From NCBI GenBank assembly GCA_964647025.1, contig CAZYFU010000010.1, positions 10,047-74,046 of the forward strand: a stretch of 64,000 bases of DNA. The letters run 5' to 3'. The stretch is from an uncultured Myxococcales bacterium. Lineage in GTDB: Bacteria > Myxococcota_A > Polyangia > Fen-1088. Shown here in pieces: positions 1-64,000 of this stretch. The translations under genes were made by a program, and so were the position numbers. The notes beneath the pieces are model-generated. The model ran no database searches and was not told the origin of the DNA. It saw only the letters and a list, made by a program, of their open reading frames with translations. Every line of letters begins with the position of its first letter. Positions within the stretch are counted from its first letter, which is position 1.

Positions 1-689
1 GTCCGCGCCATACTTTGCCTCACCTCTTGTGCAGCCATGATCGCTGGCTGCGGGGACAGTGACGATGGATCCAGCGCGGACAGCGGCGTTTGCGGGACCG
101 CCGCAGCGCCGGGCGTGCTGAAGTTGTCCAACTTGAGCCCGGCCTTGGGCGCAAGCGTGGTCAACCGCAACATCGTCCACAGCTTCACCATCGCGAACGC
201 GCCGGCCATCTACGACGACTTTCCCTTGCTCCATGGGGACGGGCACAGCGCTGGCCTCTCCACCCCCGACGATCCCAGGTTCAGGGCGACCCAGGCCAAG
301 GCCAGCAGCAACGTCAGCTACGAAATGACCATCGACAGCTGGTCGAGTGCCTCTGGGCACGTCGTTCTGAAGGCCAACGGCAGCTTCGAGACCACGAAAG
401 GGTGCCGTGGGTCTTTCCATCGCCGTTGTTCTCGTACGACATCACGCCCGCGCCGGCGCCCGATGGCGGCGCGACCGATGCCAAGCCGGCGCTGGACGGA
501 TGGCGTCTGCCAGATGCCCCGGTCAGAGACGTCGCGTCCGTCGACGCGCCGACCGGCTACGATGTGGCGGCCGAGGCAGGGATGAGCATCGACGCCGCGA
601 TCGATGCTCTCGGCGGTGCCTTCGACGTCCCATCGGAGTTCGACGCCCTTCCGGCGCTGGACGCGATGGTCAGGCTCGACGGGATCTAG
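1..689 (+). CDS. lipoprotein, 5'-partial (start lies upstream of the window); apparent -1 frameshift near 397-404, so possibly a pseudogene or a sequencing error
   Basis: Frame 1 from nt 1 reads ...ILCLTSCAAMIAGCGDSDD (signal peptide with lipobox, mature Cys) and stays protein-like to ...NGSFETTKG at about nt 400. From about nt 402 the protein-like reading continues in frame 3 (VPWVFPSPLFSYDITPAPAPDGGATDAKP... to the stop at 689). The junction lies in an aaaggg homopolymer stretch. Confidence 0.35.
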
Positions 690-697
690 GCCCTGGC

Positions 698-1165
698 CTA
701 TAGCTCGCTGCGAACCTCGGACATCATCTTGTTGTTGGCTTCGGGGTGCTCGGCCAGGAAGGCCTCGATCAGCTTGAGCAGCTGCTTCTTCTGTGCCGGC
801 GTCATCTTTGGCGCAGGCTTGCCCTTGCCTGCCTTCTTCGAGGTATCGTCCTCGTCCTCGTCGTCCTTGGCCGGCTTGGCCTTCGCCTGCGCCTTTTCGG
901 CCTGGGCCTTCTCGGCCTCCCGCGCCTTCTTGGTCTCCTCGTCGATTTCCTTCTGCAGCTTCCGCTGGCGCTCTTCTTCGCAGCCTTTGGGCTCGCACTC
1001 GCCGGGGCAGCCGCACTTCGCCCTCTTCTCGCAGAAGCACGCGTTGAGCTCGCCGTAGCAGCCGCATGCATTGGTCGGGCGCTTATCGGCGTGAGCAGGA
1101 AGCGAGACGGCGGTGGGCAACGCCAGCGCGGCGCAAAGGACCAATTGTGCAACTAGCTTGTTCAT
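698..1165 (-). CDS. secreted hypothetical protein (signal peptide, Cys-rich segment, Lys/Glu-rich charged segment)
   Basis: MNKLVAQLVLCAALALPTAVSLPAHA signal peptide. CGCYGELNACFCEKRAKCGCPGECEPKGC Cys cluster, then a KEAEKAQAEKAQAKAK charged repeat. High GC3 in this frame. Confidence 0.6.
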   Translation of the reverse strand: MNKLVAQLVLCAALALPTAVSLPAHADKRPTNACGCYGELNACFCEKRAKCGCPGECEPKGCEEERQRKLQKEIDEETKKAREAEKAQAEKAQAKAKPAKDDEDEDDTSKKAGKGKPAPKMTPAQKKQLLKLIEAFLAEHPEANNKMMSEVRSEL

Positions 1166-1373
1166 TTTCTATCGTTCCTCTCCCTTGTCTGTGCAGCCGG
1201 CAACTCGTCGCACGGCCAATGCGACCGAAACACGCAGGCTTGCCGCCACTCTTAGCCGACTCTTGGTCTCGGTGCAATGCGAAGCTGGCGCCTGGGTGTG
1301 CCGCCTGACACGGATCCGCCCAGCGCCCCAAGCCGAAGCGCGCTCGCCAGCCCTGGCTCGAAGCCCGGGTTGA

Positions 1374-3743
1374 CTATGCCTGCAACGAGGTCTGTGCCGA
1401 CTGCGCGGTCCCCGAGCCCACGTCCACCGGCGCCGGCTCCAGCGTCTGTTCCAGCACCTCTTGGATGCGCTTCACGAAGGACAGCTCGAGGTCCTTGCGC
1501 ACGCTCTCGGGAATGTCGACCACGTCCTTGCGGTTGCGGTCCGGCAAAATGACCCGTCGGATGCCGGCACGGTGCGCGGCCAGGACCTTCTCCTTGATAC
1601 CGCCCACGGGCAGGACGCTTCCGCGCAGGGTGATCTCGCCGGTCATGGCTACGTCACCGCTGACGCGGCGCCCGGTGAGCAGCGAGGCCAGCGCGACCGT
1701 TATCGCCACGCCCGCGGACGGACCGTCCTTGGAAACGGCGCCAGCCGGGACGTGCAAGTGGATGTCGACTTTCTCGAAGTCCGACGAGATGCCCATCTCG
1801 TCCACGTGGGTCCGCACCCAGGACAGCGCGGCCCGGGCCGATTCCTTCATCACGTCGCCCAGGTGGCCGGTGAGGATCAGGTTGCCCTTGCCCACCATCT
1901 GCGAGGCCTCGATGAAGAGGATGTCCCCGCCCGACGGCATCCACGCAAGGCCCGTGGCCACGCCTGGAACCTCGGTGCGCTCGGCGATCTCCGAGAAGAA
2001 CTTCTGCGGCCCCAGCAGGTCGGCGATCTTTTCGGGGGTCAGCTTCGGTTCGTAGGGCTCGCTCTCCGCCACCTTCACCGCGATGCCGCGGATGACGTTG
2101 GCCACCTCGCGCTCGAGGTTACGCACGCCAGCTTCCCGGGTGTACTGCTCGATGATGGTGGTGATGGTCTCGTCGTTGAAGACGATCTGCGCATCGGTGA
2201 GCCCGTGCTCGGTCACCTGCTTGGGGGCCAGGTGCCGCTTGGCGATCTCCAGCTTTTCTTCCCGCGTGTACCCGGGGATCTCCAACACCTCCATGCGGTC
2301 GAGCAGGGCCGGCGGGATGGTGTCGAGTGTGTTCGCCGTAGCGATGAAGATGACGTTCGACAGGTCGAAGTTGACCTCGAGGTAGTGATCCGAGAACGAA
2401 TGGTTCTGCTCGGGGTCGAGGACCTCCAGGAGGGCGGCAGCGGGATCACCGCGGAAGTCCGAGCCGAGCTTGTCGATCTCGTCGAGCATGAACACCGGGT
2501 TCTTGGTGCCCACGCGGCGCATACCTTGAATCACGCGGCCCGGAAGCGCGCCGATGTAAGTACGGCGGTGCCCACGGATCTCGGCCTCGTCTCGCACGCC
2601 ACCCAGCGACACGCGGATGAACTCGCGCGACAGCGAACGGGCGATGGATTTCCCCAGCGAGGTCTTGCCCACGCCGGGCGGCCCCGCGAGGCACAGGATG
2701 GGCCCCTTCTTGCTGGGCGCCAGCTTGCGCACCGCCAGGTACTCCAGCATGCGCTTCTTGACCTTCTGCAAATCGTAGTGGTCCGAGTCGAGCACGCTGC
2801 GCGCCTGCTCGAGGTCGAGCGTGTCAGTGGTCTGCTTTGTCCACGGCAGCTCCACCAGCCACTCGAGGTAGGTCCGTTGGACCGTGTACTCGGCCGACGA
2901 CTGCGCCATCTGGCGAAGCCGGTCGAGCTGCTTGCGCGCGACCTTGGCCACATCCTCGGGCATGCCGGACGCCTTGATCTTCTCGTCGAAGGTCTCGAGG
3001 TCGCTGCCGTCATCTCCTTCGCCGAGCTCGTCCTGGATGGCCTTCAGCTTCTGGCGCAGCACCGCCTCGCGCTGATGCTTCGAGAACTCCTCGCGCACCT
3101 GTGTGTCGATCTTCTGCTTGACCTTGATGAGCTCGACCTTGCGCTGGAGCAACACGAGCAGGCGGCGAAGCCGCTCGGCCACGTCCACCTCGACGAGCAG
3201 CGACGCACGCTCCTCGGCCGACAGATCGACGGTGGCAGCGGTGATGTCGCCCAGCCGCGCAGGGTCCTTGTTCTGGTCCAGGATCTGCGCCGCCTCGTCG
3301 GGAATGTCGGGCGAGATGGCGATGAGTTGCTTGGCCACGTCGTACACGGCCATGCCAAGTCCGTCGATCTCGATGGGGTCCTTGCGGATCTCGACCAGCG
3401 GCTCGTAGGACGCGACCAGGAACGGCTTCTCCTGAACGAAGCCCGTCACCCGTCGGCGCTCGATCCCGCGCAACACCGCGGTCACGCGATTCTCGGCGGC
3501 CTTCACGATACGAACCACCTCGCCCTCGACGCAGATGCCGTAAAGGTCGCTGCCCGCCGGCTCTTCGACGTCGGCATCCTTCTGGGTGCCGACCAGCAGG
3601 TGGACGCCTTTCCCGGGCAGGCTTTCGATCAGTCTCAAGGACGACAGACGTCCAATCTCGACGGGCATCACCGCGCCTGGGAACAACACCAGGTTTCGCA
3701 GGGACAATAAAGGCAGTGACTTCGTTGCTTCAGGCGGGGTCAT
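1374..3743 (-). CDS. lon: ATP-dependent Lon protease
   Basis: 789 aa. N-terminal LON substrate-binding domain, Walker A GPPGVGKTSLGKSIA, and a C-terminal Lon protease domain carrying the catalytic-Ser motif PSAGVAITVALASLLTG. RBS gggagag sits upstream of the ATG. Confidence 0.95.
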   Translation of the reverse strand: MTPPEATKSLPLLSLRNLVLFPGAVMPVEIGRLSSLRLIESLPGKGVHLLVGTQKDADVEEPAGSDLYGICVEGEVVRIVKAAENRVTAVLRGIERRRVTGFVQEKPFLVASYEPLVEIRKDPIEIDGLGMAVYDVAKQLIAISPDIPDEAAQILDQNKDPARLGDITAATVDLSAEERASLLVEVDVAERLRRLLVLLQRKVELIKVKQKIDTQVREEFSKHQREAVLRQKLKAIQDELGEGDDGSDLETFDEKIKASGMPEDVAKVARKQLDRLRQMAQSSAEYTVQRTYLEWLVELPWTKQTTDTLDLEQARSVLDSDHYDLQKVKKRMLEYLAVRKLAPSKKGPILCLAGPPGVGKTSLGKSIARSLSREFIRVSLGGVRDEAEIRGHRRTYIGALPGRVIQGMRRVGTKNPVFMLDEIDKLGSDFRGDPAAALLEVLDPEQNHSFSDHYLEVNFDLSNVIFIATANTLDTIPPALLDRMEVLEIPGYTREEKLEIAKRHLAPKQVTEHGLTDAQIVFNDETITTIIEQYTREAGVRNLEREVANVIRGIAVKVAESEPYEPKLTPEKIADLLGPQKFFSEIAERTEVPGVATGLAWMPSGGDILFIEASQMVGKGNLILTGHLGDVMKESARAALSWVRTHVDEMGISSDFEKVDIHLHVPAGAVSKDGPSAGVAITVALASLLTGRRVSGDVAMTGEITLRGSVLPVGGIKEKVLAAHRAGIRRVILPDRNRKDVVDIPESVRKDLELSFVKRIQEVLEQTLEPAPVDVGSGTAQSAQTSLQA

Positions 3744-3854
3744 GCGTCTCTCCCAAAGTTAGGCGGGGTAGCGGCTGGCCGCAAGCCCGTCGACAGGAAA
3801 AAGAATGCAAAAAGGGCTGGTAGGTGAGCCAACGTGTCTGTGGGCCCAGGCACA

Positions 3855-4775
3855 TCAAAAACTTCTTACCTTCCCGGGGCTTCCGTGGCGGTCGAGCTCC
3901 TCGACCAACCCACGCGTGGCCTTGTCGTCTGGGGCGAGCTTGGGCACCACGATCTCGATGCGGCAGAATTGATCGCCGCGTGTCCCGCCTGGTGCTTTGG
4001 CACCCTTGCCCCGCAACCGCAGCTTCGCCCCGCTGGAGGTCCCCGGGGGGATCGTGATGCGGACCCGCCCATCAACCGTCGGCACGTCGATCTGGGTTCC
4101 CAGAATCGCCTCGCTCACGGTGAGCGGCAAGGTCAGCTCGATGTCTTGGCCGTTTCGTCGCAAGTGCGGATCTGGAATGACGGTCACGTCCAAGTAGAAA
4201 TCGCCCGGGCGGCCACCGCGCGGGCCTTGCGCCCCCTGGCCCGGAACGCGCAACCGTGCGCCGCTCTCGACACCAGGCGGGACGTTGACCTCGACGGATT
4301 GTCCGGTGCCGGTCCGTAGGCTCCGTCGTGTGCCGAGCGCCGCTTCTTGGAAGCTGACCTCGAGCGCGGCCTGCATGTCCGCGCCGCGACCCTGGCGAGT
4401 GCGGGCCCCGCCCATGCCTCCGCCTCCCATGCCGAAGATCGACGAGAAGAGGTCGCCGAGATCGCCGAATCCTCCTCCTCCTCCTCCTCCACTGCGAAAG
4501 TCGCCGAAGATCTGGGAGAAGGCGTCTGCGTCGAAGCCCTGCGGCATGCCATCCGCACCCACCGGCGCGTGACGAAGGCGATCGTATTCCTGGCGCTTCT
4601 TCGGATCGGAGAGCACCGCATAGGCGTCTCCGACTTCCTTGAACCGCTCGGTCTTCTTCTTGTCGCCGCCGGTGGCGTCAGGATGGTTCTGCTTGGCCAA
4701 CTTGCGGTAGGCCTTTTTGATGGTGTCCGTGTCCGCGTTCTCCGGAACGCCGAGTATTGCGTAAAGATCCTTCAT
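3855..4775 (-). CDS. cbpA: J-domain co-chaperone, CbpA-like (DnaJ family class II, no zinc finger)
   Basis: N-terminal J domain MKDLYAILGVPENADTDTIKKAYRKLAKQNHPD with an HPD motif, a Gly-rich linker, and the DnaJ C-terminal substrate-binding domains. No CxxCxGxG repeats. 306 aa, as for E. coli CbpA. Confidence 0.8.
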   Translation of the reverse strand: MKDLYAILGVPENADTDTIKKAYRKLAKQNHPDATGGDKKKTERFKEVGDAYAVLSDPKKRQEYDRLRHAPVGADGMPQGFDADAFSQIFGDFRSGGGGGGGFGDLGDLFSSIFGMGGGGMGGARTRQGRGADMQAALEVSFQEAALGTRRSLRTGTGQSVEVNVPPGVESGARLRVPGQGAQGPRGGRPGDFYLDVTVIPDPHLRRNGQDIELTLPLTVSEAILGTQIDVPTVDGRVRITIPPGTSSGAKLRLRGKGAKAPGGTRGDQFCRIEIVVPKLAPDDKATRGLVEELDRHGSPGKVRSF

Positions 4776-4776
4776 C

Positions 4777-7374
<2,598 letters not shown>

Positions 7375-7436
7375 GTGCCCTGATTAAGCACCAGGGGTAC
7401 AGGGACAAGCCGGCGGACATGCAAGCCGCGGGGCTA

Positions 7437-8234
7437 CTACTTCTTCTTCCGAGGCAACGCGAACAGGCTCGGCGACGTGGCCTCGTCGAACTTGACCTCG
7501 ACTATCTGGCTTTCCATGGTCACCGGCCCGACCGTCACGACCTCCTGATGCCAGAGCTTCACGCCATCCACGGGACGCCAGTCCGAGAACTTGGTCACGT
7601 AGGGAACCAGCCCGCCTTGCGACGCTTGCACGCCTTGCTCCCAGACCCGCAGATGCGTCTCACGGTCGAGGCAGAGCGTGGTCGGCTGGCCTTTCTTCTT
7701 CTGCAGCTCGACGCATTCCAAGGCGCGGCCGTTCGGGGCGGCTTTCGGCGTCGGGACCGAGACGACCTTCGCGTAGATTTCGGCCAGGTGCCACTCGGAG
7801 TTCCAGGCGGCGCCGATCTGAACGTCTTCGGCCTCGGCGTCCTTCAACACGCGCAATCCGCCGATCGGGTCCTCGGCCCAGGCCGTCCGGCCGTCGGAGC
7901 CGCGGCGGAACAATCCCATGCCGGGCATCTGGGACTCGCCGAGGATCTTGCCGCCCTTGCAGACACGCGTCTGCTCTTCGCTGATGAACTGCATGGCTTT
8001 CACGGTCACGGCCTGCTTCACGCGAATGCACTTGTGGTGCTTCCAGCGTTTCTCGTCGCCGATGGCGGCGGCGTAGTCGGCGAGCACGGCCTTGGCATCG
8101 CGCAACGTCGGCGGGGTGGCGGACGTTGGCGCGGCTGCGCTGGGCGCAGTTGGCGTTCCGGCGTCGACGGCGAGAAGCAATACGAAGAGCGCGATCATGA
8201 AGCGATGCTTGGCTGCAAAGTCGGCCGCCGTCAA
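7437..8234 (-). CDS. exported hypothetical protein, cotranscribed downstream of the S41 peptidase
   Basis: N-terminal hydrophobic signal (MIALFVLLLAVDAG), good GC3 bias, and only a 15-nt gap to the upstream S41 gene. No recognised catalytic motifs. Confidence 0.5.
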   Translation of the reverse strand: MTAADFAAKHRFMIALFVLLLAVDAGTPTAPSAAAPTSATPPTLRDAKAVLADYAAAIGDEKRWKHHKCIRVKQAVTVKAMQFISEEQTRVCKGGKILGESQMPGMGLFRRGSDGRTAWAEDPIGGLRVLKDAEAEDVQIGAAWNSEWHLAEIYAKVVSVPTPKAAPNGRALECVELQKKKGQPTTLCLDRETHLRVWEQGVQASQGGLVPYVTKFSDWRPVDGVKLWHQEVVTVGPVTMESQIVEVKFDEATSPSLFALPRKKK

Positions 8235-8249
8235 GGGCGCCGGCCCGGA

Positions 8250-9689
8250 CTACTTCGCCGAGCGCGCCAACTCCAGAGCTTCGTCCAGGACTGGATCGTG
8301 GCCGGCGAGCAAAGCCGCGCGGGTTTCGAGCACCCTGCGGTCGGGCTGTACACCGCGCCCCTCGATGGAAATGCCTTTCGGTGTCTTGAAGCCCGCCACC
8401 GGGATCTGCATGACCGCACCTCCCGGCAGTGCCTCGATGGTCGAGCCGAGCGCGGCGCCCACGGTGTTGTCGCCGACGACGATGGCGCGCTTGGCCTCCT
8501 GCAAGCCCGAGGCGAGGATCTCCGACGTGGACGCGCTCCCCTCATCGGTGAGAATGATGACCTTGCCGAGGAACGGTTTGCTGTCGATGGGCGGCGCCAC
8601 GGTGAGCGTGTTCGCGAAGTCACGGAACTGGATCGTGCCGAGGCTGATCTCGCGGGAGACCAGTCGGGCCGCGACTGGAATCGCCATCCCGCCAAATCCA
8701 CCCGGGTTGCCTCTCAGATCGAAGATGATGGCGCGCGCGCCGCCGCGACGAAAGCTCTCGATGGCCTTTTGGACTTCGGTGAGGATCGGTTGCAGCAAGA
8801 AGAAGTTGAAGGCCACGATACCCACGTCACCGACGCGCGTGGTTCGCACCTCGGGCACGATGGGAGGCATCAGCAGCGCCTGTACCGATGGGCGCTGGGC
8901 CGGGTCGCGAGCCAGCATGGCCTCGTGGGGCTGGTCGTCGCCGTCGAGGAAGCGGACGCTGACCTTGCTGCCGACCGGACCCGAGAGAAGGTGGGCGGCG
9001 TGCCTGCGCAGACGGAATCGCTCTTCGACCGGCCGCAACGCGCGTGCGGACGCAGGCAAGGTCGCCACGTTCTTGCCGCCGATGTGGGTCACCAGGTAAC
9101 CGGGCCGCAGACCAGCGCGAGCGGCCGAGGAATTGGGCCGCACCGAAAAGACGGTGGCCCTGCCTTCGATGTCGCGCACGACGAGACCCGGATCTCCGGT
9201 GCCGGTGCCCACCTCCACCACCTCGGCGGCGGGCTGCGAACCGGTCTTCACCTCGGGCGTGTCTTCTTCTTCGGATGCCTCTCCCGGACCGTGCACCTCG
9301 AGGTGCGATTGTCCGAGCCCGCCCATCATCTGGTTCACCACGCGATAGAACGTCGGCTCGTCGGGCGCCGCCATGGCCAGCGGCTCGTACTTGGCGCGCA
9401 AGGCGTCCCACTCCTTGTCGACCAGGGCCTTGTCGAAGTCCTTGTCCCGAACCGCCGTCCACGCCGCCGTGAAGATGGCCTGTCGAACCTCGAGCTGCAC
9501 CTTCCCGGGCCCCATGGGGGCACGGGTGGGAACGTCCTGCCCATCGAGTGGCGAGAAGGGCGGCGGATCAGTTGGTCGAGCGGCATCGGGCGCGGTCGTG
9601 TTCGTCTGCGGCTGTGGCGGGTGTGTGGTGCTTGCGCAGCCAGAGAGCATCATCACGAGACCAAGCGAGAGCCTGGGAAAGAAGCGCAT
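8250..9689 (-). CDS. S41 family peptidase lipoprotein (tail-specific/C-terminal processing protease-like, with PDZ)
   Basis: Lipobox MMLSGCAS. S41 motifs IIFDLRGNPGG and the catalytic Ser/Lys region LTDEGSASTSEILASGLQ ... GFKTPKG. Confidence 0.8.
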   Translation of the reverse strand: MRFFPRLSLGLVMMLSGCASTTHPPQPQTNTTAPDAARPTDPPPFSPLDGQDVPTRAPMGPGKVQLEVRQAIFTAAWTAVRDKDFDKALVDKEWDALRAKYEPLAMAAPDEPTFYRVVNQMMGGLGQSHLEVHGPGEASEEEDTPEVKTGSQPAAEVVEVGTGTGDPGLVVRDIEGRATVFSVRPNSSAARAGLRPGYLVTHIGGKNVATLPASARALRPVEERFRLRRHAAHLLSGPVGSKVSVRFLDGDDQPHEAMLARDPAQRPSVQALLMPPIVPEVRTTRVGDVGIVAFNFFLLQPILTEVQKAIESFRRGGARAIIFDLRGNPGGFGGMAIPVAARLVSREISLGTIQFRDFANTLTVAPPIDSKPFLGKVIILTDEGSASTSEILASGLQEAKRAIVVGDNTVGAALGSTIEALPGGAVMQIPVAGFKTPKGISIEGRGVQPDRRVLETRAALLAGHDPVLDEALELARSAK

Positions 9690-9771
9690 CGTGCGCGCAT
9701 TCTACCCAACAACGGATGGTCGGCTGGGGGGGAATCGCGGCAAGGAACGACGGCCGAGGGCGGACCGCCGG

Positions 9772-10257
9772 TCAGTACGGGACCCTGCCGGCTAGCGCGG
9801 CATACACGGCGAACGGTCTGTGTGCGTCGGGCGACTCCACGCGCTCTTTCACCAGGGGGACCGACGCGTCGCCACCCAACGCCTGGTAGAAGACGGCGTC
9901 ATCGAAACCCGCTGCCGCGGCGTCATCTCGGCTGGCGGCGAAATACACGGCCCGTGGCCGCGCCCACAGGATGGCTCCGAGGCACATGGGGCACGGCTCG
10001 CAGCTCGCGTAGACGTCGCAGCCGTCGAGGCTGAATGACCCCAGCGCCGCGCACGCGGCACGGATGGCCTGGACCTCGGCGTGGGCGGTTGGGTCGTTGT
10101 TCGCCACCACGGCGTTCGATGCCTTGGCGATCGCGATACCGTCTTTGACGACGACGGCCCCGAAGGGCCCGCCGTGGCCCGCCTGGGCGCCGCGAACGGC
10201 CTCCGCGATGGCGAGGTCCAAGAACCGCTGCTTGTCCGAAGGCGAAGGTTCGTTCAT
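9772..10257 (-). CDS. CMP/dCMP-type zinc deaminase (tRNA adenosine deaminase / guanine deaminase-like)
   Basis: MNEPSPSDKQRFLDLAIAEA..., the HAE motif (DPTAHAEVQAIRAA) and PCxxC (SCEPCPMCLGAI). The long six-frame ORF 9772..11169 is three genes plus out-of-frame read-through; the internal ATG at 10257 is taken as the start. Confidence 0.8.
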   Translation of the reverse strand: MNEPSPSDKQRFLDLAIAEAVRGAQAGHGGPFGAVVVKDGIAIAKASNAVVANNDPTAHAEVQAIRAACAALGSFSLDGCDVYASCEPCPMCLGAILWARPRAVYFAASRDDAAAAGFDDAVFYQALGGDASVPLVKERVESPDAHRPFAVYAALAGRVPY

Positions 10258-10979
10258 GTGCGCTCTCCGAAGATGGCGGTACCTACGCGAACGATGGTGG
10301 CGCCCTCCGCGATGGCGACCTCGAGGTCGTGGCTCATGCCCATGGACAGCTCGTCGAGGGCCACGTTTGGACGGTCGCGCTTGCGCTCCTCCTCCTGTAG
10401 GCGGCGCAGCGCCACGAAGTGCGGGCGCGAGCTCTCGGGGTTCTCGTCGTAGGGCGGGATGACCATGAGCCCCTGGCAGCGGACGTTCGCCAGCTCGGCG
10501 ACGCGGTCGAGCACCGCAGGCAGCGCGGCCGGAGAGACTCCGCTCTTTTGAACCTCGCCCGCGACGTTGACCTGAATCAGGCAGCCCTGTGCCACGCCGA
10601 GGGCGGCGGCCTTCGCGTCGATGGCCGCGAGCACTTCGGCCGAGCCAACCGAGTGCACGAGAACGATCTTGCCGGCAACGTACTTCACCTTGTTGGTTTG
10701 CAGCGGGCCGATGAAGTGCCAGCGCGGAACGGGCAGCTCGGCCCTCGCCTGCAGCAGTTGCGCGACGGCGGCGTGCTTGTCGCGGAACTCCTGGCCGTAG
10801 TTCTCCCCGAAATTCACCTGGTCGGCCTCGAGCGCCGCGACGATGTCCTCGGGAGCCACGGTCTTGCTGACCGCGAGCACGGTCACGCGGTCCCGATCGC
10901 GCTTGCAGGCGAGCGTCGCTTCGTCGACTCGGCGGCGGACCTCGCGCAGATTCGCTGCGATCTGTTCGGGGCGGGTCAA
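10254..10979 (-). CDS. yggS: YggS family pyridoxal-phosphate homeostasis protein (alanine-racemase N-terminal fold)
   Basis: Conserved core ...VTVLAVSKTVAPEDIVAALEADQVNFGENYGQE...HFIGPLQTNKVKYV...LSMGMSHDLEVAIAEGATIVRVGTAIFG. The N-terminal 60 aa of the ORF is Arg-rich junk, so a TTG start at 10979 is proposed. Its stop overlaps the deaminase ATG (ATGA). Confidence 0.75.
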   Translation of the reverse strand: MTRPEQIAANLREVRRRVDEATLACKRDRDRVTVLAVSKTVAPEDIVAALEADQVNFGENYGQEFRDKHAAVAQLLQARAELPVPRWHFIGPLQTNKVKYVAGKIVLVHSVGSAEVLAAIDAKAAALGVAQGCLIQVNVAGEVQKSGVSPAALPAVLDRVAELANVRCQGLMVIPPYDENPESSRPHFVALRRLQEEERKRDRPNVALDELSMGMSHDLEVAIAEGATIVRVGTAIFGERT

Positions 10980-11590
10980 ACGGCGACTCCGAAAGCAGGC
11001 GGTGGATACCCGGGGACGGCCTCGAGGGCGCGCAGATCGGCGAGGGCTTCGGCCAGGGGCAGGCCGACCACGTTGGTGAAGGACCCGCGCAGGTCGGTGA
11101 CGAAGGCACCGGCGATGCCCTGGATGGCGTACGCGCCGGCCTTCCCGCGCCATTCTCCCGACGCCACATAGGCCGCGATCTCCGTTGCGTCGAGCGAGCG
11201 GAAGTGCACCGAAGTGCTCGTCAGCCGCTCGACCATTCGTTCGCCGAAGCGGATGCGGTAGGCGGTCAGCACCTCGTGTCTGTGCCCGGCGAGCTGCCCG
11301 AGCATCGCCCCTGCTTCCGCTTCATCGGCGGCCTTGCCGAGGATACGGTTGCCCAGCGCCACCACCGTGTCGGCGGCGAGCACGGCGAGGGCGGGGCTGC
11401 CCAAGCGAGCGACGCCGGCGTCGCATTTCTCCGCCGCCATTCTCACGGCGTAGTCGCGCACCGGCTCGCCGTCACGAACGGACTCGTCGATGTCGACCGG
11501 CAACGTGGTGAGCGCAAGCCCGACGGATGTCAGCAATTCACGGCGTCGTGGCGATGCCGAAGCAAGGATCAGATCCGGTGTTCTTTGCAA
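10976..11590 (-). CDS. maf: Maf-like nucleoside triphosphate pyrophosphatase (septum formation protein Maf)
   Basis: LILASASPRRRELL...DIDE...AADTVV...KP Maf signature. TTG start proposed at 11590; the upstream part of the ORF is low-complexity junk. Its stop overlaps the proposed YggS start. Confidence 0.75.
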   Translation of the reverse strand: MQRTPDLILASASPRRRELLTSVGLALTTLPVDIDESVRDGEPVRDYAVRMAAEKCDAGVARLGSPALAVLAADTVVALGNRILGKAADEAEAGAMLGQLAGHRHEVLTAYRIRFGERMVERLTSTSVHFRSLDATEIAAYVASGEWRGKAGAYAIQGIAGAFVTDLRGSFTNVVGLPLAEALADLRALEAVPGYPPPAFGVAV

Positions 11591-11812
11591 AGCTCCGTGA
11601 GTATATCGCCCCGGCTCCCGAATCGAGCTCCATCGTCCGTGGTTTGTGCCGGGCCCGAGGTGGCGGTGACAGGAGGGCGCTGATGCTTTGCGGCGGAGCG
11701 TGCTGCCCCGCGGGATGCGCTCGGACTTGCCATGACAAATCGGAGTCTCCGAGCCGGAATTAGGCGCTGGCCGGCGGCCGCCCTGCATGTCAGAAATAGT
11801 CACACCGACACC

Positions 11813-12922
11813 ATGAGGGACCTCGACCGAAACGAGATACTGAGGTGGCTCGCCTGCGACGACGCGACCGCGCTCGAGGAGCTTTGGGGCGAGGCAGACC
11901 GGGTGCGCCGAGAGCACGTGGGCGACGAGGTCCACCTGCGTGGGCTCATCGAGATCTCGAATCACTGCTTACGCCAGTGCCACTACTGCGGGCTGCGCGC
12001 GGGCAACCTCGACATCACCCGCTACCGCATGAAGCCAGACGAGATCGTGGCGGCTGCCAAGCTGGCGCGGGATTTTCGCTATGGCACGGTGGTGCTTCAA
12101 GCTGGCGAAGACGAGGGGCTGACCGTGGACATGGTGAGCGACATCGTCCGTCGCATCAAGCAGGAGGCTGGCCTGGCTGTCACGCTGAGCCTGGGCGAAC
12201 GTACGCCAGGCGAGCTGCGTGCTTGGCGTCAGGCCGGCGCCGACCGCTATCTGCTTCGCTTCGAGACGTCGAACAGCGAGCTCTTTGCCCGCATGCACCC
12301 GCCTCGCGGCGGGAACCGGACGCCTCGCATGGAGTTGCTCCGCCAGCTCGGCCCCCTCGGCTATGAGGTGGGCAGCGGCGTGATGCTGGGCATTCCCGGT
12401 CAGACCATGCACGACCTCGTGAACGATCTCTTGCTCTTCCGCGAGCTGGACCTCGACATGATCGGTGTGGGGCCGTTCATCGCGCACCCGGCGACGCCGT
12501 TCGGGCAAAGCGACCAGCCGCCGGTGCCGGACCAAGTTCCTGCCACCGAGCTCATGACGTACAAGGTGGTGGCGCTGACTCGGCTCCTGTGCCCCGATGC
12601 GAACATCCCCAGCACCACGGCCTTGGCCACGCTGAACATCGCAGAAGGTCGCGAGCTGGGACTGGCCCGGGGCGCCAACATCGTGATGCCCAACATGACG
12701 CCGCCCGAGTACCGCGTGCACTACGAGATCTATCCCGCCAAGGCGTGCATTCGCGAGACCGCGGATTTGTGCAACCGGTGCATCACAGGCCGCATTCAGA
12801 AAATCGGTCGTCGCATCGGTGAGGGCACGGGCGCCTCGCCCAACATCCGTCGTCGCAACCGCGCGGGACTCGAGAAGATGTCGCCGGCCGAAGCCCCGCG
12901 GGGACTGCGAAGAAACGGGTAG
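11813..12922 (+). CDS. radical SAM enzyme, HydE/PylB/BioB-like subfamily
   Basis: CX3CX2C motif in LIEISNHCLRQCHYCGLRAGN, close to the HydE/PylB consensus, with a TIM-barrel-type downstream sequence. ATG at 11813 (MRDLDRNEILRWL) is preferred over the ORF start at 11732. Confidence 0.7.
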   Translation: MRDLDRNEILRWLACDDATALEELWGEADRVRREHVGDEVHLRGLIEISNHCLRQCHYCGLRAGNLDITRYRMKPDEIVAAAKLARDFRYGTVVLQAGEDEGLTVDMVSDIVRRIKQEAGLAVTLSLGERTPGELRAWRQAGADRYLLRFETSNSELFARMHPPRGGNRTPRMELLRQLGPLGYEVGSGVMLGIPGQTMHDLVNDLLLFRELDLDMIGVGPFIAHPATPFGQSDQPPVPDQVPATELMTYKVVALTRLLCPDANIPSTTALATLNIAEGRELGLARGANIVMPNMTPPEYRVHYEIYPAKACIRETADLCNRCITGRIQKIGRRIGEGTGASPNIRRRNRAGLEKMSPAEAPRGLRRNG

Positions 12923-12995
12923 GTCGTCTCGCCGAGGCGATGGCCGGGGCTACCGAGGTCGCCCCAGCCGACCGAGCCTCGACGCGAGGCGTTTG

Positions 12996-14288
12996 CTACG
13001 CCAGCGCCAGGGCTTCATCGAGCGCGCCGAGGAGGTCGTCGGGGTGCTCGAGGCCGATGGACAGGCGGATGAGATCCGGGGTCAGGCCTCCGGCGCGCTG
13101 CTGCTCCTCCGAGAGCTGCGAGTGCGAGGTGCTGGCCGGGTGGAGGATCAGGCTCTTGGCATCGCCGACGTTGGCCAGGTGCGAGAACAGCTTGATGTTG
13201 TCGATGACCTTCACCGCCGACGGATAGCCGCCCTTCACGCCGAATACCACCATGCCGCCGAAGCCCTGCTTGAGGTACTTGCCGGCCAGATCGTGGCTGG
13301 GGTCGTCCTTGAGACCCGGGTAGCGGACCCAGGCCACCTTGGCATGCTTCTTCAAGTGCTCTGCGACCTTCAGCGCGTTCGCGCTGTGTTTCTCCATGCG
13401 CACGGACAGGGTCTCGATGCCCTGCAGGAGCAGGAACGAGTTGTCGGGCGCGATCGCGGCACCCAGGTTGCGCAGCGGAACCGTGCGCACGCGAAGGGCG
13501 AAGGCGATGGGGGCCAGGGCATCGGGCAGATCGTGTGCCCAGCGCAGGCCGTGGTAATTGCTGTCCGGCTCGTTGAGCAGCGGGAAGCGAGGGTTTCCCT
13601 TCCACTGGAACTTGCCCGAGTCCGTGACGCTGCCGCCGATGGCGGAACCATGGCCACCCAGCCACTTGGTGAGCGAGTTGACCACGATGTCGGCGCCGTG
13701 CTCGATGGTGCGAAGGAGGTAGGGCGTCGTGAAGGTTCCGTCGACGATGAGCGGCAGCCCGTGCTTGTGAGCTACATCGGCCACGGCGGCCACGTCGGTG
13801 AAGTCGAGCGCCGGGTTGCCGATGGTCTCGACGAAGAGCGCGCGGGTCTTGTCGGTGATCGCCTTGGCGAAGCTCTTCGGATCCCTGGCGTCGACGAAGA
13901 TCGTCTTGATCCCAAGCTGCGGCAAGATGGAGTCGAACTGGGTGTACGTGCCGCCGTACAAGTTGCTCGCCGAGACGATCTCGTCGCCTGCCTGTGCGAG
14001 CGTGATGATGGCGTAGAAGATGGCCGACGTCCCCGACGCCACGGCCACCGAGGCCGCGCCACCTTCGAGCTGCGATATCCGTTGCTCGAGGATGTCGGTC
14101 GTCGGATTCATGAGCCGGGTGTAGATGTTGCCGAGCTCTTTGAGCGCGAACAGGTTCGCGGCGTGCTCGGTGTTCTTGAAGACGTAGGACGTGGTCCGGT
14201 AGACGGGCACGCCCCGGGAAAGCGTGGCGTCTAGCGACTGTCCTGCATGGAGGGCCAAAGTTTCGAAGTGGTACGGCTTCGCGCTCAT
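12996..14288 (-). CDS. metY: O-acetylhomoserine sulfhydrylase / aminocarboxypropyltransferase (PLP-dependent)
   Basis: MSAKPYHFETLALHAGQ N-terminus. PLP-binding Lys context NSLTKWLGGHG. Cys/Met-metabolism PLP enzyme family throughout, about 430 aa. Confidence 0.9.
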   Translation of the reverse strand: MSAKPYHFETLALHAGQSLDATLSRGVPVYRTTSYVFKNTEHAANLFALKELGNIYTRLMNPTTDILEQRISQLEGGAASVAVASGTSAIFYAIITLAQAGDEIVSASNLYGGTYTQFDSILPQLGIKTIFVDARDPKSFAKAITDKTRALFVETIGNPALDFTDVAAVADVAHKHGLPLIVDGTFTTPYLLRTIEHGADIVVNSLTKWLGGHGSAIGGSVTDSGKFQWKGNPRFPLLNEPDSNYHGLRWAHDLPDALAPIAFALRVRTVPLRNLGAAIAPDNSFLLLQGIETLSVRMEKHSANALKVAEHLKKHAKVAWVRYPGLKDDPSHDLAGKYLKQGFGGMVVFGVKGGYPSAVKVIDNIKLFSHLANVGDAKSLILHPASTSHSQLSEEQQRAGGLTPDLIRLSIGLEHPDDLLGALDEALALA

Positions 14289-14412
14289 GATCAATCCCGA
14301 TCCTTTCTCGTCTTTCGTCTCGTTGCTGAGTCGAGGGTGTACCACAGCGACCCCTGACGTCAAGAATGAAAGACGAGTGTCTTGTAAAACAGATGATGTC
14401 CGTTCGCGCGGG

Positions 14413-15081
14413 TCAGCGGGCGTAGATGATCAGGTTGTGGTACCTGGCCTCCGACGTGCCCGGGTTTTCGTAGGCATGCGTCTCGTCGGCGCGGAACGAC
14501 ACCGAATCCCCCGGGCCCAACTCCTGCACGTGGCCAGACACACGCAGGGTGAGCATACCGCTCAGAACGACCAGGATCTCTCGCGTTCCCGGCGCGTGCG
14601 GGTCGGACGCGTGGGAGGCCCGGGCCGCGAGTCTCAGCTCGTATAGCTCGACCCAGGGATTCGATCCCGCTGGTGACAGTGGACGGCTTTCCATTTTACC
14701 GTCGGCCGACCTGAGGATCTGCGCGTCGGTGCGTCGCAACACGGAGATGCCCTGTTCCTCGCCGCCGATCAACTCGGAGAACGGGATGCCGAGGCCGACC
14801 GCGATCTTCCACAGAACGCCGAGCGACGGATTGCTCTTGAACAGCTCTATTTGCGACAGCGCGGCCCGGCTGACGCCCGAGGCGAGCGCGAGCTCGTCGA
14901 GGGATAGCCCGCGCGCCTTGCGCTTCTCGCGCAGTTGCAGTCCCACGCGTCTCGCCAAATCCGCGGCACCGACGTCGTCGCCGGGCGGCAGCGGGGCTTT
15001 TCGCAGCGCGATCGCCGTGGCACGTTTTGCACTCGACGGGACAGATGTCTTTTCTTTCTTCATGCGGCCTCGCGGCGTCAC
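14413..15081 (-). CDS. XRE-family transcriptional regulator with C-terminal cupin domain
   Basis: HTH_3 region LREKRKARGLSLDELALASGVSRAALSQIE followed by a cupin sensor domain (GTREILVVLSGMLTLRV...GDSVSFRADETHAYEN). The start may instead be MKKEKTS at 15063. Confidence 0.75.
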   Translation of the reverse strand: MTPRGRMKKEKTSVPSSAKRATAIALRKAPLPPGDDVGAADLARRVGLQLREKRKARGLSLDELALASGVSRAALSQIELFKSNPSLGVLWKIAVGLGIPFSELIGGEEQGISVLRRTDAQILRSADGKMESRPLSPAGSNPWVELYELRLAARASHASDPHAPGTREILVVLSGMLTLRVSGHVQELGPGDSVSFRADETHAYENPGTSEARYHNLIIYAR

Positions 15082-15352
15082 GATAGCAAAAGTCGAGCGA
15101 ACGTACAGAAGAACGCCGGTTGGTCCGTCCTGAGCCTTGTCCGCGCGGTCCTTGGACTTGTCGCGTGCGCGACCGGAAAACAGCGTGCACCGAGCGGTTC
15201 CGAACCTTCAAAAATCTGGAGGCCCGACTCTCGATATGCAAAAGACGAATGATTTGATAAGTCGGTTGCTCGAACCGAGGGCGTCGCGTGTTGTTACCGC
15301 TGGACTTCATTGTCCAGCCCCTTCACCATTGTCGGATTCAGGAGTTCACCAC

Positions 15353-16651
15353 ATGCGGTTTGGTGCAGTATCGACCATCACGTTGCTGTCCGCGGTTGCC
15401 TTCGTCGCCTGTTTTCCCAGCTCTCCGATGAAAGATCCGACGCCGGGTGACGGCGGGAGCAGCGGAAGCGGCGGTGCGTCCTCATCTTCGTCCTCCGGAG
15501 GTGCCCAGTCGAACGGTGGGTCGTCTTCCGGAGGGGCGTCCGCGTCGGGCGGCAGCGGTGGCGAGACCTCTGGCGGTGCTCAGGGCGGTGCCATGAGCCA
15601 GGGCGGTGCCACTTCGTCGGGCACGGCTGCCGCGGGCGGGGCCAAGCCCACCGGGGGAACGACGGCGATCGGCGGCAATACTGGCGCTGGCGGCGTGACT
15701 CCCGGAGGCGGAACCAACGCGGCCGGTGGCGCTTCCGCCAGCGATTGCACCGACGAGCCTCCGCCACAAACGCCGACGTGTGCAGATTGGGCCGCATGGA
15801 ACACCTGCAGCGCTGATTGGTTCAAGAACTACTGCAATCGCAGCTGTGGACGGTGCACGGGTGGCAGCAGCAACGGGGGCGCTGGCGGGGGACAGAGCCG
15901 GGGTGGCGCTGGCGGCGCGGGTGGCGTAAGCCAAGGCGGCGCGGGTGGCAGCGGTAACAGCGGCGGTGGCGGCGTGCCGGGACCAAGCACCACCAACCCG
16001 CAGATCTCGGGAACCAACGGCTGGGTCAGCCGATACTGGGACTGCTGCAAGCCGTCCTGCGCGTGGAACACCAACCTCAAGGCCTGTCAGAAAGACGGAA
16101 TGACGCGCGTATCGGACAGGAACATGGAGTCCGTTTGTAAGAACGGCGGCGCCTACCAGTGCTACGACCTGTCACCCTGGTACGACGCCAACACGAACAT
16201 GTCCTATGGCTTCGTGGCCCACGGCGGTGGGTGTGGCACCTGCTACCTTCTGCAGTTCACCGGATCCAGCCACAACGGTGGCAACAATGCCGGCTGCGGG
16301 GCGATCAAGGGGCAGCAGATGATCGTGCAGAAGATCAACGACGGCGGTGACGTCGGCGGCGAGCAGTTCGACCTGCTCGTGCCCGGCGGCGGCGTTGGGC
16401 AGTTCAACGGTTGCACCAACCAATGGGGCTCCTCGACCGACCTCGGCTCCCAGTACGGCGGGCTGCTTTCGTCGTGCAAGGCCGATCCCGGCTGCATGAA
16501 GCAGAAGTGCCAGTCCGTGTTCGGCAACATGCCCGCACTGCTCGCTGGCTGCAACTGGTTCACCAACTGGTACAGCTCGGCCGACAACCCGTCCGTGGTC
16601 TATAAGCAGGTCACCTGTCCGCCCGAGATCACCGCCAGAAGCGGAATGTAG
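15353..16651 (+). CDS. secreted glycoside hydrolase family 45 endoglucanase with N-terminal ShK-like Cys module and Gly/Ser-rich linkers
   Basis: Signal peptide MRFGAVSTITLLSAVAFVA, then a linker of about 100 aa (Gly/Ser/Ala/Thr-rich). Six-Cys module CTDEPPPQTPTCADWAAWNTCSADWFKNYCNRSCGRC (C-x3-C-x2-C tail, ShKT-like), then a second linker. GH45 catalytic domain with hallmark YWDCCKPSCAW (catalytic Asp), QFDLLVPGGGVGQFNGCTNQWG (second catalytic Asp in FDL) and SADNPSVVYKQVTCPPEITARSG, which closely parallel Humicola EGV motifs. ggag RBS 8 nt upstream of the ATG. Confidence 0.9.
   Translation: MRFGAVSTITLLSAVAFVACFPSSPMKDPTPGDGGSSGSGGASSSSSSGGAQSNGGSSSGGASASGGSGGETSGGAQGGAMSQGGATSSGTAAAGGAKPTGGTTAIGGNTGAGGVTPGGGTNAAGGASASDCTDEPPPQTPTCADWAAWNTCSADWFKNYCNRSCGRCTGGSSNGGAGGGQSRGGAGGAGGVSQGGAGGSGNSGGGGVPGPSTTNPQISGTNGWVSRYWDCCKPSCAWNTNLKACQKDGMTRVSDRNMESVCKNGGAYQCYDLSPWYDANTNMSYGFVAHGGGCGTCYLLQFTGSSHNGGNNAGCGAIKGQQMIVQKINDGGDVGGEQFDLLVPGGGVGQFNGCTNQWGSSTDLGSQYGGLLSSCKADPGCMKQKCQSVFGNMPALLAGCNWFTNWYSSADNPSVVYKQVTCPPEITARSGM
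15420..15740. repeat. GGC/GGT/AGC-rich low-complexity coding repeat (Gly/Ser/Ala/Thr linker of GH45 protein); a second shorter block lies at about 15860-16000
   Basis: Runs of ggcgg / agcgg / tcgtc triplets visible in the sequence, encoding the linker …GGSSGSGGASSSSSSGGAQSNGGSSSGGASASGGSGGETSGG…. The same linker type (Gly/Ser/Ala-rich) is found in the lipoprotein at 59.3-59.9 kb. Confidence 0.6.
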
Positions 16652-16925
16652 CGGCAGGTCGGGGCGCCCGACCGGCGCGGGGTCACCCGCGATTCGGCAC
16701 GCGCCTTGGCGTTTTGTAGACGCGAAGTGTTGCGACGTCGACTCCATGGACCAGCGCGGCGAGCGGACTTATCCACACGTCCCTTCCCACTCCGCGGTGC
16801 CGAGCGGTTATCTCTTTGTGCTCCGATCCTGGCGACAACGTGTGCTCCAGCGCTCGTAGCGGGCTGTGGAATCGTCCACAGGCCCGGCAGCGATCGGGTA
16901 CATTTGGAATCACTGGAGTTTTTCG

Positions 16926-18905
16926 ATGCAGCTCAAATCTCCTGCGTGGCTTGTGGCAGCAGCCGTCCCTTTCCTCGCGTGTGCCAACGCTGACGTCATC
17001 ACCCCTGGCGCGGGCGGTGGCGGTAGTGGGGGCGGGGGCACCCCTGACGCCTCCATCATCCTCCCCGACGCGCTCGCCATCGGAATCAAGCAGGACGTCA
17101 AGCCCATCGTGCGAACCGGCTCCGACGCCAAGCCAGGGCCCAACTGCGGCAACGGCGAGCTGACCAAGGACGAGGCCTGCGACGACGGGAACAACAACGA
17201 CGGCGATGGCTGCGCCGCCAACTGCCTCAGCGTGGACCAGGGCTACAAGTGCGTGACGCCCGGTACGGCGTGCACCAAGGTTGCCCGCTGTGGTGACGGC
17301 TTGGTCGTGTTCCCCGAGCAGTGCGATGATGGCAACAAGAACAACGACGACGGCTGTTCCGACGCCTGCAAGATCGAGGTCACGTACAAGTGCGACGGCA
17401 ACCCCAGCGTGTGCACGCACACCACGTGTGGCGACGGCAAGATCGAGGGGGCGGAGAGCTGCGAGGACGGCAACAACCTGCCGTTCGACGGTTGCTCGGC
17501 CGAATGTACCAACGAACCCAAGTGCACGAGCGGTGTCTGCACCTCTCGTTGTGGTGATGGGATCGTGCTCGGCGAAGACTGTGACGATGGCAACAACACC
17601 GACGGCGATGGCTGCTCGGCCGACTGCAAGGTCGAGAGCGGCTTCAAGTGTGATCAGCCGACCCTCGGCGACAAGATGAAGGTCCCCGCCGTGTACCGCG
17701 ACTTCAACTATCGCAACCCGAGCGACTTCGAGGCCGGCGTCACCGGTTCGAAGACCCCGACCACGGGTCTGGTCAAGAGCGAGCTCGATGCCAACGGCAA
17801 GCCCGTGTACACCGGGGTCACCGGCAGCGCAGTTCACATCGAAAGCGCCGCTTCGTTCGCCAAGTGGTACACCAACGTCGAAGGCGTCAACCACGCGACG
17901 ACCGGCAAGCTGACCCTCTGGACCAACGGCAAGGGTGGCTATGTGAACCGGTACAAGGAGGACGGGACGCAGTACTTCAACACCGAGCCAGCCTACTACT
18001 GCGGAAACGTCGGCTCGGAGAAGGAAGACGACGAGGGGAACCCAATTCCCTGCACGTCGAAGTACGCCACCGAGACCGACTGCGACAAGCTCGCCGCCAA
18101 GGGCGAGGAGATGCTGCCAGGGAGCTGCGTCGCCACCAACGGTTCCTACACCGCCAGGTTCATTGTCTCGAAGATGGATGGCAACCCTTGCTTCTTCCCG
18201 GTCGACGACGACAACTTCTCGAAGGACAGAAACTACTCTCAGATTCCTCCGTACTACGACGCCTCGAAGTCGTGGCCGAAACAGACCGACGACACCGGCG
18301 CCGTGATCATGCACAACTTCAGCTTCACCAGCGAGGTGCGCTATTGGTTCAAGTTCGAGAAGAGCCAGACCTACACCCTCGACTTCGTGGGTGACGACGA
18401 CGTCTGGGTCTTCATCAACGGCAAGCTCGCAGTCGACCTGGGCGGCATCCACTCGCCGGTCAGTGGCAGCATCACGATCGGCTCGAACGGCAACGGCACC
18501 ACCACGGTGACGTCGTTCGATGACCAGGGCGTGGCGACCACCCCGACCACGTCGACCGTCAACCTCGGCCTGCAGGACGGCAAGGTCTACGAGGCGGCCG
18601 TCTTCCAAGCCGAGCGGCAGACCACCGGCTCGTCGTACAAGCTGACCTTGAGCGGGTTCAACGCCGCGCCCAGCCTATGCAAGCCCGACTGCGGCGACGG
18701 CGTCCTGCAAATCGGCGAGGAGTGCGACGACGGTGATCAAAACGGCAAGGGCGGCTACGGTAGCTGCGCCTCCGACTGCACCCTGCAGGCCGGCTTCTGC
18801 GGCGACGGCACGGTCCAAGATGACGAGGAGTGCGACGACGGCGCCTTGAACGGAACCGCCGACCACTGTCCGTCCGGCTGCCACTTCCTGATTCCGATCC
18901 TGTAG
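16926..18905 (+). CDS. secreted protein with Myxococcales-type Cys-rich repeats and a PA14/fibro-slime-like domain
   Basis: Signal peptide MQLKSPAWLVAAAVPFLACANA. At least five N-terminal and two C-terminal repeats of CGDG-x-(EQCDDGN-x3-DGCS-x-C) (Myxo disulfide-rich repeat). The central domain carries FVGDDDVWVFINGKLAVDLGGIH (PA14/fibro-slime motif). ggag RBS. Confidence 0.8.
   Translation: MQLKSPAWLVAAAVPFLACANADVITPGAGGGGSGGGGTPDASIILPDALAIGIKQDVKPIVRTGSDAKPGPNCGNGELTKDEACDDGNNNDGDGCAANCLSVDQGYKCVTPGTACTKVARCGDGLVVFPEQCDDGNKNNDDGCSDACKIEVTYKCDGNPSVCTHTTCGDGKIEGAESCEDGNNLPFDGCSAECTNEPKCTSGVCTSRCGDGIVLGEDCDDGNNTDGDGCSADCKVESGFKCDQPTLGDKMKVPAVYRDFNYRNPSDFEAGVTGSKTPTTGLVKSELDANGKPVYTGVTGSAVHIESAASFAKWYTNVEGVNHATTGKLTLWTNGKGGYVNRYKEDGTQYFNTEPAYYCGNVGSEKEDDEGNPIPCTSKYATETDCDKLAAKGEEMLPGSCVATNGSYTARFIVSKMDGNPCFFPVDDDNFSKDRNYSQIPPYYDASKSWPKQTDDTGAVIMHNFSFTSEVRYWFKFEKSQTYTLDFVGDDDVWVFINGKLAVDLGGIHSPVSGSITIGSNGNGTTTVTSFDDQGVATTPTTSTVNLGLQDGKVYEAAVFQAERQTTGSSYKLTLSGFNAAPSLCKPDCGDGVLQIGEECDDGDQNGKGGYGSCASDCTLQAGFCGDGTVQDDEECDDGALNGTADHCPSGCHFLIPIL
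17150..17660. repeat. tandem degenerate coding repeats (about 130 nt units) specifying Myxococcales Cys-rich repeats
   Basis: Recurrent motif …gacgacgg(c/g)aacaa(c/g)aacgacggcgatggctgc…tgc at about 17185, 17325, 17455, 17585, and again at 18725 and 18835. Confidence 0.6.
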
Positions 18906-18979
18906 TCCTTCGGGCCTGCACATTCGTCGCGCCGGGGACTGGCAACCCGGCGCGAAACCGTCGTACACTCGGGCCTTCC

Positions 18980-20239
18980 ATGCTCGACATACGACTCGTC
19001 CGCGAAAATCCCGATGATGTCCGCGCAGGCTTCCGCAAGCTGGGTGCGGAGGTGAACCTCGACGCGGTGATCGCCCTCGATGAGGCGGTCCGCAAGCTGA
19101 AGAACGACTCGCAAACCATCCAGGCCGACCAGAACCGCCTGTCGAAGGAGATGGCCAAGGCGACCCCCGAGCAGCGGGAGCAGATCAAGGCCAAGGGGGC
19201 TGCACTCAAGGAGCGCAACGAGCAGCTACTCAAGGATCTGGCGGCGCAGGAGGCCACGCTCGAGGAGAAGCTCTTGGAGTTGCCGAACCTGCCGCATCCC
19301 TCGGTGCCGGTGGGCAAGGACGAGTCCGAGAACCGGGTCGTGCGCGAGGAAGGCACGAAGCGCGACTTCGGCTTCACGCCGCAGGCCCACTGGGACCTCG
19401 GCCCCCGCTGGGGCGTGATCGACTTCGATCGCGGCGTGAAGATCTCGGGCAGTCGCTTCTACGTCCTCAAGGACTGGGGCGCGAAGCTCCAGCGTGCGCT
19501 GATCTCCTTCATGCTGGACCTCCACACCAGCAAGCACGGCTACACCGAGATCCTGCCGCCATTCATGGTTCGCCGCGACTGTCTCGTGGGTACCGGCAAC
19601 TTGCCCAAGTTCGGCGACAACCTGTACCGCGACATCAGCGAGGACTTCTGGTTCATCCCCACCGCCGAGGTCCCGGTCACCAACCTCTACCGTGAGGAGA
19701 TCCTCGATGGCGCCTCGCTGCCCATCAAGCACGTCGCCTTCACGGCGTGCTTCCGTCGCGAGCAGATGGCGGCCGGCCGCGATACCCGCGGCATCAAGCG
19801 CGGTCACCAATTCGACAAGGTCGAGCTGGTGAAGTTCGTGCATCCCGATACTTCGATGGACGAGCTCAAGGGGCTCCTGTCCGACGCCGAAGACGTGCTC
19901 AAGGCCCTCGACCTTCCGTACCGCGTGATCGAGATGTGCACCGGGGATCTGTCGTTCTCGGCCATGGTGAAGTTCGACCTCGAGTTGTGGGCGCCTGGCT
20001 GCGGCGAATGGTTGGAGGTCAGCTCGTGCTCGAATTTCGGCGACTTCCAGGCCCGACGCGCGAAGATCCGTTTCAAGGACGGTAAGAGCAACCGGTTCGT
20101 ACACACCCTGAACGGGTCGGCTCTGGCGCTGCCTCGGACGCTCATCGGAATTCTCGAGACCTACCAGCGCGCCGACGGCAAGCTGGACGTCCCGGCGGTG
20201 CTTCGTCCATACTTGGGTGGCATCGACGTTCTGGGGTAA
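18980..20239 (+). CDS. serS: seryl-tRNA synthetase
   Basis: MLDIRLVRENPDDVRAGFRKLG N-terminal coiled-coil arm and class II aaRS motifs (FRREQMAAGRDTRGIKRGHQFDKVE, GSALALPRTLIGILE). The internal ATG at 18980 is taken as the start. Confidence 0.95.
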   Translation: MLDIRLVRENPDDVRAGFRKLGAEVNLDAVIALDEAVRKLKNDSQTIQADQNRLSKEMAKATPEQREQIKAKGAALKERNEQLLKDLAAQEATLEEKLLELPNLPHPSVPVGKDESENRVVREEGTKRDFGFTPQAHWDLGPRWGVIDFDRGVKISGSRFYVLKDWGAKLQRALISFMLDLHTSKHGYTEILPPFMVRRDCLVGTGNLPKFGDNLYRDISEDFWFIPTAEVPVTNLYREEILDGASLPIKHVAFTACFRREQMAAGRDTRGIKRGHQFDKVELVKFVHPDTSMDELKGLLSDAEDVLKALDLPYRVIEMCTGDLSFSAMVKFDLELWAPGCGEWLEVSSCSNFGDFQARRAKIRFKDGKSNRFVHTLNGSALALPRTLIGILETYQRADGKLDVPAVLRPYLGGIDVLG

Positions 20240-20245
20240 CCCACC

Positions 20246-21115
20246 GTGGAAGGCAAGCCGCTTGCTCTGGCTGTCCTGCTCACCGGGGCGTTTGTCATCG
20301 TCCTCGGGGTTTTGATCCTGCATGCGGCCAGCAACCCGCCGCCGACCCCCAAGCGCCCAGAGCCGCCGCCACCGCCTTCGGCGATGATCAACTCCGAACA
20401 GCGCTTCTCGGTCCTGTACTACAAGGCGCTGATCGAGCAGGATGCCAAGTCCTATGGCATCCAGGCGCCCCCCTACGAGGACCTGGCCCAGCCGAACGCC
20501 TATTTCGACGAGCTGCGCGCCAAGCAGCACCTTCGGGTCAAGGCGCCCGTCGAGACGAGGCATCTGCGCATCTCGCTCGAGATCAGCAAGCAGACCACCA
20601 CCATCGAGTCGCACACGCTGACCACCGACCATCTGGTCCTGCGCATCGAAAACCGCACGCCCTTGTACTTGGCCTATCGCGTCGAGACCTCGGTTTCCGA
20701 CAAGGCCAAGTGCGCTCTGAAGGCGAATCTGGCGCATAACGCGATGGCTCTCGAGCCTGAGCAGACGGTTTTGCGCACCGAGTGCCTCTATCGTAAGGAC
20801 GCGCAGATCGAGGTGACCCGCATCGAGGTCATCGAGCTGCCGGCCTTGTCCGCCTTCTATGTGTCACGCCTGCCGCCCAACGCCATTTTGCACGACCCTC
20901 GCACGTCGGCGGGACACACTCCGACGCAAGGGACCTTGTGCGCGCAGACCTTCTCCTGGCGCGAAATCAAGGACGGCATCGACAAAAAAGAGCTGGGATG
21001 GCGCGACGTGGTGGACTTTTACGCGCGCCACAACTGCTCGGAGTACTCGTTTTTCCGCTCCTATCGCTATCGGGGTGACCCAACGGCTCCCTTGCCCGCG
21101 CGGTCTCTCGACTGA
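20246..21115 (+). CDS. hypothetical membrane-anchored protein
   Basis: GTG start 6 nt after the serS stop. N-terminal TM helix LALAVLLTGAFVIVLGVLIL followed by a Pro-rich stretch. Good GC3. No known motif. Confidence 0.5.
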   Translation: MEGKPLALAVLLTGAFVIVLGVLILHAASNPPPTPKRPEPPPPPSAMINSEQRFSVLYYKALIEQDAKSYGIQAPPYEDLAQPNAYFDELRAKQHLRVKAPVETRHLRISLEISKQTTTIESHTLTTDHLVLRIENRTPLYLAYRVETSVSDKAKCALKANLAHNAMALEPEQTVLRTECLYRKDAQIEVTRIEVIELPALSAFYVSRLPPNAILHDPRTSAGHTPTQGTLCAQTFSWREIKDGIDKKELGWRDVVDFYARHNCSEYSFFRSYRYRGDPTAPLPARSLD

Positions 21116-21150
21116 ATCCTTAATTTTCGATACATTACGAGGACTGACGC

Positions 21151-21501
21151 ATGACCAAGGCTGATCTCATCGCGGTAGTCGCAGACAAGCTCAAGTTTCC
21201 GTGGGCTCGCGCGGAGCTACTGGTCGATCAGATCTTCGCCTGCATGACCAATGCTCTCCAACAAGGCGAGGGTATCGAGATTCGTGGGTTTGGCAGTTTC
21301 ACGGTTCGCAGCTACAAGGCCTACGAGGGGCGCAATCCACGCACCGGCGACACCGTTCACGTGCGACCGAAGCGTCTGGCGTTCTTCAAGGTCGGCAAGG
21401 AGTTGCGCGAGCGTGTGAACCAAGGACGGCTCAGGGCCACCGGCAACGCGCCTGTCGTCGCGCCCGAGCCCGCGCCCAGCAATCTGCCTCAGTCCGAGTA
21501 G
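21151..21501 (+). CDS. ihfB: integration host factor beta subunit-like (HU/IHF family DNA-binding protein)
   Basis: MTKADLIAVVADKL...GEGIEIRGFGSFTVRSY...GRNPRTGDTVHVRPKRLAFFKVGKELRERVN. Closest in pattern to IhfB (EIRGFGSF, GRNP+TGD, FK.GKELR). Confidence 0.8.
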   Translation: MTKADLIAVVADKLKFPWARAELLVDQIFACMTNALQQGEGIEIRGFGSFTVRSYKAYEGRNPRTGDTVHVRPKRLAFFKVGKELRERVNQGRLRATGNAPVVAPEPAPSNLPQSE

Positions 21502-23546
21502 CTGGCTGCGAGCCTGACCACGAGGCCTTGGTCGGCGTCGACGAGGACGAGGTCACCGTCCGCGAAAGTGTCGACGGCACCGGCAGCTCCGATGACGGCT
21601 GGAATGCCGCGCTCGCGGGCCTGGGCCGCCACATGGTCGAGCGGGCCGCCGGTCTCGGTGACGATTGCAGCGGGCGTGACCAAGGGCAGCTCGGTGGGAA
21701 GAAGCGTCCGCGCGAGAAGGACGGCGTCTGCGGGCAGGGGCCGGAGCTCACCCGACCGATGCAGCACGATCCGACCCATGGCTTGGCCGCCGGTGCCATG
21801 TCCGCGAGCTGCCTTGTCGTTGGCATGCGCAGTGGCGGGTGGCGGATTCTTGCGGGCGGTTAGCCAAGCCGTGCGGCCCGTCGCTGCGAGTGCGACGAGG
21901 TCGAGGTCTCGCTCGACGCCAGAGCCGAGGCCGCGCAGAACGGCCAGAGGTGCGAAGAAGACGTCGCTCTCGTCGGCAACCCGCCCCGCACGTCGGAGGT
22001 CGCGCCCCATCGCGAGCAGCGAGCGCCGGATCACGGCCTGTGCCCGCGCGTAGAGCCAGTCGTCTCCCTCCGACAGCGAGATGGCATCGCGGGCCAAGGG
22101 AAGCAGTCCGTGCCACTCTTCTCGCCGGTCGCGAGGCAGCTGCGTGGTCACCTGGGCATTCGCAGCCTGCCAGTCGAGCGTGCACGCCTCGCATCCTCCA
22201 CCCCGGTCGAGCAGCAGCGGCGACCGATCCTCGGCATAGGTCGGAGCCGACACGTCCCAGATGGCGGACTCGTCGCCGAACAGCCGCAGGTACGCGTCCG
22301 TGGCCAGGGATCGCTCCGCGTCCGTCTCGGCCAGACGAATGGCGGCGGCATGGCGGCGGCGCTCTTCGGCCATGGAGGGAACGCCCGCAAGCAGGGCAGG
22401 CAGCAGGGGTAGCTGACCTTGCGCGTGGTCGCGGAGGAAGTCCTGCAATCGCCGGCGTGTTCGCTTGAGCATCGGTTGCAGCACACCGAAGATCCGCTGG
22501 TACGCCGATGCGAACAGCGACAACGCCTCCTCCAGCTTCGGCGCTTGCCCAAGCGCCGAGAGCGCTGTCTCCAAATCCGCTCGGAGCTTTTCGAAGTAGT
22601 CGCGGGCAGTGAGCTCGGGCGCGGGCGGGACCTCGCGTTCGTCGCTTGCGTAGAAGAGGTAGCCGCCCAGAACGCGCTGCCGAATTCCTATGCGGCAATG
22701 CTGGTCGACGAATTCGACCAGCCCGGCCTGCGCCGGCGACAAAGGGAGCGGGTTGTGTGCCGCGTCCCATCGCCATGCCGCCCGGTCTTCTCCCTCGGCG
22801 AGGTCTTTCCAGCCGAGCCACTCCACGGAGGGCGGTTTGGACTGGAAGGGCCGCGCCTGCAGGTAGACGAGCCCCTGCTCGGACAGCACCCACTCGATTT
22901 CCGCGGGGCCAAGGCCGCGGACGAGCTCCTCCAACGCGGCTCGCAACAGGGTGTCCGCCTCGGCCGGCAAAGCCCCTCGGCGAATCATCACTTCCGGTTC
23001 TGCCTGTGCGTCCGGCGCGAAGGCGGCACTACCCTCGGCGAGGCCCGCGACGTAGGCGTGGATCAGCACCGCGACTGGCGCTTCTCCCGCCTCGTGTCCA
23101 TGGGCCATGGCATAGGCCGCGGCACCCGGCGAGAGCGCCGAGGCCAGCACCCGACGGATGGCGTGCCCCACCTCGGCAGCCGGCAAGTCCACGTACGACT
23201 CGTACACGCCGGCGGCCAGTGCTCCGGCCATGTCCTCTCGGGCGAAAGACGAGCGAACCGAGAACCTGTCCGCTCCGACATCTCGCAGACGGGCGTCGAG
23301 CTGTGCTGCGAATCCTTCGGGCCAGGGGGCGTACTCGACCTGCTTCCGGTATTGCGCCAGCGCAGCCCAGGTGGCGTCTCCGAAGGTGGCCGGCAGAGCG
23401 ATGGTCGGGCAGAGCGTGCGAAACAGCGCGTCCGTGACCGCGAACCCGCGAGGCGTCAGCAAACCCGCGCCGGCCAAGCGCGCCAGCGACCGGGCTTTTC
23501 CACCCAAGCTGGCGTCGGCAGCGGCGAGTGCCGCAAGGTAGGACAT
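21489..23546 (-). CDS. PEP-utilising enzyme family protein (PPDK_N ATP-grasp plus C-terminal phosphohistidine mobile domain), rifampicin phosphotransferase / PEP synthase-like
   Basis: N-terminus: GGKARSLARLAGAGLLTPRGFAVT ... FSVRSSFAREDMAGALAAG (the PEP synthase VRSSATAEDL motif). C-terminus: TETGGPLDHVAAQARERGIPAVIGA (swivelling His domain). No signal peptide. Its 3' end overlaps ihfB convergently by 13 nt. Confidence 0.8.
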   Translation of the reverse strand: MSYLAALAAADASLGGKARSLARLAGAGLLTPRGFAVTDALFRTLCPTIALPATFGDATWAALAQYRKQVEYAPWPEGFAAQLDARLRDVGADRFSVRSSFAREDMAGALAAGVYESYVDLPAAEVGHAIRRVLASALSPGAAAYAMAHGHEAGEAPVAVLIHAYVAGLAEGSAAFAPDAQAEPEVMIRRGALPAEADTLLRAALEELVRGLGPAEIEWVLSEQGLVYLQARPFQSKPPSVEWLGWKDLAEGEDRAAWRWDAAHNPLPLSPAQAGLVEFVDQHCRIGIRQRVLGGYLFYASDEREVPPAPELTARDYFEKLRADLETALSALGQAPKLEEALSLFASAYQRIFGVLQPMLKRTRRRLQDFLRDHAQGQLPLLPALLAGVPSMAEERRRHAAAIRLAETDAERSLATDAYLRLFGDESAIWDVSAPTYAEDRSPLLLDRGGGCEACTLDWQAANAQVTTQLPRDRREEWHGLLPLARDAISLSEGDDWLYARAQAVIRRSLLAMGRDLRRAGRVADESDVFFAPLAVLRGLGSGVERDLDLVALAATGRTAWLTARKNPPPATAHANDKAARGHGTGGQAMGRIVLHRSGELRPLPADAVLLARTLLPTELPLVTPAAIVTETGGPLDHVAAQARERGIPAVIGAAGAVDTFADGDLVLVDADQGLVVRLAASYSD

Positions 23547-23628
23547 GCCCGCAATCTAGCAGCCCGGCCGCGGGTTTTCGGCCGATTTGCGATTGCCGCT
23601 CCCGCCCTCGGCCCCTATAGTGCGCGGC

Positions 23629-24186
23629 ATGCGCGGTCCGTTGCTGTCAGGAAGTCTCGGCAGCCAGGCGACCCTCGCCCGGGTCTGCAGCCTGGTGCGG
23701 GACCGTTCGCCCGTGGTCGTCCTGTCGACCCTCTGGCTCGCCGAGACCCTCGCCACCGAGATGCCCATCCTCGCTTTGGTCGAGGAGGAGAAGCGCGCGG
23801 CAGCGTTGCGGAGCCAGAGGAAGGCGCGCAAGACCGGGCTGCCCCTGACCATCGTAATGGCCGCGTCCGAGCTGCCCCTGGCGTCCGAGTCGGTGGGCGC
23901 CGTGCTCGTCGACAGCCTCATCGACATCGAAGAACCGGGAGCTGCGGCTGAGCTGCTCCTCGGTGTTCTTCCGACGCTGCGGCCGGGCGGAATCGTGGTG
24001 TCCCTCGATGCCACCAAGAGCCCCGAGCTGGAAGCGCGCGTGTCGGGCATGTTCTTGGCCGCGAGCCTCGTGCACATCGCGCAGATGCGACCCCGAGACG
24101 GCGCGCTGCTGACCGTGGCGCAGGCACCGCACCCGGCGGTGACGGCGGCGCGACTCCGGCCTGCTTACGGCATCATCGAAGAGTAG
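23629..24186 (+). CDS. hypothetical protein
   Basis: Strong GC3 coding bias. ATG at 23629 (MRGPLLSG) is preferred over TTG at 23587. No recognised domain (weak Rossmann-like GAVLVDSLID). Confidence 0.45.
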   Translation: MRGPLLSGSLGSQATLARVCSLVRDRSPVVVLSTLWLAETLATEMPILALVEEEKRAAALRSQRKARKTGLPLTIVMAASELPLASESVGAVLVDSLIDIEEPGAAAELLLGVLPTLRPGGIVVSLDATKSPELEARVSGMFLAASLVHIAQMRPRDGALLTVAQAPHPAVTAARLRPAYGIIEE

Positions 24187-24212
24187 TCGGCGGTAGTCGA
24201 AGACACGGAGCG

Positions 24213-25643
24213 ATGCGGTCCACGAGGCGTACGACGGTGCGAACAGTTCGCCGATCCCTGCTGGCGGCGGGCGTGTCCCTGGCCGTGCACGTGGGCCTGG
24301 TAGCAGCCGCGGTCGGCGTGAGCACGTGGCGCATGTTCGCCATGGCGCCGCCGATTCGTGTGCAGACCATCGCCATCGATCTGGTCAAGGAACTGCCGCT
24401 TGGCGCGCCGGCCAGCAAAGAGCCACCCCGGGCGTCCGAGCCGCCACTGCCCGTGCGTAAGCCCAAGCATCGCGCCGCTGCGGCCAAGAATGGTGTCACG
24501 GTGGTCGTGAGCAAAGACGCTGGCGCTCCGGATGCCCAGCCCAGACCCAGCCCGAAGCGAGAGCCGATGGACGCCGGCAGCATCGATGGCGGACGCCGTC
24601 GGCCCGGCGATCTGCGCAGCAACGGCCCCGAAGGCTCGCGCGTGATCGCTCTCCTGCGTCTCGACCGCCTGCGCGCCTCTCCGGAGGCGGAGAAGACCAC
24701 GGCGGCGTTGGACCAACTGCTGATGCTGTTGCCGGATCGGAAGCGATTGATCGAAGGCAGCGGTCTCGACCTCTACCGCGACTTCGACAGTCTACTCATC
24801 GCTACGCCGAATCCCGCGGATCCCTCGGTGACGTTTCTCGCGGCTCGCCATCACCTGGGCGACGCCTCGATCAAGGGGGGCCTAGACCGTGGCGCCAAGG
24901 CCGCGCAGAAGGCCATCCGCTGGCGGACCGTGGACGGGCGGCCGGTGGGAATCCGCCAGCAGCCCAAGGTGGACCCGGCTTTGTCGAGCTTCGAGCGCGA
25001 CGACCGTATCCTGGTCTTGCCCGAGCCCAACATGGCCATCATCGCGACGCCCGCTTACGCCGCGCAGCTGCTGGGTGTGGATCCGGCGAACCCGACGATC
25101 AGGGCGAACCTGTACATCGACGGCGGCGTCAGCGACGGCAAACCCCGGCTGCCACAAGCCCCCCCGCGCGTCGCATGGCGCGAGATCGTCGAACGCATCG
25201 ACGCGGAGGACACGGCGGTGCCCGAGGACGCGGCGTTCATGATGTCTGCGACCAACGTCTTCGGCCCGGCACCGTCGAGCCTGGCCGCTCCTGCCACGAA
25301 AGGAACCGCTGACGACAAGTCACCGCAAGGCGCAGCTCCCGCGCCGGAAGTCCTGACCCTGGTGGTGGGCGCGCAGTCGCCCTACATCCAGATTATCGCC
25401 GAGTTCAAGACCGAGGCCGACGCGGAGCGCTGGGAACAGGATCTGCCCGGATGGCGCAGGCAGTTGTTGGTCAATCCGCTGGTGCTCGTGAGTGGTTTCT
25501 CACCTTTGATAAGGCGCGCCGAGGTGTCGAGAGATGGGGCCAACCTCGAGCTACGGGTGGATCTCGCGGTGGAGGAGCTGCAGCGGCTGCTCAATGTGGT
25601 GGCCAACCTGACCCGCACGGCGTTCGCGGCCGGGCGGCGGTAG
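24213..25643 (+). CDS. hypothetical membrane-anchored Pro-rich protein
   Basis: N-terminal Arg-rich segment, then TM helix LLAAGVSLAVHVGLVAAAVGV, a Pro/Lys-rich linker (TonB-like N-terminal organisation), and a C-terminal domain of unknown function of about 330 aa. Good GC3. Confidence 0.5.
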   Translation: MRSTRRTTVRTVRRSLLAAGVSLAVHVGLVAAAVGVSTWRMFAMAPPIRVQTIAIDLVKELPLGAPASKEPPRASEPPLPVRKPKHRAAAAKNGVTVVVSKDAGAPDAQPRPSPKREPMDAGSIDGGRRRPGDLRSNGPEGSRVIALLRLDRLRASPEAEKTTAALDQLLMLLPDRKRLIEGSGLDLYRDFDSLLIATPNPADPSVTFLAARHHLGDASIKGGLDRGAKAAQKAIRWRTVDGRPVGIRQQPKVDPALSSFERDDRILVLPEPNMAIIATPAYAAQLLGVDPANPTIRANLYIDGGVSDGKPRLPQAPPRVAWREIVERIDAEDTAVPEDAAFMMSATNVFGPAPSSLAAPATKGTADDKSPQGAAPAPEVLTLVVGAQSPYIQIIAEFKTEADAERWEQDLPGWRRQLLVNPLVLVSGFSPLIRRAEVSRDGANLELRVDLAVEELQRLLNVVANLTRTAFAAGRR

Positions 25644-25652
25644 CGCTGCCCT

Positions 25653-26471
25653 TCAGCGGCGCTTCGAGCGCTTCGTCAGCTTCTGCGTGACGCCGGCAGG
25701 ACGCTCGAATGCGAGCGTCATCGGGAAGGTCGCGCGTAGCACGACGCTGGAGTGGGACGTGGGCGCGTCGTTGATCCGAACCTTCCGCATCAGCGCGACC
25801 GCGCACACGGCCGCTGTAGGATCCAGCGCGCCCTGGGATGCGAAGCCCACGGAGCCGATGGCTCCCCCTGGCTCGACGTAGGCGATGACATCCACGTCCG
25901 ATCCGCCGATCCGGCCGCAGTCCGCGAGGTCCGAGGAAATCTCGTAGAGGTGTCGGGCCATCTCTTCCCCGTTCCATGGCACCACCGACCGTTCGCCCGT
26001 CGAGGTGAAGTTCATGGAGTACTCGAAATCCGTGCTGCGACGGCCCTCGGGCGCGGGAAAGACGATCTGCTTGGCTTGCAGCACGAGGCAGCTCTCCACG
26101 GGGTAGCTGCCAAGGCCGTTCCTGATCACTTGGACATCCGAGGTCGCGCCGGTCGCCGACACCACGAAGCGCATGACGATCTCGCCGGACAGATACTTCC
26201 GTGCTTCACCGGCGCGGGTGAAGCAGCTGGCCATGGCGCGCTCGTGCGGCCTGATGGCCCGGTCGACGGAATGCTCGTCGAGGTATCCGACGGACATCTC
26301 CATCCCCATGCTCCTGTCGTCACTGGCGACTTCGCCCGCTGTCCATCCCCTGTGGTTGCCCTTCCTCGCCTGTTTGCGGGGCGGATCGTCGGGGCGAATC
26401 TCGGGTTCGCTCGCGCACCCCAGGGCAACGGTTGCTGCTACACACATCAGCAGTAGAAAATGTCGCCTCAT
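25653..26471 (-). CDS. lipoprotein with two TonB C-terminal-like repeats
   Basis: MRRHFLLLMCVAATVALGCAS lipobox. Two repeats match the TonB_C pattern G.I..RF.V...G...DV.V.....G....SC (GEIVMRFVVSATGATSDVQVIRNGLGSYPVESCLVLQAKQIVFPAP, and a second copy). Confidence 0.55.
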   Translation of the reverse strand: MRRHFLLLMCVAATVALGCASEPEIRPDDPPRKQARKGNHRGWTAGEVASDDRSMGMEMSVGYLDEHSVDRAIRPHERAMASCFTRAGEARKYLSGEIVMRFVVSATGATSDVQVIRNGLGSYPVESCLVLQAKQIVFPAPEGRRSTDFEYSMNFTSTGERSVVPWNGEEMARHLYEISSDLADCGRIGGSDVDVIAYVEPGGAIGSVGFASQGALDPTAAVCAVALMRKVRINDAPTSHSSVVLRATFPMTLAFERPAGVTQKLTKRSKRR

Positions 26472-26785
26472 CTCTAGTAAGGCATTATACATTTTTTCAA
26501 CCATAAAACAACCCTCGAGGAGCAACTTCGGGCGGTGATCACGCAGGCTGAGACATGCCCGCTTCGACCCACCTCTCTCCTGTAGAGGAGCCTTCGGTCG
26601 CCTCGATGGTTAGCTTGAATCTGATGGGCCCGGCGATTTTTTGGGCGTGTGTGTGCGACAATAAACACCTGTGCGGGAAGGGCGACGCACGCAAATCTTT
26701 GGCCTCCTGGGCGTCTGACAGCAAAACGCCGAGGACAATCCCACTCGGCGGGATCACCTCGGCGTTCGCGTAACGGGAAGGGCGA

Positions 26786-27220
26786 TCAGTACTGGGGCTC
26801 GAAGGTGTAGTCGTACTGGACGTCCCCGGGACGATCGAGCTTGGGGAACTCGAAGTCCTTCACGGTCTGGATCAGGCAGTCCTCGACCTCTTTGTTCTTG
26901 AGCGTTCCGCCCATGATCTTCACGTTCTTGGCGGAGCCGTTCGTATTGAGCGAAAGCATGATCTTGACCGTGCCTTTGAACTCACGCGTTCGTTTCTCGT
27001 TGAGCACGTCTTGGTAGCACTTGCGCGCGGAGGCGTCGCGCTGCTGCAGGACCAAGAAGATGTCGGCCTGCTTGTCCGGCGGAATGCCACCGGTGTTGAT
27101 GGTCATCTCTTCACCACCGCGCACGACGACGGGTAGAGGCTTGCCTTCTTCGCCCGTGGTGGCGCACGCACCGAGCGCAAAACAGGTTCCCATGGCGAAC
27201 AAGATCGCGTTCATCCTCAT
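26786..27220 (-). CDS. lipoprotein with a single TonB C-terminal-like domain (paralogue of the upstream gene)
   Basis: MRMNAILFAMGTCFALGACAT lipobox, then FKGTVKIMLSLNTNGSAKNVKIMGGTLKNKEVEDCLIQTVKDFEFP. Slightly lower GC than its neighbours. Confidence 0.55.
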   Translation of the reverse strand: MRMNAILFAMGTCFALGACATTGEEGKPLPVVVRGGEEMTINTGGIPPDKQADIFLVLQQRDASARKCYQDVLNEKRTREFKGTVKIMLSLNTNGSAKNVKIMGGTLKNKEVEDCLIQTVKDFEFPKLDRPGDVQYDYTFEPQY

Positions 27221-27265
27221 CGCTTGGCCCTCCGCATAAGGTGGATCGAGAGAAACACAACGGTC

Positions 27266-28405
27266 TTAGTCCTTTAGCAAATTGGATGCAATGCCCAGTC
27301 GCTGCATTTCGGTAGTCCCTTCATAGATTTCGGTGACCTTGGCGTCGCGGAAGTAGCGCTCGACCGGGAACTCGGCCAGGCAGCCATTGCCACCCAGAAT
27401 CTGGACTGCGTCGCTCGTAGCTCGGCTTGCCGCTTCGGATGCCAGCAGCTTCGCCATCGAAGCTTGCGCCCCGCATGCGCTGCCGACGTCGCGGCAATTG
27501 GCAGCCCGCCAGGTCAGAAGGCGAGCGGCATCGATCTGTGTGGACATCTCGGCCAACATGAACTGGATGGTCTGGTGGTCCGCGATGGCTTGCCCGTCGG
27601 TCTTCCGCGACAGTGCGTACTTCGTCGCGCTGTCGAAGGCTGCCCTGGCGATGCCCACGGCCAACGCCGCGGCGCCGATGCGATTGCCCTCGCTCGCGAA
27701 TTGCGCGATCTCGCTGCCCTGTCCTTCAGCGCCCAGCAGGGCAGCCTGGGGAACGCTGACGTGATCGAGCGTCATGGACGCGGCGACGGCGCCGCGTAGG
27801 CCGAGCTTGCTGTAGGCGGGGCCGAAGGCGACGCCCGGGGTGTTGGTCGGGACCAAGAAGGCCGACAGCGCTTGCTTCCCTTCGGACGTGGTCGCTGCGA
27901 ACAGCAAAGCGCACTGGGCGGCCGGGCCCGCGGTCACGAAGGTCTTTGCCCCTTCGATGACCCAGCCGTCGCCTTCGCGGCGCGCCTTCGTGCTCAGGCC
28001 CTGCACGGTAGACGACCCGGATGCCTCGCTGAGCGCGAAACAGCCCAGGCTCGCTCCCGTCGCCAATGCCGGCAACCAGTGTCGCTTCTGCGCGTCCGAT
28101 CCGAAACGTCGAATCGGCTCGCACACGAGGAGGTTGTGCATGCTCACGAGGAGCCCGGTGGAAGCGCAGGCGCTGGCCAGCTCCTCGACGGCGAGAGCAC
28201 AGGCGAGGTGGTCGCCGCCAGCGCCACCCGATGACGTGGGCGTGGTGATCCCGAGCAGGCCAGCCTCGGACAAGCGCCTGATAGCTTCCTGCGGGAAGCG
28301 CTGCTGGCGATCGGTCTCGGCTGCGCCCGGTGCGATCTCGCGAATGGCGAGGTCTCGCGCTTTGTCACGCAGCGCCTTTTGTGCGTCCGTCAAGTCGAAG
28401 TCCAC
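27266..28405 (-). CDS. acyl-CoA dehydrogenase
   Basis: 379 aa with the canonical ACAD N, middle and C domains (...GCFALSEASGSSTV..., ...YEGTTEMQRLGIASNLLKD). Confidence 0.9.
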   Translation of the reverse strand: MDFDLTDAQKALRDKARDLAIREIAPGAAETDRQQRFPQEAIRRLSEAGLLGITTPTSSGGAGGDHLACALAVEELASACASTGLLVSMHNLLVCEPIRRFGSDAQKRHWLPALATGASLGCFALSEASGSSTVQGLSTKARREGDGWVIEGAKTFVTAGPAAQCALLFAATTSEGKQALSAFLVPTNTPGVAFGPAYSKLGLRGAVAASMTLDHVSVPQAALLGAEGQGSEIAQFASEGNRIGAAALAVGIARAAFDSATKYALSRKTDGQAIADHQTIQFMLAEMSTQIDAARLLTWRAANCRDVGSACGAQASMAKLLASEAASRATSDAVQILGGNGCLAEFPVERYFRDAKVTEIYEGTTEMQRLGIASNLLKD

Positions 28406-28557
28406 GGTGCTTCTTTACCACTCCCGGCATGGGATTTCGCCGCCCTAACGCGACGAATTTCGATTTATGCTGGCGGCGCAGACAGAGCCCTCTCACGCTC
28501 AAGGACTTGGCGGCGGCGTATCCCGAAGCGAAGCGCTCGGTGCGCGAGCTGTGGATC

Positions 28558-30426
28558 TCACCGCCGTCGGGCGGAACCATCTTCTTCTACCACTTCGGCG
28601 GCGCCTTCGAGGATGAGCTCCATCGTGCAGTTGCGCTCTCGGCAGTTGAACTGCAGTCGGAGTCGGCGGCCTTGGTCGTCGACGAGGTACCAGGGCTCGG
28701 CGGGCGGCACCTTGGGCTTGTGCTCGCGCGGGCATAGGCCGCGCTGGTACTTGAGGCAGTAGCGGCAGGTCATCAGGGTTCGCCCTTCGAGCCCGAGCCC
28801 GCTCTCGGCGGCGGGCTCGATATCGGTGACGCCATGGCGCCGATAGAACGCCTCGGCCTTGCCGTTGAGCACGTTACCCAGGAAGGAGAGTCGAGCTGTG
28901 GGGAACCTGGCGTCGTCGGACGGGGGGCGCCGTCTCGCCAGCGGTCGGGCCGATGCGCGCGCCTTGGCCAGCTCGGCCGCGAGCTCGCGCCGAAGGGCAT
29001 TCACCACGCTGGCCGCTAGGTGGAGGGGGCGCAGCCAGTCGAGCGAGATCGCGCGCGCGACGAATTCGGTCTCGCCGAGCTTGGCCAAGTGTTCTGTCGT
29101 GACGTGGCTCGCCTGGTCGGGTTTGTCGGCGACGAACTTCTCGCAACCCAGGGTGGCTCGCGCCCGTACGCCGTCCTCGTCTGTGCCGGTGAGCACGAGA
29201 CCGTCGTCGCTCTCCGCGAGCCGCAGCTCGATGGCGATCTTGCGCACGGGTTGGCTCTTGGCCACCTGGGCCGCGAACGCGTGGTCGTGGTTGCGGAACA
29301 CGCGCGTGCCAGGCGCCAGGTGCCCGAGTGTCTGCGGAAAGACCGTGCGTCCCTGTACGCGATTCACGAGCGAGCCTTCCAGGTCGAGAGCCCCGCCATA
29401 GAACGTGATGCCGTCGCCGCTGCGCAAGGGCGCGCTGCGATCGAGGACGAACGAGTCCCGGCTGAGCGCCGCGACTTTCCCGATGGGCTCACCCACGTGT
29501 TTGGGCGAATCGGGCGAGGCGACGTCTTCACCTCGACCACGCACGAAGTATGTGGTGTAGCCGCGATTGAAGGTTTTGTCGGGATTGGGCTCGAAGCCCA
29601 GATCGATGCCGCCCGACGATGCCTTTCGAAGGCCGGTGTCGGCGAGATGGCGGTCGAGCACCCGACGATAATGGCCGACGGTATTCATCACGTAGGCCTT
29701 GTTCTTGAGGCGGCCCTCGATCTTGAACGACGTCACGCCGGCTTCGAGCAGGTGTCCGACTTCGGCGGTCAGGTTCAGGTCGCGCAAGGACAACCAGTGC
29801 CGCTCGGGTGCGATCGCGCGGCCGCCGTCGTCGACGAGCCGGTAGCTACGCCGGCAGGGCTGTGCGCACTGACCGCGATTGCCGCTGCGGCCACCCAAGG
29901 CATAGCTGAGCGTGCATTGGCCGCTCATGCTCACGCAGAGGGCGCCGTGGACGAACGCTTCCAGCTCGATCGAGGTCGCGGCGCGGATCTCGCGGATTTG
30001 CTCCAGATCCAACTCGCGCGCCAGGATCGCCCGGGAGAACCCGACCGCCTCCAGGAAAGCCACACGTTCCGGCGTGTGGTTGTGCATCTGCGTGCTGGCG
30101 ATGAGTGGCAGGGGGGGCAGCTCGCACTCCAGGAGCCCCACGTCCTGAATGATGAGGCCGTCCACGCCAGCGGCGTGAAGTCCGTGGCAGAGCTTGACCG
30201 CGGCTTCGATCTCCGCGTCGCGCAGGAGGGTGTTGACCGCGGCGTAGACGCGCGCCCAGTAGCGGTGGGCGTGCTCGGCCAAGCGCTCGATGTCGGCCAA
30301 CGCGTTGCCCGCGGCCTCGCGCGCGCCGAATTGGCTGGCCCCGATGTACACGGCGTCGGCGCCGCAATTGATCGCGGCCATGCCGATCTCCAGGTCCTTG
30401 GCTGGCGCGAGAAGTTCGACGGTCAC
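28558..30426 (-). CDS. peptidase U32 family protein (collagenase-like / RlhA-like) with C-terminal extension
   Basis: MTVELLAPAKDLEIGMAAINCGADAVYIGASQFGAREAAGN N-terminal U32 signature plus the conserved E-x-F-x-x-G-[SA]-[LIVM]-C-x4-G-x-C motif (EAFVHGALCVSMSGQC). 622 aa. Confidence 0.85.
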   Translation of the reverse strand: MTVELLAPAKDLEIGMAAINCGADAVYIGASQFGAREAAGNALADIERLAEHAHRYWARVYAAVNTLLRDAEIEAAVKLCHGLHAAGVDGLIIQDVGLLECELPPLPLIASTQMHNHTPERVAFLEAVGFSRAILARELDLEQIREIRAATSIELEAFVHGALCVSMSGQCTLSYALGGRSGNRGQCAQPCRRSYRLVDDGGRAIAPERHWLSLRDLNLTAEVGHLLEAGVTSFKIEGRLKNKAYVMNTVGHYRRVLDRHLADTGLRKASSGGIDLGFEPNPDKTFNRGYTTYFVRGRGEDVASPDSPKHVGEPIGKVAALSRDSFVLDRSAPLRSGDGITFYGGALDLEGSLVNRVQGRTVFPQTLGHLAPGTRVFRNHDHAFAAQVAKSQPVRKIAIELRLAESDDGLVLTGTDEDGVRARATLGCEKFVADKPDQASHVTTEHLAKLGETEFVARAISLDWLRPLHLAASVVNALRRELAAELAKARASARPLARRRPPSDDARFPTARLSFLGNVLNGKAEAFYRRHGVTDIEPAAESGLGLEGRTLMTCRYCLKYQRGLCPREHKPKVPPAEPWYLVDDQGRRLRLQFNCRERNCTMELILEGAAEVVEEDGSARRR

Positions 30427-30586
30427 GTCTCTTTATGGATGGCAAGGGGGCCGCCGCGCAAGGAGCAAGGAGGTCGCAACGGCGAAAGCCCGCAGGGGCG
30501 TGCGTTGCGGCTTCTTCGCGGGGGCGACGGACATCGGGGACCGGGGCTCGCTGTAACCAGCGACGACGGGAGGTAATCGAACGTGT

Positions 30587-31009
30587 GTGGGGACGACGCG
30601 AGTTCACAGGCACATCAATGCGGCACCGAGCCGCGTCTACCACGCGCTCACGAACACGGATGCCGTCGCCCGCTGGATGGTTCCCGATGGGATGAGCCTT
30701 CGTATGCACGACTTTCGTCCCGAGGTTGGTGGTGGTTTGCGCGTGTCGCTGACCTACGACTCGCCCGACGCGGTCGGAAAGACCAGCCAACACACCGACA
30801 CCTACCATGGTCGTTTCGTGAGCTTGGATCCCGAGCGGAAGGTCGAGCAGGTCCTCGAATTCGAGACCTCCGACCTGGCCCTTCAGGGGAAGATGCGCCT
30901 GGTGTCTCGCTCGTCGATGCGGCGGGGGGAACAGACGTGTTCGTGCTGCACGACCGGTTGGCGAATGGCTTTGGCCAAGTTGGCGGCCTTGGTCGAGACC
31001 GACCCATAG
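30587..31009 (+). CDS. SRPBCC (AHSA1/START-like) domain protein
   Basis: RVYHALTNTDAVARWM ... GGGLRVSLTYDSPD ... GKMRLVSRS ... GWRMALAKLAALVE, matching the Aha1-like pattern (GW...L..L at the C-terminus). Confidence 0.7.
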   Translation: MGTTRVHRHINAAPSRVYHALTNTDAVARWMVPDGMSLRMHDFRPEVGGGLRVSLTYDSPDAVGKTSQHTDTYHGRFVSLDPERKVEQVLEFETSDLALQGKMRLVSRSSMRRGEQTCSCCTTGWRMALAKLAALVETDP

Positions 31010-31066
31010 GGCCGGGGCTCGTCGAAGTGTTGCCGACTTCTGCCATCGTGATAGCGTGCGCAAATC

Positions 31067-31297
31067 ATGGCGAAGTCACCCTGCCCAATCTCCAAGTCGC
31101 AGTTCCTCGAGAAGGCCGAGGCGGTCAAGATCACCATCGGCGCGAACGAGCTCATCGCGGACAAGCGAGAGTTCTCCACTGGTTCGTTCGGTTGGTACTA
31201 CAACGGCAAGACGACCATCATGGTCGACGGCAAGCCGCTGTCCGTGCAGATCGGCATGAACCTGACCGTGGTCGGAAGCAAAGAGGCGGATCGCTGA
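31067..31297 (+). CDS. small hypothetical protein (76 aa)
   Basis: Very strong GC3 coding bias, a clean ORF, and it sits in a 290-nt gap between annotated genes. No recognisable motif (…GSFGWYYNGKTTIMVDGKPLSVQIGMNLTVVGSK). Confidence 0.5.
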   Translation: MAKSPCPISKSQFLEKAEAVKITIGANELIADKREFSTGSFGWYYNGKTTIMVDGKPLSVQIGMNLTVVGSKEADR

Positions 31298-31358
31298 TTC
31301 GCACCCGGGAGCCGAGTCTCGACCCGGTTCCCGGCCCCTTCGTGCTCCGTCCGGCGGG

Positions 31359-32240
31359 CTAGCCCCCGGTTGGCACGACGAGTGCCATGGACAGGTATCC
31401 GGGACGGGCCTGTACCGCCACCGTGCCCGCGACCCGATTGGTTGCCGCGATGGTCGAGGTGACGACGACGGTGCCGGCCTTGATGTTGACGAATCCACCG
31501 GCGCCGGTGCCGTCGGTGGTAAGTGCGATACTCGACGGCAGGGAGTCCTGCAGCACGTAGCTGGTCGTCAGCTCGTCCACTTGCGGACTGGTGAGCATCA
31601 TCCCTGCCACGGGCTTGCCCCGACAGTCGAGGGCGGTGCTCATGACCACGGAGCGGTCAGGCGCCACATTCTGTCCACTGATCTGCGTGACCATGGTCCG
31701 GAAGAAGTTCGCCGGTACCATGGGAAGCTCGCTGGGCGCGCGCTGTTTGCGGGTATTCGGCGGGAAGAACATGGTCGGGTACACGCCGCCACCCTCGGTT
31801 TGGAAGTAGCCGTCGAAACCCACCGGCAACTCGACGACCAGTTGCCCGGCCTCGTTGCTTTGGAACTGGTTCAGCGGGAAATCGCAGTTGGCGTCGAGCT
31901 TCGCACACAGGGTGAGGCGCACGCCCGTTACCGGGTTCGTGCTCAGCAGGTCCGTCATGCTCATGGCCACCTGGACCGTCCCAGTTGGGACCTCGTCGAC
32001 CTCCGAGCGATCGAGGCAAGCCCAAGTGGGATCCGGCTGGCACATGGAATGGCTGCAGATGCTACCGGCGTAGGCAGGTCCGCGCGAGGTGCAGTCCCGG
32101 TCGGTCTTGCACTGTTCGCGATCGCTGTCGACGACGACGGTGCAAGCGGACAGGGCCGCGCCCGACGAAGCCAGGCACAAAGACAACAAGAGGCGGTATC
32201 GAATCATGGTGCACGCAGGGGCGAGAGGAGGTGTCGTCAT
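31359..32240 (-). CDS. hypothetical lipoprotein
   Basis: MIRYRLLLSLCLASSGAALSAC lipobox; the alternative start at the internal ATG 32207 gives a canonical signal peptide. Cys-rich N-terminal part (CKTDRDCTS...CSHSMCQPDPTWAC). Last gene of a three-gene minus-strand operon. Confidence 0.55.
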   Translation of the reverse strand: MTTPPLAPACTMIRYRLLLSLCLASSGAALSACTVVVDSDREQCKTDRDCTSRGPAYAGSICSHSMCQPDPTWACLDRSEVDEVPTGTVQVAMSMTDLLSTNPVTGVRLTLCAKLDANCDFPLNQFQSNEAGQLVVELPVGFDGYFQTEGGGVYPTMFFPPNTRKQRAPSELPMVPANFFRTMVTQISGQNVAPDRSVVMSTALDCRGKPVAGMMLTSPQVDELTTSYVLQDSLPSSIALTTDGTGAGGFVNIKAGTVVVTSTIAATNRVAGTVAVQARPGYLSMALVVPTGG

Positions 32241-32252
32241 GGTTGTGTCGAT

Positions 32253-33215
32253 CTACCAGCGGCCGTGCAGAGACATGCCGCCCAGGGTCGGTGCCAGGGC
32301 TACTTTGCTGGGGGCCTTCTTCGAGCTGCTTTCCGTGATGAGGAGATACAGCGCCACACCTCCGGAGACCAGCGTGGCAGCACCGAATGCGTCGGTGAGG
32401 TACGCGTAGGTCTTCATCTTGGAGCGCGCGTCATCAACGTTGGCCTTGGTGTTCGGAATCTTGTCGAGCTCACCGTTGAAGTCGTCCTTGGCCTGCAACG
32501 CCAGGACGCCGAAGACGCCGGCAGCGACCGCGCACCCACCCGCGACCAGGGCACTGGTGGCCAGGGCTACTCTCGACGGTGGCTTGGTCAGATCGCGCTG
32601 CGCTAGACCGCCCGCGAGCGCATCGTCGTACTGAGACAGGACTGGCTCGGCGATGTCGATGGTCACCGTGGACTTTTCCTTTCCGACCACGGTAATCATG
32701 CGAGTTGCCACGGCGTAGCCGGACTTCACGGCAGAAATGCGTCGGGGCCCGGCGTTCACCTCGACCGCAGATGGAAGCGGGGACGTGCCCACGGACATGT
32801 CGTCGACGCGGATGTCCGCTCCCTCGACGTTGCACACCACTTCGATGTAGGCGATACGTTCTTCGAGCTTCTGCGACAGATCGTTCACCTCGGCCCGACG
32901 AGCCGCGGAGATCTCGGCTCCGCCCTCTTGCATGTACTGCTTCAAGCTCTTCGATGAGCTCACGTAGTCGTGCAGGTCGAAGTAGGTCTGAGCGATGTTG
33001 TAAAGCAGTCGGTAGTTCGGCGTCAGGTCATACGCCTTGCGGAACTCGGCCAGCGCCGCTTCGAAGCTGCCTTCATTGTAGAGTTGGACGGCGTGGTGGA
33101 AGCTCGCACGTGCCTTCTCGGTTGCGTTCGAATTGTCGGCTGGGTTCGCGGCCATCGCAGAGGCCGAGAGAAAGAACAGCAAACCAGCTACCAGTGTTGA
33201 GGCGTTCCGTTTCAT
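32253..33215 (-). CDS. exported TPR-like repeat protein with C-terminal membrane-spanning segment
   Basis: Signal peptide MKRNASTLVAGLLFFLSASAMA. TPR-like ...FEAALAEFRKAYDLTPNYRLLYNIAQTYFDLHDY. C-terminal hydrophobic helices. Its start overlaps the upstream gene's stop by 4 nt. Confidence 0.55.
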   Translation of the reverse strand: MKRNASTLVAGLLFFLSASAMAANPADNSNATEKARASFHHAVQLYNEGSFEAALAEFRKAYDLTPNYRLLYNIAQTYFDLHDYVSSSKSLKQYMQEGGAEISAARRAEVNDLSQKLEERIAYIEVVCNVEGADIRVDDMSVGTSPLPSAVEVNAGPRRISAVKSGYAVATRMITVVGKEKSTVTIDIAEPVLSQYDDALAGGLAQRDLTKPPSRVALATSALVAGGCAVAAGVFGVLALQAKDDFNGELDKIPNTKANVDDARSKMKTYAYLTDAFGAATLVSGGVALYLLITESSSKKAPSKVALAPTLGGMSLHGRW

Positions 33216-34066
33216 GGCACGTAGGGATCCGTTTCGTCGATTCTCTTGGTTGGTCGGCGGATGGCTGGGCGCTGCAAGGTCATGCCGAAGTCTTCGACGG
33301 GAGCCACAGCGGCAGGTGCCGGCTTCGGGTCGGTCTTCACTTCTTTCACTTCGGGTTTCGTCTCTTTGGGCGCGGCCGTCGGCGAGTACGTCTTCGTGCG
33401 AGGTTGGGCCGTCGGTGCTTCGACCTTTTCGAGCTTGATGTCGAGGTAGATGTCGTTGGCGTAGGTGATGACCTTCCTGAACGGGGCGTAGCCAGGCGCC
33501 CTGGCCTGCACCACGTGAGGGGTCTTCGCTTTCGGGACGTCCATCTTGATGGCGTTCCCGCCAGCGAGGCGGTTGTCGAGCAGCAACGAAGCCTCGGCGG
33601 GTTGCACGGTGATCTCGATGCGCCGCTTGCCTGGCGCTGGCGGTTCAGGCCGGGGAGCGGCGACGCTGGGCGCGGGCTCTTCGGCTGCCGAGGTCGGCAT
33701 TTCTTGCGGGGCTGCGGGCTTCGCGACTGGCAAGGTGCTCACGGCCGGGGCCGGAGGTGGAAGCGGGCGCTTGCCCTTTCCGCGTGGGAAGAACACGAAA
33801 AGCCCGGCAACGATAGCGACGGCGACCGCGCCCGCGACCACGAATCCCCGGCCGGTCATGAGCGCTCGGGCACGACTTGGCTTCGGCGGCGAGCTCGGGG
33901 CCACCGGAGGGGGAGCAGGCGGAGGAACTACGCTTGGTGGATTCACGGCCTTCGGATCCGTCAGGGGCGGCGGAGTTGCGGGCAACGAATTCAGCTCCTG
34001 CCAAGCCAATCCCGATCGTTTTGTCGGCTTGGCTACGGGTGGAGGCGGGGTCGGAGGCGTAGGCAT
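33212..34066 (-). CDS. Pro-rich membrane protein with PEGA domain
   Basis: Pro-rich N-terminus, TM helix GFVVAGAVAVAIVAGLFVFF, and a PEGA-like domain (IEITVQPAEASLLLDNRLAGGN...APGYAPFRKVITYANDIYLDIKL). Confidence 0.6.
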   Translation of the reverse strand: MPTPPTPPPPVAKPTKRSGLAWQELNSLPATPPPLTDPKAVNPPSVVPPPAPPPVAPSSPPKPSRARALMTGRGFVVAGAVAVAIVAGLFVFFPRGKGKRPLPPPAPAVSTLPVAKPAAPQEMPTSAAEEPAPSVAAPRPEPPAPGKRRIEITVQPAEASLLLDNRLAGGNAIKMDVPKAKTPHVVQARAPGYAPFRKVITYANDIYLDIKLEKVEAPTAQPRTKTYSPTAAPKETKPEVKEVKTDPKPAPAAVAPVEDFGMTLQRPAIRRPTKRIDETDPYVP

Positions 34067-34254
34067 GATCGTTTAGTCGCTAGGGCTGCAGCGGCAACGT
34101 GCCGCTGCTGAAGCCGTACAGGGTAGTACAAATGCGCTTTGATTTCGAGCCCGTACGAAGATCCCAGGTGTAGCGCGCGTGGCCCGTCGCGTCGCCTGGA
34201 TCGATCGCATAGCGAAAACAGTGAGCTTTCGCGGGAGTAGGTCCGAAACCGTGG

Positions 34255-36753
34255 TCAACCTTTCTTCTTGGCCCCCCTTTTCGACGAGCCCCTCGCGTCC
34301 GCCTTCACCTCGTCCATCGTGGTTCGCAGGTTTCCACCGGTGTCGTTTGCCCTGACCCCTTCAGGACGCTCCCAAGGGATGTCCTTGAGCGATTGGCCGG
34401 CGGTGACTTCGTAGAGGTACCGCGCGGTCATCGGAACCGTGAGCATGAAGGCAGCGTCCTTGTAGCCAAGCGGTCGCTCGCGGCGATCGTCGCCGATCCA
34501 GGCGGTCGTCATCCAGCGCGAGGTGTAGCCCACGAACCAGGTGTCCATGGTCGCGCTCGATGTGCCTGTCTTGCCGCCGACGAAGAGCCCCGAGCTCCGG
34601 AGCGACGGCGCGTGGCCGCGCGTGACCACGTGGCGGAGCAACTGGGACGTCAGCCAAGCCGTACGCGGCGGTATCACGTCCTTGATGCGCTTGCCAGCCA
34701 ACGCCACCATGCGATCGAGCCTCTCGTCGGGAGAGGCCATGGGATCGGAAGCGGCGCTGTTGTCTTCCAGGAGCTTGCCCGAGCGATCGCGGACGCGCCG
34801 AACGTAGACCGGATCGGACAACGAACCGTTGCGGGCGAACGCAGAGAAGGCGCGGGTCAGCTCATCGATGCGTGTGCAGGACGCCCCGAGGGCCAGGGCC
34901 TGGTCCGGAATGATCGGCGTCGTCATGCCCAGCCTGCGCGCCCAAGCCTCCACATCTTTGCCCCCCACCAGCTTGAATAGCTGCACCGACGGCACGTTCT
35001 TCGACCACACCAGGGCGTACTCCAGGTTCACCTGGTACTCGACGGTGTTGTTCAGATTCTGCGGCACCCAGACTTCGCCGGTGATGGGATCGACCTCCGC
35101 GCGCGGCGTGTCGTTGAGCAGGGAGGCGAACCCGTACCCGCGGTCCAGCGCGAGCGAGTAGTAGATCGGTTTGTAGGTCGAGCCTGGCTGTCGGCAGGCC
35201 TGGACCACGCGGTTGAACTCCGAGCGATCGAAGTCGTGGCCGCCCGCCATCGCGACCACGTAGCCAGTGCGATGATCGTACGAGAACAGCGAGCCCTGCA
35301 CACGCGGCGTCTGCTCGAGGCGAAGCGTGACGTTGCTGCCGGGCGCCGGACGATCGGCATAGGCCGCCATCCACTGAACCTCGCCTGCGCCGTCGTAGGT
35401 CCAGTCCGAGAAGCGCCGGAGCGTCGAGCGGTGCATGGGCGTCACCCAGACCACGTCGCCCGCGTGCAGAACGCCACCCGTGCCGGTGAGCGTCTTGCCA
35501 TTGGTGGAGTCCACCACGCTGTACGGGAAGGCCCAGTCCATTCCCGCCGAGGGCAGGGGATAGGTCTTCTCGCCGACGCGGACCCAAGCCTTCCCGCCCG
35601 TCACGCTCTCCACGAGCCCGAGATACAGCTGACCCTCCGCCGGCGGCGTCGCGCCGTAGCGTGCGGCTGCTCGACGACGGAACTCCTCCAACATGCTGCC
35701 GCCCAGGTGGGCGACCGGGCCGCGCCAGCCTTGGCGCTTGTCCAGCTTGCGGAGCGAGAAGTCGACGTTCTCTTGCGCGGCCCCGTCGATCCACGGCACG
35801 AGGGTGGTCTCGATGTCGAGCCCCCCTTCCCACAGCGCCTTCTCACCGTAGCGTTTCGCGATGTCCCGGCGAACGTGCTCGGTGAAGTAGGGCGAGCGCT
35901 CGCGGAAGATGTCGGGCGGTTGGCGTACGGCGATCGGACGAGCGCGCAGGTTGTTGGCGGTGGGCTCGTCGATCACCCCGGCGGTGGCCATGGCGGTCAG
36001 CACCTGGTCGCGTCGCACGCGAGTCACCTCGGGCGCCATCAGGGGCGAATACCGCGAGGGCGCCTGCGCGATGCCTGCGATGGTCGCCATCTCGGCCAAG
36101 TCGAGCTCGCTGACCTGCTTGTTGAAGTAGCGCCGCGCGGCGGCAGCCACGCCGTAGGACTGGTGTCCGAGGAAGATCTGATTCAGGTACAGAGCGAGGA
36201 TCTGATCCTTCTCGTACCGTGCCTCGAGGCGACGCGCGAGGATGGCTTCACGGATCTTCCGCTGCATCGTCTGCTCCGACGAGCGCAGGAACGAGCGCGC
36301 CACCTGCTGCGTGATGGTCGAGCCCCCTTGCACGACGTGGCCTGCCCGCAGATTGGCAACCAACGCGCGAAGCATTCCGCGGTAGTCGAGGCCGCCGTGC
36401 TCGTAGAAGCGGCGATCCTCGATGGCGACGAAGGCTTGCAGGAGCTTTTTCGGGAAAGCCTCGAGCGGGAGGATCTCTCGCCGCTCGCTGGCCAGCTCGG
36501 CCAAGTCGGTGCCGTCCCAGGCGTGCACCCGGGTGGATGCGGCGGCCTCGAGGCGGTAGCGGTCGAAGTCGGGCAGTGCGGGCAGGGTGCTGGCGAAGTG
36601 CGCGTAAAGGCCGATGCCGAACAGGATGGTGAGTCCGACCAGGCACAAGGCCGCGAACGCATAGAATTTGAACAGCCAGAACCAGAACCCGCCGTCGGAG
36701 GGATTGGTGATTTCGACGCCGTCTGCTTCTGGCGAGTTGGATCGCCAAGACAC
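34255..36753 (-). CDS. penicillin-binding protein 1A (class A bifunctional transglycosylase/transpeptidase)
   Basis: N-terminal TM anchor, GT51 motifs (FVAIEDRRFYEHGGLDYRGMLRA...GGSTITQQVARSF), and a transpeptidase domain with the SxxK-type active site (QPGSTYKP) and KTGT (GKTGTSS). 832 aa. Confidence 0.9.
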   Translation of the reverse strand: MSWRSNSPEADGVEITNPSDGGFWFWLFKFYAFAALCLVGLTILFGIGLYAHFASTLPALPDFDRYRLEAAASTRVHAWDGTDLAELASERREILPLEAFPKKLLQAFVAIEDRRFYEHGGLDYRGMLRALVANLRAGHVVQGGSTITQQVARSFLRSSEQTMQRKIREAILARRLEARYEKDQILALYLNQIFLGHQSYGVAAAARRYFNKQVSELDLAEMATIAGIAQAPSRYSPLMAPEVTRVRRDQVLTAMATAGVIDEPTANNLRARPIAVRQPPDIFRERSPYFTEHVRRDIAKRYGEKALWEGGLDIETTLVPWIDGAAQENVDFSLRKLDKRQGWRGPVAHLGGSMLEEFRRRAAARYGATPPAEGQLYLGLVESVTGGKAWVRVGEKTYPLPSAGMDWAFPYSVVDSTNGKTLTGTGGVLHAGDVVWVTPMHRSTLRRFSDWTYDGAGEVQWMAAYADRPAPGSNVTLRLEQTPRVQGSLFSYDHRTGYVVAMAGGHDFDRSEFNRVVQACRQPGSTYKPIYYSLALDRGYGFASLLNDTPRAEVDPITGEVWVPQNLNNTVEYQVNLEYALVWSKNVPSVQLFKLVGGKDVEAWARRLGMTTPIIPDQALALGASCTRIDELTRAFSAFARNGSLSDPVYVRRVRDRSGKLLEDNSAASDPMASPDERLDRMVALAGKRIKDVIPPRTAWLTSQLLRHVVTRGHAPSLRSSGLFVGGKTGTSSATMDTWFVGYTSRWMTTAWIGDDRRERPLGYKDAAFMLTVPMTARYLYEVTAGQSLKDIPWERPEGVRANDTGGNLRTTMDEVKADARGSSKRGAKKKG

Positions 36754-36861
36754 GGACGGAATCTAGCAGACGGGACGCGCCCGATTAAGCAAAAGGCCCC
36801 AAGGCGGCCCCGGCATCTCCTGCGGGCTGGCTAAAACCGCCAGCTCGCGCGACGGACCGAT

Positions 36862-38103
36862 TCAGTAGATGGCGACGCCGAAGGTGAAGCTCTGCGCGCC
36901 TTGCCACGCCTGGTCGGCGAGTCCGACCTTGGCCGACGTATAGTCGAAGCGCGCCGTCAAGGCCAGGCGGGTGGTGAGCGATAGCTCGAGCATGGCACCG
37001 CCGCCGAACGCGGGGCCATTGCGCGAGCCGGCCAGGTCGTGGTTGGCATACATCACGCCCGCGTGGCCGAAGCCGCCGAGATGCAGTCGCCACACGCTGA
37101 GCGGAAAGAACTGCGCCTCCAGCGACAGGTTGTGGCGCGAGAAGGAGTTGCCGTCGACGTCTTGGCCCCCCGCGGGCGACCAATTGGCCAGGATGCCGAC
37201 CATGGAGTGCGGGAAGTAGCCAAACTGGATGTCGCCGGCCACGCCGTCCGCGTTCAAGCTGGCGTGCGTCGAGTGCAGGATGCCGAGGTTCATCTTCCAC
37301 GCGAAGCCCTGTCGATTGAGCGGCGCGCGTCCGAGCCGCACCAAGCCCCAGCCTTCGTCGTCCATGACCTTGGCTTCCGTGCTGGATTCGACGTCGGCTT
37401 GCGTGAGCTGCGCCAACGGCACCTCGCGCTGTTGTCCGGCAGGGTCCTTCAAGTGGACGCTCTGCCATGGGTACATGGCCACGGTCCCGTCGTAGCGCAC
37501 GCCCTCCGTGGCGATCATTCCCACCGTCGCAGCGAGCGCGACGACGACCAGCATGACCACGAGCTCGTCGTGCCCGCTGCCGCCTCCTCCGGTCTTGCGG
37601 CCACGGTTCGCCGTGGGCGCCGGTTTCGGTGGCGAGAGCGGTCGGCTGGGCATCCCGACGCCCGGACCGCGTGGGCCGGGAACAGTGCGGCCCAGGTGCG
37701 CCACCCCCGGCAGCGGCGGGACGAGCGGCGGAACCAAAGGAGGCGGGAACGGTGCGACCATCACGCCCACGCCGACATGCGGTCCGCTCTCGACGTACGC
37801 GTCGGGCTGCGGCTCTTGTGGTGGATACCCATCCTGCGCGTACGGCTGCGCCTGCGGTGCGGGCTGGGTCGTATCGATGGCGTCGGCGCGGCGCTCGCCG
37901 AGCTGTTGCACCACGCGCACGCTCTGCCCCCGCTGTTCGGGGGGCAACGACGCCAGACGCGCGAGCTCCGACTTGGGGATCACGTACTCGTTCGAGAGGC
38001 ATCCGCCGCACGCGTAGGACAGGAACGCAGCGAACGCAATCAAGGCGGTCGTGGTGTGGCGGACACTGTTCGTCGAGTGTCGAGAAGGAGCTGGCATGCG
38101 CAT
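36862..38103 (-). CDS. hypothetical exported protein with Pro-rich N-region and beta-barrel-like C-terminal domain (possible outer-membrane protein)
   Basis: ATG at 38103 (MRMPAPS...TALIAFAAFLSYACGGC). Pro/Gln-rich stretch. C-terminal alternating hydrophobic pattern ending ...QSFTFGVAIY (aromatic terminal residue, typical of OMP barrels). The upstream 89 codons of the ORF are Arg-rich junk. Confidence 0.5.
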   Translation of the reverse strand: MRMPAPSRHSTNSVRHTTTALIAFAAFLSYACGGCLSNEYVIPKSELARLASLPPEQRGQSVRVVQQLGERRADAIDTTQPAPQAQPYAQDGYPPQEPQPDAYVESGPHVGVGVMVAPFPPPLVPPLVPPLPGVAHLGRTVPGPRGPGVGMPSRPLSPPKPAPTANRGRKTGGGGSGHDELVVMLVVVALAATVGMIATEGVRYDGTVAMYPWQSVHLKDPAGQQREVPLAQLTQADVESSTEAKVMDDEGWGLVRLGRAPLNRQGFAWKMNLGILHSTHASLNADGVAGDIQFGYFPHSMVGILANWSPAGGQDVDGNSFSRHNLSLEAQFFPLSVWRLHLGGFGHAGVMYANHDLAGSRNGPAFGGGAMLELSLTTRLALTARFDYTSAKVGLADQAWQGAQSFTFGVAIY

Positions 38104-38368
38104 GGCGCCCGACGGTAGCAGCTTTTGTGCCGGCCGTGCAGCGGGGACTCGCCCGCTGTTTCTGCCGACTTGTGCGCGTCGGCGCAGCGGTGGGCCGTCG
38201 GACTGTGGTGTGAAAGCCACGGTGGACCGTCGCGCATCGGCTCGCCTGCGTGCAGTTCTCCTCGACGGTGAGTCCGCGGTTGGCAGCTGGTTTCGTTCCG
38301 CCCGATTCTTGCGGCTCTGGCTGAACGAACGTATAGTGAGGCTGAGACGAATTCCATCGGAGGGAACC

Positions 38369-38677
38369 ATGGGAATCGATGTTCGCGTAGAGACAGAGTC
38401 AGGCGAAGTTCAGGACGAGGTTCTCGACGACGGGAACCTGACCGAGAAGCTGCTCCCGGATCGCGAGGACCCGACTTCACCCTGTTTGCGCTTCGTCGAC
38501 CCGTTCGGGGACACCTTGTTCAACCAGATTCAAATCCCGCTGGTCGTCACGGAGCTCGAGAAGAAGCTGCGCGGATCGGCGCGGGCCGAGGTGAAAGCGC
38601 ATTGCGAGGCGATTCTCAAGGCAGTGAAGGCCGCAGACGGCGAAGAGCACACGTACGTCCGTTTCTCGGGCGAATAG
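38369..38677 (+). CDS. small hypothetical protein (102 aa)
   Basis: Perfect RBS ggaggga 6 nt upstream of the ATG and strong GC3 bias. Acidic protein, no known motif. Confidence 0.5.
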   Translation: MGIDVRVETESGEVQDEVLDDGNLTEKLLPDREDPTSPCLRFVDPFGDTLFNQIQIPLVVTELEKKLRGSARAEVKAHCEAILKAVKAADGEEHTYVRFSGE

Positions 38678-38705
38678 CGCGTCTGCCGAGCAAAGCTCCG
38701 CGAGC

Positions 38706-39956
38706 ATGAGAACTGGCACCGCGGATTTGCCCCTGCATGGCGGGCGCGTGCCCATGTGGTTGGCCGCACGGATGGCGCGCCTTGGCCGGGTCATGGTCGA
38801 GGCACTCGTCATCGAGTACGGACGCGACGAGGTCTTGCGCCGACTGGCCGACCCCTTCTGGTTTCAGTCGCTCGGCTGCGTGATGGGGATGGACTGGCAT
38901 TCGTCGGGTATCACGACCAGCGTTCTCGGGGCGCTCAAGCGCGGGTTGGCCCCGGTGGAAGGCGAGCTCGGCATCCACGTTTGCGGCGGTCGAGGCCGAC
39001 ACTCCAGGCGCACCCCCGATGAGCTGCGCGCCCTGGGCGACAGGCTGTCCGTCGACGCCGCCGGCCTGGTGCGTGCGAGCCGCTTGGTCGCGAAGGTCGA
39101 CAGCGCGGCGGTGCAGGATGGCTTCGACCTGTACCTTCACGGCTTCATCGTCGCCGACGACGGGAAATGGGTCGTCGTCCAGCAGGGCATGAACCCGGCA
39201 AGACGCCAGGCGCGCCGCTACCACTGGCTCTGGGATCGCGCGGGCTCGTTCGTGGACCAGCCGCACTCGGCCATCGAGGGCGAGCCGGCACCCACGCCTA
39301 TCGTCAACCTCACGGATCGTGCGGCCGCGGCGTCGCGTCAACAAACCGTGGCGCTCGCGGTGTCGGATCCGGCCAAGGTCGTGGCTCAGGTCGAACGCGT
39401 GCTGGAAATGCCGAGCCACCATGACGTGCGCGCCGATAACCTCGATCTGCGCAGACTGGGGGCCGCGTTGCACGTGGCGGCGAAGCAGGGCCCGGCGACT
39501 TTTCCCGAGCTGCTCCTCACCCCCAACATCGGCCAGCGCACGCTGTTCGCGCTGGCGCTGGTGGCGGAGGTCTTGCACGGTGCGCCGTGTCGGTTTTCCG
39601 ACCCTGCGCGGTTCTCCTTTGCCCACGGAGGTAAGGACGGGCACCCGTTCCCGGTGCCGCTCAAGGTCTACGACGAGACGCTCGGAGCCCTTCGACGCGC
39701 CGTGGATGGCGCCAAGCTGGGTCAGACGGACAAGCTGGCTGCCCTACGAAAGCTGGACGAACAGTGCCGGTTGGCCGAACGGGCGGCCAGTGGGAGGGCG
39801 TTGCCCACCAGCCCGTCGATTGCGCTTGCGGCGGTGATCGCGCACGAACGGCGCGTCTCGCCGCAGTTGGGCGGCCGTACCTGCTCGGGCGGAGCAACAC
39901 GACCGCGTCAGTTGTCGCTCAGGTTTGGTCCCGGAGCGCCTTTACGAGAATCTTGA
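38706..39956 (+). CDS. DUF763-like conserved hypothetical protein
   Basis: N-terminus ...ADLPLHGGRVPMWLAARMARLG...DPFWFQSLGCVMGMDWHSSGITTSVLGALK recalls the DUF763 family. Follows the small protein after a 28-nt gap. Its 3' end overlaps the convergent flgM-like gene by 38 nt. Confidence 0.55.
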   Translation: MRTGTADLPLHGGRVPMWLAARMARLGRVMVEALVIEYGRDEVLRRLADPFWFQSLGCVMGMDWHSSGITTSVLGALKRGLAPVEGELGIHVCGGRGRHSRRTPDELRALGDRLSVDAAGLVRASRLVAKVDSAAVQDGFDLYLHGFIVADDGKWVVVQQGMNPARRQARRYHWLWDRAGSFVDQPHSAIEGEPAPTPIVNLTDRAAAASRQQTVALAVSDPAKVVAQVERVLEMPSHHDVRADNLDLRRLGAALHVAAKQGPATFPELLLTPNIGQRTLFALALVAEVLHGAPCRFSDPARFSFAHGGKDGHPFPVPLKVYDETLGALRRAVDGAKLGQTDKLAALRKLDEQCRLAERAASGRALPTSPSIALAAVIAHERRVSPQLGGRTCSGGATRPRQLSLRFGPGAPLRES

Positions 39957-40194
39957 GCGCGAGGCGTTGTGGGTGGACCTTGTACGTTCCCTCCGCGACC
40001 TGACGACGAAGCTCTTCCACTCGGATGCGCCGCGAAACCGACTCTGCGCTGGGCGTGGACGGCGCACTGAGTGGACCCCTGCGCACTTGTAGGTTGGTTG
40101 GTGCTGCCATGTACTCGAACATCGGCCCCTGTGAGAAATCCTTAAGAGGATCCGAGAGGTTTTTTCGACTTTTTCGAAAGTCGAACGATGGCAA
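39919..40194 (-). CDS. anti-sigma-28 factor FlgM-like protein
   Basis: 91 aa. The C-terminal RVEELRRQVAEGTYKVHPQRLALKILVKAL matches the FlgM sigma-binding helix pattern ([IV]..G.YKVD...IA..[IL]L). Located directly downstream of a FliA-type sigma factor gene. Confidence 0.5.
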   Translation of the reverse strand: MPSFDFRKSRKNLSDPLKDFSQGPMFEYMAAPTNLQVRRGPLSAPSTPSAESVSRRIRVEELRRQVAEGTYKVHPQRLALKILVKALRDQT

Positions 40195-40254
40195 GGAGTT
40201 AGGGACCCAACCCAGGCCCCCGCGCTCGGTGGAGACGGCTTTGGCGCCTTCGGA

Positions 40255-41058
40255 CTACGCTGCGACGGCGTCTTCGATGTCCGACAGCGACTCGCGCAGG
40301 CGGCGCGTGGCTTCGCCGTGGATCTGACAGACGCGGGATTCGGTCACGCCGAGGATCTCGCCGATCTCCTTCAGGTTCATGTTCTCGCAGTAGTAGAGCG
40401 AGAGCACCTGCTGCATCTTCTCGGGCAGATCGTCGATGCCGGAGACCAAGTGCGCGAGCGCTTCCCGGTGCGCGGTGAGCTCGAAGGGATCGGGAGAGTT
40501 GTTGTCGCTCGTGCGTTCGAGGAAATCTGGACCCGCGTCGTCGATACCGACCACCGACGATCCGGAGAGCTTCTGCTGGCGGGTATACAGCTCGTCTACC
40601 CTGAGGCCGAGGGTCTCTGCGAGCTCGCCCTGGTCGGGCGTACGACCGAGTTGGGACTCGAGCTTGCGCGTCGCTTCACGCAGCTCGTTCGAGAGGCGCC
40701 GCATATCGCGAGAAAGCGTGTCGCGGGCGCGCAGGTCGTCGAGCATGGCGCCGCGGATGCGGAACTCGGCGAAGGCTTCGAAGCGATCGACGCGCTTGGG
40801 GTCGAAGCGCTCGGCAGCCTCCATGAGTCCGATCACGCCTGCCGAGACCAGATCGTCGATCTCGACGTGGGCTGGAAGGCGACGGGCGAGCCGACGCGCC
40901 ACCTTCTCGATGTACGGGAAGAACTTGGCCGCATACTCACGGCGTCGCGCTGCGAGCGCCTTCGGGGAAAGCTTGCGTTCACTGGTACGCTTCTTGGCCG
41001 CCTTGTGCGCTGCCGGCCGTCGTTGCTTACTTACCCGAGCTCGCTTCGCTTTTGGCAT
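40255..41058 (-). CDS. RNA polymerase sigma factor, FliA/WhiG (group 3, sigma-28-like) family
   Basis: Region 2 DDLVSAGVIGLMEAAERFDPKRVDRFEAFAEFRIRGAML. Region 4.2 LSLYYCENMNLKEIGEILGVTESRVCQIHGEATRRLRE, nearly identical in pattern to E. coli FliA. Lys/Arg-rich N-terminal extension of about 30 aa. Confidence 0.8.
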   Translation of the reverse strand: MPKAKRARVSKQRRPAAHKAAKKRTSERKLSPKALAARRREYAAKFFPYIEKVARRLARRLPAHVEIDDLVSAGVIGLMEAAERFDPKRVDRFEAFAEFRIRGAMLDDLRARDTLSRDMRRLSNELREATRKLESQLGRTPDQGELAETLGLRVDELYTRQQKLSGSSVVGIDDAGPDFLERTSDNNSPDPFELTAHREALAHLVSGIDDLPEKMQQVLSLYYCENMNLKEIGEILGVTESRVCQIHGEATRRLRESLSDIEDAVAA

Positions 41059-41070
41059 GCCGACCCGGTG

Positions 41071-41087
41071 TGCAGCCGCCGTGCCAG
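41071..41087 (-). promoter_or_regulatory. candidate sigma-54 (-24/-12) promoter element upstream of the FliA-type sigma factor gene
   Basis: The minus-strand sequence CTGGCACGGCGGCTGCA matches TGGCACG-N4-TTGCA with exact GG-N10-GC spacing (one mismatch, C for T at -14). It lies in the 186-nt intergenic region, 13 nt upstream of the annotated ATG. Confidence 0.3.
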
Positions 41088-41244
41088 GAAAGTGGACTCG
41101 CTAACCTGGCCAATATCCTGGCAGTTGTGACCCGGCCTCGACGGGATCGTCATCCGAATGACGTCATGAGGGGGATCGAACCGTCAAGCCACTGACGACT
41201 GCGAGGGAAAACGTGGCGCCAATGACGATCGGATCGGCAGGTGA

Positions 41245-42570
41245 TCAGGCCACGGTTCGGCGGCGCAGCTTCTCAACAAGGGTGGTGCGGTTCATGCCCA
41301 GCAATTCCGCGGCGCGGTTCTTGTTGCCGCCGGTTCGTTCCAACGCTTGACCGATCAAGCGGTCTTCGAGCTGGGTGAGTAGGAGTCGGAGATCCACGCC
41401 GTGAGGTGGTAGGTCTACGATTGCCGGACCAAGCGCCTTCACATCGGTGCGCAGACTGGCGGGCAGGTCGTACACAGTGACTCCGCGATCCTTGGCGGTG
41501 GTCACGAGATTTGCGACGACGTTTTCCAGTTGTCGTACGTTGCCGGGCCACGGGAACTCGCCGAGCCTGACCAGCACGTCGGGTGGCAAGGGCGGCGTCT
41601 CCCGACCGCGGAAGGTGTTGGCGGCGCGGCGGAAGTGCTCGACCAGGATCGGGATGTCCTCGAGGCGCTCGCGCAGCGGCGGGATCTCGATGGGAATGAT
41701 GTTGAGGCGGTAGTAGAGATCCTCGATGAACGAGCCTTCGCGTACCGCCTGTTCGAGGTTTCGGGTGGTGGCTGCGATGATGCGCACGTCCGCTCGTCTG
41801 CGACTCGCAGCGTCCCGGACCAGTCGCAGAAGGCCCACTTGGAGCTCGCGCGCGAGATTCGCGATCTCGTCGATGAAGAGGGTGCCGCGGAGTGCCTCCC
41901 CAAGCTTGCCTTGGCCGGTTGTCGGAGCCTCTTTGCCCGAGACATTGGGGGCGCCGAACATGTCTGTCGTGGTGAGCTTGTTCTCGCCGTTTGCCAGCCG
42001 TATGGCCACGAACGGTCCGTTGCGACGCGTACCGCACGCGTGGATCAAACGGGCAACGACCTCTTTGCCGGTGCCGTCTTCGCCGCGGATGAGGACGCTG
42101 GCGTCGGAGTCCGCGACCTGGTCGACCCGTTCGAGCACGACGTGCATGGCGGGATGCTCGCCAACCAAGGTCGCGCCGCTGGTCCGCAGCGGAGCAACGC
42201 CGCGTCCGCGCTCTGCCAAGGCACGCTCGATGACATCTCCGCAGACCTCGTCGTGGAAGGACTGCGGGATGAAGTCGACCGCGCCCATGCGAAACGCCGA
42301 GACGATCTCGCGCACCGTGCCCAGGGCCGCGCGGACCACGACCGGGATGGCCATCTTTCGCGCGTGAGCCGAGGCGACCACGTTGCGGACGGTCTCGCTT
42401 GGCAGTCCCAGCGAGATCACGCAAAGCTCGAACGTCTTCGATGAAAGGGCATCGAGCGCGCGCGTGGCGTTCTCCACGGCCAGGCATTCATAGCCGAGGG
42501 ACGCCACCACACGCGCGAGTGCTTCTCGCGCAGCTTTGTCGTCGTCGACGAGGAGAATCCGTATCTGCAT
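41245..42570 (-). CDS. NtrC-family response regulator (receiver + AAA+ sigma-54-interaction-type domain + Fis-type HTH) with degenerate GAFTGA loop
   Basis: ATG at 42570 with a gggagg RBS. Receiver domain MQIRILLVDDDKAAREALARV. AAA+ domain with Walker A GEDGTGKE and Walker B GTLFIDEI. In the ESELFGHEKGAFTGA position it reads TTDMFGAPNVSGKEAPTTG, so the GAFTGA motif is absent. C-terminal HTH LIGQALERTGGNKNRAAELLGMNRTTLVEKLRR. Confidence 0.8.
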   Translation of the reverse strand: MQIRILLVDDDKAAREALARVVASLGYECLAVENATRALDALSSKTFELCVISLGLPSETVRNVVASAHARKMAIPVVVRAALGTVREIVSAFRMGAVDFIPQSFHDEVCGDVIERALAERGRGVAPLRTSGATLVGEHPAMHVVLERVDQVADSDASVLIRGEDGTGKEVVARLIHACGTRRNGPFVAIRLANGENKLTTTDMFGAPNVSGKEAPTTGQGKLGEALRGTLFIDEIANLARELQVGLLRLVRDAASRRRADVRIIAATTRNLEQAVREGSFIEDLYYRLNIIPIEIPPLRERLEDIPILVEHFRRAANTFRGRETPPLPPDVLVRLGEFPWPGNVRQLENVVANLVTTAKDRGVTVYDLPASLRTDVKALGPAIVDLPPHGVDLRLLLTQLEDRLIGQALERTGGNKNRAAELLGMNRTTLVEKLRRRTVA

Positions 42571-42918
42571 CCTCCCGCACGTAATCGGCGGAACGATCCG
42601 CACCCTGAAGCTCTTGGTCGGGCTTCTTTCGACGGTCGCGGACGATCGCGATCGGATTCTCTTCGGTCCTTTTCGTTGTCGGCCTGCAGGTGTTTTGCGC
42701 ATGCCTTGTCCGCGATTGGATCGGCCGTCCGGGACGACGAACAGGGCCCGCATTGTACCCCTACTCCAGCGTTTCCGCTCCGCTTTCACGGCGTTCCAAG
42801 AATGCGGTGGGCCGCGATGCCGGGCGCAAAGCAGGATGACTGCCGTCGGAGAACCGACTCGGGAAACCGACGAGCCCGTTACCCGTCAATCACCCTCCAA
42901 TCGCCCGCCAATCGCTCC

Positions 42919-43305
42919 TCAAGGCGAAAACAGCACGCCAGCCAGAATGACGCTCAGCGAGCCGGCGGCGAGACAGAGGATTACGGTGAGCGCGAAGTAG
43001 AGGACGGCGGTCGTGTACGCGCCGGATTGCAGGTAGCGGACGACATCGTGGTTGAAGCTGGAGTAGGTGGTGAGGCCCCCCATGAAGCCCGTGGTCAGCG
43101 TGAGCCTCAGCGCGGGAGAGAAGGCGGTGGTCCGCAGCGAGACCTGCATGACCAAGCCGATGAGGAAGCACCCGACCACGTTCACCAGCAACGTGCCGTA
43201 GGGGATGGCTCTGCCGAGACGCTCATCCGCCCAAAGGCCGACCAAATACCGAACGCCGGTTCCGATAGCACCGGCCAGGCAAATCCAAAACAGCTTGACC
43301 ATCAT
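42919..43305 (-). CDS. crcB: fluoride ion channel CrcB/Fluc
   Basis: MMVKLFWICLAGAIGTGVRYLVG...GTLLVNVVGCFLIG...TGFMGGLTTYSSF, the classic CrcB motifs. About 128 aa from the internal ATG. Confidence 0.8.
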   Translation of the reverse strand: MMVKLFWICLAGAIGTGVRYLVGLWADERLGRAIPYGTLLVNVVGCFLIGLVMQVSLRTTAFSPALRLTLTTGFMGGLTTYSSFNHDVVRYLQSGAYTTAVLYFALTVILCLAAGSLSVILAGVLFSP

Positions 43306-43429
43306 CAAAGGTCGGAAAAATGAAGGACGCAACCCTAACACGGCACCTCCCCGCCGACCACAGGGTTTGGTTTTGTGCCAACCGGAGGTTGACGTTAGGC
43401 TTTTCACAACTCAAAGTGCAGACAGGCTG

Positions 43430-45300
<1,871 letters not shown>

Positions 45301-45304
<4 letters not shown>

Positions 45305-45861
45305 ACTTCGCAACCGCGGCACCTTCGCTGCTCGAGAAGATAGCCTTCTTCGTCCTGGCCGCCGGGGTCTTGGGCGGTGCCCTGGTCACCATCACGCGCA
45401 AGAGCGCAGTCGGGGCGCTGATCGCGCTCATCGCCACGTTCTGCGCGTCGGCTGGGCTCTACGCCACGCTGTCAGCGCACTTCCTGGCCGTCCTGCAGGT
45501 GCTGGTCTACGCGGGCGCCATCATGGTGCTGTTCATCTTCGCGGTCATGATAGTCAGCCGCGACGAGACTCAGCCGATCGCGCTGCGCGGGCTGTTCCTG
45601 CGTGCTGCCGCGGTCCTCGCCATCGGCTACCTCTTCTACAAGACCGCCTGGATCGTCGTGCGTGAGCGCGGGAGCGACGTGCTGGCCGCGACCGCGCCTC
45701 CGCCCATTCCCGACTTCGGCAACGTGGCCGCGGTGGGGCGCCTGCTGTTCAGCGACTTCCTGTTCCCCTTCGAGGCGATTTCCTTGCTTCTACTGGCCGC
45801 GGTGGTGGGCGGCGTGGTCTTGGCCAGGCCACCCACGCGAAACGACGGAGGCGCCGTCTGA
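45301..45861 (+). CDS. nuoJ: NADH-quinone oxidoreductase subunit J
   Basis: GTG start overlaps the nuoF stop (GTGA). Five-TM ND6 family pattern (…LQVLVYAGAIMVLFIFAVM…). Confidence 0.8.
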
Positions 45862-46160
45862 TGCCAGGTCATTTCTACATTCTGGTCTCGCTAGCCCTGT
45901 TCTTCATCGGCACCACCGGCGTGCTCATGCGGCGGAACGCCTTGTTCGTGCTGATGAGCGTGGAGTTGCAGCTCGCCGCAGGTAGCCTGGCGCTGCTCGC
46001 GTTCTCGCGAGGCCTGGGCGATCAGCGTGGGCACGTGGTCGCGTTCTTCATCATGGCCCTGGCGGCGGCCGAGGCGGCGATCGGCCTCGCCATCGTGGTG
46101 TCCATCTACCGCGTGAACAAGAAGATCGATCTGGCCACCATCGACGAGCTCCGGAACTGA
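45861..46160 (+). CDS. nuoK: NADH-quinone oxidoreductase subunit K
   Basis: 99 aa; …VLMRRNALFVLMSVELQLAA…AAEAAIGLAIVVSIYR, a typical ND4L. Its ATG overlaps the nuoJ stop (ATGA). Confidence 0.9.
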   Translation: MPGHFYILVSLALFFIGTTGVLMRRNALFVLMSVELQLAAGSLALLAFSRGLGDQRGHVVAFFIMALAAAEAAIGLAIVVSIYRVNKKIDLATIDELRN

Positions 46161-46162
46161 CC

Positions 46163-48388
46163 ATGCTCTCTCAGCTTCGATTCATTCCCTTGCTGCCGCT
46201 GCTCGGGGCGGCGTACTTGATCCTGTTCGGGCGGCGCCACTCCAAGCGGGTCATCCATACGATCGCGACGGTGGCCGTGTTCGCGTCGTGTGTGATCTCG
46301 CTCGATGCGTTCTTCTTCGGGTTGCCGCCGGCGGCTCGGGCGGGCGGGCTCGTCGATGCCGTGTTTCCGTGGTTCGCGACGAGCGAGCTGAACGTGGACT
46401 TCACGCTGCGCATGGATGCCCTGTCGGGGCTGCTGTGCCTGGTGGTCACGTTCATTGGGACGCTGATCCACGTCTACTCGGTGGGCTACATGTCCCACGA
46501 GAAGGACTACGCCCGCTTCTTCGCCTATCTGAACCTGTTCTGCGGGGCGATGTTGCTGCTGGTCCTGGGCGATACCTTGCCCGTGGTGTTCATCGGTTGG
46601 GAGGGCGTGGGCCTGGCCAGCTATCTATTGATAGGCTTCTGGTACCAGGAAAGCGCCAACGCCAGCGCCGGCAAGAAGGCCTTCATCACCAACCGCATCG
46701 GCGACTTCGGCTTCCTCATCGGGATGTTCCTGCTCTTCCGGGCGACCGGCAGCCTCAGCATCCCCGAGATCCTGGATGCCGCCAAGGCAGGCTCGGCTTT
46801 GACTGCGCCCCTGTGGCTCGGTCTGCCGGTGGCGTTCTGGGCGGGCCTGTTCCTCTTCATCGGCGCGGCGGGCAAGTCGGCGCAGCTTCCTCTTTATGTG
46901 TGGTTGCCCGACGCCATGGCGGGGCCCACGCCGGTGTCGGCCCTCATCCACGCGGCCACCATGGTCACCGCGGGTGTGTACCTGGTGGCGCGAATGTCGG
47001 CGGTGTACATGTTGGCGCCCGCGGCGCTGGCCATCGTCGCCATCGTCGGCGCGCTGACCGCCGTGTTCGCGGCCATCATCGGCTTCGCGCAGAACGACTT
47101 CAAGAAGGTGCTGGCGTACTCGACGGTCAGCCAACTCGGCTTCATGTTCGTTGGCGTCGGCACCGCGAACTTCGCGGGCGGCATATTCCACTTGTTCACG
47201 CACGCGTTCTTCAAGGCCGGGCTCTTCCTCTGTGCCGGCTCGGTCATGCACGCGATGAGCGGGTCGGGCGACATCACCAAGATGGGCGGGCTGGCCAAGC
47301 GGCTGCCGTGGACCACGCGCGTGTTCCAGGCCTGCTGGTTGGCGATCTGCGGTGTTCCCATCTTTTCCGGCTTCTTCAGCAAGGACGCCATCCTGGAAGG
47401 CGCCTTCGCCACGCATGCCTACGGCCAGGGCCTCGCCTGGGTCGGCCCGCTCGTCGGTGGGCTGCTGCTCGTGGCGGCGCTGGGTACGGCGTTCTACATG
47501 TCGCGCCTGTACTTCCTGGTCTTCACCGGTCCCTGTCGCGCCGACGGGCACGTGCAAGAGCACATCCACGAGTCCCCCGTGTCGATGATTTTCCCGCTGG
47601 TGGTGCTCGCCGCGGGCGCGGTGCTGTCGGGCTTCGTGTCCGTACCGCCGGCGATTCGCGAGCTCCTGGGCAGGCACGGCGAGAGCACCCTGGCGGTTCT
47701 ATTGGCCCCTGCCGTGGGCGAGCCCATGCACGTATCCCATGCGCTCGAGTGGGGCGTGATGGCGACCTCGACCGTGGTTGCCCTGGGCGGCATCGGGCTC
47801 GCCTACCTGTTCTTCGGCGGCGGTTATCGCCAGCCTGCGCACGCGTTCGTGCAGAAGGTGCCGGGCTTCGTTGCGCTGGTGCGAGACAAGTTCCGCGTCG
47901 ACGAGCTCTACGCGAAGCTCCTCCTGCGTCCGTTCCGCTTGGTCTGTGACATCGTCTTCCAGCTGGTCGACCGGATCCTCATCGACAAGATCCTGATCGG
48001 TGGATGGACCTTCCTGGCCGACATGCTCGGGCGCGTGTTCCGCTTCTTCCAGGCTGGGGACGTCCAGCGCTACCTGGCGGCGTTCGCCATCGGCGCATCG
48101 GTGGTGGTCTGGGTGGCGGCGCGACCCGCTCGACCTGACGAGATCCGTATCAAGGTCGAGGGGCGGTCGGTCAAGGTGGACGTGGTGGATCCCGGCGCCC
48201 GCCGCGATGCCCTCAAGTACAGCTTCGACTTCGATGGCGACGGGCGGCCCGACCGCGCCGGCTCGACGCCGTCGGCGACTTGGATCTACGGCGGTGACCT
48301 TCACCAGAAGGTCACCATCACCATCGAGGACTCTCGCTGGCAGACCCGCCGCGTGATCACCCGGCCTTTCGAGCTCCGACAACCATGA
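46163..48388 (+). CDS. nuoL: NADH-quinone oxidoreductase subunit L, with an extra C-terminal soluble extension of about 95 aa
   Basis: ND5 family core (…WLPDAMAGPTPVSALIHAATMVTAGVYL…). 741 aa versus about 610-660 typical. The tail from ARPARPDEIRIKVEGRSVKVDVVD... to RPFELRQP is hydrophilic. Confidence 0.9.
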   Translation: MLSQLRFIPLLPLLGAAYLILFGRRHSKRVIHTIATVAVFASCVISLDAFFFGLPPAARAGGLVDAVFPWFATSELNVDFTLRMDALSGLLCLVVTFIGTLIHVYSVGYMSHEKDYARFFAYLNLFCGAMLLLVLGDTLPVVFIGWEGVGLASYLLIGFWYQESANASAGKKAFITNRIGDFGFLIGMFLLFRATGSLSIPEILDAAKAGSALTAPLWLGLPVAFWAGLFLFIGAAGKSAQLPLYVWLPDAMAGPTPVSALIHAATMVTAGVYLVARMSAVYMLAPAALAIVAIVGALTAVFAAIIGFAQNDFKKVLAYSTVSQLGFMFVGVGTANFAGGIFHLFTHAFFKAGLFLCAGSVMHAMSGSGDITKMGGLAKRLPWTTRVFQACWLAICGVPIFSGFFSKDAILEGAFATHAYGQGLAWVGPLVGGLLLVAALGTAFYMSRLYFLVFTGPCRADGHVQEHIHESPVSMIFPLVVLAAGAVLSGFVSVPPAIRELLGRHGESTLAVLLAPAVGEPMHVSHALEWGVMATSTVVALGGIGLAYLFFGGGYRQPAHAFVQKVPGFVALVRDKFRVDELYAKLLLRPFRLVCDIVFQLVDRILIDKILIGGWTFLADMLGRVFRFFQAGDVQRYLAAFAIGASVVVWVAARPARPDEIRIKVEGRSVKVDVVDPGARRDALKYSFDFDGDGRPDRAGSTPSATWIYGGDLHQKVTITIEDSRWQTRRVITRPFELRQP

Positions 48389-50025
48389 CCAGCCTAGCCA
48401 TCACCACCTTGTTGCCCTTTCTCGGCGGCGCCGTGGCCCTCCTGTTGCCGGGGGATCGCCCACGCCTCTTGCGCTGGTACGGGATCACCGTCGCGCTGGC
48501 CACCTTCGTGCAGTCGCTGTTCGTGCTGGCCGCCTTCGACGGCGGGCAGGCGGGGTTCCAGCTGCACTCCGATTGGGCTTGGGTGCCAAGCCTCGGCATC
48601 CGTTTCCACCTGGCGATCGACGGAATCTCGCTGTGGCTGGTGATGCTGTCGACCCTGATGGTGGTGGTGACGTTGCTGTCGCCGCAGGCCACGGGGTTCG
48701 TGCGCGACAAGAACCGCGGGTTCGTGGCGGCCATGCTGGTGCTCGAATCGGGCATGATCGGCGCGTTCGTCGCGCTGGACATGTTCACCTTCTACGTGTT
48801 CTGGGAGGTGATGCTGATCCCGATGTACTTCATCATCGGTATCTGGGGCGGCGAGCGGCGCATCTACGCCGCGGTCAAGTTCATCACCTTCACGCTGGTG
48901 GGCTCGCTGCTCATGTTGGCGGCCATCCTCTATATGGCGGTGGTGGTGCACCGCCTGACCGGCCAGTGGACCTTCGACTACGAGACCTGGTCGCGCTTGA
49001 TGCTGCCCCGCGAGACGCAGCTGCTGTGCTTTGGCGCCTTCGCGCTGGCCTTCCTCATCAAGGTGCCGCTGTTCCCACTGCACACCTGGCTGCCCGACGC
49101 GCACGTCGAGGCTCCGACCGGCGGCTCGGTCATCCTGGCCGCGGTCTTGCTGAAGCTGGGCGCTTACGGTTTCCTGCGCTTCGCGCTGCCGTTCTTCCCG
49201 CTGGCTGCTCACGACACCGCGCCGCTCATCGCTTGGCTGGCCGTGATTGGCATCGTGTATGGCGCGCTCATGGCCTACGCGCAGGACGACATCAAGAAGC
49301 TCGTGGCCTACTCGTCGGTGTCGCACCTGGGCTTCGTGGTGCTGGGCATCCTCACCGTGACCACCACCGGCATCCAGGGCGGCATCTACCAGATGCTCGC
49401 GCACGGCATCTCCACCGGCGGACTGTTCCTGGCGGTCGGCATCCTCTACGAGCGCAGGCACACGCGCAAGCTGTCGGACTTCGGCGGGCTGTGGGCGCGC
49501 ATGCCGGTCTTTGCAGCGGTCTTCCTGGTCGTCGTGTTGGCATCGGCCGGGTTGCCGGGGCTGTGCGGCTTCATCGGCGAGTTCATGGTGCTGATAGGCA
49601 CCTTCAATGCTGGCAAGGTCTGGGCCGAGACCGCGCAAGTCCCCGCTTTCGCCAACCCGGCGCTCTTGGCAGCCATCTCGACCACGGCCGTCATCTTGGC
49701 TGCGGTCTACCTCTTCACCATGTACCAGAAGACCATGCTCGGTCCGCTCGACAAGCCGGCCAACAAGGACGAGCACGTGCGCGATCTCGACCTCACCGAG
49801 AAGGTCGTCTTCGGCATCATCGTCGTTTTCGCTCTCGGCTTGGGCGTTGCCCCCGGGCCCATCTTGAACCGCAGCGCCGGTTCGGTGGACGGGTTGGTGG
49901 CCACGTACCGCACGCGGCTTGCGGAGAGCCGCCGCACCCCCGAGGCGCCGGCCCGCATGCTCAAGCCAGGCGGTTCGATGCGGCTCGTCGCATCTGACAG
50001 TGCCGTGCACGGAGGTCGGCCATGA
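48385..50025 (+). CDS. nuoM: NADH-quinone oxidoreductase subunit M
   Basis: ND4 family (…FVLWEVMLIPMYFIIGIWGG…WLPDAHVEAPTGGSVILAAVLLKLG…). Its ATG overlaps the nuoL stop. Confidence 0.9.
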   Translation: MTSLAITTLLPFLGGAVALLLPGDRPRLLRWYGITVALATFVQSLFVLAAFDGGQAGFQLHSDWAWVPSLGIRFHLAIDGISLWLVMLSTLMVVVTLLSPQATGFVRDKNRGFVAAMLVLESGMIGAFVALDMFTFYVFWEVMLIPMYFIIGIWGGERRIYAAVKFITFTLVGSLLMLAAILYMAVVVHRLTGQWTFDYETWSRLMLPRETQLLCFGAFALAFLIKVPLFPLHTWLPDAHVEAPTGGSVILAAVLLKLGAYGFLRFALPFFPLAAHDTAPLIAWLAVIGIVYGALMAYAQDDIKKLVAYSSVSHLGFVVLGILTVTTTGIQGGIYQMLAHGISTGGLFLAVGILYERRHTRKLSDFGGLWARMPVFAAVFLVVVLASAGLPGLCGFIGEFMVLIGTFNAGKVWAETAQVPAFANPALLAAISTTAVILAAVYLFTMYQKTMLGPLDKPANKDEHVRDLDLTEKVVFGIIVVFALGLGVAPGPILNRSAGSVDGLVATYRTRLAESRRTPEAPARMLKPGGSMRLVASDSAVHGGRP

Positions 50026-51470
50026 TCTCGTTGTTGGCGTCGTTGATGCCGCTCATTCTCACCGGCGGTGCGGCCTGTCTCGTGCTGGTGCTCGGCGTGA
50101 TGCTGGGGGCGCGGGCACGCGTGGCGACGACGTGGATCGCGGTCGCCGCTTCCGTCGCCGTGATGGTCGCGGCCGCGGTGTGCCTACCAGATGCCGACAA
50201 GAGCAAGCCCATTCTCGCGGACATGTGGATCGCGGATCGCACCGCGCTGGTCCTCGACTTGCTCATCGCGGTGGTCACCGCCATGACCTTGGTGGTCTTC
50301 CACAATTTCTCCCGCGAGCACGCCTTCGAGCGTGACGAGTTTCCGGCCCTGGTGCTGTTCGTGGCCTCGGGCATGATCATGGTGGTTCACGCCACGCACC
50401 TGCTCTCGCTGCTCATCGGCATCGAGACCATGTCGTTGGCTGCCTACGTGCTGGTCGCCAGTCACTACCGTTCCAGCCCAGGTGCCGAGGGGGCGCTCAA
50501 GTACTTCCTCATGGGCGCCATGGCCACCGGGTTCTTCGTGTACGGCATGGCCTTGGTGTATGGCACGAGCGGCGGCGAGCTTTCCTTCGCGGGGATCGGC
50601 GCGCGGGCCGCGACGGCAGGGGGCAACCCCCTCTTCATCGTGGGCGTGTACCTGATCTTGGTCGCACTGCTGTTCAAGGTCGCCGCGGTGCCGTTCCACA
50701 TGTGGCTGCCCGACGCGTACGAAGGTGCGCCCACCCCGGTCACGGGCTTCATGGCCACGGGGATCAAGGCGGCGGCCGTGGTCGGCATGGTGCGCCTGTT
50801 CGGGACTGCCTTCGCGGATCCGGCGGTGTCCCAGGGACACGCTGGCTGGGCACGCATCATCGGCATGGTGGCGTTTGCCAGCATGACCCTCGGCAACCTG
50901 GCTGCGATTCGGCAGGAGAGCGTGAAGCGCATGCTGGCGTATTCGTCCATCGCGCACGCCGGCTACCTGCTCGTGGGCGTGTCTGCCCTCGGTTTCGGCG
51001 TAGCCGCGGCCCGGCCTGCGCTGATCTTCTACTTGATGGCCTACAGCGCGATGACCCTCGGTGCGTTCGCGGTAGCGGCGTGGGTTGGCCGTCGCGGTGA
51101 CGAGCGGCTGCGGGTCGACGATTGGTCCGGGCTGGCGAAGCGTCGCCCGGCCTTGGCGCTGGCGATGACCTTGTTCCTGCTCTCGCTGGCGGGGTTCCCT
51201 CCGACAGGCGGTTTCTTCGGCAAGTTCTACCTCTTCCGTGCCGCCGTCGAACGTCCCGAGCTGATTTGGCTGGTGGTCGCCGCGGTGCTGAACAGCGTGG
51301 TCAGCGTCTACTACTACCTGCGCATCGTAGTGGCCATGTACTTCCGCGAGCGCCCCGAAGAGTTCAAGAGCTATCCCTCGCTGGCGACCGGCGTGGTGCT
51401 GGCCTTCCTGGTGGTGCTGGTGCTCGGCCTCGGCCTGGTTCCGGCGCCCATGATGGCCGTCGTGCAGTAG
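50022..51470 (+). CDS. nuoN: NADH-quinone oxidoreductase subunit N
   Basis: ND2 family (…FHMWLPDAYEGAPTPVTGFMATG…). ggagg RBS; ATG overlaps the nuoM stop. Confidence 0.9.
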   Translation: MISLLASLMPLILTGGAACLVLVLGVMLGARARVATTWIAVAASVAVMVAAAVCLPDADKSKPILADMWIADRTALVLDLLIAVVTAMTLVVFHNFSREHAFERDEFPALVLFVASGMIMVVHATHLLSLLIGIETMSLAAYVLVASHYRSSPGAEGALKYFLMGAMATGFFVYGMALVYGTSGGELSFAGIGARAATAGGNPLFIVGVYLILVALLFKVAAVPFHMWLPDAYEGAPTPVTGFMATGIKAAAVVGMVRLFGTAFADPAVSQGHAGWARIIGMVAFASMTLGNLAAIRQESVKRMLAYSSIAHAGYLLVGVSALGFGVAAARPALIFYLMAYSAMTLGAFAVAAWVGRRGDERLRVDDWSGLAKRRPALALAMTLFLLSLAGFPPTGGFFGKFYLFRAAVERPELIWLVVAAVLNSVVSVYYYLRIVVAMYFRERPEEFKSYPSLATGVVLAFLVVLVLGLGLVPAPMMAVVQ

Positions 51471-51525
51471 TCGGGAGAGTCCCGGCGCGGGGCTTGCGCA
51501 ACCCTTGGCGGCGGAAAGCTTCACC

Positions 51526-51561
51526 CCAAAAATGAAAACGGGCGCCGGATGAGGGCGCCCG
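51526..51561 (-). terminator. rho-independent terminator-like hairpin between convergent nuoN and the Zn-ribbon protein gene
   Basis: Perfect 8-bp GC stem CGGGCGCC / GGCGCCCG (51539-51561) with a 7-nt loop. It is followed on the minus strand by a U-rich tract (rc of ccccaaaaatgaaaa), 23 nt after the minus-gene stop. Confidence 0.55.
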
Positions 51562-51583
51562 CTTCTACGAGAGGACGTGGTGT

Positions 51584-52669
51584 CTACTTCACGGACTCCG
51601 CGATTCCGCGGGCGGCGTTGGCGACGCCGGAGCGAGCGGCCATGTAGTCGTTCACGGCCATGAGGAACTGTTCGAGGTCCTCCTTCTTCTTGCCCTTGCG
51701 CGACTTCTTGCTGCAGCTCTCCCAGGCCTGCATCTGGCGCATCTCCTCTTCGAGGATGCCGCCTGCCTTGTGCGAGTTCTTCCAGGTCGGGACCGACTTG
51801 GCGTCGACCTTGGCTTCCTTGTCCTCGACCACCAGCAACTGGCCGCAGTCCTTGCGTACGCGATCCATGAACGCCACCGGATCCTTCTTGAAGCAGGCGT
51901 CGCTCATGTACTCCAGCACCTCTTGCGCATCCTTCATCTTGGCCAGGCCCGGGATCGCGCAGTAGAGGAACTTCTCGAACGCGGCGGTCTCGGCCGTGAT
52001 GTCAGGCGTCATATGCCATGCGGTGCCGAGCTCTTGGATCAGCTGGTCCGTGTCCTTGGTGGTGCCGCGGGCCTTGATCTTCTCGGAGTAGTCCTCCATG
52101 CCCGACTGCAGCTTGGGCAGCGTCTCGCGGTACTTGTCGAGGGCGCCGGCGAGCTCCGGCGGGGCGTCGCGCAGACCTCCGAATGCCTGACGCGCGCGCT
52201 CGATCTTGGGCACGCACTCGGTGATGAGGTAGTCGGCGAAGGTCTTTTGCTGGGTGAAGTAAGCGGACTCGATGCGCTGCTGGAACTGCTCGCCTTTCTG
52301 GAACATGCCGATGTCGACCTCGCTCGCCATCACGCAGTTCCAGAAGGCGCCGGTCTCGCGCTTTTCGAGCTCGACGAACTTTTCGGCGTAGTTGAGCTTC
52401 TCCTGCGCGGCCGCTTTGCGGTTGCGGTCCTGCACTTGTTTGAAGATGACGAAGCCGATCACGATCAGGGCGACGCCGCCGACGATCATGCGGTTGCGCC
52501 TGCGAACTGCTTCGCGGGCGGCCATCTGCCGCGCGTATTCCTCGGCGGCGTCGGCCATCGGAGCGGGTACGCGGCCTGTGGGACCCACGCCTGGCAGGGG
52601 GGTGCCACACTGGGAGCAGGCTGTTGCGCTGGGTAGATTCTGGTGTCCGCATCGTGGACAGGAAACCAT
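51584..52669 (-). CDS. hypothetical membrane protein with N-terminal zinc-ribbon
   Basis: ATG at 52669 with strong RBS aaggagag. CPRCGHQNLPSATACSQCGTP (CxxC...CxxC zinc ribbon), one TM helix (MIVGGVALIVIGFVIF), then a soluble domain of about 270 aa. Immediately downstream of ctpA. Confidence 0.55.
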   Translation of the reverse strand: MVSCPRCGHQNLPSATACSQCGTPLPGVGPTGRVPAPMADAAEEYARQMAAREAVRRRNRMIVGGVALIVIGFVIFKQVQDRNRKAAAQEKLNYAEKFVELEKRETGAFWNCVMASEVDIGMFQKGEQFQQRIESAYFTQQKTFADYLITECVPKIERARQAFGGLRDAPPELAGALDKYRETLPKLQSGMEDYSEKIKARGTTKDTDQLIQELGTAWHMTPDITAETAAFEKFLYCAIPGLAKMKDAQEVLEYMSDACFKKDPVAFMDRVRKDCGQLLVVEDKEAKVDAKSVPTWKNSHKAGGILEEEMRQMQAWESCSKKSRKGKKKEDLEQFLMAVNDYMAARSGVANAARGIAESVK

Positions 52670-52713
52670 CGTGCTCTCCTTTTTTTGAACGCGGCGCAGC
52701 GAGCGCCGCAAGG

Positions 52714-54033
52714 CTAGCCCTTTTTAACAGATTGCTTCGAAAACACGGCCCACGATTTTAGGTAGTCGAGTGCAACTTGGAGCTGATGGTCCGAAAGCCG
52801 CTTCACCTCGACCGGCTTGTCGCCTTGCTCGTTGCGCAAGTGGCGGTCGAAGTTTCGCTCTCTCATCATGGTTCCATCGTCGACGTCGGCTGGCGGCGCG
52901 GCTGCGTCCACGATGATGTTGGGCACGATACCGTGGCCTTGGATCGATCGGCCCTTGGGCGTGTAGTAGCGCGACACGGTCAGCTTCAGGCCGCAAGGCC
53001 GGGCCCCGCAGCCATCGACCGTCATCACGGTCTGGACCGACCCTTTGCCGAAGGTGGTCGTGCCGAGCACAATCGCGCGTTCGTGGTCCTGCAGGGCGCC
53101 GGCGAGGATCTCCGCGGCCGAGGCGGTGGCGCCGTCCACCATCACCACCATCGGGAATCCCAGCCAGGTGCCTCGGCTGTGCGCCATCTGCCGGTCCATT
53201 TCCTTGCCCGCCTTGCCGACGGTGCGGACGATGAGGCCCTCGGACAGGAAGCGGTCCGCCACCTTCACGCCCTGGTCGAGCAGCCCGCCGGGATTGTGCC
53301 GAACGTCGATGATGAGGCCCTTGATGCCGCCCGTCTTCTCGGCGTGGCGCTGGATGTCTTCGAGACCTTCCAACACCTTGGCGTCGACGATGGACGAGAA
53401 CACGCGCAGCTTGATGTAGCCGTAGCCGTCGGCCAACATCCGCCACTCGACCGCCTTCACTTCGAACTTCTCGCGCTTGATTCGTAAGCTCAGCGGTCGA
53501 CCCCGGCGGTTGATGGAGAGCACCACCTCGCTGCCGGCGGCACCCTGGATGCGCGAGATGGCGTCGTTCCAGTCGAGCGGTCCGGCCTCGACGCCGTCGA
53601 TGCGCTCGATCAGGTCGCCGGTCTCGATGCCGGCGCGCCACGCTGGCGAGCCCTCGATGGGCGACACCACCACGAAGCCCCGCTTCCGCTTTTCGAGGTC
53701 GATGCCGATGCCGATGATCTCCGCGTTGCCCTCGGTCTCCTGCTTGAGACGTTCGTACTCCCCGGGATCCATGAAGCGCGAGTGCGGGTCCAGCGCCTCG
53801 GTCAGGCCGCGGGCCGCGCCGTACATGAGGTCGGTCTCGGGGATGTCTTCCACGTAGTTGTTCTCGATGTACGCGAGCACCTTGGTGAAGACGCTGAGCT
53901 TGTTGTACGGGTCGAAACGTCCGGCGGCGAGGGGACGCGAGACCACCATGCCGCCCGCGAAGGCGGCGAGGACAAGGACGAGGAGCGCGGGGACGCGAAG
54001 GCGCGGCAACCGGTTCAAACGCATGGCCGGCAT
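52714..54033 (-). CDS. ctpA: carboxy-terminal processing protease CtpA (S41A) with PDZ domain
   Basis: Signal/TM peptide, PDZ (GFVVVSPIEGSPAWRAGIETGDLIERIDG), and the S41 catalytic region GLIIDVRHNPGG...VDGATASAAEILAGALQDHERAIVLGTTTFGKGSVQ. Confidence 0.85.
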   Translation of the reverse strand: MPAMRLNRLPRLRVPALLVLVLAAFAGGMVVSRPLAAGRFDPYNKLSVFTKVLAYIENNYVEDIPETDLMYGAARGLTEALDPHSRFMDPGEYERLKQETEGNAEIIGIGIDLEKRKRGFVVVSPIEGSPAWRAGIETGDLIERIDGVEAGPLDWNDAISRIQGAAGSEVVLSINRRGRPLSLRIKREKFEVKAVEWRMLADGYGYIKLRVFSSIVDAKVLEGLEDIQRHAEKTGGIKGLIIDVRHNPGGLLDQGVKVADRFLSEGLIVRTVGKAGKEMDRQMAHSRGTWLGFPMVVMVDGATASAAEILAGALQDHERAIVLGTTTFGKGSVQTVMTVDGCGARPCGLKLTVSRYYTPKGRSIQGHGIVPNIIVDAAAPPADVDDGTMMRERNFDRHLRNEQGDKPVEVKRLSDHQLQVALDYLKSWAVFSKQSVKKG

Positions 54034-54092
54034 TATGTCATGGCCGAGCAGAAGCGGTGCCTGGCCTCCGCCTCACCAATCCCAAAAACTCG

Positions 54093-54860
54093 CTACTTGT
54101 AGTCGAGTACGACGACTTCGGCGGACGGCTTGTAGCGCCAGCCGGTGATGGCGATGCGGTTCGACTTTTCCCGCCGGACATTGGGCCGCCCCGCCAGGAA
54201 GGCATCCACGGGCGCCAGCTCTTTGGCGGTCGAGACGTCCGTCTTGAAGTGCATGGGGATCACCATCAGGCGCGGGCGAATCTGGTCCACCACGTAGGTC
54301 GCGGTCTGGGCATCCACGGTCGTGCCCCCGCCCACCGGCACGATGACCACGTCGATGGAGCCGATGGCCGAGATCTGCTGGTCGGTCAACGGATGCCCCA
54401 AATCGCCCAGGTGCGCGATGCGAACGCCGCCGGTCTCGAAGATGAACACGGTGTCGAGGCCGTGCTCGGCGCCGTGCTGCTGGTCGTGGTACACGCCGAC
54501 CGAGCGGATGGTGATGTCCTTGACCTTGTCCGCGATCTTGACCCAGCCCTTTTTGTCCGCGGTCAGCCCACGGAACACCCGGGGTTTGCCTTGCAGGAGG
54601 GCCAGGTTGCCATGGTCGGGGTGGTCGTGGCTGATGGTGACGGCGTCGGCGTGCAGATCCGCGGGCGGCAGGTAGCCCATGTTGGCGGCGACCGGGTCCA
54701 TCACGACGCGCGTTCCATTGGCGCTTTCGAGCATGAAGCACGACTGGCCGTACCAGGTCAGGTAGGCGACGGGGCGGGACGCTGCGTACGCGCTGGACGC
54801 AGCGCCGAGCAACAGGGCCAGCGTCGCGCCCGCGAGGATGCGAAAGAGAACACGGAGCAT
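54093..54860 (-). CDS. exported MBL-fold metallo-hydrolase
   Basis: ATG at 54860 (MLRVLFRILAGATLALLLGAASSAYAAS signal peptide). HxHxDH motif ISHDHPDHGN and further metal ligands (H, D, H). The remaining upstream 235 codons of the six-frame ORF are out-of-frame junk. Confidence 0.75.
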   Translation of the reverse strand: MLRVLFRILAGATLALLLGAASSAYAASRPVAYLTWYGQSCFMLESANGTRVVMDPVAANMGYLPPADLHADAVTISHDHPDHGNLALLQGKPRVFRGLTADKKGWVKIADKVKDITIRSVGVYHDQQHGAEHGLDTVFIFETGGVRIAHLGDLGHPLTDQQISAIGSIDVVIVPVGGGTTVDAQTATYVVDQIRPRLMVIPMHFKTDVSTAKELAPVDAFLAGRPNVRREKSNRIAITGWRYKPSAEVVVLDYK

Positions 54861-54965
54861 GACGATCGAATTAGCCGCGAAAGGAGCGCATTCGTCAACC
54901 CTTCGTGTAGGACGCGCGCGGCCACTGGCTTCTGTTTGGCGCTTGGGGCAGTCTTGCGACCGCCC

Positions 54966-55475
54966 ATGTCGACGATAGGAACGTTCTCCGTCAAGCCGAT
55001 AGGTCGCGTCAGCTCGCCCTACCAGCGCCGCTTCGGTACGCCCCAGCAGGCTGCTGCCTTGGACTCTGACGCGGAGGCTGTGTTGCGCATGGACGCCGCG
55101 ATGATCCCCGCGAGCGCGTTCGCGGATCTGGTTGGCGTTGAGCGTATCTGGGTGGTGAGCTGGCTCGACCGCAGCGGAACCTGGGCACCCATGGTCCGGC
55201 CCCCACGGGGAAACCGCGAACGGCGCGGGCTGTTCGCGACGCGTTCGCCGGATCGCCCGAATCCCATCGGACTGTCCGCGGTCCGCCTGGTGAAGGTCGA
55301 CGGCTGCGACTTGCACGTGCGAGGTGTCGACCTCCTGGACGGCACGCCCATCTTGGACGTGAAGCCGTACGTTCCATACGCGGACGCGTTTCCCGAGTCG
55401 AAGGCGGGATGGATCGACAGCATTCCACGGGACGCCCCCCAGGTTGCCAAGCGGCCGCCGTCGGTGCCGAAATAG
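54966..55475 (+). CDS. tsaA: tRNA threonylcarbamoyladenosine methyltransferase TsaA (YaeB/UPF0066 family)
   Basis: MSTIGTFSVKPIGRVSSPY...RSPDRPNPIGLSAVRLVKVDGCDLHVRGVDLLDGTPILDVKPYVPYAD, the family signature. Confidence 0.75.
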   Translation: MSTIGTFSVKPIGRVSSPYQRRFGTPQQAAALDSDAEAVLRMDAAMIPASAFADLVGVERIWVVSWLDRSGTWAPMVRPPRGNRERRGLFATRSPDRPNPIGLSAVRLVKVDGCDLHVRGVDLLDGTPILDVKPYVPYADAFPESKAGWIDSIPRDAPQVAKRPPSVPK

Positions 55476-55536
55476 GCGTACGTGAAGCACGAAAACAATC
55501 TCCGCATCCGTCCGACCGTCACTGCATAATCCAGAC

Positions 55537-58524
55537 GTGAAGGCGCGCGCTGGTTGTGTCCGCAATCACGGATCTGCATTCGTGGGCTTGGCCGTGGTCC
55601 AAGCCGTCCTGGCCGTCGCCTGCGGCGGCCTGAGCGACAAGCCCCGGGCGTTTTCCGTCGCTGAGATTCGCATCAACGAAGTGGTCAGCCAGAACCAAGG
55701 CGTGTGGGTCGACGAGGCCGGCGAGACCGACGACTACGTCGAGCTCATCAACGTCGGCAAGGAGCCCCTCGACCTCGGGGAGTACCTGCTGCGGGACTCG
55801 TCGCGCACGGTGCCGCTGCCGAGGGGCATGCTGAAGCCGAATCAGATTGTCTTGTTGTGGGCCGACGGACAGCCCGAGCAGGGACCGAACCACCTGCGGC
55901 TCAAGATCGACGCCGACGGCGAGGCGCTGGAGCTGATTCGCGCCGGCGTGGTCGTGGACCGCGTGGAGGTCCCGGCCTTGGCCGCGCACCATGCCTACCA
56001 GCGCATCCCCGACGGGACCGGAGCCTTCAGCGACTGTGGTTGGGCCACGCCCGAGCGCGAGAACGGATCCCGTTGCGGTCCTCCGAACACGCCAGAGCTT
56101 CCCGAGGATACGCACTTCGCTGCCTATGCCTGGCCCTCGCCTTGGCCCGCCCGGCCGCAGCCGCTCATGCTCACCGAGCTGGCCTTGCGAGCGGCTGGCT
56201 TCATCGAAGTGCTCAACACCGCCGCCACCGCCGTCGATCTGTCGACCTTCGAGCTTCGTGTCGCGCCTCACAGGGTGGGAGATCCCTGGCCGACCGCCAC
56301 CGACGGCGCCGGGCTCCCCTGGCCGATGCCCACGCTCGCCAGCGGCCAGCGCGCGGTGGTCAGCCTGACCGACGCGGATTTGGTGGCCGTCGCAGCAACA
56401 GGGCGCTTCGAAGGCGTGGTGACCCTCTGGTCGCTCACCGACGGCGCCGCCGTGGACCGGGCAGACTTCTCGTACTATCCCGAGGGCGCAGCGCTGGCGC
56501 GCGTGCCCGATCCTGACGGCGCCTTTCGATTCTGTGTCGCCCCGTCGCCTGGAGCGCCGAACGATGGCTGCGTGGCGCTGCCCTCGCGTCCCGTGGGCGA
56601 TCACCTGCGCGCGCTATCCACGCCGAACGACTTCGCCGCGCTGGCAGCCAGGCGAGGCGACGTGGGCGAATCCGCCGTCGAGTTCGTCATCGACATGACC
56701 TCGGGCGACGTGGTCGCGCTGCTCAATTCGGTCCATTGGGACATCCACTACAGTTTCGTCCGCGAGCACATCCAGGAAGAAGAGCACGTGGATCGTTGCA
56801 GTCCTGACGGGCGGCAGATCTTCAACGCCGGCTGGTACTACTTCAGCTCGACCGAGTACTTCCGCGTGGAGGGGCGACGCTATTTGCTCGGCACGCTGGT
56901 GAAGTACGCGGGTTCGAACCTGCACACGGTCGAGTTCACCCCCGGCGACGTCATCAGCCCCGCGCAGATGCTGCACGCCTTCTACTCGGTCCTGCGTCAC
57001 GTGGACAATCCCACGGCATGGGCCCTGCGACCGCAGGACTCGAGCCAGGTCGAGAGGATGAAGGAGATCGAGGGGCAGGTCCCCATCGTGGACACCAACG
57101 CCCCATTCCGGGGGCTGACCTTCCAGCCGCTGGTACCCACCGTGGGCTACGGGACGCTTCGCTACGTGGATGCCGATGCCATCGAGGCGGCCCATCTCGG
57201 TCCTCGCGACATCCTGGTCACCAACCGCGTGCCGTATGCCATTCCCGTGGTGGCCGGCCTAATCACCGAGGCGTTCCAGACGCCCCTGTCGCACGTCAAT
57301 GTCCTAAGTCGCGGCCGAGGAACGCCAAACATGGCGCTCGAGAACGCCCGCGCCGACGCTCGCGTGCAGGCCCTGCTCGGCAAGTTGGTTCGGCTGGAGG
57401 TTCGAGGGGCCGACTTCCTGTTGGCCGAAGCCGATCCCGCCGAGGCACTCGCGTTCTGGGACGCACACAAGCCCGAGGGACCGGCCGCGATTCCGCGGCT
57501 CGACACCAGCGTGCGTGGCCTCGTGTCGCTCGACGGGCGCGGGATCGAGGACACGCCCTCGGTCGGGAGCAAGGCGGCGCAGTTGGCCGAGCTCGGGCGT
57601 ATCCAGCTGTGTTCACCGTCCGCGGCCGATGCCCCGGAGCCGCGGATTCCCACGGGGGCCTTCGCGATTCCCTTCGCACACTCGCTGGAGCACTTCGAGC
57701 GCAGCGGTGCCAATGCACGCCTGGAAGAGTTGCGCCAGGATCCGGGCTTCCAGGCCGATCCGGCGGTACGCGAGGCGGGGCTTGGCCTGGTCCAGGCCGA
57801 CATCCTGTCGGCTGCCGTGGACGCGGAGTTGCTCGCGTCGGTTCGGGAACGAATCAATGCCACCTGGCCCGGCCAGCGTGTACGGTTCCGCAGCAGCAGC
57901 AACACCGAGGACCTGCCGGAATTCAACGGCGCCGGCCTCTATACTTCTGAAGGGATTGACTGGGACGCCTCGTACGACGAGCTGGCCACCGCGATCCGCA
58001 CCGTGTGGGCCAGCCTGTGGACGCCCCGGGCCTACGCCGAGCGCGAGTACTACAACATCGACCAGAGCGGGGTAGCCATGGCGGTTTTGGTGCACGAGGC
58101 ATTCTCGTCGGAACGAGCCAACGGCGTGGCCATCAGCCGCGACATCCTCGAACCATCCCGGGGCGACAAGTTCTACATCAACGCGCAGGTGGGCGAGGCC
58201 GCCGTGACGAACCCCGCGCCCGGCGTGGCGAGCGACGAGTTCACCTACTCGCTGTCGCGCTCTCCGCACATCGAGATGCGTTCGGTGAGCAGCCTGAACC
58301 GCGGGGTGCCCGTGTTGTCCGTCAGCGAGGTCTACGTGGTGGCCTGCAGCCTGGAGCGGATCCACGAGCACTTCCGACAGCTCATCGACCCCGAGCAGAA
58401 GAATGCCTGGTTCGCGATGGACATCGAGTGGAAGCTGATGGGGCCGCAGAGGCAACTGGTGGTCAAGCAGGCGCGGCCGTACTCGTTCGGGGAGGATGCG
58501 CCGGTCGGGTGGTGTGATCTTTGA
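55537..58524 (+). CDS. exported/lipoprotein multidomain protein: two lamin-tail domains + unknown domain + phosphohistidine (PEP-utilisers mobile) domain + C-terminal PPDK_N ATP-grasp domain (glucan-water-dikinase-like permuted order)
   Basis: GTG start. Signal peptide with lipobox-like LAVACGG. LTD1 SVAEIRINEVVSQNQGVWVDEAGETDDYVELINVGKEPLDLGEYLL. LTD2 LMLTELALRAAGFIEVLNTAATAVDLSTFELRV. His domain GPRDILVTNRVPYAIPVVAGLITEAFQTPLSHVNVLSRGRGTPNM. ATP-grasp SVGSKAAQLAELG...RVRFRSSSNTEDLPEFNGAGLYTS...QVGEAAVTN. Confidence 0.75.
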   Translation: MKARAGCVRNHGSAFVGLAVVQAVLAVACGGLSDKPRAFSVAEIRINEVVSQNQGVWVDEAGETDDYVELINVGKEPLDLGEYLLRDSSRTVPLPRGMLKPNQIVLLWADGQPEQGPNHLRLKIDADGEALELIRAGVVVDRVEVPALAAHHAYQRIPDGTGAFSDCGWATPERENGSRCGPPNTPELPEDTHFAAYAWPSPWPARPQPLMLTELALRAAGFIEVLNTAATAVDLSTFELRVAPHRVGDPWPTATDGAGLPWPMPTLASGQRAVVSLTDADLVAVAATGRFEGVVTLWSLTDGAAVDRADFSYYPEGAALARVPDPDGAFRFCVAPSPGAPNDGCVALPSRPVGDHLRALSTPNDFAALAARRGDVGESAVEFVIDMTSGDVVALLNSVHWDIHYSFVREHIQEEEHVDRCSPDGRQIFNAGWYYFSSTEYFRVEGRRYLLGTLVKYAGSNLHTVEFTPGDVISPAQMLHAFYSVLRHVDNPTAWALRPQDSSQVERMKEIEGQVPIVDTNAPFRGLTFQPLVPTVGYGTLRYVDADAIEAAHLGPRDILVTNRVPYAIPVVAGLITEAFQTPLSHVNVLSRGRGTPNMALENARADARVQALLGKLVRLEVRGADFLLAEADPAEALAFWDAHKPEGPAAIPRLDTSVRGLVSLDGRGIEDTPSVGSKAAQLAELGRIQLCSPSAADAPEPRIPTGAFAIPFAHSLEHFERSGANARLEELRQDPGFQADPAVREAGLGLVQADILSAAVDAELLASVRERINATWPGQRVRFRSSSNTEDLPEFNGAGLYTSEGIDWDASYDELATAIRTVWASLWTPRAYAEREYYNIDQSGVAMAVLVHEAFSSERANGVAISRDILEPSRGDKFYINAQVGEAAVTNPAPGVASDEFTYSLSRSPHIEMRSVSSLNRGVPVLSVSEVYVVACSLERIHEHFRQLIDPEQKNAWFAMDIEWKLMGPQRQLVVKQARPYSFGEDAPVGWCDL

Positions 58525-58608
58525 CGGGAAGGCGAGCGCCTCGTCGTCTGCGGCAGCGTCAGTTTTGCTGGAACCGACCGAGCGTGGCCGGGCACCTGGT
58601 CGGCCGAT

Positions 58609-60006
58609 TCAAGGAATCAGCTTGCCCGCCTCGCTCAGCACCTTGAGGATTCGCGGATCGTTGCGCAGGTCGGGCTCTGACGTCCCGGCTCGCGGCGGGT
58701 AGATGGGAAAGCCATCGGCGAGGATATCCTCGAATCCGACGCGCGCCACGCGTGGGGCGTAGGCCGAGATGATGCTTTGGAAGACGCCGAGGTAGATGCG
58801 CTCGCCGTCGGCCTCGACGACGAATGGCATGCCGGGCGCGCTGCTGGTCACCTTGCTGGCCAAGGTCGTTCCGGAGAAGAGCATGGTGTTGAGGCCGACC
58901 CAGTTGCAGGCAGCCTGGCCGTTTTCGCTGCACGCCTTGGTGTCGGCGTCGACGTAGTCGATGTCCATCAGATCCAGCAGCGGGGTATTGGCTAGCTGCA
59001 GGGACTGGAGATCTTTTGTCTCGACGGACGAAATGGCGACGTTGGAATCGCTGAGCGGCAGGAATCGCAACCGGCTTGCCCATCCGTGTGGCGCGACGGG
59101 AACGCCGGGCACATACACCTGGGTGCCCGAGAAGGGGCTGGCCGGATCGTCCACCGAAAGGCACGCGCCCAAGGTCCACGCATCATCGCTCAAAGGTCGG
59201 CCACCGATGAAGACCGACCCTGTCACTACCGAATCCTTGGCGACCGCAGCGTCGTTCGACACGGAGCTTGTCCTCAGGGTCGCCATGATCGGGGCCCAAG
59301 TCGAAGGCACGGGGATGACGCCACCGCCTTCGATGTTCCCCCGAATGCTCACCACCACCTCGAAGTCTTGCCCCACGGCTTCGCTGGTGTGAACCCGGGC
59401 CGCGTAGACCTGGCAGCAGCTCAGGAAGGGATCGGTCCACTTGGTGGTCGCCGACGCTTCGTACGTCTTGCCCGCGTAAAGCACCTTGCTTTGGCTGCCC
59501 ACGCAGAAGTCGGCCAACGCCGAGCCCACCTCGCCCCAGCCGCCGTCGACGATGGACCCGCCGTCCACGAAGAGCGTGGGAGCATCCGCCACATCGACCG
59601 GCACGTCTGCTCGATCGGTCGTATCGATGCCAGCGTCGGGTTGCCTGCCGCCAGCCCCAGCCGTGGCGGCATCCATGGTCGAGCCAGCCCCGCCGCCGGT
59701 CCCGGGACCAACCACGGTCGCCCCCGCGGCGCCGCCCGAGCCGCTGAGCGTACCGCCCGAGCCAGCGCCCGATGCGCCACCGCTCCCGGTTGGCCAACCG
59801 CCGTTCCCGCTGGGCGCATCAACATCTGTCGAGCCTCCGTGCCCGGAGGCGCCGCCTGACGACGCAAGGATGCCGTCGGTACCGGTGGAGGCATCCACCG
59901 TCGGCTTCTTCAAGGTGCTCGAGCTACAAGCACAAAGCCAGATCCCGACGCCGATGATCGTGTGGATGATTCCGCGCTTCGTTGCCGCCGCTGCCGTGTT
60001 GCGCAT
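58609..60006 (-). CDS. hypothetical lipoprotein with Gly/Ser/Ala-rich linker and C-terminal domain of unknown function
   Basis: ATG at 60006 (MRNTAAAATKRGIIHTIIGVGIWLCACSS lipobox), a low-complexity linker of about 90 aa, then a globular domain of about 330 aa. Convergent with the dikinase-like gene, with a possible hairpin (ccgacc...ggtcgg) in the 84-nt gap. The upstream 191 codons of the ORF are rejected. Confidence 0.55.
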   Translation of the reverse strand: MRNTAAAATKRGIIHTIIGVGIWLCACSSSTLKKPTVDASTGTDGILASSGGASGHGGSTDVDAPSGNGGWPTGSGGASGAGSGGTLSGSGGAAGATVVGPGTGGGAGSTMDAATAGAGGRQPDAGIDTTDRADVPVDVADAPTLFVDGGSIVDGGWGEVGSALADFCVGSQSKVLYAGKTYEASATTKWTDPFLSCCQVYAARVHTSEAVGQDFEVVVSIRGNIEGGGVIPVPSTWAPIMATLRTSSVSNDAAVAKDSVVTGSVFIGGRPLSDDAWTLGACLSVDDPASPFSGTQVYVPGVPVAPHGWASRLRFLPLSDSNVAISSVETKDLQSLQLANTPLLDLMDIDYVDADTKACSENGQAACNWVGLNTMLFSGTTLASKVTSSAPGMPFVVEADGERIYLGVFQSIISAYAPRVARVGFEDILADGFPIYPPRAGTSEPDLRNDPRILKVLSEAGKLIP

Positions 60007-60159
60007 GCATGCCTCGCTCGCCAAGGGAGATGGATGCGCGATCTTTCGACGGATACCGACGAGCGTCAACCCCGGATGCTGCCCTGGACGCGCTGTTCGT
60101 GATCGTCGGCACGGCGCCGTCACTTGTTCCGTGCGCCGAGGCTCTCTACACTCGCGAGG

Positions 60160-60705
60160 ATGTCGCCCATCCTTCCTGCCCTCGTGGCGATCGCGGCGGT
60201 GTTCTCGGGAGTCTCGGTGGCTTCCGCCCAGGTTGGACGCGAACGCTCGATCTGTCCCACTGGTGCCAAGCTGGCGCCCAAGCGGACGCAGGCGGTGCTT
60301 CGACGGCTTGGGGCGCACGCGGAAGGCAAGGGGCTGCGGGACGCGCTCGGAAGCCAGCCCGTCGTCTGCTACGGGAACGTGCCGGAGGGCGTCTTGCACA
60401 CCAATGGTGTCGTGGTCCTGCAAAAGGATCACGCCGTCTCTGCCAACGCGGCCCGCCTGGGGCACCTGGTATTCCATCTCGTCCACGGCTTTCCACTCGA
60501 CGAGGAGCAGGCCCGCGCCGGTGCCGTCGGCTGCGACGAGCTGGTGAAGATCGCCGACCGCGCCGAGCACGCGGCGCACACGCTCGAGAACACCCTACGT
60601 CTGGCCTTTGGTCTTCCGCCCCTCGCGTTCGAGGATCTGTCGGGCGCCTACCGGCAGCGTTGCGAAGCGCTTCGCGAGCATTCGACGGGGCGGCCATCGC
60701 TGTGA
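60160..60705 (+). CDS. hypothetical secreted protein
   Basis: MSPILPALVAIAAVFSGVSVASAQ signal peptide. High GC3. No motif recognised. Start ambiguous (TTG 60124 or ATG 60160). Confidence 0.45.
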   Translation: MSPILPALVAIAAVFSGVSVASAQVGRERSICPTGAKLAPKRTQAVLRRLGAHAEGKGLRDALGSQPVVCYGNVPEGVLHTNGVVVLQKDHAVSANAARLGHLVFHLVHGFPLDEEQARAGAVGCDELVKIADRAEHAAHTLENTLRLAFGLPPLAFEDLSGAYRQRCEALREHSTGRPSL

Positions 60706-60769
60706 CTGCCCTTACAACCTGATCGCCGCCAATCCCCGCGGCCGTGGTACTTTTCCGGCGGAGGACAAC

Positions 60770-61807
60770 ATGCGCAGCCTGCTTCTCGCGACCACCGTCG
60801 GCGTCCTGTGTCTCGGCACGCCGGTCTTGGCCGACGTGGTTCCGCCTCCGCCAGAATCTTGCCCTGCGGGCTCGATGCCGACCACCAGCCACGGCGGCGC
60901 TTACTGCCGGGCCCAGGTTTGCAACGTGCCCCAGGATTGTCCCAAGGACTTGAGCTGTCAGGAGGTCTCGGCGTGTACGACCACGTTCAACTGTGGGGGC
61001 CGCCGCCTCCCCGACGCAGCGCCGCCCCAATGCACGGAGCTCGAAGGCCTTTGTCCGTCGGTCGGGCAATGTGACCATGGCACCGCCTGCAAGCCGATGC
61101 GTTTGTGCTTGCCCGCCACGAGCACGGTGACTGCTTCGACCACGGCCACGGCGACCCCGGGGACGACGGCGACGCTGACCGTCACCGTGCCCTCGACCAT
61201 CGTCACCAGCACGACGACGACGATTGCCACCACCGCCACCTTGGTCGGGATGATCCCCACGGGCACCCGGACGGCGACACTCGCGACCAACGGCACCACG
61301 GTGACCCGAACCGAGGAGCTGACCGCCACCGGAACCATCACCACGAGGACCGTCGCGTCCACCAACACCACGACGATCATCTACACCACGGGCACCGCCA
61401 CCATGACCACGGTGTGGCCCACGGGAACGGCGACTGGCACCGGAACCAAGACGTTCACGGTTCCGGTGCCATCGATGACCGGCTCGTCGACCTTCACGAT
61501 TCCGGGAACCACCACCACCACGACCACGGAGACAACCGCGGTCACATCCACGGCGACCGCGACACCGGTTCCGACCTCCACCGCGACGGCGACCGATACG
61601 GCCACGACGACCCATACCGTGCAAGGCACCTCGCCAGCGACGGACACCATCACGGCAGTGGCCAGCCAAGATGCCGGCCCGTCCCGACCTGCGGCTTCGC
61701 TGGGCGGCCAGGGGTGCACCTGCTCGTTCGCCCGCGGCGGTTCGTCCGCGGCCTGGCTTGTGCTCGCGCTGGCGACGCTGCTGGCGATTCGCCGTCGCCG
61801 CCGCTGA
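60770..61807 (+). CDS. secreted Cys-rich / Thr-rich (mucin-like) cell-surface protein with MYXO-CTERM-type C-terminal sorting signal
   Basis: Signal peptide MRSLLLATTVGVLCLGTPVLA. Cys-rich N-domain (12 Cys). A low-complexity Thr/Ala/Gly region of about 180 aa. C-terminus GQGCTCSFARGGSSAAWLVLALATLLAIRRRRR (GC-x-CS + TM + Arg cluster, i.e. MYXO-CTERM). Confidence 0.7.
   Translation: MRSLLLATTVGVLCLGTPVLADVVPPPPESCPAGSMPTTSHGGAYCRAQVCNVPQDCPKDLSCQEVSACTTTFNCGGRRLPDAAPPQCTELEGLCPSVGQCDHGTACKPMRLCLPATSTVTASTTATATPGTTATLTVTVPSTIVTSTTTTIATTATLVGMIPTGTRTATLATNGTTVTRTEELTATGTITTRTVASTNTTTIIYTTGTATMTTVWPTGTATGTGTKTFTVPVPSMTGSSTFTIPGTTTTTTTETTAVTSTATATPVPTSTATATDTATTTHTVQGTSPATDTITAVASQDAGPSRPAASLGGQGCTCSFARGGSSAAWLVLALATLLAIRRRRR
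61130..61640. repeat. ACC/ACG (Thr) codon-rich low-complexity coding region
   Basis: Long runs of accacg/accgcc/acggcgac encode TATATPGTTATLTVTVPSTIVTSTTTTIATTATL… in the MYXO-CTERM protein. Confidence 0.6.
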
Positions 61808-61972
61808 TCGGGAGCGTCTGCTTCTGCTGGAAAGCATGCCCGGCCGTAAGCCTTGAGTTTTCGGGACGGCCTTCTTCTCGGCTCGTGTGCGTCGGCGTGA
61901 TCGGAGGAGCCATCTACTACGCCACGCGCATTCATCGCTCCACCTGTGCGCAGAACGAATAGGATCACGACC

Positions 61973-62463
61973 ATGGCCGACCCTAAGGACCAAGATACCC
62001 AGGCCGACGCGAGCCAGGAATGCACCGCGCTGGTCGATCGGACCAACCAGTCCGTCCTTCTCCGCTCGGGCTATACCCTAGCGTGCAATCGCGAGAACGA
62101 GGACGACGTGTTGTCCGTCATCGGACAAGACGGAACCATCTGTCTGCGCATGACCCTCGGCAAGGAGGGGCCGCTCGTGGAGATGCGAACGCGTTCGTTC
62201 AAGCTGGCCGCCACCGAGGAGCTTCTCGAGCAGTCCATCGGCGGAGATATCCGGATGCAGGCTGGGGGGGCATTCACTCGGAGGCACACGCGCAAAGGAT
62301 CGAGGCGCGACTCGGCGATATCGAGTTGCGCGCGAACGACGACGTCGCCCTGGACGGAGAACAGATTCGACTGAATTCGCCGCGGCCCGCCGAGCCCCGG
62401 TCACCTGGCCTCTGCTCTCTCAAGGGACCGGCACGCCACCCGCGGTCGACGATCCGATCCTGA
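61973..62463 (+). CDS. hypothetical protein with apparent frameshift at a G7 homopolymer (possible pseudogene or sequencing error)
   Basis: agga RBS 8 nt upstream of the ATG. Frame 2 reads MADPKDQDTQ...EELLEQSIGGDIRMQAGG up to the G7 run at 62264-62270. After it the protein-like reading continues in frame 1 (IHSEAHAQRIEARLGDIELRANDDVALDGEQIRLNSPR... stop at 62463), while frame 2 becomes R/S/T-rich junk (stop at 62374). Confidence 0.35.
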
Positions 62464-62622
62464 ATCTCGACAAGACAAAAGAGTAGCCGCCGCTGTTCGC
62501 CCGGGGGGCCTGGTGCCGCCGTCGAAGCGGGCACGACGACATCCCATCTTGCGTCACGCGGTCCATCGGCTCTGCGCGCGACACCCGTGCCACCCCCGAA
62601 GCAAGCAAGGTAGACTCGTTTC

Positions 62623-64000
62623 GTGTCCGAAGTCGACGACCCCGAAGCCCCGACGCCCGAGCTGCGCGACGCCGAAGTAGCGCCCGCCGAGCGCAGCCTC
62701 GCTGAGATTCTCGAACGCCTGCCCACGAGCCCGGGCGTGTACCTGATGAAGGACAAGCGCGGCAAGATCATCTACGTCGGCAAGGCGGCCAACCTGCGCA
62801 CGCGGGTGCGCCAGTACTTCCAGCCGGCCAGCGGCGATACGCGCGCCTTCGTGCCGCTGCTGGAAGGCATCATCGCCGACATCGAGACCGTGGTGACCGG
62901 TAACGAGAAGGAAGCACTGCTGCTGGAGAACAACCTCATCAAGCAGCACCAGCCGCGCTTCAACGTCAAGCTGACCGACGACAAGAACTACCTCGTGCTG
63001 CGCCTGGACCCACGCGCAGAGTGGCCGAGGCTGGAGGTGGTGCGCAAGATCGCCGACGACGGCGCGTACTACTACGGGCCGTATCACTCGGCGACCTCGT
63101 GTCGCGAGGCGCTGCGCGTGGTGAACCGCCACTTCCAGCTTCGCATCTGCACCGACCATACGCTGCACAGCCGCCAGCGTCCGTGTCTGCAGTACCAGAT
63201 CAAGCGTTGTCTGGCGCCGTGCGTGCTGCCGGTGCCGTCGGGGGACTACGCCGAGCAGGTGCGCTTCGTCGGGCTGTTTCTCGAAGGCAAGAGCGACGAA
63301 CTCTTGCGCGATCTGCACGTGCGTATGAAAGAGGCGTCGTCACAGATGGCGTTCGAGCGCGCGGCGACGCTTCGCGATCAGATCCGCGCGCTGGAGTCGG
63401 TGCTGGAATCGCAACGCGTGGTGCTGGACACCTTCGTCGACCAGGACGTCGTGGGCTTTCACCGAGAAGGCCACGCGGTGGAGGTCGTGGTGATGTTCGT
63501 CCGACAAGGGAAGCTGGTGGGCAACCGCGCGTTCTCCTTCGCCAGGCAGGAGTTCCCCGACGACGAGATCCTGTCGAGCTTCGTCGGGTTGTTCTACGAC
63601 CTGCAGGCCACGCCGCCCGCCGAGGTGTTGCTGCCGTTCGCCATCGCCGACACCGAGGTGAAGGAGGATTGGCTGTCGGAGAAGCGCGGCAAGAAGGTCG
63701 AGGTCATCTCGCCCCAGCGCGGGCCTCGGCGCGCCCTGATGGAGCTTGCCCAGAAGAATGCGTCGGCCAGCTTCGTGTCTCGTCGCGACCGCAGCAAGGA
63801 CAGCGCGGCCACCCTGGCGCGCCTGCAGCGGCGCCTGGGCTTGGCCAAACCGCCGCGCACCATCGAGTGTTTCGACATCTCGCACGTGCAGGGCACGGAT
63901 CCCGTGGCGTCCATGGTCGTGTTCGAGGACGGCGAGCCCGCGCGCGGGCGCTACCGCACCTATCGGATCAAGCACGCCACCGGTGGCGACGACTTCGCGT
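62623..64000 (+). CDS. uvrC: excinuclease ABC subunit C (UvrC), 3'-partial (continues beyond window)
   Basis: GTG is the first start codon after the in-frame stop at 62611. GIY-YIG domain GVYLMKDKRGKIIYVGKAANLRTRVRQYF...EALLLENNLIKQHQPRFN, the UvrBC-interacting region, and further UvrC-conserved blocks. Open to the window end. Confidence 0.9.
   Translation, partial: MSEVDDPEAPTPELRDAEVAPAERSLAEILERLPTSPGVYLMKDKRGKIIYVGKAANLRTRVRQYFQPASGDTRAFVPLLEGIIADIETVVTGNEKEALLLENNLIKQHQPRFNVKLTDDKNYLVLRLDPRAEWPRLEVVRKIADDGAYYYGPYHSATSCREALRVVNRHFQLRICTDHTLHSRQRPCLQYQIKRCLAPCVLPVPSGDYAEQVRFVGLFLEGKSDELLRDLHVRMKEASSQMAFERAATLRDQIRALESVLESQRVVLDTFVDQDVVGFHREGHAVEVVVMFVRQGKLVGNRAFSFARQEFPDDEILSSFVGLFYDLQATPPAEVLLPFAIADTEVKEDWLSEKRGKKVEVISPQRGPRRALMELAQKNASASFVSRRDRSKDSAATLARLQRRLGLAKPPRTIECFDISHVQGTDPVASMVVFEDGEPARGRYRTYRIKHATGGDDFA

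Follow-up and report, generated by a model that had tools for sequence, protein, structure and literature searches.

A predicted GH45 subfamily-A endoglucanase of uncultured Polyangia, most likely lipid-anchored and equipped with a putative targeting ShK-like module

The cellulases of family GH45 are in industrial use, and the patchy occurrence of the family is a textbook example of horizontal transfer into animals. A gene located in a 64,000-nt stretch of DNA from an uncultured member of the Polyangia (the whole analysed stretch is denoted here as the window) raises the question of how an enzyme of this type came to reside in a bacterium and what is contributed by the six-Cys module that is joined to it via Gly-rich linkers. 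The reading that is considered likely here is that of an exported endo-beta-1,4-glucanase of GH45 subfamily A, most likely lipid-anchored and carrying a putative targeting ShK-like module, whose gene is an old vertical resident of the Polyangia lineage. As an enzyme, the GH45 protein is unremarkable; what is mildly new is its accessory module and the extent of the bacterial family.

A check of the open reading frame against the sequence returned 432 codons plus stop, with exactly the boundaries and strand of the original prediction (Table 1). All close homologs share the start at the Met of MRFGAVSTITLL. A longer reading frame starting from TTG at 15137 was rejected as the gene because the close homologs all begin at the MRFGAVSTITLL Met, and an AGGAG precedes the ATG. 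A scan for promoters and terminators at the gene returned nothing usable. Among homologs, the order anchor, linker, module, linker, and GH45 domain is maintained, with linker sequences varying freely.

Table 1. Positions of the gene, its encoded parts, and its neighbours within the window.
Feature	Position	Strand	Basis or remark
XRE-HTH/cupin regulator gene	14413..15081	-	divergently transcribed upstream neighbour; Pfam HTH_3 and Cupin_2
Shine-Dalgarno-like AGGAG	15340..15344	+	8 nt 5' of the ATG; read from the sequence
GH45 gene	15353..16651	+	ORF check against the sequence
Lipoprotein-type signal peptide, aa 1-20 (MRFGAVSTITLLSAVAFVAC)	15353..15412	+	agrees with the PROSITE-style lipobox rule
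Linker 1, aa 21-131	15413..15745	+	111 aa, low complexity (G37 S24 A17 T10), from signal peptide to Cys module
ShK-like (ShKT) six-Cys module, aa 132-168 (CTDEPPPQTPTCADWAAWNTCSADWFKNYCNRSCGRC)	15746..15856	+	Pfam, profile against PDB, AF2/Foldseek
Linker 2, aa 169-222	15857..16018	+	54 aa, Gly-rich, from Cys module to GH45
GH45 subfamily-A catalytic domain, aa 223-432	16019..16648	+	Pfam, PDB, and AF2/Foldseek matches
Asp230, equivalent of catalytic base Asp10 (Humicola insolens EGV/Melanocarpus 20K)	16040..16042	+	aligned in the RYWDCC block
Asp333, counterpart of loop residue Asp114	16349-16351	+	aligned in the QFDLLVPGGGVG block
Asp340, equivalent of catalytic acid Asp121 (H. insolens)/Asp120 (Melanocarpus)	16370..16372	+	aligned in the QFDLLVPGGGVG block
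Fibro-slime gene, predicted lipoprotein	16926..18905	+	downstream of GH45; six myxobacterial Cys-rich repeats and a fibro-slime/PA14 domain

The catalytic domain belongs to GH45 subfamily A and not to B or C. It matches the GH45 profile PF02015 over positions 2-212 of 214 (124.5 bits against a cut-off of 27, E 7e-36), and the three signature motifs quoted in the original prediction were all recovered (RYWDCCKPSCAW, aa 227-238; QFDLLVPGGGVGQFNGCT, aa 338-355; ADNPSVVYKQVTCP, aa 410-423). A phmmer search of the PDB at E<=10 found subfamily-A GH45 enzymes only, the matches (E 1e-39 to 1e-32) including 5glx (1.4e-39), 1l8f, 5h4u, 6mvi, and 2eng; the best solved relatives are fungal and springtail enzymes of this subfamily. 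An AF2 model of the domain (pLDDT 88.2) retrieved 1l8f, 5glx, 5h4u, 6mvi, and 4eng with Foldseek at TM 0.74-0.77 and E 1e-19 to 7e-23, while the subfamily-B enzyme EG27II reached only E 0.02 and TM 0.32. Neither catalytic Asp has been lost, and both D230 and D340 are invariant in an alignment of 18 diverse bacterial GH45 domains. Their roles as base (Asp230) and acid (Asp340) are presumed from established GH45 enzymology. By alignment of these residues, the domain would cut beta-1,4-glucan by the inverting mechanism of Humicola EGV, and inverting endo-beta-1,4-glucanase activity is what we infer for the protein. Alternatively, its substrate could be xyloglucan, mixed-linkage glucan, or the cellulose of prey or biofilms.

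The Cys-rich module shows the predicted spacing C-x10-C-x8-C-x8-C-x3-C-x2-C exactly, and its assignment as ShKT-like found support as well. Its PF01549 score lies below the gathering cut-off of 20.9 bits within the whole protein (16.3 bits) and above it for the module alone (22.4 bits). The module occurs in 64 of 122 homologs, with the six Cys invariant across 63 modules, 51 of which match PF01549 at E<=1 (best 3e-7). Neither this recurrence nor the GH45 score is a product of chance. When the PDB was searched with a profile built from the module, the top matches were ShK-fold peptides only (2mcr, 1.8e-5; 6ckd, 5e-5; 6buc, 1.6e-4; 7l2g, 1.4e-3), and the AF2 model of the module (pLDDT 85.5) has ShKT peptides as its sole Foldseek matches (TM 0.61-0.64). 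By sequence profile and predicted fold, the module is ShK-like. The ShK fold has the disulfide connectivity C1-C6, C2-C4, C3-C5. The family consensus reads C-x-D-x-P-P...C..W..W..C...W-F/M...C...CGRC, and its loops differ little between species; since the conserved Trp, Phe, and Tyr are also typical ShKT core residues, they are no evidence for sugar binding. A stronger conservation of the module than of the enzyme was considered and discarded, as the module shows the higher identity of the two in only 19 of 62 homologs. Neither the protein nor any of the 63 modules matched a CBM family in Pfam at E<=1, so the possibility that the module is a known CBM found no support; the same scan readily detected CBM2 and CBM10 in Cellvibrio-type GH45s.

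Where this protein has the module, the GH45s of Cellvibrio and some Polyangia have CBM2/CBM10. In Cellvibrio, Teredinibacter, and the Polyangia locus L047, CBM2 (plus CBM10) lies N-terminal to GH45 and the ShK module is missing; the argument that a GH45 carries either a CBM or the ShK module and never both is drawn from such CBM2-bearing examples only. In the long N-terminal regions of Polyangia GH45s devoid of the module (P0096, P0089, P0100, and others), Pfam found no domains. Glycan-related partners among the 98 best multi-module profile matches are DPBB_1 (5), GH26 (4), GH5 (4), Expansin_C (2), GH7 (1), and GH134 (1), only 12 of these 98 relatives passing PF01549 at 1e-4, and bacterial-looking lipoproteins pair the module with GH6, GH26, and GH5. 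Other partners are not related to glycans, namely TGL, trypsin-like peptidase, fasciclin, CAP, His_Phos, and DUF4360. A homolog search with a profile of the bacterial modules outside GH45 yielded six tiny proteins only, and a full-text search, with most subscription literature beyond its reach, found no paper on a fusion of an ShK-like module with GH45. Judged solely from position and co-occurrence, a role in substrate targeting is plausible, because the module sits where CBMs sit and recurs on GH5, GH6, GH26, GH7, GH134, and expansin-like proteins. Most likely, the knot would be a small module that resists proteases and targets or binds a cell-wall polymer or a partner, e.g. the adjacent fibro-slime protein. 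A rival reading, itself doubtful, takes the module as no more than a stiff spacer or stabilising element, braced by disulfides, within a long disordered tether and devoid of a ligand of its own. As add-ons of secreted proteins, ShKT domains are promiscuous, with peptidases, TGL, fasciclin, and CAP among their partners here, and the module is conserved no better than the catalytic domain, both of which would suit a spacer. On the other hand, many GH45 paralogs manage with linkers alone (e.g. P0111), a bona fide CBM often stands in the same place where the module is absent, and the module loops are well conserved between species, all of which argues against a mere spacer.

The original prediction overlooked the lipoprotein-type signal peptide, which ends in the lipobox A-F-V-A-C; the mature protein is predicted to begin with Cys20 in lipidated form. 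The prediction had further placed a Gly/Ser/Ala linker of about 100 aa between the module and GH45; such a stretch exists, but it precedes the module, with only 54 aa on the other side. In homologs, linker 1 spans 105-167 aa of unrelated sequence and linker 2 spans 35-77 aa, and TRF found no real tandem DNA repeat in the linkers. Of 131 full-length homologs, 75 match a PROSITE-style regular expression for the lipobox, as do 43 of the 60 that bear the module. From the lipobox, the protein is probably lipid-anchored via Cys20: cleavage there would be followed by acylation of the Cys, placing the protein on the cell envelope. The 111-aa flexible Gly/Ser linker would serve as a tether between anchor and Cys module, and together with the 37-aa knot and the 54-aa second linker it would keep the catalytic domain tens of nanometres off the membrane. 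Free secretion after cleavage by signal peptidase I, with no lipid anchor and with linker 1 as a leftover N-terminal tail, is unlikely, yet conceivable because the -3 residue of the lipobox is Phe, which is non-canonical (Leu is the commonest residue there), and because 56 of the 131 homologs (about 43%) fail the regular expression. A Cys near position 20 following small residues is nevertheless kept across the window clade even where its surroundings vary, and a tail of 111 aa ahead of the first folded module is better explained as a tether.

The order OAH-sulfhydrylase, XRE-cupin, GH45, fibro-slime, and SerRS is conserved in at least 10 related MAG species. The product of the fibro-slime gene matches DUF4215 and PA14 of Pfam as well as NCBIfam TIGR02232 and TIGR02148 (74 bits, cut-off 45). 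This gene adjoins GH45 in loci L003, L005, L008, L009, L011, L013, L014, L016, L017, L020, and L033; a jackhmmer search of all 80 best GH45 loci for a fibro-slime neighbour found none outside the window clade. As it was found in the window clade only (80 loci), fibro-slime is not a general GH45 partner, and it is a possible functional partner of the protein described here. The XRE-HTH/cupin gene stands beside GH45 in nine related loci, and a regulatory link from its product to the GH45 gene is a conjecture.

According to the literature, GH45 is rare in bacteria (31 of 16,401 RefSeq species) and regarded as rooted in fungi (PMC13084967). The original prediction, which had called bacterial members rare, agrees with that account but not with a scan of GTDB species genomes, which found 456 GH45-encoding stretches; the best 80 of these 456 are mostly from Polyangia/Myxococcota, often with several per genome, and a homolog search grouped the bacterial family into 312 protein clusters. 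The relatives nearest to the window protein are bacterial, 60-69% identical and in conserved synteny. Its presumed likeness to Humicola insolens EGV is borne out by the active-site blocks; fungal enzymes are 36-42% identical, roughly as distant as those of Cellvibrio. In a distance-based tree of 81 bacterial sequences and eukaryotic ones, a clean split (support 99/100) sets the eukaryotic sequences apart from every bacterial one, their attachment beside the window clade receives 54-56/100 only, and the window clade itself 98/100. GC3 of the gene is 0.87, compared with 0.80-0.88 in its neighbours, which bears out the host-like composition that had been predicted. Synteny in at least 10 MAG species, host-like GC3, and the support for the window clade point to a gene that has long been passed down vertically in this lineage, within a large bacterial GH45 radiation, and not to a recent fungal import. 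Transfer of GH45 between the domains at some time is likely, and the tree would fit either direction. An ancient acquisition by this myxobacterium found no support in the form originally proposed, and the cellulolytic lifestyle ascribed to the organism found no backing within the 64,000-nt window, in which there are no other cellulase genes. That a cellulolytic myxobacterium gained a fungal-type gene from a eukaryote and has since ameliorated it is rather improbable. Such an import would agree with the fungal and springtail enzymes as best solved relatives, with the published rooting in fungi and rarity in bacteria (PMC13084967), and with ShK and fibro-slime domains being also typical of eukaryotes. 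Yet no bacterial GH45 structure is among the PDB matches, which implies that the fungal best match reflects sampling; hundreds of bacterial relatives reach 50-69% identity, against the lower fungal values; a clean split with weak attachment is fitted equally well by transfer from bacteria to fungi; and neither synteny nor GC3 bears a sign of recent arrival.

A non-hydrolytic, expansin- or loosenin-like wall-loosening protein in place of a hydrolase is hardly credible: the DPBB fold is common to GH45 and expansins and Foldseek gave weak expansin matches (E 0.1-0.5, all expansin structures being above 0.09), but the GH45-A active site is retained in full, both catalytic Asp included, the Foldseek matches to GH45-A surpass those to expansins by about 20 orders of magnitude, and Pfam detected neither Expansin_C, the expansin C-terminal domain, nor DPBB_1 in the protein, so that the call of a true GH45 rather than an expansin/DPBB-only protein stands at PF02015 E 7e-36. 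Equally far-fetched is a toxin-like effector, e.g. one that blocks ion channels of eukaryotic prey or grazers and is delivered along with a wall-degrading enzyme, for although Kv channels are blocked by ShK-fold peptides from sea anemones and helminths and there are predators among the Polyangia, the Lys-Tyr dyad of ShK toxins is absent from the module family (Trp-Phe/Leu at the positions aligned with anemone OspTx2a), a nearby Lys (aa 158) is not conserved in homologs, and the module is tethered within a predicted membrane-anchored enzyme, with no released peptide.

A bolder extension of the targeting role, tentative and on present evidence improbable, is that the ShK-like knot represents a new family targeting polysaccharides or cell walls, common to Polyangia and eukaryotic microbes, which replaces CBM2/CBM10 on GH45, also serves GH5, GH6, GH7, GH26, GH134, and expansin-like proteins, and forms a surface cellulose-attack pair with the adjacent fibro-slime protein, as in Fibrobacter. 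If this were true, GH45 subfamily A may have had its main ancient reservoir in Polyangia instead of fungi. The locus points to a GH45 radiation in uncultured Polyangia that is large, old, and rich in paralogs and that is unsampled by current GH45 phylogenies, the published view treating bacteria as marginal holders. The reuse of a eukaryote-typical ShK-like knot in bacteria, on several plant-glycan hydrolases and at the usual CBM site, provides a cheap, testable candidate for a new binding module, and the pairing of GH45 with fibro-slime in two phyla bears on cell-surface cellulose attack by bacteria that lack cellulosomes. As the nature of GH45 is unchanged, the finding is useful, not surprising.

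Among known systems, the fungal subfamily-A enzymes (Humicola insolens EGV/Cel45A, Melanocarpus albomyces 20K, and those of Thielavia terrestris and Neurospora crassa, Cel45A) share the fold (Foldseek TM of about 0.76), the active-site blocks RYWDCCKPSC, FD-L/I-x-PGGGVG, and ADNP, and the conserved catalytic Asp pair. The bacterial clade differs by an additional insertion of about 11 residues after FTG and by extra Cys-containing loops (CKADPGCMKQKC). The fungal enzymes are freely secreted, with a C-terminal CBM1 or none, in contrast to the N-terminal lipobox, ShK-like module, and Gly-rich linkers present here. Closer in architecture are Cellvibrio japonicus Cel45A and its relatives (Cellvibrio, Teredinibacter), bacterial subfamily-A enzymes that likewise have N-terminal accessory modules and low-complexity linkers, with catalytic domains about 47-49% identical to that of the window protein. 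Their accessory modules are CBM2 plus CBM10, their linkers are poly-Ser, and none has an ShK-like module; their place in the tree is within CBM2-bearing Polyangia sequences, remote from the window clade.

Eukaryotic ShKT proteins (ShK/BgK toxins, nematode astacins, e.g. BmK1, MMP23, and CRISP-type proteins) have in common with the module the six-Cys pattern ending in C-x3-C-x2-C and, as here, its use as an add-on to secreted enzymes. The module described here differs in being bacterial, divergent, of borderline Pfam score, and fused to a glycoside hydrolase, with a long Pro-rich first loop and no Lys-Tyr dyad. The neighbourhood has its counterpart in Fibrobacter, whose fibro-slime proteins are cellulose-binding surface proteins; the genes for two of them directly follow a GH45 gene (PMC4668043; PMC3079729). 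In Fibrobacter succinogenes, the GH45 gene Fisuc_1473 adjoins the fibro-slime genes Fisuc_1474/1475, i.e. the same pairing with GH45 upstream, and both pairings are devoid of a classical cellulose CBM (PMC3079729). Fibrobacter belongs to another phylum, no ShK-like module is reported there, and its GH45 is the more distant one, since it is not among the 80 best loci.

The protein encoded in the window joins an ordinary GH45-A catalytic domain to a lipobox, a long tether, and an ShK-like module, an architecture that is undescribed. Its gene is a single frame (432 codons and a stop). A longer frame starting at TTG 15137 was rejected, since AGGAG lies 8 nt before ATG 15353 and the close homologs all begin with MRFGAVSTITLL. 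The exact protein sequence is already public (NCBI, Logan assembly).

The catalytic domain truly belongs to GH45 subfamily A. All three motifs cited for this family in the original prediction occur, at aa 227-238, 338-355, and 410-423. In a Pfam scan, PF02015 scored 124.5 bits (cut-off 27) with nearly the full profile covered. A phmmer search of all PDB sequences returned exclusively subfamily-A GH45 enzymes, even at E<=10, led by Thielavia 5glx (E 1.4e-39) and including Melanocarpus 1l8f/1oa7, springtail 5h4u, Neurospora 6mvi, and Humicola 2eng/3eng/4eng (E ~1e-32). An AlphaFold model of the domain (input, 18 bacterial domains; pLDDT 88.2) matched subfamily-A structures with TM 0.74-0.77, E 1e-19 to 7e-23, and 36-42% identity, leaving subfamily-B EG27II (E 0.02) and expansins (E >0.09) far behind. 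Asp230 and Asp340, invariant across 18 diverse bacterial GH45 domains, align with the catalytic base Asp10 and acid Asp121/120 of Humicola/Melanocarpus, and Asp333 is equivalent to loop residue Asp114. Profile, PDB matches, model, and alignment thus rule out both an expansin/DPBB-only identity and a loss of the catalytic Asp residues. By analogy with established GH45 enzymology, the protein would be expected to show GH45 activity. The domain contains 15 cysteines; Cys315 (16295-16297), located in a bacterial-specific insertion (NNAGCGAIKG), is probably unpaired, since close homologs have Ala there.

Both domains had been predicted correctly, and the Cys spacing C-x10-C-x8-C-x8-C-x3-C-x2-C is exact, but the linkers had been misplaced: the 111-residue linker precedes the module, and the 54-residue one joins it to GH45. 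The putative lipid anchor was absent from that description. A lipobox is present in 75 of 131 full-length homologs, and in 43 of the 60 with the module. Its conservation, together with a long tether ahead of the first folded module, suggests that the enzyme is anchored by lipid and exposed at the surface, with the tether acting as a flexible leash.

Features of the GH45 protein (aa) and of its gene and flanking genes (nt)
Feature	Position	Strand	Remarks
GH45 gene	15353..16651	+	
Signal peptide	aa 1-20		lipobox AFVAC at end
Linker	aa 21-131		Gly/Ser/Ala/Thr, 111 residues
Cys module	aa 132-168		
Linker	aa 169-222		Gly-rich, 54 residues
Catalytic domain (GH45)	aa 223-432		
Fibro-slime neighbour	16926..18905	+	predicted lipoprotein; six myxobacterial Cys-rich repeats and fibro-slime/PA14 domain; TIGR02148 74 bits (cut-off 45)
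XRE-HTH/cupin regulator	14413-15081	-	divergent from GH45 gene; conserved there in 9 related loci

Judged by sequence, the Cys module is ShK-like at the superfamily level, as predicted. The Pfam ShK model (PF01549) scored 16.3 bits within the full protein, below its cut-off of 20.9, and 22.4 bits with the module scanned alone; ShK was matched by 51 of 63 non-identical homolog modules (best 3e-7), and no CBM profile matched any of the 63 in the Pfam scan. The top PDB matches of the 63-module profile were exclusively ShK-fold peptides: Brugia BmK1 (2mcr, 1.8e-5), Oulactis OspTx2a/b (5e-5 and 1.6e-4), and ShTK domain 7l2g (1.4e-3), followed by MMP23, BgK, and ShK. In P0119, a variant from another assembly in the same 90% cluster as P0001, the GH45 domain is 100% identical to that of the window protein and the module only 86%, with changes concentrated in the first loop and helix (PPPQPQTCAEWVEW vs PPPQTPTCADWAAW); recombination could explain this difference, as could diversifying change within the module.

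The module occurs in 36/80 related GH45 loci and in none of the Cellvibrio-type loci among the 80 best; CBM2 (plus CBM10) occupies its position in Cellvibrio, Teredinibacter, and a Polyangia locus (L047). An exhaustive module-profile search of 1.84 billion representatives (E<=1e-3) matched 1,204 proteins, the best 150 of which (P0220-P0369) are multi-module and of the subtype C-x-D-x-P-P..Y-T-C-x-Q-Q..W-G-K-C...W-M..G-x-C..x-C-G-R-C. The Pfam ShK model mostly misses this divergent subtype (12/98 at 1e-4). Partners among 98 of the best 150 include DPBB_1 (5), GH26 (4), GH5 (4), Expansin_C (2), GH7 (1), and GH134 (1), and one GH6, one GH26, and one GH5 occur among ten bacterial-looking lipoproteins that carry the module. 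Taken together, the CBM-equivalent position, the absence from Cellvibrio-type loci, and the glycan-active partners make substrate- or wall-targeting the best guess for what the module would serve. Neutral or contrary to targeting are the non-glycan partners, namely fasciclin (3), TGL (2), CAP, and trypsin in the same 98, and TGL, trypsin-like peptidase, DUF4360, and histidine phosphatase among the ten lipoproteins. The same applies to the conserved module aromatics, which are also ordinary ShKT core residues, and to the homolog comparison, in which the module is no more conserved than the catalytic domain. A CBM-like role and a purely structural one are about equally probable, each less likely than not. 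A channel-toxin function is unlikely, since the Lys-Tyr of the anemone peptide aligns with Trp-Phe/Leu in the module family and the nearby Lys is not conserved. The divergent subtype, often in 2-7 tandem copies, is found on GH5, GH6, GH7, GH26, GH134, and expansin/DPBB proteins (e.g. P0307, P0316, P0328, P0239, P0248, P0305), some bacterial-looking and many eukaryote-looking.

The window gene is one member of a large, under-appreciated bacterial GH45 radiation. A word-indexed search yielded 118 full-length relatives, and a domain-only search 312 clusters at E<=1e-5; inspected relatives carry bacterial signal peptides, lipoboxes, and Gly/Ser linkers. Scanning one GTDB genome per species gave 543 pattern matches, 456 encoding a GH45 relative, so that the presumed bacterial rarity was overstated. 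The best 80 of the 456 belong almost throughout to Polyangia/Myxococcota MAGs, besides Cellvibrio and Teredinibacter, with two loci each from several genomes. Published surveys list GH45 in 31/16,401 RefSeq bacteria, a count taken to favour a fungal root (PMC13084967), and in about nine genomes of cultured myxobacteria (dbCAN table; PMC12093494). Compared with the 456 GTDB loci, these counts show a family already known in myxobacteria, but the openly readable literature does not convey how large it is in uncultured Polyangia.

A crude neighbour-joining tree (Kimura distances, 215 columns, 100 bootstraps) comprised the window protein, the 80 bacterial loci most similar to it, and only three eukaryotic PDB sequences. 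The eukaryotes separate as a group in 99/100 replicates, the window protein lies inside a 21-member clade (98/100), and the eukaryotic branch adjoins this clade in only 54-56/100. At 0.872, GC3 in the GH45 domain matches the neighbours (0.80-0.88), bearing out the predicted amelioration. At least ten MAG species of the clade keep the order O-acetylhomoserine sulfhydrylase (-), XRE-cupin (-), GH45 (+), fibro-slime (+), seryl-tRNA synthetase (+). Conserved order and neighbour-like GC3 mark the gene as an apparently old, vertically inherited resident, and the proposed horizontal acquisition went too far. Identity within the clade is 82-89% for housekeeping neighbours and 60-69% for the GH45 domain. 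GH45-A has probably passed between domains of life at some point, with no direction implied. The gammaproteobacterial sequences (Cellvibrio/Teredinibacter: L044, L048, L057, L066, L075, L079-L081) make up one clade (84/100), which is nested within CBM2-bearing Polyangia/Sandaracinaceae sequences (L041, L047, L078), suggesting that Myxococcota and Cellvibrionales have exchanged the CBM2-GH45 gene in its entirety.

The window represents core chromosome, with Lon, ClpB, PBP1, nuoF/L/M/N, and SerRS, and no other cellulases were found within it. A strongly negative AT skew (-0.22 to -0.28) at 46000-52000 overlies a run of three Proton_antipo_M genes (nuoL/M/N-like, 46163-51470, +) and probably reflects no more than the abundance of T at second codon positions in genes for very hydrophobic membrane proteins. 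In a 995-aa ORF (55537-58524, +), an N-terminal Lamin Tail Domain is joined to PPDK_N (PEP-utilising, ATP-binding), which is an unusual combination; another PPDK_N/PEP-utilizers protein is encoded at 21489-23546 (-).

At the GH45 locus, three domain families of patchy bacterial/eukaryotic distribution (GH45, ShK, fibro-slime) are adjacent. The fibro-slime gene adjoins GH45 in eleven of the scanned loci (L003, L005, L008, L009, L011, L013, L014, L016, L017, L020, L033), a pairing confined, among the 80 best loci, to the window clade. Co-transcription is possible, since the 275-nt gap between the two genes contains no terminator-like site, and the XRE-HTH/cupin protein, to judge from position alone, might control the pair by sensing sugars. 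In Fibrobacter succinogenes, fibro-slime proteins are the surface proteins that bind cellulose (PMC4668043), and this species shows the same pairing, with GH45 gene Fisuc_1473 immediately upstream of the two fibro-slime genes Fisuc_1474/1475 (PMC3079729).

Follow-up and report, generated by a model that had tools for sequence, protein, structure and literature searches.

The 186-nt intergenic gap at positions 41059..41244 of the DNA analyzed here (a stretch of 64 kb in its full length, referred to below as the window) probably holds, at 41071..41197 of the minus strand, a complete enhancer-dependent σ54 promoter for a transcription unit that encodes a FliA/WhiG-family σ factor and a FlgM-like protein (Table 1). 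On this strand, the gap is flanked by the σ factor gene and, upstream, by an NtrC-family gene, whose stop codon occupies 41247..41245. The comparison set on which the following analyses draw comprises 81 loci, that is, the window and 80 species-level genomes of Polyangia/Myxococcales.

Table 1. Features of the predicted σ54-dependent unit and its surroundings (positions in the window)
Feature	Position	Strand	Remarks
FlgM-like anti-σ candidate, 91 aa by longest ORF	39919..40194	-	60 nt downstream of the σ factor stop codon
FliA/WhiG-family σ factor gene, 267 aa	40255..41058	-	Pfam Sigma70 r2/r3/r4
ATG start codon of the σ factor gene	41056..41058	-	Only in-frame start between the upstream stop and region 2
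Predicted transcription start zone, 5' UTR of 0-3 nt	41058..41061	-	Inferred from canonical σ54 geometry
σ54 -12 element CTGCA	41071..41075	-	GC at 41073-41072; TGC invariant in 81 loci
N4 spacer GCGG	41079..41076	-	Between the -24 and -12 blocks
σ54 -24 element TGGCACG	41080..41086	-	TGGCA invariant; G at position 7 in 89% of 81 loci
Block TGCCAGGATATTGGCCAGGTTAGC between UAS2 and -24	41100..41123	-	Similar in the window, L001-L007, and L080
Enhancer dyad 2 (UAS2) CGTCATTCGGATGACG	41148..41163	-	Starts 77 nt upstream of the T of TGGCAC
Enhancer dyad 1 (UAS1) CGTCAGTGGCTTGACG	41182..41197	-	Starts 111 nt upstream of the T of TGGCAC
Degenerate third dyad CGTCATTGGCGCCACG	41212..41227	-	Two mismatches in the right arm; weak evidence
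Degenerate NtrC-family gene, 441 aa	41245..42570	-	Pseudo-receiver, AAA+ without GAFTGA, Fis-type HTH (Pfam)

A -24/-12 element and tandem dyads are conserved upstream of the σ factor gene

Here the minus strand reads CTGGCACGGCGGCTGCA and includes TGGCACG-GCGG-CTGCA at 41086..41071, whose sole departure from TGGCACG-N4-TTGCA is that the -12 block begins with C in place of T. On both strands of the window, TGGCACG-N4-YTGCW matched exactly once, compared with a mean of 0.05 matches in dinucleotide shuffles (any match in 4 of 100), and allowing one mismatch produced no additional match in the window. The orientation of the element is correct, since it lies on the same strand as the σ factor gene and in the noncoding DNA immediately upstream of it. 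The preliminary description of this DNA had proposed a σ54-like motif with one mismatch, located in a 186-nt gap and about 13 nt from the ATG; the motif, its single mismatch, and its location were confirmed, and both the gap length and the distance proved exact.

The same element recurs throughout the comparison set: TGGCA[CT]-N6-TGC[AT] precedes the orthologous σ factor gene at the corresponding position in 81/81 loci, and of the 82 matches found on both strands of 628 kb from these loci, 81 fall on the promoter site. Together, the shuffles and this conservation rule out a chance match. The GG and GC doublets are invariant in all loci and show the canonical σ54 spacing, as in the consensus TGGCAC-N5-TTGCW, the two T residues that open TGGCA and TGC being 12 nt apart without exception; variation in the -12 block is found at its first base (C, G, or A) and its last (A or T).

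To profile conservation across the gap, we used a MAFFT alignment of the 81 loci; in an ungapped profile anchored on the -24 element, offsets of ±1 nt blurred the dyads. In the alignment, intergenic conservation is restricted to five blocks, namely, the two dyads UAS1 and UAS2, TGGCA[C/T]G, TGC, and the in-frame ATG. These blocks (TGGCA.G in the case of the -24 element) are the only places where conservation reaches at least 90%, and the intervening bases vary freely, those of the N6 spacers in the dyads included. The dyads are spaced by 34 bp from center to center and are the only two exact matches to CGTCA-N6-TGACG in 64 kb, where 0.10 would be expected. In 79/81 loci, they start at -111/-112 and -77/-78, with zero or one mismatch in UAS2. 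Enhancer sites of σ54 promoters are usually dyads located about 70 to 150 bp upstream, and the presence of an enhancer implies control by an EBP. Taken together, the invariant GG and GC and the two conserved dyads at a fixed upstream distance support the prediction that the -24/-12 motif behaves as a σ54 promoter.

The gap holds two further candidate elements. The degenerate third dyad has a better copy at -141 in L003, L004, L006, and L007. The other element, block TGCCAGGATATTGGCCAGGTTAGC, could be a DNA-bending site or the site of a second regulator; as a general element it was rejected, being conserved in the close clade only and not across the 81 loci. The window's clade includes the complete metagenome-assembled genomes CAWKJE01 (L002), CAWCMR01 (L004), CAVRSU01 (L005), and CAWAKD01 (L006, a contig of 929 kb).

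Since σ54 binding is predicted here and the window contains no rpoN, one could argue that some other DNA- or RNA-binding factor uses the TGGCA-N7-TGC block as its operator, the likeness of the block to a σ54 promoter being coincidental, or even that it is a chance match. We consider this extremely unlikely. The conserved bases are exactly those that define σ54 promoters, at an unvarying spacing and with variable bases between them, and the block, next to a gene of the EBP family that is canonical in 25 loci, follows tandem dyads at the classic distance. In addition, the chance expectation of 0.05 contrasts with conservation in every locus, and an Rfam search of the gap yielded no match at an E value of ≤1.

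The predicted transcription start lies at the start codon

In the window, a stretch of 13 nt lies between the -12 GC and the ATG at 41058. An in-frame ATG follows the -12 GC after 13 to 14 nt in 75/81 loci and after 13 to 15 nt in 79/81, and the start codon in this frame is ATG, never GTG or TTG, in all 81. It is directly preceded by a C in 77 loci, in agreement with the pyrimidine(-1)/purine(+1) rule. Sequences resembling a Shine-Dalgarno 4-mer occur in 10/81 loci, with no conserved Shine-Dalgarno sequence. In the canonical geometry of σ54 promoters, transcription starts about 11 to 13 nt after the C of the -12 GC. We therefore favor a σ factor transcript that would be leaderless or carry a very short leader, with a predicted start 0 to 3 nt before the AUG. 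Such a geometry fits a leaderless mRNA, whose AUG would lie no more than about 5 nt from the 5' end and which would have no Shine-Dalgarno sequence.

The unusual proximity of the -12 element to the annotated ATG could also be taken to mean that the σ factor truly starts further downstream and is translated from a transcript with an ordinary leader. This is hardly credible given the reading frame: the σ ORF is open from 41100, and 41058 is followed by no in-frame ATG, GTG, or TTG until codon 53, a GTG that already lies inside region 2 (Pfam r2 from residue 52). Moreover, not only is the ATG in frame in every locus, but the Lys/Arg-rich peptide that it opens, an N-terminal extension of about 40 amino acids, is kept in all of them. 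Of the options offered in the preliminary description, a leaderless or very-short-leader transcript thus gains support from the ATG spacing and the lack of a conserved Shine-Dalgarno sequence, and the use of a downstream start codon finds none, as there is no in-frame start to serve it.

The 13- to 14-nt distance from the -12 element to the AUG, conserved across 80 species-level genomes, predicts a σ54 transcript that is translated without a leader. If true, a leaderless σ factor mRNA would remove translational control through the 5' UTR and would tie synthesis of the σ factor strictly to enhancer activation. By canonical numbering, the +1 position precedes the AUG by 1 to 3 nt instead of coinciding with it. 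In Escherichia coli, leaderless translation is reduced by short 5' extensions. In the literature searched, we found no published example of a σ54-driven leaderless mRNA, although the combination is plausible; leaderless mRNAs as such occur in myxobacteria (PMC12754779).

The downstream genes encode a FliA/WhiG-family σ factor and a FlgM-like protein

The σ ORF scored above the cutoffs of both family models, with 231.4 bits against NCBIfam FliA NF005413 (cutoff, 201) and 228.8 bits against FliA_WhiG TIGR02479 (cutoff, 189.6), and its homologues in Polyangia/Myxococcales metagenome-assembled genomes are 75 to 99% identical. The 91-aa ORF that follows it reached 32.7 bits against Pfam FlgM (cutoff, 25) and stayed below the cutoff of TIGR03824. 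Its C-terminal motif, RVEELRR.VA.G.Y.V.P..LA.KIL, is found directly downstream of the σ factor gene in 74/78 loci.

Promoters of the σ28 type take a form like TAAA-N15-GCCGATAA, and the Myxococcota are classically a nonflagellated phylum. No flagellar gene was detected among the approximately 34 ORFs scanned in the 64-kb window, and the literature searched offered no direct precedent for FliA or flagella in Myxococcota. The label "FliA-type" given in the preliminary description is hence apt at the family level, where the cutoffs are passed, and finds no backing as a flagellar role, with no flagellar gene among the ORFs scanned. Its further proposal, a σ/anti-σ pair under σ54/EBP control, is a fair inference as regards σ54 and the FlgM-like partner; as regards the neighboring "EBP gene" as the activator, it probably does not hold, because in the window's genome this protein has neither GAFTGA nor a phospho-accepting Asp, as set out below.

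The adjacent NtrC-family protein is predicted to be a degenerate activator

The NtrC-family gene encodes Response_reg, Sigma54_activat (PF00158; E = 3e-42), and HTH_8 (E = 4.9e-14) domains. Where GAFTGA would be expected, the L1 loop of its AAA+ domain reads FGAPNVSGKEAPTTGQ, a region that aligns to the GAFTGA of Aquifex NtrC1 and of FleQ and to the GAFTGA-less stretch of NtrX; the best PDB match of the protein is likewise a GAFTGA-less NtrX (5m7n). The receiver domain, aligned with NtrX and NtrC1, carries a Ser for the phospho-accepting Asp, an Ala at the Thr/Ser position, and a Gln at the Lys position. This Ser is common to the window's clade, and an Asp is found in distant clades. Judged from these replacements in its sequence, the protein is not competent as a σ54 activator, and the activator of the window's promoter is probably encoded elsewhere than in the neighboring gene.

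In 78/81 loci, the same strand carries an EBP-family gene immediately upstream, and 25 of these neighbors, those of L010 and L035 among them, have an intact GAFTGA together with the Asp, Walker A and B, and the R-finger. The family thus includes bona fide σ54 activators, and the lineages that carry them probably use σ54. Among the orthologues, GAFTGA has been lost at least three times; sister clades have also changed Walker B from DE to DD, EE, or EA while keeping the promoter, and one subclade has lost the entire AAA+ domain, which is deleted in L008, L011, L025, and L077. Between clades, the receiver is about 30 to 40% identical and the AAA+ domain about 50%, compared with 85 to 100% for the HTH recognition region; the HTH, GGNKNRAAELLGMNRTTLVEKLRR, is nearly invariant across loci. 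This conservation of the recognition region parallels the invariance of the dyads.

It is conceivable that the neighboring protein alone still activates the promoter, through its divergent L1 loop or another surface, and would thereby be an unconventional, GAFTGA-less σ54 activator. Its other AAA+ motifs are indeed kept (Walker A, GEDGTGKE; Walker B, TLFIDEI; sensor I; R-finger, FIEDLYYRLN; and sensor II, WPGNVRQLEN), the HTH does not vary, and the gene is an intact ORF with 70 to 86% identity among close relatives, which indicates purifying selection. We nevertheless regard this explanation as very unlikely. Even among close relatives whose AAA+ domains are 71 to 82% identical, the 16-residue L1 segment is hypervariable (FGAPNVSGKEAPTTGQ, FGSQHASPRGTSVASV, LGSASSSDGPG-PGPG, and FGGPSASDNGFTKEGP), leaving no conserved contact surface, and the promoter persists in the sister clades that lost Walker B or the whole AAA+ domain. 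Moreover, the GAFTGA-less NtrX does not work with σ54, nor does VpsR (PMC6158489).

The same losses could instead mean that the promoter is orphaned or poised: the σ54 holoenzyme would bind, the clade would have no activator, the closed complex and the dyad-bound neighbor would act as a brake or roadblock, and the σ factor gene would be expressed by read-through or from an unrecognized promoter. In favor of this possibility, which we rate as unlikely, the neighbor lacks GAFTGA and the phospho-accepting Asp, some loci have dispensed with the AAA+ domain altogether, and no intrinsic terminator is predicted in the gap after the upstream gene, so that read-through is possible as an additional source of σ factor mRNA. 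Against it, the -24 and -12 elements, the dyads, and the 13- to 14-nt distance to the ATG are equally strict in GAFTGA-less and GAFTGA-bearing clades, and such a constraint on the distance is meaningful only for transcription that begins at this point. The ATG of an mRNA produced by read-through would have no conserved Shine-Dalgarno sequence, and no σ70-like promoter is predicted in the gap. Finally, the dyads persist in L038, L040, L042, L056, L062, and L064, where the neighbor has also lost its HTH, which points to a trans-encoded binder.

Activation by a trans-encoded EBP is the reading we prefer, and we searched for paralogues of the neighbor with its 52-aa HTH as the query. Only short proteins, mostly fragments, were returned. 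P0139/L081 was rejected as a trans paralogue, as it is a frameshift-split copy of the same σ factor locus. P0156/L082 derives from a frameshifted full-length EBP, of which it forms the C-terminal piece, and the surrounding genes are different. This EBP has the Asp, GSFTGA, and a recognition helix, GGNKNRAAELLGLNRTTLVEKLRR, that differs from the window's by one substitution (M to L), and it is 45 to 50% identical to the GAFTGA-bearing neighbor EBPs. It may be a paralogue, with the σ factor locus present in the same genome, or else a displaced orthologue, and we treat it as a lead only. The 64-kb window contains neither rpoN nor a second EBP gene; the GAFTGA-bearing EBPs of 25 orthologous loci and the vital role of σ54 in M. 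xanthus (PMC12754779) suggest indirectly that the genome has rpoN. The DNA upstream of the EBP-like gene, in the window as in the other loci, showed neither autoregulatory dyads nor a second σ54 promoter.

Proposed mechanism and implications

In the mechanism that we propose, the σ54 holoenzyme would form a closed complex on TGGCACG-N4-CTGCA, and the two CGTCA-N6-TGACG dyads, whose centers lie about 95 and 130 bp before the start, would be bound by one or more dimeric proteins with a Fis-type HTH. An AAA+ activator with an intact GAFTGA, assembled at the dyads or recruited to them, would then open the complex through ATP hydrolysis. Transcription starting at the AUG or 1 to 3 nt earlier would yield a leaderless σ factor mRNA, translated without a Shine-Dalgarno sequence. 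The σ factor would be held in check by the cotranscribed FlgM-like protein and would then redirect RNA polymerase, giving a cascade from σ54 to a σ28-family factor. The ancestral activator would have been the product of the gene immediately upstream of the σ factor gene. In the window, this neighbor most likely still sits on the dyads as a modulator, whether it acts as a competitor or joins mixed oligomers as a dominant-negative partner, and activation would be supplied by a putative EBP encoded in trans.

It is tempting to extend this picture to a module shared by the whole class in uncultured Polyangia, in which a σ54 promoter fires directly onto the AUG of a σ28-family gene and thus makes an obligately leaderless, enhancer-dependent mRNA. 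The cis-encoded activator would have decayed repeatedly (GAFTGA at least three times, then the phospho-accepting Asp, Walker B, or the whole AAA+ domain) into an enhancer-occupying natural dominant-negative protein or anti-activator, activation would have passed to a trans-encoded EBP with the same DNA recognition helix, and the module would control a FliA/FlgM pair in a classically nonflagellated phylum. We put this forward tentatively, as a speculation that may well not hold in full.

The individual ingredients (σ54 promoters, enhancer dyads, and cascades from σ54 to σ28) are textbook knowledge, and in this respect the prediction is ordinary, although unusually well supported. At this locus, EBP evolution can in addition be followed as in a natural experiment, in which the promoter and enhancer appear frozen and the adjacent activator loses first its contact with σ54 and then its phosphorylation switch, its ATPase motifs, or the whole AAA+ domain, DNA binding alone being kept. 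This decay series suggests a testable route from activator to anti-activator. The module also flags a FliA/FlgM-like pair that is highly conserved, at 75 to 99% identity, in uncultured myxobacteria.

Comparison with known systems

The predicted cascade resembles the flagellar hierarchy of Vibrio cholerae, where, as Prouty, Correa, and Klose are said to have described in 2001, FlrA and σ54 activate the class II genes, including fliA. Common to both is the placement of σ54 and an NtrC-family activator above a σ28-family factor with a FlgM partner. The V. cholerae system differs in serving a flagellar regulon, in having a GAFTGA-bearing FlrA, and in mRNAs with leaders; the window, by comparison, shows no flagellar genes and combines a degenerate cis-encoded EBP with a transcript predicted to lack a leader.

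For the Rrp2-RpoN-RpoS pathway of Borrelia burgdorferi, we know of no tandem dyad enhancer of the type described here, whereas the enhancer is the best-conserved feature in the window's locus. This pathway likewise has a -24/-12 promoter directly upstream of an alternative σ factor gene, activated by an NtrC-like EBP; the σ factor downstream is RpoS and not a member of the FliA/WhiG family (PMC3037356, PMC1976401).

The window's NtrC-family protein itself has counterparts in Brucella NtrX (5m7n) and V. cholerae VpsR (PMC6158489), which share a receiver-like domain, an AAA+ domain without the σ54 contact loop, and a Fis-type HTH. A further likeness is found in Legionella, where an EBP-family protein acts on fliA without σ54, fliA being FleQ dependent and RpoN independent (PMC5655016). 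NtrX, VpsR, and Legionella FleQ act at σ70-type promoters, whereas the presumed sites of the window's protein form the enhancer of a strictly conserved σ54 promoter. In the window, moreover, no σ70-like promoter is detectable and the phospho-acceptor of the receiver is also lost.

To our knowledge, whiG of Streptomyces is not σ54 dependent, Actinobacteria being without σ54. The WhiG-RsiG pair resembles the window's unit in combining a FliA/WhiG-family σ factor with a dedicated anti-σ factor for nonflagellar use in a developmentally complex bacterium, and it differs in that the anti-σ factor is RsiG with c-di-GMP instead of a FlgM-like protein (PMC7005675, PMC12871210).

Within the same phylum, the katB and ahpC promoters of Myxococcus xanthus, an organism in which σ54 is vital, share with the window tandem 5-n6-5 palindromes upstream of a -24/-12 element and an adjacent regulator gene (PMC12754779). 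At these validated σ54 promoters, the bEBP PexR binds tandem CACCG-n6-CGGTG dyads, in contrast to the window's CGTCA-N6-TGACG, and PexR further differs from the window's protein in having a GAF sensor and intact σ54 contact determinants (PMC12754779). When bound in its resting state, PexR can also act negatively (PMC12754779).

A conserved -24/-12 element precedes the sigma factor gene

The preliminary description had placed a σ54-type -24/-12 element, with exact spacing and one mismatch to consensus (CTGCA for TTGCA), in a 186-nt gap between the gene of an NtrC-family enhancer-binding protein (EBP) and a FliA-type sigma factor gene, about 13 nt from the ATG. The motif proved correct in every detail, the coordinates of the gap agree, and 13 bases separate the GC of the -12 element from the ATG of the 267-aa ORF (see the table). 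TGGCACG-N4-YTGCW occurs exactly once on the two strands of the 64-kb window, dinucleotide-preserving shuffles gave a mean of 0.05 (any match in 4 of 100), and a search of the window with one mismatch allowed returned no additional match. A chance origin is ruled out by these shuffles together with the conservation across loci described below. Neither a σ70-like promoter nor an intrinsic terminator was predicted in the 186-nt gap, which also had zero Rfam family matches.

Features of the control region of the sigma factor gene (window positions)
Feature	Position	Strand	Remark
NtrC-family (EBP-like) ORF	42570..41245	minus	stop TGA at 41247..41245
Intergenic gap	41059..41244		186 nt
Third dyad, degenerate	41227..41212	minus	better copies in four close relatives
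Dyad CGTCA-N6-TGACG, perfect	41197..41182	minus
Dyad CGTCA-N6-TGACG, perfect	41163..41148	minus
Promoter region	41100 to 41050	minus	contains CACTTTCCTGGCACGGCGGCTGCACACCGGGTCGGCATGCCAAAA
-24 element TGGCACG	41086..41080	minus
Spacer, four bases	41079..41076	minus
-12 element CTGCA	41075..41071	minus	GC at 41073-41072
Sigma factor ORF	41058..40255	minus
FlgM-like ORF	40194..39919	minus	60 nt downstream of sigma gene

For comparison, one genome per species was scanned, yielding 80 loci, all from Polyangia/Myxococcales MAGs, that share 75-96% identity with the window in the sigma core. TGGCA[C/T]-N6-TGC[A/T] stands just upstream of the sigma gene in all 81 loci (window included), and these sites make up 81 of its 82 occurrences on both strands of the 628 kb of loci. 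In a MAFFT alignment of positions -150 to +40, only five blocks are conserved at ≥90%: two dyads, TGGCA.G, TGC, and the ATG. The sequence between them is variable, so the loci have diverged enough to make conservation informative. The ungapped profile gave 100% conservation for every base of TGGCA in the -24 block and of TGC in the -12 block, and 89% for the G after TGGCA[C/T]; the T “missing” from the window's -12 element falls at a position without any conservation in this family. By sequence comparison, the identity of 41086..41071 as a σ54 promoter is strongly supported, and it is very unlikely that another factor recognizes TGGCA-N7-TGC, since the invariant bases coincide exactly with the σ54 promoter determinants and the site lies in the context of an enhancer and an EBP.

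At two loci, L041 (in the MAG of L007) and L079 (in the MAG of L060), the sigma gene is an additional, more diverged copy beside the one already counted for that MAG. Both retain TGGCACG-N5-TGC and an ATG at the usual distance; L041 is without dyads and without an EBP-like gene upstream, and L079 has a single imperfect dyad. These copies may represent sigma paralogs whose control region is reduced. Elsewhere in the window, TGGCACGACGAGTGCCA (31371..31387) is a near-perfect palindrome, TGGCAC-N5-GTGCCA, with a weak -24/-12-like score on both strands. It lies at the 3′ end of ORF 31359..32252 (minus), near the end of the convergent ORF 31055..31297 (plus); an operator or hairpin is a likelier role for it than a promoter.

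The sigma factor transcript is predicted to be leaderless

The sigma reading frame opens at 41100 and contains no ATG, GTG, or TTG before 41058; the next one after it is codon 53, already within region 2. All 81 loci have an in-frame ATG, open to region 2, shortly past the C of the -12 GC. Between this C and the ATG lie 13 nt in 31 loci, 14 nt in 44, 15 nt in 4, and 17 and 20 nt in one each; in the locus with 20 nt (L019), the first ATG is mutated (CATACC) and the next Met is used. A C immediately precedes the ATG in 77 of the 81 loci. A Shine-Dalgarno (SD)-like 4-mer is found in 10 of 81 loci, at no fixed position, and the stretch 3′ of the -12 element leaves insufficient room for one.

In σ54 promoters the GC is numbered -13/-12, or -14/-13 in the nifH promoters of structural work. 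Transcription is therefore predicted to start 11-13 nt past the C, at 41061-41059, or at 41058, an A, should the preference for pyrimidine/purine prevail. This would give a 5′ untranslated region of 0-3 nt, inside the working definition of leaderless mRNA (leader of ≤5 nt; cited in PMC12754779). The strongest argument for transcription starting at this predicted site is the conserved distance, because nothing else explains an ATG kept 13-14 nt from the -12 element across the whole class. The earlier choice between a leaderless or short-leader transcript and a downstream start codon thus narrows to the former: a leaderless sigma mRNA is the best-supported reading, given the conserved 13-14 nt and the lack of a conserved SD, and a downstream start is excluded by the start-free frame up to region 2 and the in-frame ATG in all loci.

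Tandem dyads form a predicted enhancer

The window contains the perfect CGTCA-N6-TGACG dyad exactly twice, against 0.10 expected, and none of the shuffles had two copies. Allowing up to one mismatch, 79 of the 81 loci have the pair at -111/-112 and -77/-78 (counted from the T of TGGCAC), with conserved arms and free spacers. The dyads are spaced 34 bp center to center and sit ~95 and ~130 bp ahead of the predicted start, where EBP-binding sites usually lie. In Myxococcus xanthus, the EBP PexR was shown experimentally to bind tandem dyads upstream of validated σ54 promoters; these share the 5-n6-5 tandem layout of the window's dyads but differ in sequence (PMC12754779). Tandem-dyad enhancers adjoining a regulator gene are typical of myxobacterial σ54 promoters (PMC12754779).

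The neighboring NtrC-family protein has degenerated

The gene immediately upstream belongs to the EBP family and runs in the same direction in 78 of the 81 loci. The window's ORF carries the Pfam domains Response_reg, Sigma54_activat, AAA_lid_14, and HTH_8 and most plausibly starts at the ATG at 42570, with GGGAGG ahead of it. Among solved structures, its closest relative is NtrX of Brucella (5m7n), which belongs to the NtrC family and lacks GAFTGA, the σ54-contacting motif of AAA+ loop L1; the window protein's FGAPNVSGKEAPTTGQ aligns at the GAFTGA loop of Aquifex NtrC1 and FleQ. In alignments of its receiver, the phospho-acceptor Asp is replaced by Ser, the conserved Thr/Ser by Ala, and the conserved Lys by Gln.

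Among the 78 neighbors, 25 have an intact GAFTGA together with Asp, Walker A/B, and R-finger, 7 have near variants (GAFTDA, GAYTGA, GAFSDA, GAFGGA, GAFPGA, GAFTDV), and in 33 the motif is unrecognizable; the remaining 13 are partial or without an AAA+ domain. Parsimony on a neighbor-joining tree of sigma cores suggests that GAFTGA is ancestral and was lost at least three times independently. The window's superclade has one old loss in common; the Asp is also lost in the clade of the window, L001-L007, and L080, Walker B has changed from DE to DD in L012-L023, and an in-frame deletion of the entire AAA+ domain in L008, L011, L025, and L077 leaves a receiver-HTH protein of ~150 aa. In these four (e.g., L008 3318..3815), the N-terminal ~75 (pseudo)receiver residues are fused in frame to the C-terminal HTH, and the dyads and promoter are intact.

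Members of the window's clade share 71-82% identity over the AAA+ domain, yet their L1 segments are hypervariable (~3/16 identities between the window and L001), so the loop is not a constrained surface. That the GAFTGA-less neighbor activates through a novel surface is therefore highly improbable, the more so as Walker B or the entire AAA+ domain is further lost in sister clades. The HTH is 85-100% identical, compared with ~50% identity for the AAA+ domain and ~30-40% for the receiver; the recognition region of the HTH, GGNKNRAAELLGMNRTTLVEKLRR, hardly varies in any locus, paralleling the invariant dyads. We infer that this protein family binds the dyads and that the window's version would still be dyad bound yet unable to remodel the σ54 holoenzyme. 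As for the proposed EBP control, the enhancer supports it, but the neighbor, which lacks GAFTGA and the phospho-acceptor Asp, is ruled out as canonical activator.

A trans-acting activator is the most economical model

Promoter, dyads, and -12-to-ATG distance are equally well conserved in GAFTGA-less and other clades, which argues that the promoter is still fired. In L038, L040, L042, L056, L062, and L064, the neighbor has neither L1 loop nor HTH and both dyads are kept, with variable spacers; another protein must therefore bind them, at least in this clade. An HTH-only search returned only short proteins and was largely uninformative; the HTH search also led to L082, a full-length NtrC-type EBP (2830..4216, two frameshifts, long-read assembly) in a neighborhood without a sigma gene. 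Its Asp, GSFTGA, and ATPase motifs (Walker A/B) are intact, its recognition helix differs from the window protein's by one M-to-L substitution, and it is 45-50% identical to all GAFTGA-bearing neighbor EBPs. The gene caller had laid spurious minus-strand ORFs over it. This EBP is a candidate model for a trans-acting activator.

In the most economical model, the promoter would be activated by an EBP that is encoded in trans, bears GAFTGA, and has the same DNA specificity, and the cis-encoded remnant would compete for the enhancer or poison mixed oligomers. Alternatively, the promoter could be orphaned and the system a brake only, with the sigma gene expressed by read-through, as the lack of a predicted terminator between neighbor and sigma gene would allow; we consider this unlikely, since it leaves both the conserved -12-to-ATG distance and the absence of a Shine-Dalgarno sequence unexplained.

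The sigma/anti-sigma pair and its surroundings

The sigma factor ORF contains Pfam Sigma70 regions 2, 3, and 4 and exceeds the curated NCBIfam cutoffs for FliA (NF005413, 231 versus 201 bits) and FliA_WhiG (TIGR02479, 229 versus 190 bits), bearing out its assignment as FliA type at the family level. The FlgM-like partner, a candidate anti-sigma factor, passes the Pfam FlgM cutoff but not that of TIGR03824. Sigma homologues at 75-99% identity are abundant in metagenomes, their named sources being uncultured Myxococcales, Polyangia, or “Deltaproteobacteria.” The first ~40 codons of the sigma gene (40939..41058, minus) encode a Lys/Arg-rich extension (MPKAKRARVSKQRRPAAHKAAKKRTSERKLSPK...) before region 2; this basic tail is kept in 81/81 orthologues and varies in sequence and length (59-155 residues ahead of the anchor, longest in L026, L030, and L072).

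The other window genes are housekeeping (Lon, ClpB, class A PBP, Nuo subunits, UvrC, S41 proteases, acyl-CoA dehydrogenase, and others), and the ~34 ORFs scanned in the 64-kb window include no flagellar gene, rpoN, or second EBP. G+C content is 62-69% across the whole window. The 3′ ends of the FlgM-like ORF and a convergent DUF763 gene (38706..39956, plus; Pfam E = 1.6e-122) overlap by 38 nt (39919..39956), with no terminator predicted between them. ORF 43205..45304 (plus, 699 aa) is a fused NuoE-NuoF, with NuoE-type 2Fe-2S thioredoxin-like and NuoF FMN and 4Fe-4S domains, that adjoins the locus in 24 related loci; its true start is probably internal, because its 5′ part overlaps an opposite-strand CrcB-like ORF. 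ORF 15134..16651 (plus) ends in a domain of glycosyl hydrolase family 45 (Pfam E = 1e-35), which to our knowledge occurs chiefly in fungi and animals and seldom in bacteria.

Comparison with known systems

In Vibrio cholerae, fliA is under σ54 control. Control of rpoS by σ54 is established in Borrelia (PMC3037356), fliA of Legionella is FleQ dependent and RpoN independent (PMC5655016), and non-flagellar roles are described for FliA/WhiG-family sigma factors of Streptomyces (PMC7005675). With precedents for σ54 control of sigma genes, for tandem dyads, and for non-flagellar FliA/WhiG factors, this kind of regulation is already known. The present system differs in three respects. First, the sigma transcript is predicted to be leaderless; the literature searched held no report of a leaderless transcript from a σ54 promoter. 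Second, the activator encoded in cis has neither GAFTGA nor the phospho-acceptor Asp, and its enhancer and promoter are frozen. Third, the sigma/anti-sigma pair has no flagellar gene nearby, in a phylum classically deemed non-flagellated. In a bolder reading, an activator would have been converted repeatedly into a protein that binds the enhancer without activating, combined with obligately leaderless expression from a σ54 promoter.

Follow-up and report, generated by a model that had tools for sequence, protein, structure and literature searches.

A GAFTGA-less NtrC-family regulator encoded beside a conserved sigma-54-type fliA promoter in Polyangia

Described relatives of the regulator

Enhancer-binding proteins (EBPs) lacking the GAFTGA motif are already known, and all the studied cases have moved to sigma-70 promoters. 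In the NtrC proteins of R. capsulatus and Caulobacter crescentus and in VpsR of Vibrio cholerae, the L1 loop has been deleted or replaced (10.1101/2023.06.06.543975; PMC6158489). These proteins have retained DNA binding and partly also ATP binding, as is predicted for the regulator described here. However, they act at sigma-70 promoters, whereas the target linked to our regulator carries a conserved -24/-12 element and a classical two-site enhancer. Moreover, the Rhodobacter and Caulobacter NtrCs depend on phosphorylation of an Asp, while the receiver of the regulator should not be phosphorylatable.

The best match of the regulator among PDB sequences (E 1e-60), and also its best fold match, was the alphaproteobacterial NtrX, represented by the Brucella abortus structures 5m7n, 5m7o and 5m7p. 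Both proteins have the REC-AAA+-Fis HTH architecture and a GAFTGA-less L1 loop. In the alignment, however, NtrX retains the acceptor Asp and the N64-type Asn, both absent from the regulator, and no ntrY kinase gene neighbours the regulator locus. To our knowledge, NtrX has not been reported to act at a sigma-54 promoter.

FleQ and FlrA resemble the regulator in having a receiver-like N-terminal domain without acceptor Asp, and they stand above fliA in the hierarchy. The match of the regulator to the Pfam FleQ domain was marginal (23.9 bits, cut-off 22), and its AAA+ domain matches FleQ structures well. On the other hand, FleQ and FlrA keep GAFTGA and activate sigma-54, whereas the regulator lacks the motif and no flagellar genes were found in the 64-kb stretch of DNA analysed (the window), which points to a non-flagellar role of FliA and FlgM in Polyangia. 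A comparison with c-di-GMP binding by FleQ was uninformative, as two of the five contact residues are absent and the others also occur in GAFTGA-bearing relatives; the equivalents of FleQ R144 and N186, in an alignment read by eye, are A133 and L175.

A fourth system, HrpR/HrpS of Pseudomonas syringae, consists of two EBPs that work together in a single ring at the sigma-54 promoter of hrpL, an alternative sigma gene. These two proteins are encoded side by side, carry functional GAFTGA-type loops and are both required (PMC3105312), whereas the regulator locus encodes no partner. The paper on PexR (PMC12754779) was also considered as a parallel and was discarded as irrelevant, since it concerns a GAFTGA-bearing EBP. 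No literature was found on FliA/FlgM in Myxococcota or on the GAFTGA-less regulator family. What is new here is a large natural clade that lost the sigma-54 machinery stepwise while the enhancer geometry and the sigma-54 promoter stayed under selection.

Architecture and losses of the regulator

The regulator gene (Table 1) encodes a protein beginning with MQIRILLVDDD, for which Pfam returned Response_reg, Sigma54_activat (145 bits), AAA_lid_14 and HTH_8. Its start was placed at 42570 because a conserved sigma-28-type promoter lies 13 nt upstream. A longer N-terminus, from a GTG at 42789 and in line with orthologues annotated as 492–502 aa, was rejected, as the apparent conservation of "VPPIT" in this extension corresponds to the sigma-28-type -10 element CCGCCGAT. 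An identical protein (P0001) is encoded on other contigs, with six identical copies. The gene neighbours crcB, the nuo operon, fliA, flgM and a DUF763 gene, and no histidine kinase was found in its flanks.

Table 1. Coordinates of the features of the regulator-fliA-flgM locus within the window.
Feature	Coordinates	Strand	Description and basis
GAFTGA-less NtrC-family regulator gene	41245..42570	(-)	441 aa; pseudo-receiver/AAA+/Fis-type HTH; ORF and translation
Pseudo-receiver domain, aa 1-120	42211..42570	(-)	Response_reg match; acceptor residues replaced
AAA+ sigma-54-interaction-type domain, aa 135-300	41671..42168	(-)	PF00158, 145 bits
Replaced L1 loop, aa 207-221, APNVSGKEAPTTGQG	41908..41952	(-)	VSGKEA opposite GAFTGA; alignments to 4l4u and 8p53
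Shortened pre-sensor I (L2) region, aa 252-260 (RDAASRRRA)	41791..41817	(-)	ERVGG hairpin missing
Fis-type helix-turn-helix, aa 398-437	41260..41379	(-)	HTH_8, 52.5 bits; invariant family-wide (GNKNRAAELLGMNRTTLVEKLRRR)
Sigma-28-type promoter before regulator gene, TCAGG-N14-CCGCCGAT	42584..42608	(-)	13 nt to ATG; putative function
Third, degenerate palindrome CGTCATTGGCGCCACG	41212..41227	.	30 bp upstream of next site; conservation profile of clade intergenic regions
Distal enhancer palindrome CGTCA-N6-TGACG (putative site)	41182..41197	.	Centre ~104.5 bp upstream of -24 GG
Proximal enhancer palindrome CGTCA-N6-TGACG (putative site)	41148..41163	.	Centre ~70.5 bp upstream of -24 GG
Conserved box TGCCAGGATATTGGCCAGGTTAGC	41100..41123	(-)	Between enhancer and promoter; conservation profiles; specific to GAFTGA-less loci
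Sigma-54-type -24/-12 promoter TGGCACGGCGGCTGCA	41071..41086	(-)	12 nt before fliA ATG; sole match in window
fliA, FliA/WhiG-family sigma-28 factor, 267 aa	40255..41058	(-)	NCBIfam; Pfam regions 2, 3 and 4; synteny
Sigma-28-type promoter before flgM, TAAG-N14-GCCGAT	40121..40144	(-)	10 nt before ATG; predicted
flgM-like anti-sigma-28 factor, 63 aa	39919..40110	(-)	Pfam FlgM; ATG at 40110

The overall folds are well preserved. The receiver fold was recognised by PF00072 with 44.4 bits (cut-off 30.2) and residues 1-120 were modelled by AlphaFold with a pLDDT of ~90, while the PF00158 match was far above its cut-off of 20.2 bits and covered the full model length (1-168). The initial annotation was right about the integrity of Walker A (GEDGTGKE), of Walker B (LFIDEI) and of the HTH. 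The AAA+ domain retains Walker A K169, Walker B D234/E235, sensor I T268 and R288, the equivalent of PspF R168; sensor II R346 is also kept, in the lid domain just past the AAA+ coordinates. Alignment column statistics showed invariant HTH columns in a set of 109 and in a set of 30 sequences. The structures closest to the AAA+ domain, according to Foldseek and HMMER, were those of NtrX, NtrC1, FleQ and ZraR. Nevertheless, the regulator fell below the NCBIfam equivalog cut-offs of NtrX (NF051870, 257.9 vs 600) and NtrC (TIGR01818, 298.2 vs 558.6), as well as those of the remaining named EBP equivalogs.

The GAFTGA motif had been reported as replaced by a sequence of equal length at its exact position, and HMMER alignments to two structures agree on this: the regulator segment FGAPNVSGKEAPTTGQG aligns, free of gaps, opposite FGYEKGAFTGAVSSKEG of A. 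aeolicus NtrC (4l4u) and FGHEKGAFTGAITSRAG of P. aeruginosa FleQ (8p53), with VSGKEA (aa 210-215, nt 41926-41943) in the place of the motif. Neither misalignment nor a sequencing error accounts for the absence. A search of all frames of the regulator gene and of the whole 64 kb revealed no GAFTGA-like hexapeptide (G[AS][FYW][TS]G[AS]), which means that the motif cannot be regained by correcting a frameshift or a sequencing error; it is also missing from the six identical copies and from over 100 orthologues. Residues 210-218 of the loop are disordered in the AlphaFold model (pLDDT <50).

The variant loop itself turned out not to be conserved among orthologues. Across the GAFTGA-less clade L1 has no conserved residue and ranges in length from ~14 to 37 aa, and it is the least conserved segment of the protein, with a pairwise identity of 0.20 in the clade vs 0.81 in the GAFTGA-bearing relatives. 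Outside L1, pairwise identity in the clade is 0.62–0.94 (0.62 for the receiver), and the domains other than L1 are conserved as strongly as in the GAFTGA-bearing relatives. As judged from these identities, relaxed selection is confined to L1.

Further losses were detected elsewhere in the protein. The L2 region has 7 residues fewer than that of NtrX, NtrC, FleQ and the GAFTGA-bearing orthologue P0110 (14 residues vs 21 in the canonical form, from alignment gaps), and AlphaFold modelled it as a helix, without the hairpin. The glutamate-switch Asn (PspF N64) is replaced by R191. Of the two arginines described in PspF, the R168 equivalent is retained, but that of R162 is I282, so that the arginine-finger region claimed to be intact is so only in part. 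The receiver, also thought to be intact, has S53, A81 and Q103 at the positions of the phospho-acceptor Asp, the Thr and the Lys, where GAFTGA-bearing orthologues have D, T and K; with the acceptor site lost, the regulator cannot be phosphorylated. In one subclade of the GAFTGA-less clade, the Walker B DE has changed to DD, ND or AD. The proposal that the protein cannot engage sigma-54 is thus strengthened by the hypervariable and, in the model, disordered L1 and by the loss of L2 and of the N64 and R162 equivalents, and we regard it as well supported.

Around 125 relatives from Polyangia metagenomes, including MAGs named Polyangia or Myxococcales, form one GAFTGA-less clade with 97% bootstrap support, and over 100 orthologues, with identities down to 50%, have an uninterrupted reading frame. 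The names of these MAGs bear out a myxobacterial origin of the DNA. Among the MAGs with the GAFTGA-less gene are GCA_049580865.1, GCA_050008365.1 and the source of contig ERZ25039495:contig_19340, and peat and fen are among the sampled habitats of these contigs. This clade arose from canonical orthologues that occupy the same locus and carry GAFTGA (P0110, L006, L007, L113, L118, L123 and others), which show the same gene order, regulator-fliA-flgM, 52% identity to the regulator and an identical HTH. They also agree with it in the palindromes and the enhancer-promoter distances, and in having a sigma-54 promoter for leaderless fliA transcription and, before the regulator gene, one of the sigma-28 type. 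In contrast to the regulator, they keep D54, T82, K104, N64, GAFTGA, the full L2 and R162, and from these residues they look like ordinary phosphorylation-controlled sigma-54 activators. In the search of genome contigs, one of the two peptide patterns used fits all EBPs, and L007 was the sole true orthologue among the matches listed.

The bootstrapped tree, built without the diagnostic columns (97/100), makes a single loss of GAFTGA the more probable course. Two independent losses had been suggested by an un-bootstrapped BLOSUM62 NJ tree, and we regard this scenario as less likely. After the loss, decay appears from the sequences to have proceeded stepwise. A single origin followed by stepwise decay that reaches Walker B would be expected if remodelling, and partly hydrolysis, had become dispensable while ATP binding stayed.

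The regulator-fliA spacer and its promoters

The initial annotation had also noted a sigma-54-like element next to the regulator gene and a sigma/anti-sigma pair. Both proved real, the former as a -24/-12 element and the latter as profile matches to FliA and FlgM. The fliA product matched PRK06986 with 231.4 bits (cut-off 201) and TIGR02479 with 228.8 bits (cut-off 189.6). The flgM-like product matched Pfam PF04316 with 32.7 bits (cut-off 25) and remained below the cut-off of TIGR03824 (27.2 vs 40.75). A longer flgM ORF starting from a TTG (to 40194) is probably unused, as the orthologues were called at 62–66 aa and the promoter-to-ATG spacing is conserved.

The -24/-12 element has the form TGGCAC-N5-CTGCA, with the fliA ATG 12–13 nt behind it, from which a leaderless mRNA is predicted. 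The same arrangement was detected in 30 of 32 GAFTGA-less loci and 11 of 13 GAFTGA-bearing loci, compared to none of 8 loci of other families. Perfect CGTCA-N6-TGACG palindromes occur only twice in the 64 kb, both times in the regulator-fliA spacer, 34 bp apart and with centres ~96 and 130 bp upstream of the fliA start. In 42 of 43 unique intergenic regions, the distal palindrome shifts by no more than 1 bp, and the enhancer-to-promoter distances are constant within 1 bp in GAFTGA-bearing and GAFTGA-less loci alike. The third palindrome was found at the same position in L003, L100 and L153, matching at 9–10 of 10 bases. The box TGCCAGGATATTGGCCAGGTTAGC is a candidate site for a bending protein or for a second regulator. 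Every cis element of the ancestral circuit has been conserved through the losses in the protein, and the losses themselves follow a clade-wide pattern.

No sigma-70-like promoter was found in a promoter scan of 39800-43500, which also revealed no terminator in the regulator-fliA spacer, and no Shine-Dalgarno sequence was found in the spacer before fliA. Rfam gave no match on 38000-46000. The retained -24/-12 element, its fixed spacing and the lack of a Shine-Dalgarno sequence, a sigma-70-like promoter and a terminator argue that the sigma-54 promoter is still the working one, at which sigma-54 would be used to transcribe fliA; the palindromes would be bound by the regulator.

The sigma-28-type promoter pattern before flgM is unique in the window (0.1 expected) and occupies the orthologous place in ~20 loci, 9–10 nt from the ATG. 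The sigma-28-type promoter before the regulator gene was weak in the consensus scan, and yet it is conserved, with an unchanged distance to the ATG, in essentially all loci, whether GAFTGA-less or GAFTGA-bearing. Presumably both are served by sigma-28, and FliA is evidently active, since these promoters are conserved. The locus is apparently a compact three-promoter circuit, with fliA under the control of sigma-54, flgM and the regulator gene under that of sigma-28, and leaderless or near-leaderless mRNAs at all three. Transcription is predicted to begin within ~3 nt of 41058 for fliA and of 40110 for flgM, and ~4 nt upstream of 42570 for the regulator gene.

Possible roles of the regulator at the fliA enhancer

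These data raise the question of what opens the fliA promoter and what a sigma-54-blind protein does at a sigma-54 enhancer. As the pore loops L1 and L2 and the switch residues are gone, the regulator cannot be expected to remodel sigma-54, and since the fliA promoter is still of the sigma-54 type, its opening would need a different, GAFTGA-bearing ATPase. When such a second activator was searched for, neither the 64-kb window nor the flanking DNA of 45 GAFTGA-less loci was found to contain another EBP or an ORF with GAFTGA. Polyangia do have a canonical GAFTGA-bearing family of response regulators, 41% identical to the regulator overall and with 32 of 33 HTH residues in common, so that EBPs able to read the same sites exist in this group. 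In an exact-HTH scan, the GAFTGA-bearing family with the same HTH ("type-2") appeared only in samples other than those holding GAFTGA-less loci; these were mostly plant-rhizosphere samples, in which GAFTGA-bearing loci are also present. Shared ERZ accessions at first suggested that the type-2 family and the GAFTGA-less gene occur in one genome, and were discarded as metagenome assemblies containing two strains. A 714-kb contig followed as a lead for such co-occurrence was unrelated.

Our preferred reading, which we hold tentatively, is that the regulator occupies the enhancer and damps activation by another EBP. In this reading, a protein descended from a canonical enhancer-binding response regulator and blind to sigma-54 would most likely still bind ATP and oligomerise, and would bind the two (or three) palindromes through its invariant HTH. 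By competing for sites or by poisoning mixed rings, it may damp or gate fliA. Activation by the natural HrpR/HrpS hetero-hexamer is lost when the T of GAFTGA is changed to A in one or the other protein (PMC3105312), so that a mixed ring should be inhibited by a subunit that lacks the motif. As the regulator gene lies under a sigma-28-type promoter, FliA would induce its own brake, alongside FlgM. The negative sign of this regulation is suggested by analogy, and it has a counter-argument: the unchanged enhancer geometry and feedback wiring would be explained most simply if the regulator had kept its ancestral job, activation. Among the roles suggested in the initial annotation, that of repressor or anti-activator fits best, whereas that of sigma-70 activator fits poorly with the conserved -24/-12 element and the lack of a sigma-70-like promoter, and the HrpR/HrpS pair, in which both proteins need GAFTGA (PMC3105312), speaks against a productive heteromer.

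Such a heteromer would make the regulator a positive partner or scaffold: within a mixed ring, it would tether to the fliA enhancer an EBP that has GAFTGA, whether or not this EBP has a DNA-binding domain of its own. The regulator would provide DNA binding and trans arginine fingers and the partner the pore loops, so that the ancestral positive FliA-EBP loop would be kept. Retention of Walker A, R288 and sensor II together with a variable Walker B recalls the dead subunits of hetero-AAA+ rings, the enhancer geometry and loop wiring are the same in GAFTGA-bearing and GAFTGA-less loci, and hetero-oligomeric EBP pairs are known (HrpR/HrpS, PMC3105312; RedR1/RedR2, PMC10084136). We consider this role unlikely, however, as both GAFTGA motifs are strictly required in HrpR/HrpS (PMC3105312) and no conserved partner gene lies beside the locus or in the flanks of the 45 GAFTGA-less loci.

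Independence from sigma-54, in the manner of the Rhodobacter and Caulobacter NtrCs, NtrX, VpsR or TyrR, appears improbable as well. The regulator would then activate or repress sigma-70-type or other promoters, at fliA or elsewhere, with ATP binding controlling its oligomerisation. This mode is common to all characterised GAFTGA-less EBPs (10.1101/2023.06.06.543975; PMC6158489), and NtrX is the nearest solved structure by sequence and by fold. Nevertheless, the spacing between a conserved -24/-12 element and the sole strong sites seen, in DNA linked to the locus, is fixed, and 39800-43500 contains no detectable sigma-70-like promoter. Moreover, fliA has no leader or Shine-Dalgarno sequence beyond what a sigma-54 start gives, and the NtrX equivalog score (258 bits) is far from its cut-off of 600.

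We give little credence to the possibility that the regulator is still an activator, carrying out ATP-dependent remodelling of sigma-54 without GAFTGA and L2 through another surface or an adaptor. All the ancestral cis elements have been kept (34-bp spacing, distance to -24 within 1 bp, -24/-12 element and sigma-28 feedback promoters), purifying selection persists on the ATP-binding residues and the receiver fold, and R191, being itself conserved, does not look like random decay. Against it, mutational and structural work (cited in PMC3105312 and 10.1101/2023.06.06.543975) found the F and T of GAFTGA and the L1 and L2 loops to be indispensable, L1 has no conserved residue over its ~14 to 37 aa, and some members of the clade have ND or AD in Walker B. 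If the regulator did still activate, sigma-54 could be opened by an AAA+ ring without canonical pore loops. Either answer, a natural anti-activator or poison subunit on the one hand or remodelling without the L1 loop on the other, would be new for sigma-54 biology, and the paired GAFTGA-bearing and GAFTGA-less orthologues with identical DNA sites constitute a natural loop-swap experiment.

A sigma-54 freed in this lineage from ATP-driven remodelling by a bypass-type region I, with EBPs acting as simple recruiters, is a logical possibility raised by the paradox only, and a very unlikely one, as the GAFTGA-bearing sister lineages still have fully canonical EBPs at this locus and canonical EBP families are encoded in Polyangia MAGs. 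Finally, the progressive loss of motifs could suggest a decaying relic without function, a reading effectively refuted by the conservation pattern: the frame is intact throughout the orthologues, the HTH is invariant, all domains but L1 are conserved as in the GAFTGA-bearing relatives, and the promoter of the regulator gene is conserved too.

Conservation and loss in the regulator

Pfam searches with the NtrC-type regulator recovered a receiver, a Sigma54_activat AAA+ domain (145 bits), an AAA+ lid and a Fis-type HTH. Its scores lay far under the cut-offs of all named NCBIfam equivalogs of bacterial enhancer-binding proteins (EBPs), with 298 for NtrC (cut-off 559) and 258 for NtrX (cut-off 600), which by these models places it outside every one of them. 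The nearest solved structure was Brucella NtrX (5m7n by sequence, 5m7p by fold), and an AlphaFold model built on a curated 30-sequence alignment (A1) showed a confident EBP fold (pLDDT 81).

The initial annotation had reported that the sigma-54-contacting GAFTGA motif of loop L1 was replaced at equal position. HMMER confirmed this: its alignments to NtrC of A. aeolicus (4l4u) and FleQ of P. aeruginosa (8p53) were gap-free around L1 and set VSGKEA exactly opposite GAFTGA. No GAFTGA-like peptide, displaced or restorable by a frameshift, turned up when all frames of the gene and of the entire window were searched, ruling out a frameshift artefact. For residue comparisons, 109 full-length relatives were aligned with PspF, whose numbering fits the known K42, N64, F85 and E108. 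[quoted passage not shown] The receiver, in turn, proved not to be intact, since in A1 (n = 30), in which further losses were scored, its acceptor Asp, Thr and Lys are replaced by S53, A81 and Q103. The R-finger region, also reported as intact, keeps the R168-type finger (R288) but has I282 in place of PspF R162. In addition, the "glutamate-switch" Asn (PspF N64) is R191, and L2, the pre-sensor I insertion, falls 7 residues short of its length in NtrX, NtrC, FleQ and P0110, a motif-bearing (GAFTGA+) orthologue. In the AlphaFold model, L1 residues 210-218 had pLDDT <50 and a helix replaced the L2 hairpin.

More than 100 relatives with 50-100% identity were found in the protein database; most come from metagenomes of soil, peat and fen, and the small number with names are Polyangia or Myxococcales MAGs. 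In none of these motif-less (GAFTGA-) relatives does L1 read GAFTGA; the loop has about 14 to 37 residues and no conserved position. A sister group at ~52% identity, to which P0110 and numerous metagenome loci belong, is fully canonical (D/T/K receiver, N64, GAFTGA, full L2, R162). Pairwise identity of L1 was 0.81 in the GAFTGA+ group, among its best-kept segments, versus 0.20 in the window's clade, by far the lowest value there; the receiver, AAA+ core, lid and HTH of this clade reached 0.62-0.94, equal to the GAFTGA+ group.

In a bootstrapped NJ tree that left out L1, L2 and the diagnostic columns and was rooted on a paralogous family, the GAFTGA- sequences were monophyletic (97/100 replicates) and the two more degenerate subclades joined (100/100); an earlier un-bootstrapped tree had placed the least degenerate subclade differently. 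The losses order stepwise: L1 was reduced to 14 aa; then N64 became R/Q, R162 became L/I, L2 was shortened and Walker B changed from DE to DD, ND or AD; finally, the window's subclade lost the acceptor Asp, and its L1 became hypervariable (15-35 aa). As read from the sequences, this is the signature of an ancient and real loss of sigma-54 remodelling, with DNA binding, ATP binding and the receiver fold remaining under selection. Some middle-subclade members (P0074, P0088, P0089 and P0093) have ND or AD, not DE/DD, at Walker B and keep the Walker A Lys, suggesting that ATP hydrolysis is dispensable in them.

Predicted wiring of the regulator, fliA and flgM

The sigma-54-like promoter element and the sigma/anti-sigma pair noted initially downstream of the regulator were both located, the pair being fliA and a flgM-like gene. 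All subclades, and the GAFTGA+ group as well, share the gene order regulator-fliA-flgM. Promoter assignments are based on consensus matches and conservation.

Features of the regulator-fliA-flgM region and its surroundings (window positions)
Feature	Position	Strand	Details
DUF763 gene	38706-39956	+	
flgM-like gene	39919-40110	-	Pfam 32.7 bits (cut-off 25); product 63 aa
Sigma-28-type element	40121-40144	-	TAAG-N14-GCCGAT; unique in window (expectation 0.1)
fliA (FliA/WhiG sigma factor)	40255-41058	-	NCBIfam 231 bits (cut-off 201)
Sigma-54-type -24/-12 element	41071-41086	-	Sole TGGCAY-N6-TGCW match in 64 kb
Conserved box	41100-41123	-	TGCCAGGAAGATGGCC-N4-TTAGC
Palindromes CGTCA-N6-TGACG	41148-41163 and 41182-41197		Only two perfect copies in 64 kb
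Regulator ORF	41245-42570	-	441 aa; N-terminus MQIRILLVDDD
Sigma-28-type element before regulator	42584-42608	-	(C)TTCAGG-N14-CCGCCGAT, then 13 nt, then ATG
Three tandem 11-bp repeats	42882-42914	-	GCGATTGGCGG GCGATTGGAGG GTGATTGACGG
Fused NuoE-NuoF	43205-45304	+	2Fe-2S_thioredx + Complex1_51K; ~625 aa

The spacer between regulator and fliA (186 nt) contains a third, degenerate palindrome. An exact scan for HTH-encoding DNA yielded 86 metagenome loci, and the -24/-12 element followed by an ATG 12-13 nt behind was detected in 30/32 GAFTGA- loci, 11/13 GAFTGA+ loci and 0/8 loci of other EBP families. In a twelfth GAFTGA+ locus (L108, positions 5329-9063 of that locus), a DUF1585/1588/1592/1595 gene and a DUF1552 gene are inserted between regulator and fliA, and the palindromes and sigma-54 promoter remained on the fliA side. 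In both GAFTGA+ and GAFTGA- loci, the two palindromes are centred 70.5-72.5 bp and 104.5-106.5 bp upstream of the -24 GG; this holds for 42 of 43 unique spacers, and the 34-bp spacing resembles that of the two-site NtrC enhancer at glnAp2.

In almost every locus (window 41058-41086, minus strand, and orthologous spacers, about 60 loci) the fliA ATG stands exactly 12-13 nt past the -12 TGC[AT], that is, at about +3 or +4 when the C of the GC doublet is taken as -12. Because of this position, and as no Shine-Dalgarno, sigma-70-like promoter or terminator was found in the 186-nt spacer, the fliA mRNA most likely starts from the predicted sigma-54 promoter and is (near-)leaderless, GAFTGA- lineages included. 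The box between the enhancer and the -24 element, which includes an inverted repeat GCCA...TGGC, is conserved in GAFTGA- loci only and may be the site of a bending protein or of a second regulator.

The TAAG-N14-GCCGAT element recurs at the orthologous place, 9-10 nt from the ATG of a 62-65-aa FlgM. This conserved spacing located the flgM gene and indicated a start at 40110, the TTG at 40194 from a mechanical ORF call being probably wrong; the flgM mRNA would so be leaderless, like that of fliA. The element before the regulator gene, with its 13-nt distance to the ATG, is present in essentially all GAFTGA- loci, its GAFTGA+ counterpart being CTCAAGG-N14-(G/A)CCGAT. It sits just ahead of the gene and fixed the regulator start at 42570; it also explains the apparent "VPPIT" amino-acid conservation upstream of this start, in fact promoter DNA, which misled annotators into over-long products of 492-502 aa for some orthologues (P0014, P0015, P0043). 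We infer a circuit in which sigma-28 would drive the regulator gene and flgM, and the regulator's sites together with sigma-54 would drive fliA; in the GAFTGA+ ancestor it would have formed a positive loop with FlgM as brake.

Possible roles of a regulator without GAFTGA

Since all cis elements of the activation circuit are conserved, transcription of fliA presumably still depends on sigma-54 holoenzyme, with FliA remaining active. The sole protein known as predicted reader of the enhancer has lost L1, L2, the switch Asn and one of its arginines; one subclade is without the Walker B acidic pair too. According to mutational work as quoted in PMC3105312 and 10.1101/2023.06.06.543975, GAFTGA is indispensable for sigma-54 contact, so that a second, GAFTGA-bearing ATPase would have to open the fliA promoter. 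Moreover, a GAFTGA T-to-A change in either partner of the natural HrpR/HrpS hetero-hexamer abolishes activation (PMC3105312), and hence a protein lacking GAFTGA should inhibit, whether as a subunit of a mixed ring or as a dimer bound at an enhancer site. We tentatively favour the regulator as a non-activating occupant of the fliA enhancer, whose gene would be induced by FliA itself and which would damp or gate transcription from a promoter opened by the second ATPase. It seems unlikely that the regulator productively scaffolds a partner EBP.

One lead to the second activator of fliA is a large canonical GAFTGA+ response-regulator family from Polyangia/Myxococcales MAGs (loci L095, L097, L103, L135, L142; proteins P0140-P0259), candidates that share 41% identity with the regulator overall and 32/33 residues over the HTH. 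No local palindromes or sigma-54 promoter were found at their loci, where a TPR protein, PAPS reductase/CysN and Uma2 are conserved neighbours, and the exact-HTH scan found the family only in samples other than those with GAFTGA- loci.

All GAFTGA-less EBPs studied so far are sigma-70-type regulators, but such a role here would fit poorly with the conserved -24/-12 element and leaderless arrangement, and we regard it as improbable. NtrX, Caulobacter/Rhodobacter NtrC and VpsR are likewise EBP homologues without GAFTGA; in contrast to them, the window protein has a dead receiver and has also lost L2 and the switch residues, and the chief difference is that it is still coupled to an intact predicted sigma-54 enhancer-promoter unit. 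FleQ/FlrA similarly stand above fliA and have a receiver-like domain that cannot be phosphorylated, but they retain GAFTGA. Literature searches returned no publication on the regulator's family and none on FliA/FlgM in Myxococcota. Continued activation by a route independent of L1, although the simplest account of the unchanged wiring, is contrary to all biochemistry and very unlikely. An activator-independent sigma-54 in this lineage is more doubtful still, and a relic is refuted by the conservation.

Genomic surroundings

The FliA/FlgM pair (39919-41058) lies amid housekeeping genes (Lon, DnaJ, ClpB, SerRS, PBP1A, nuo, UvrC), and no flagellar genes were found within the 64-kb window from this uncultured organism. 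Myxococcota are reported to have a non-flagellar T3SS with FliO homologues (PMC12248157); that FlgM and FliA sense this system is pure speculation. The tandem repeats follow directly on the crcB stop and are placed upstream of the region holding the regulator's promoter. Beside the regulator, a partial nuo cluster (J, K, L, M, N) begins with the NuoE-NuoF fusion, a neighbourhood conserved in GAFTGA- loci (L001, L003, L004, L173, L174). In less degenerate and GAFTGA+ loci (L004, L006, L178-L187), a convergent GAF-GGDEF diguanylate cyclase gene adjoins flgM, at the place taken by the DUF763 gene in the window's subclade, a hint that the ancestral circuit was linked to c-di-GMP.
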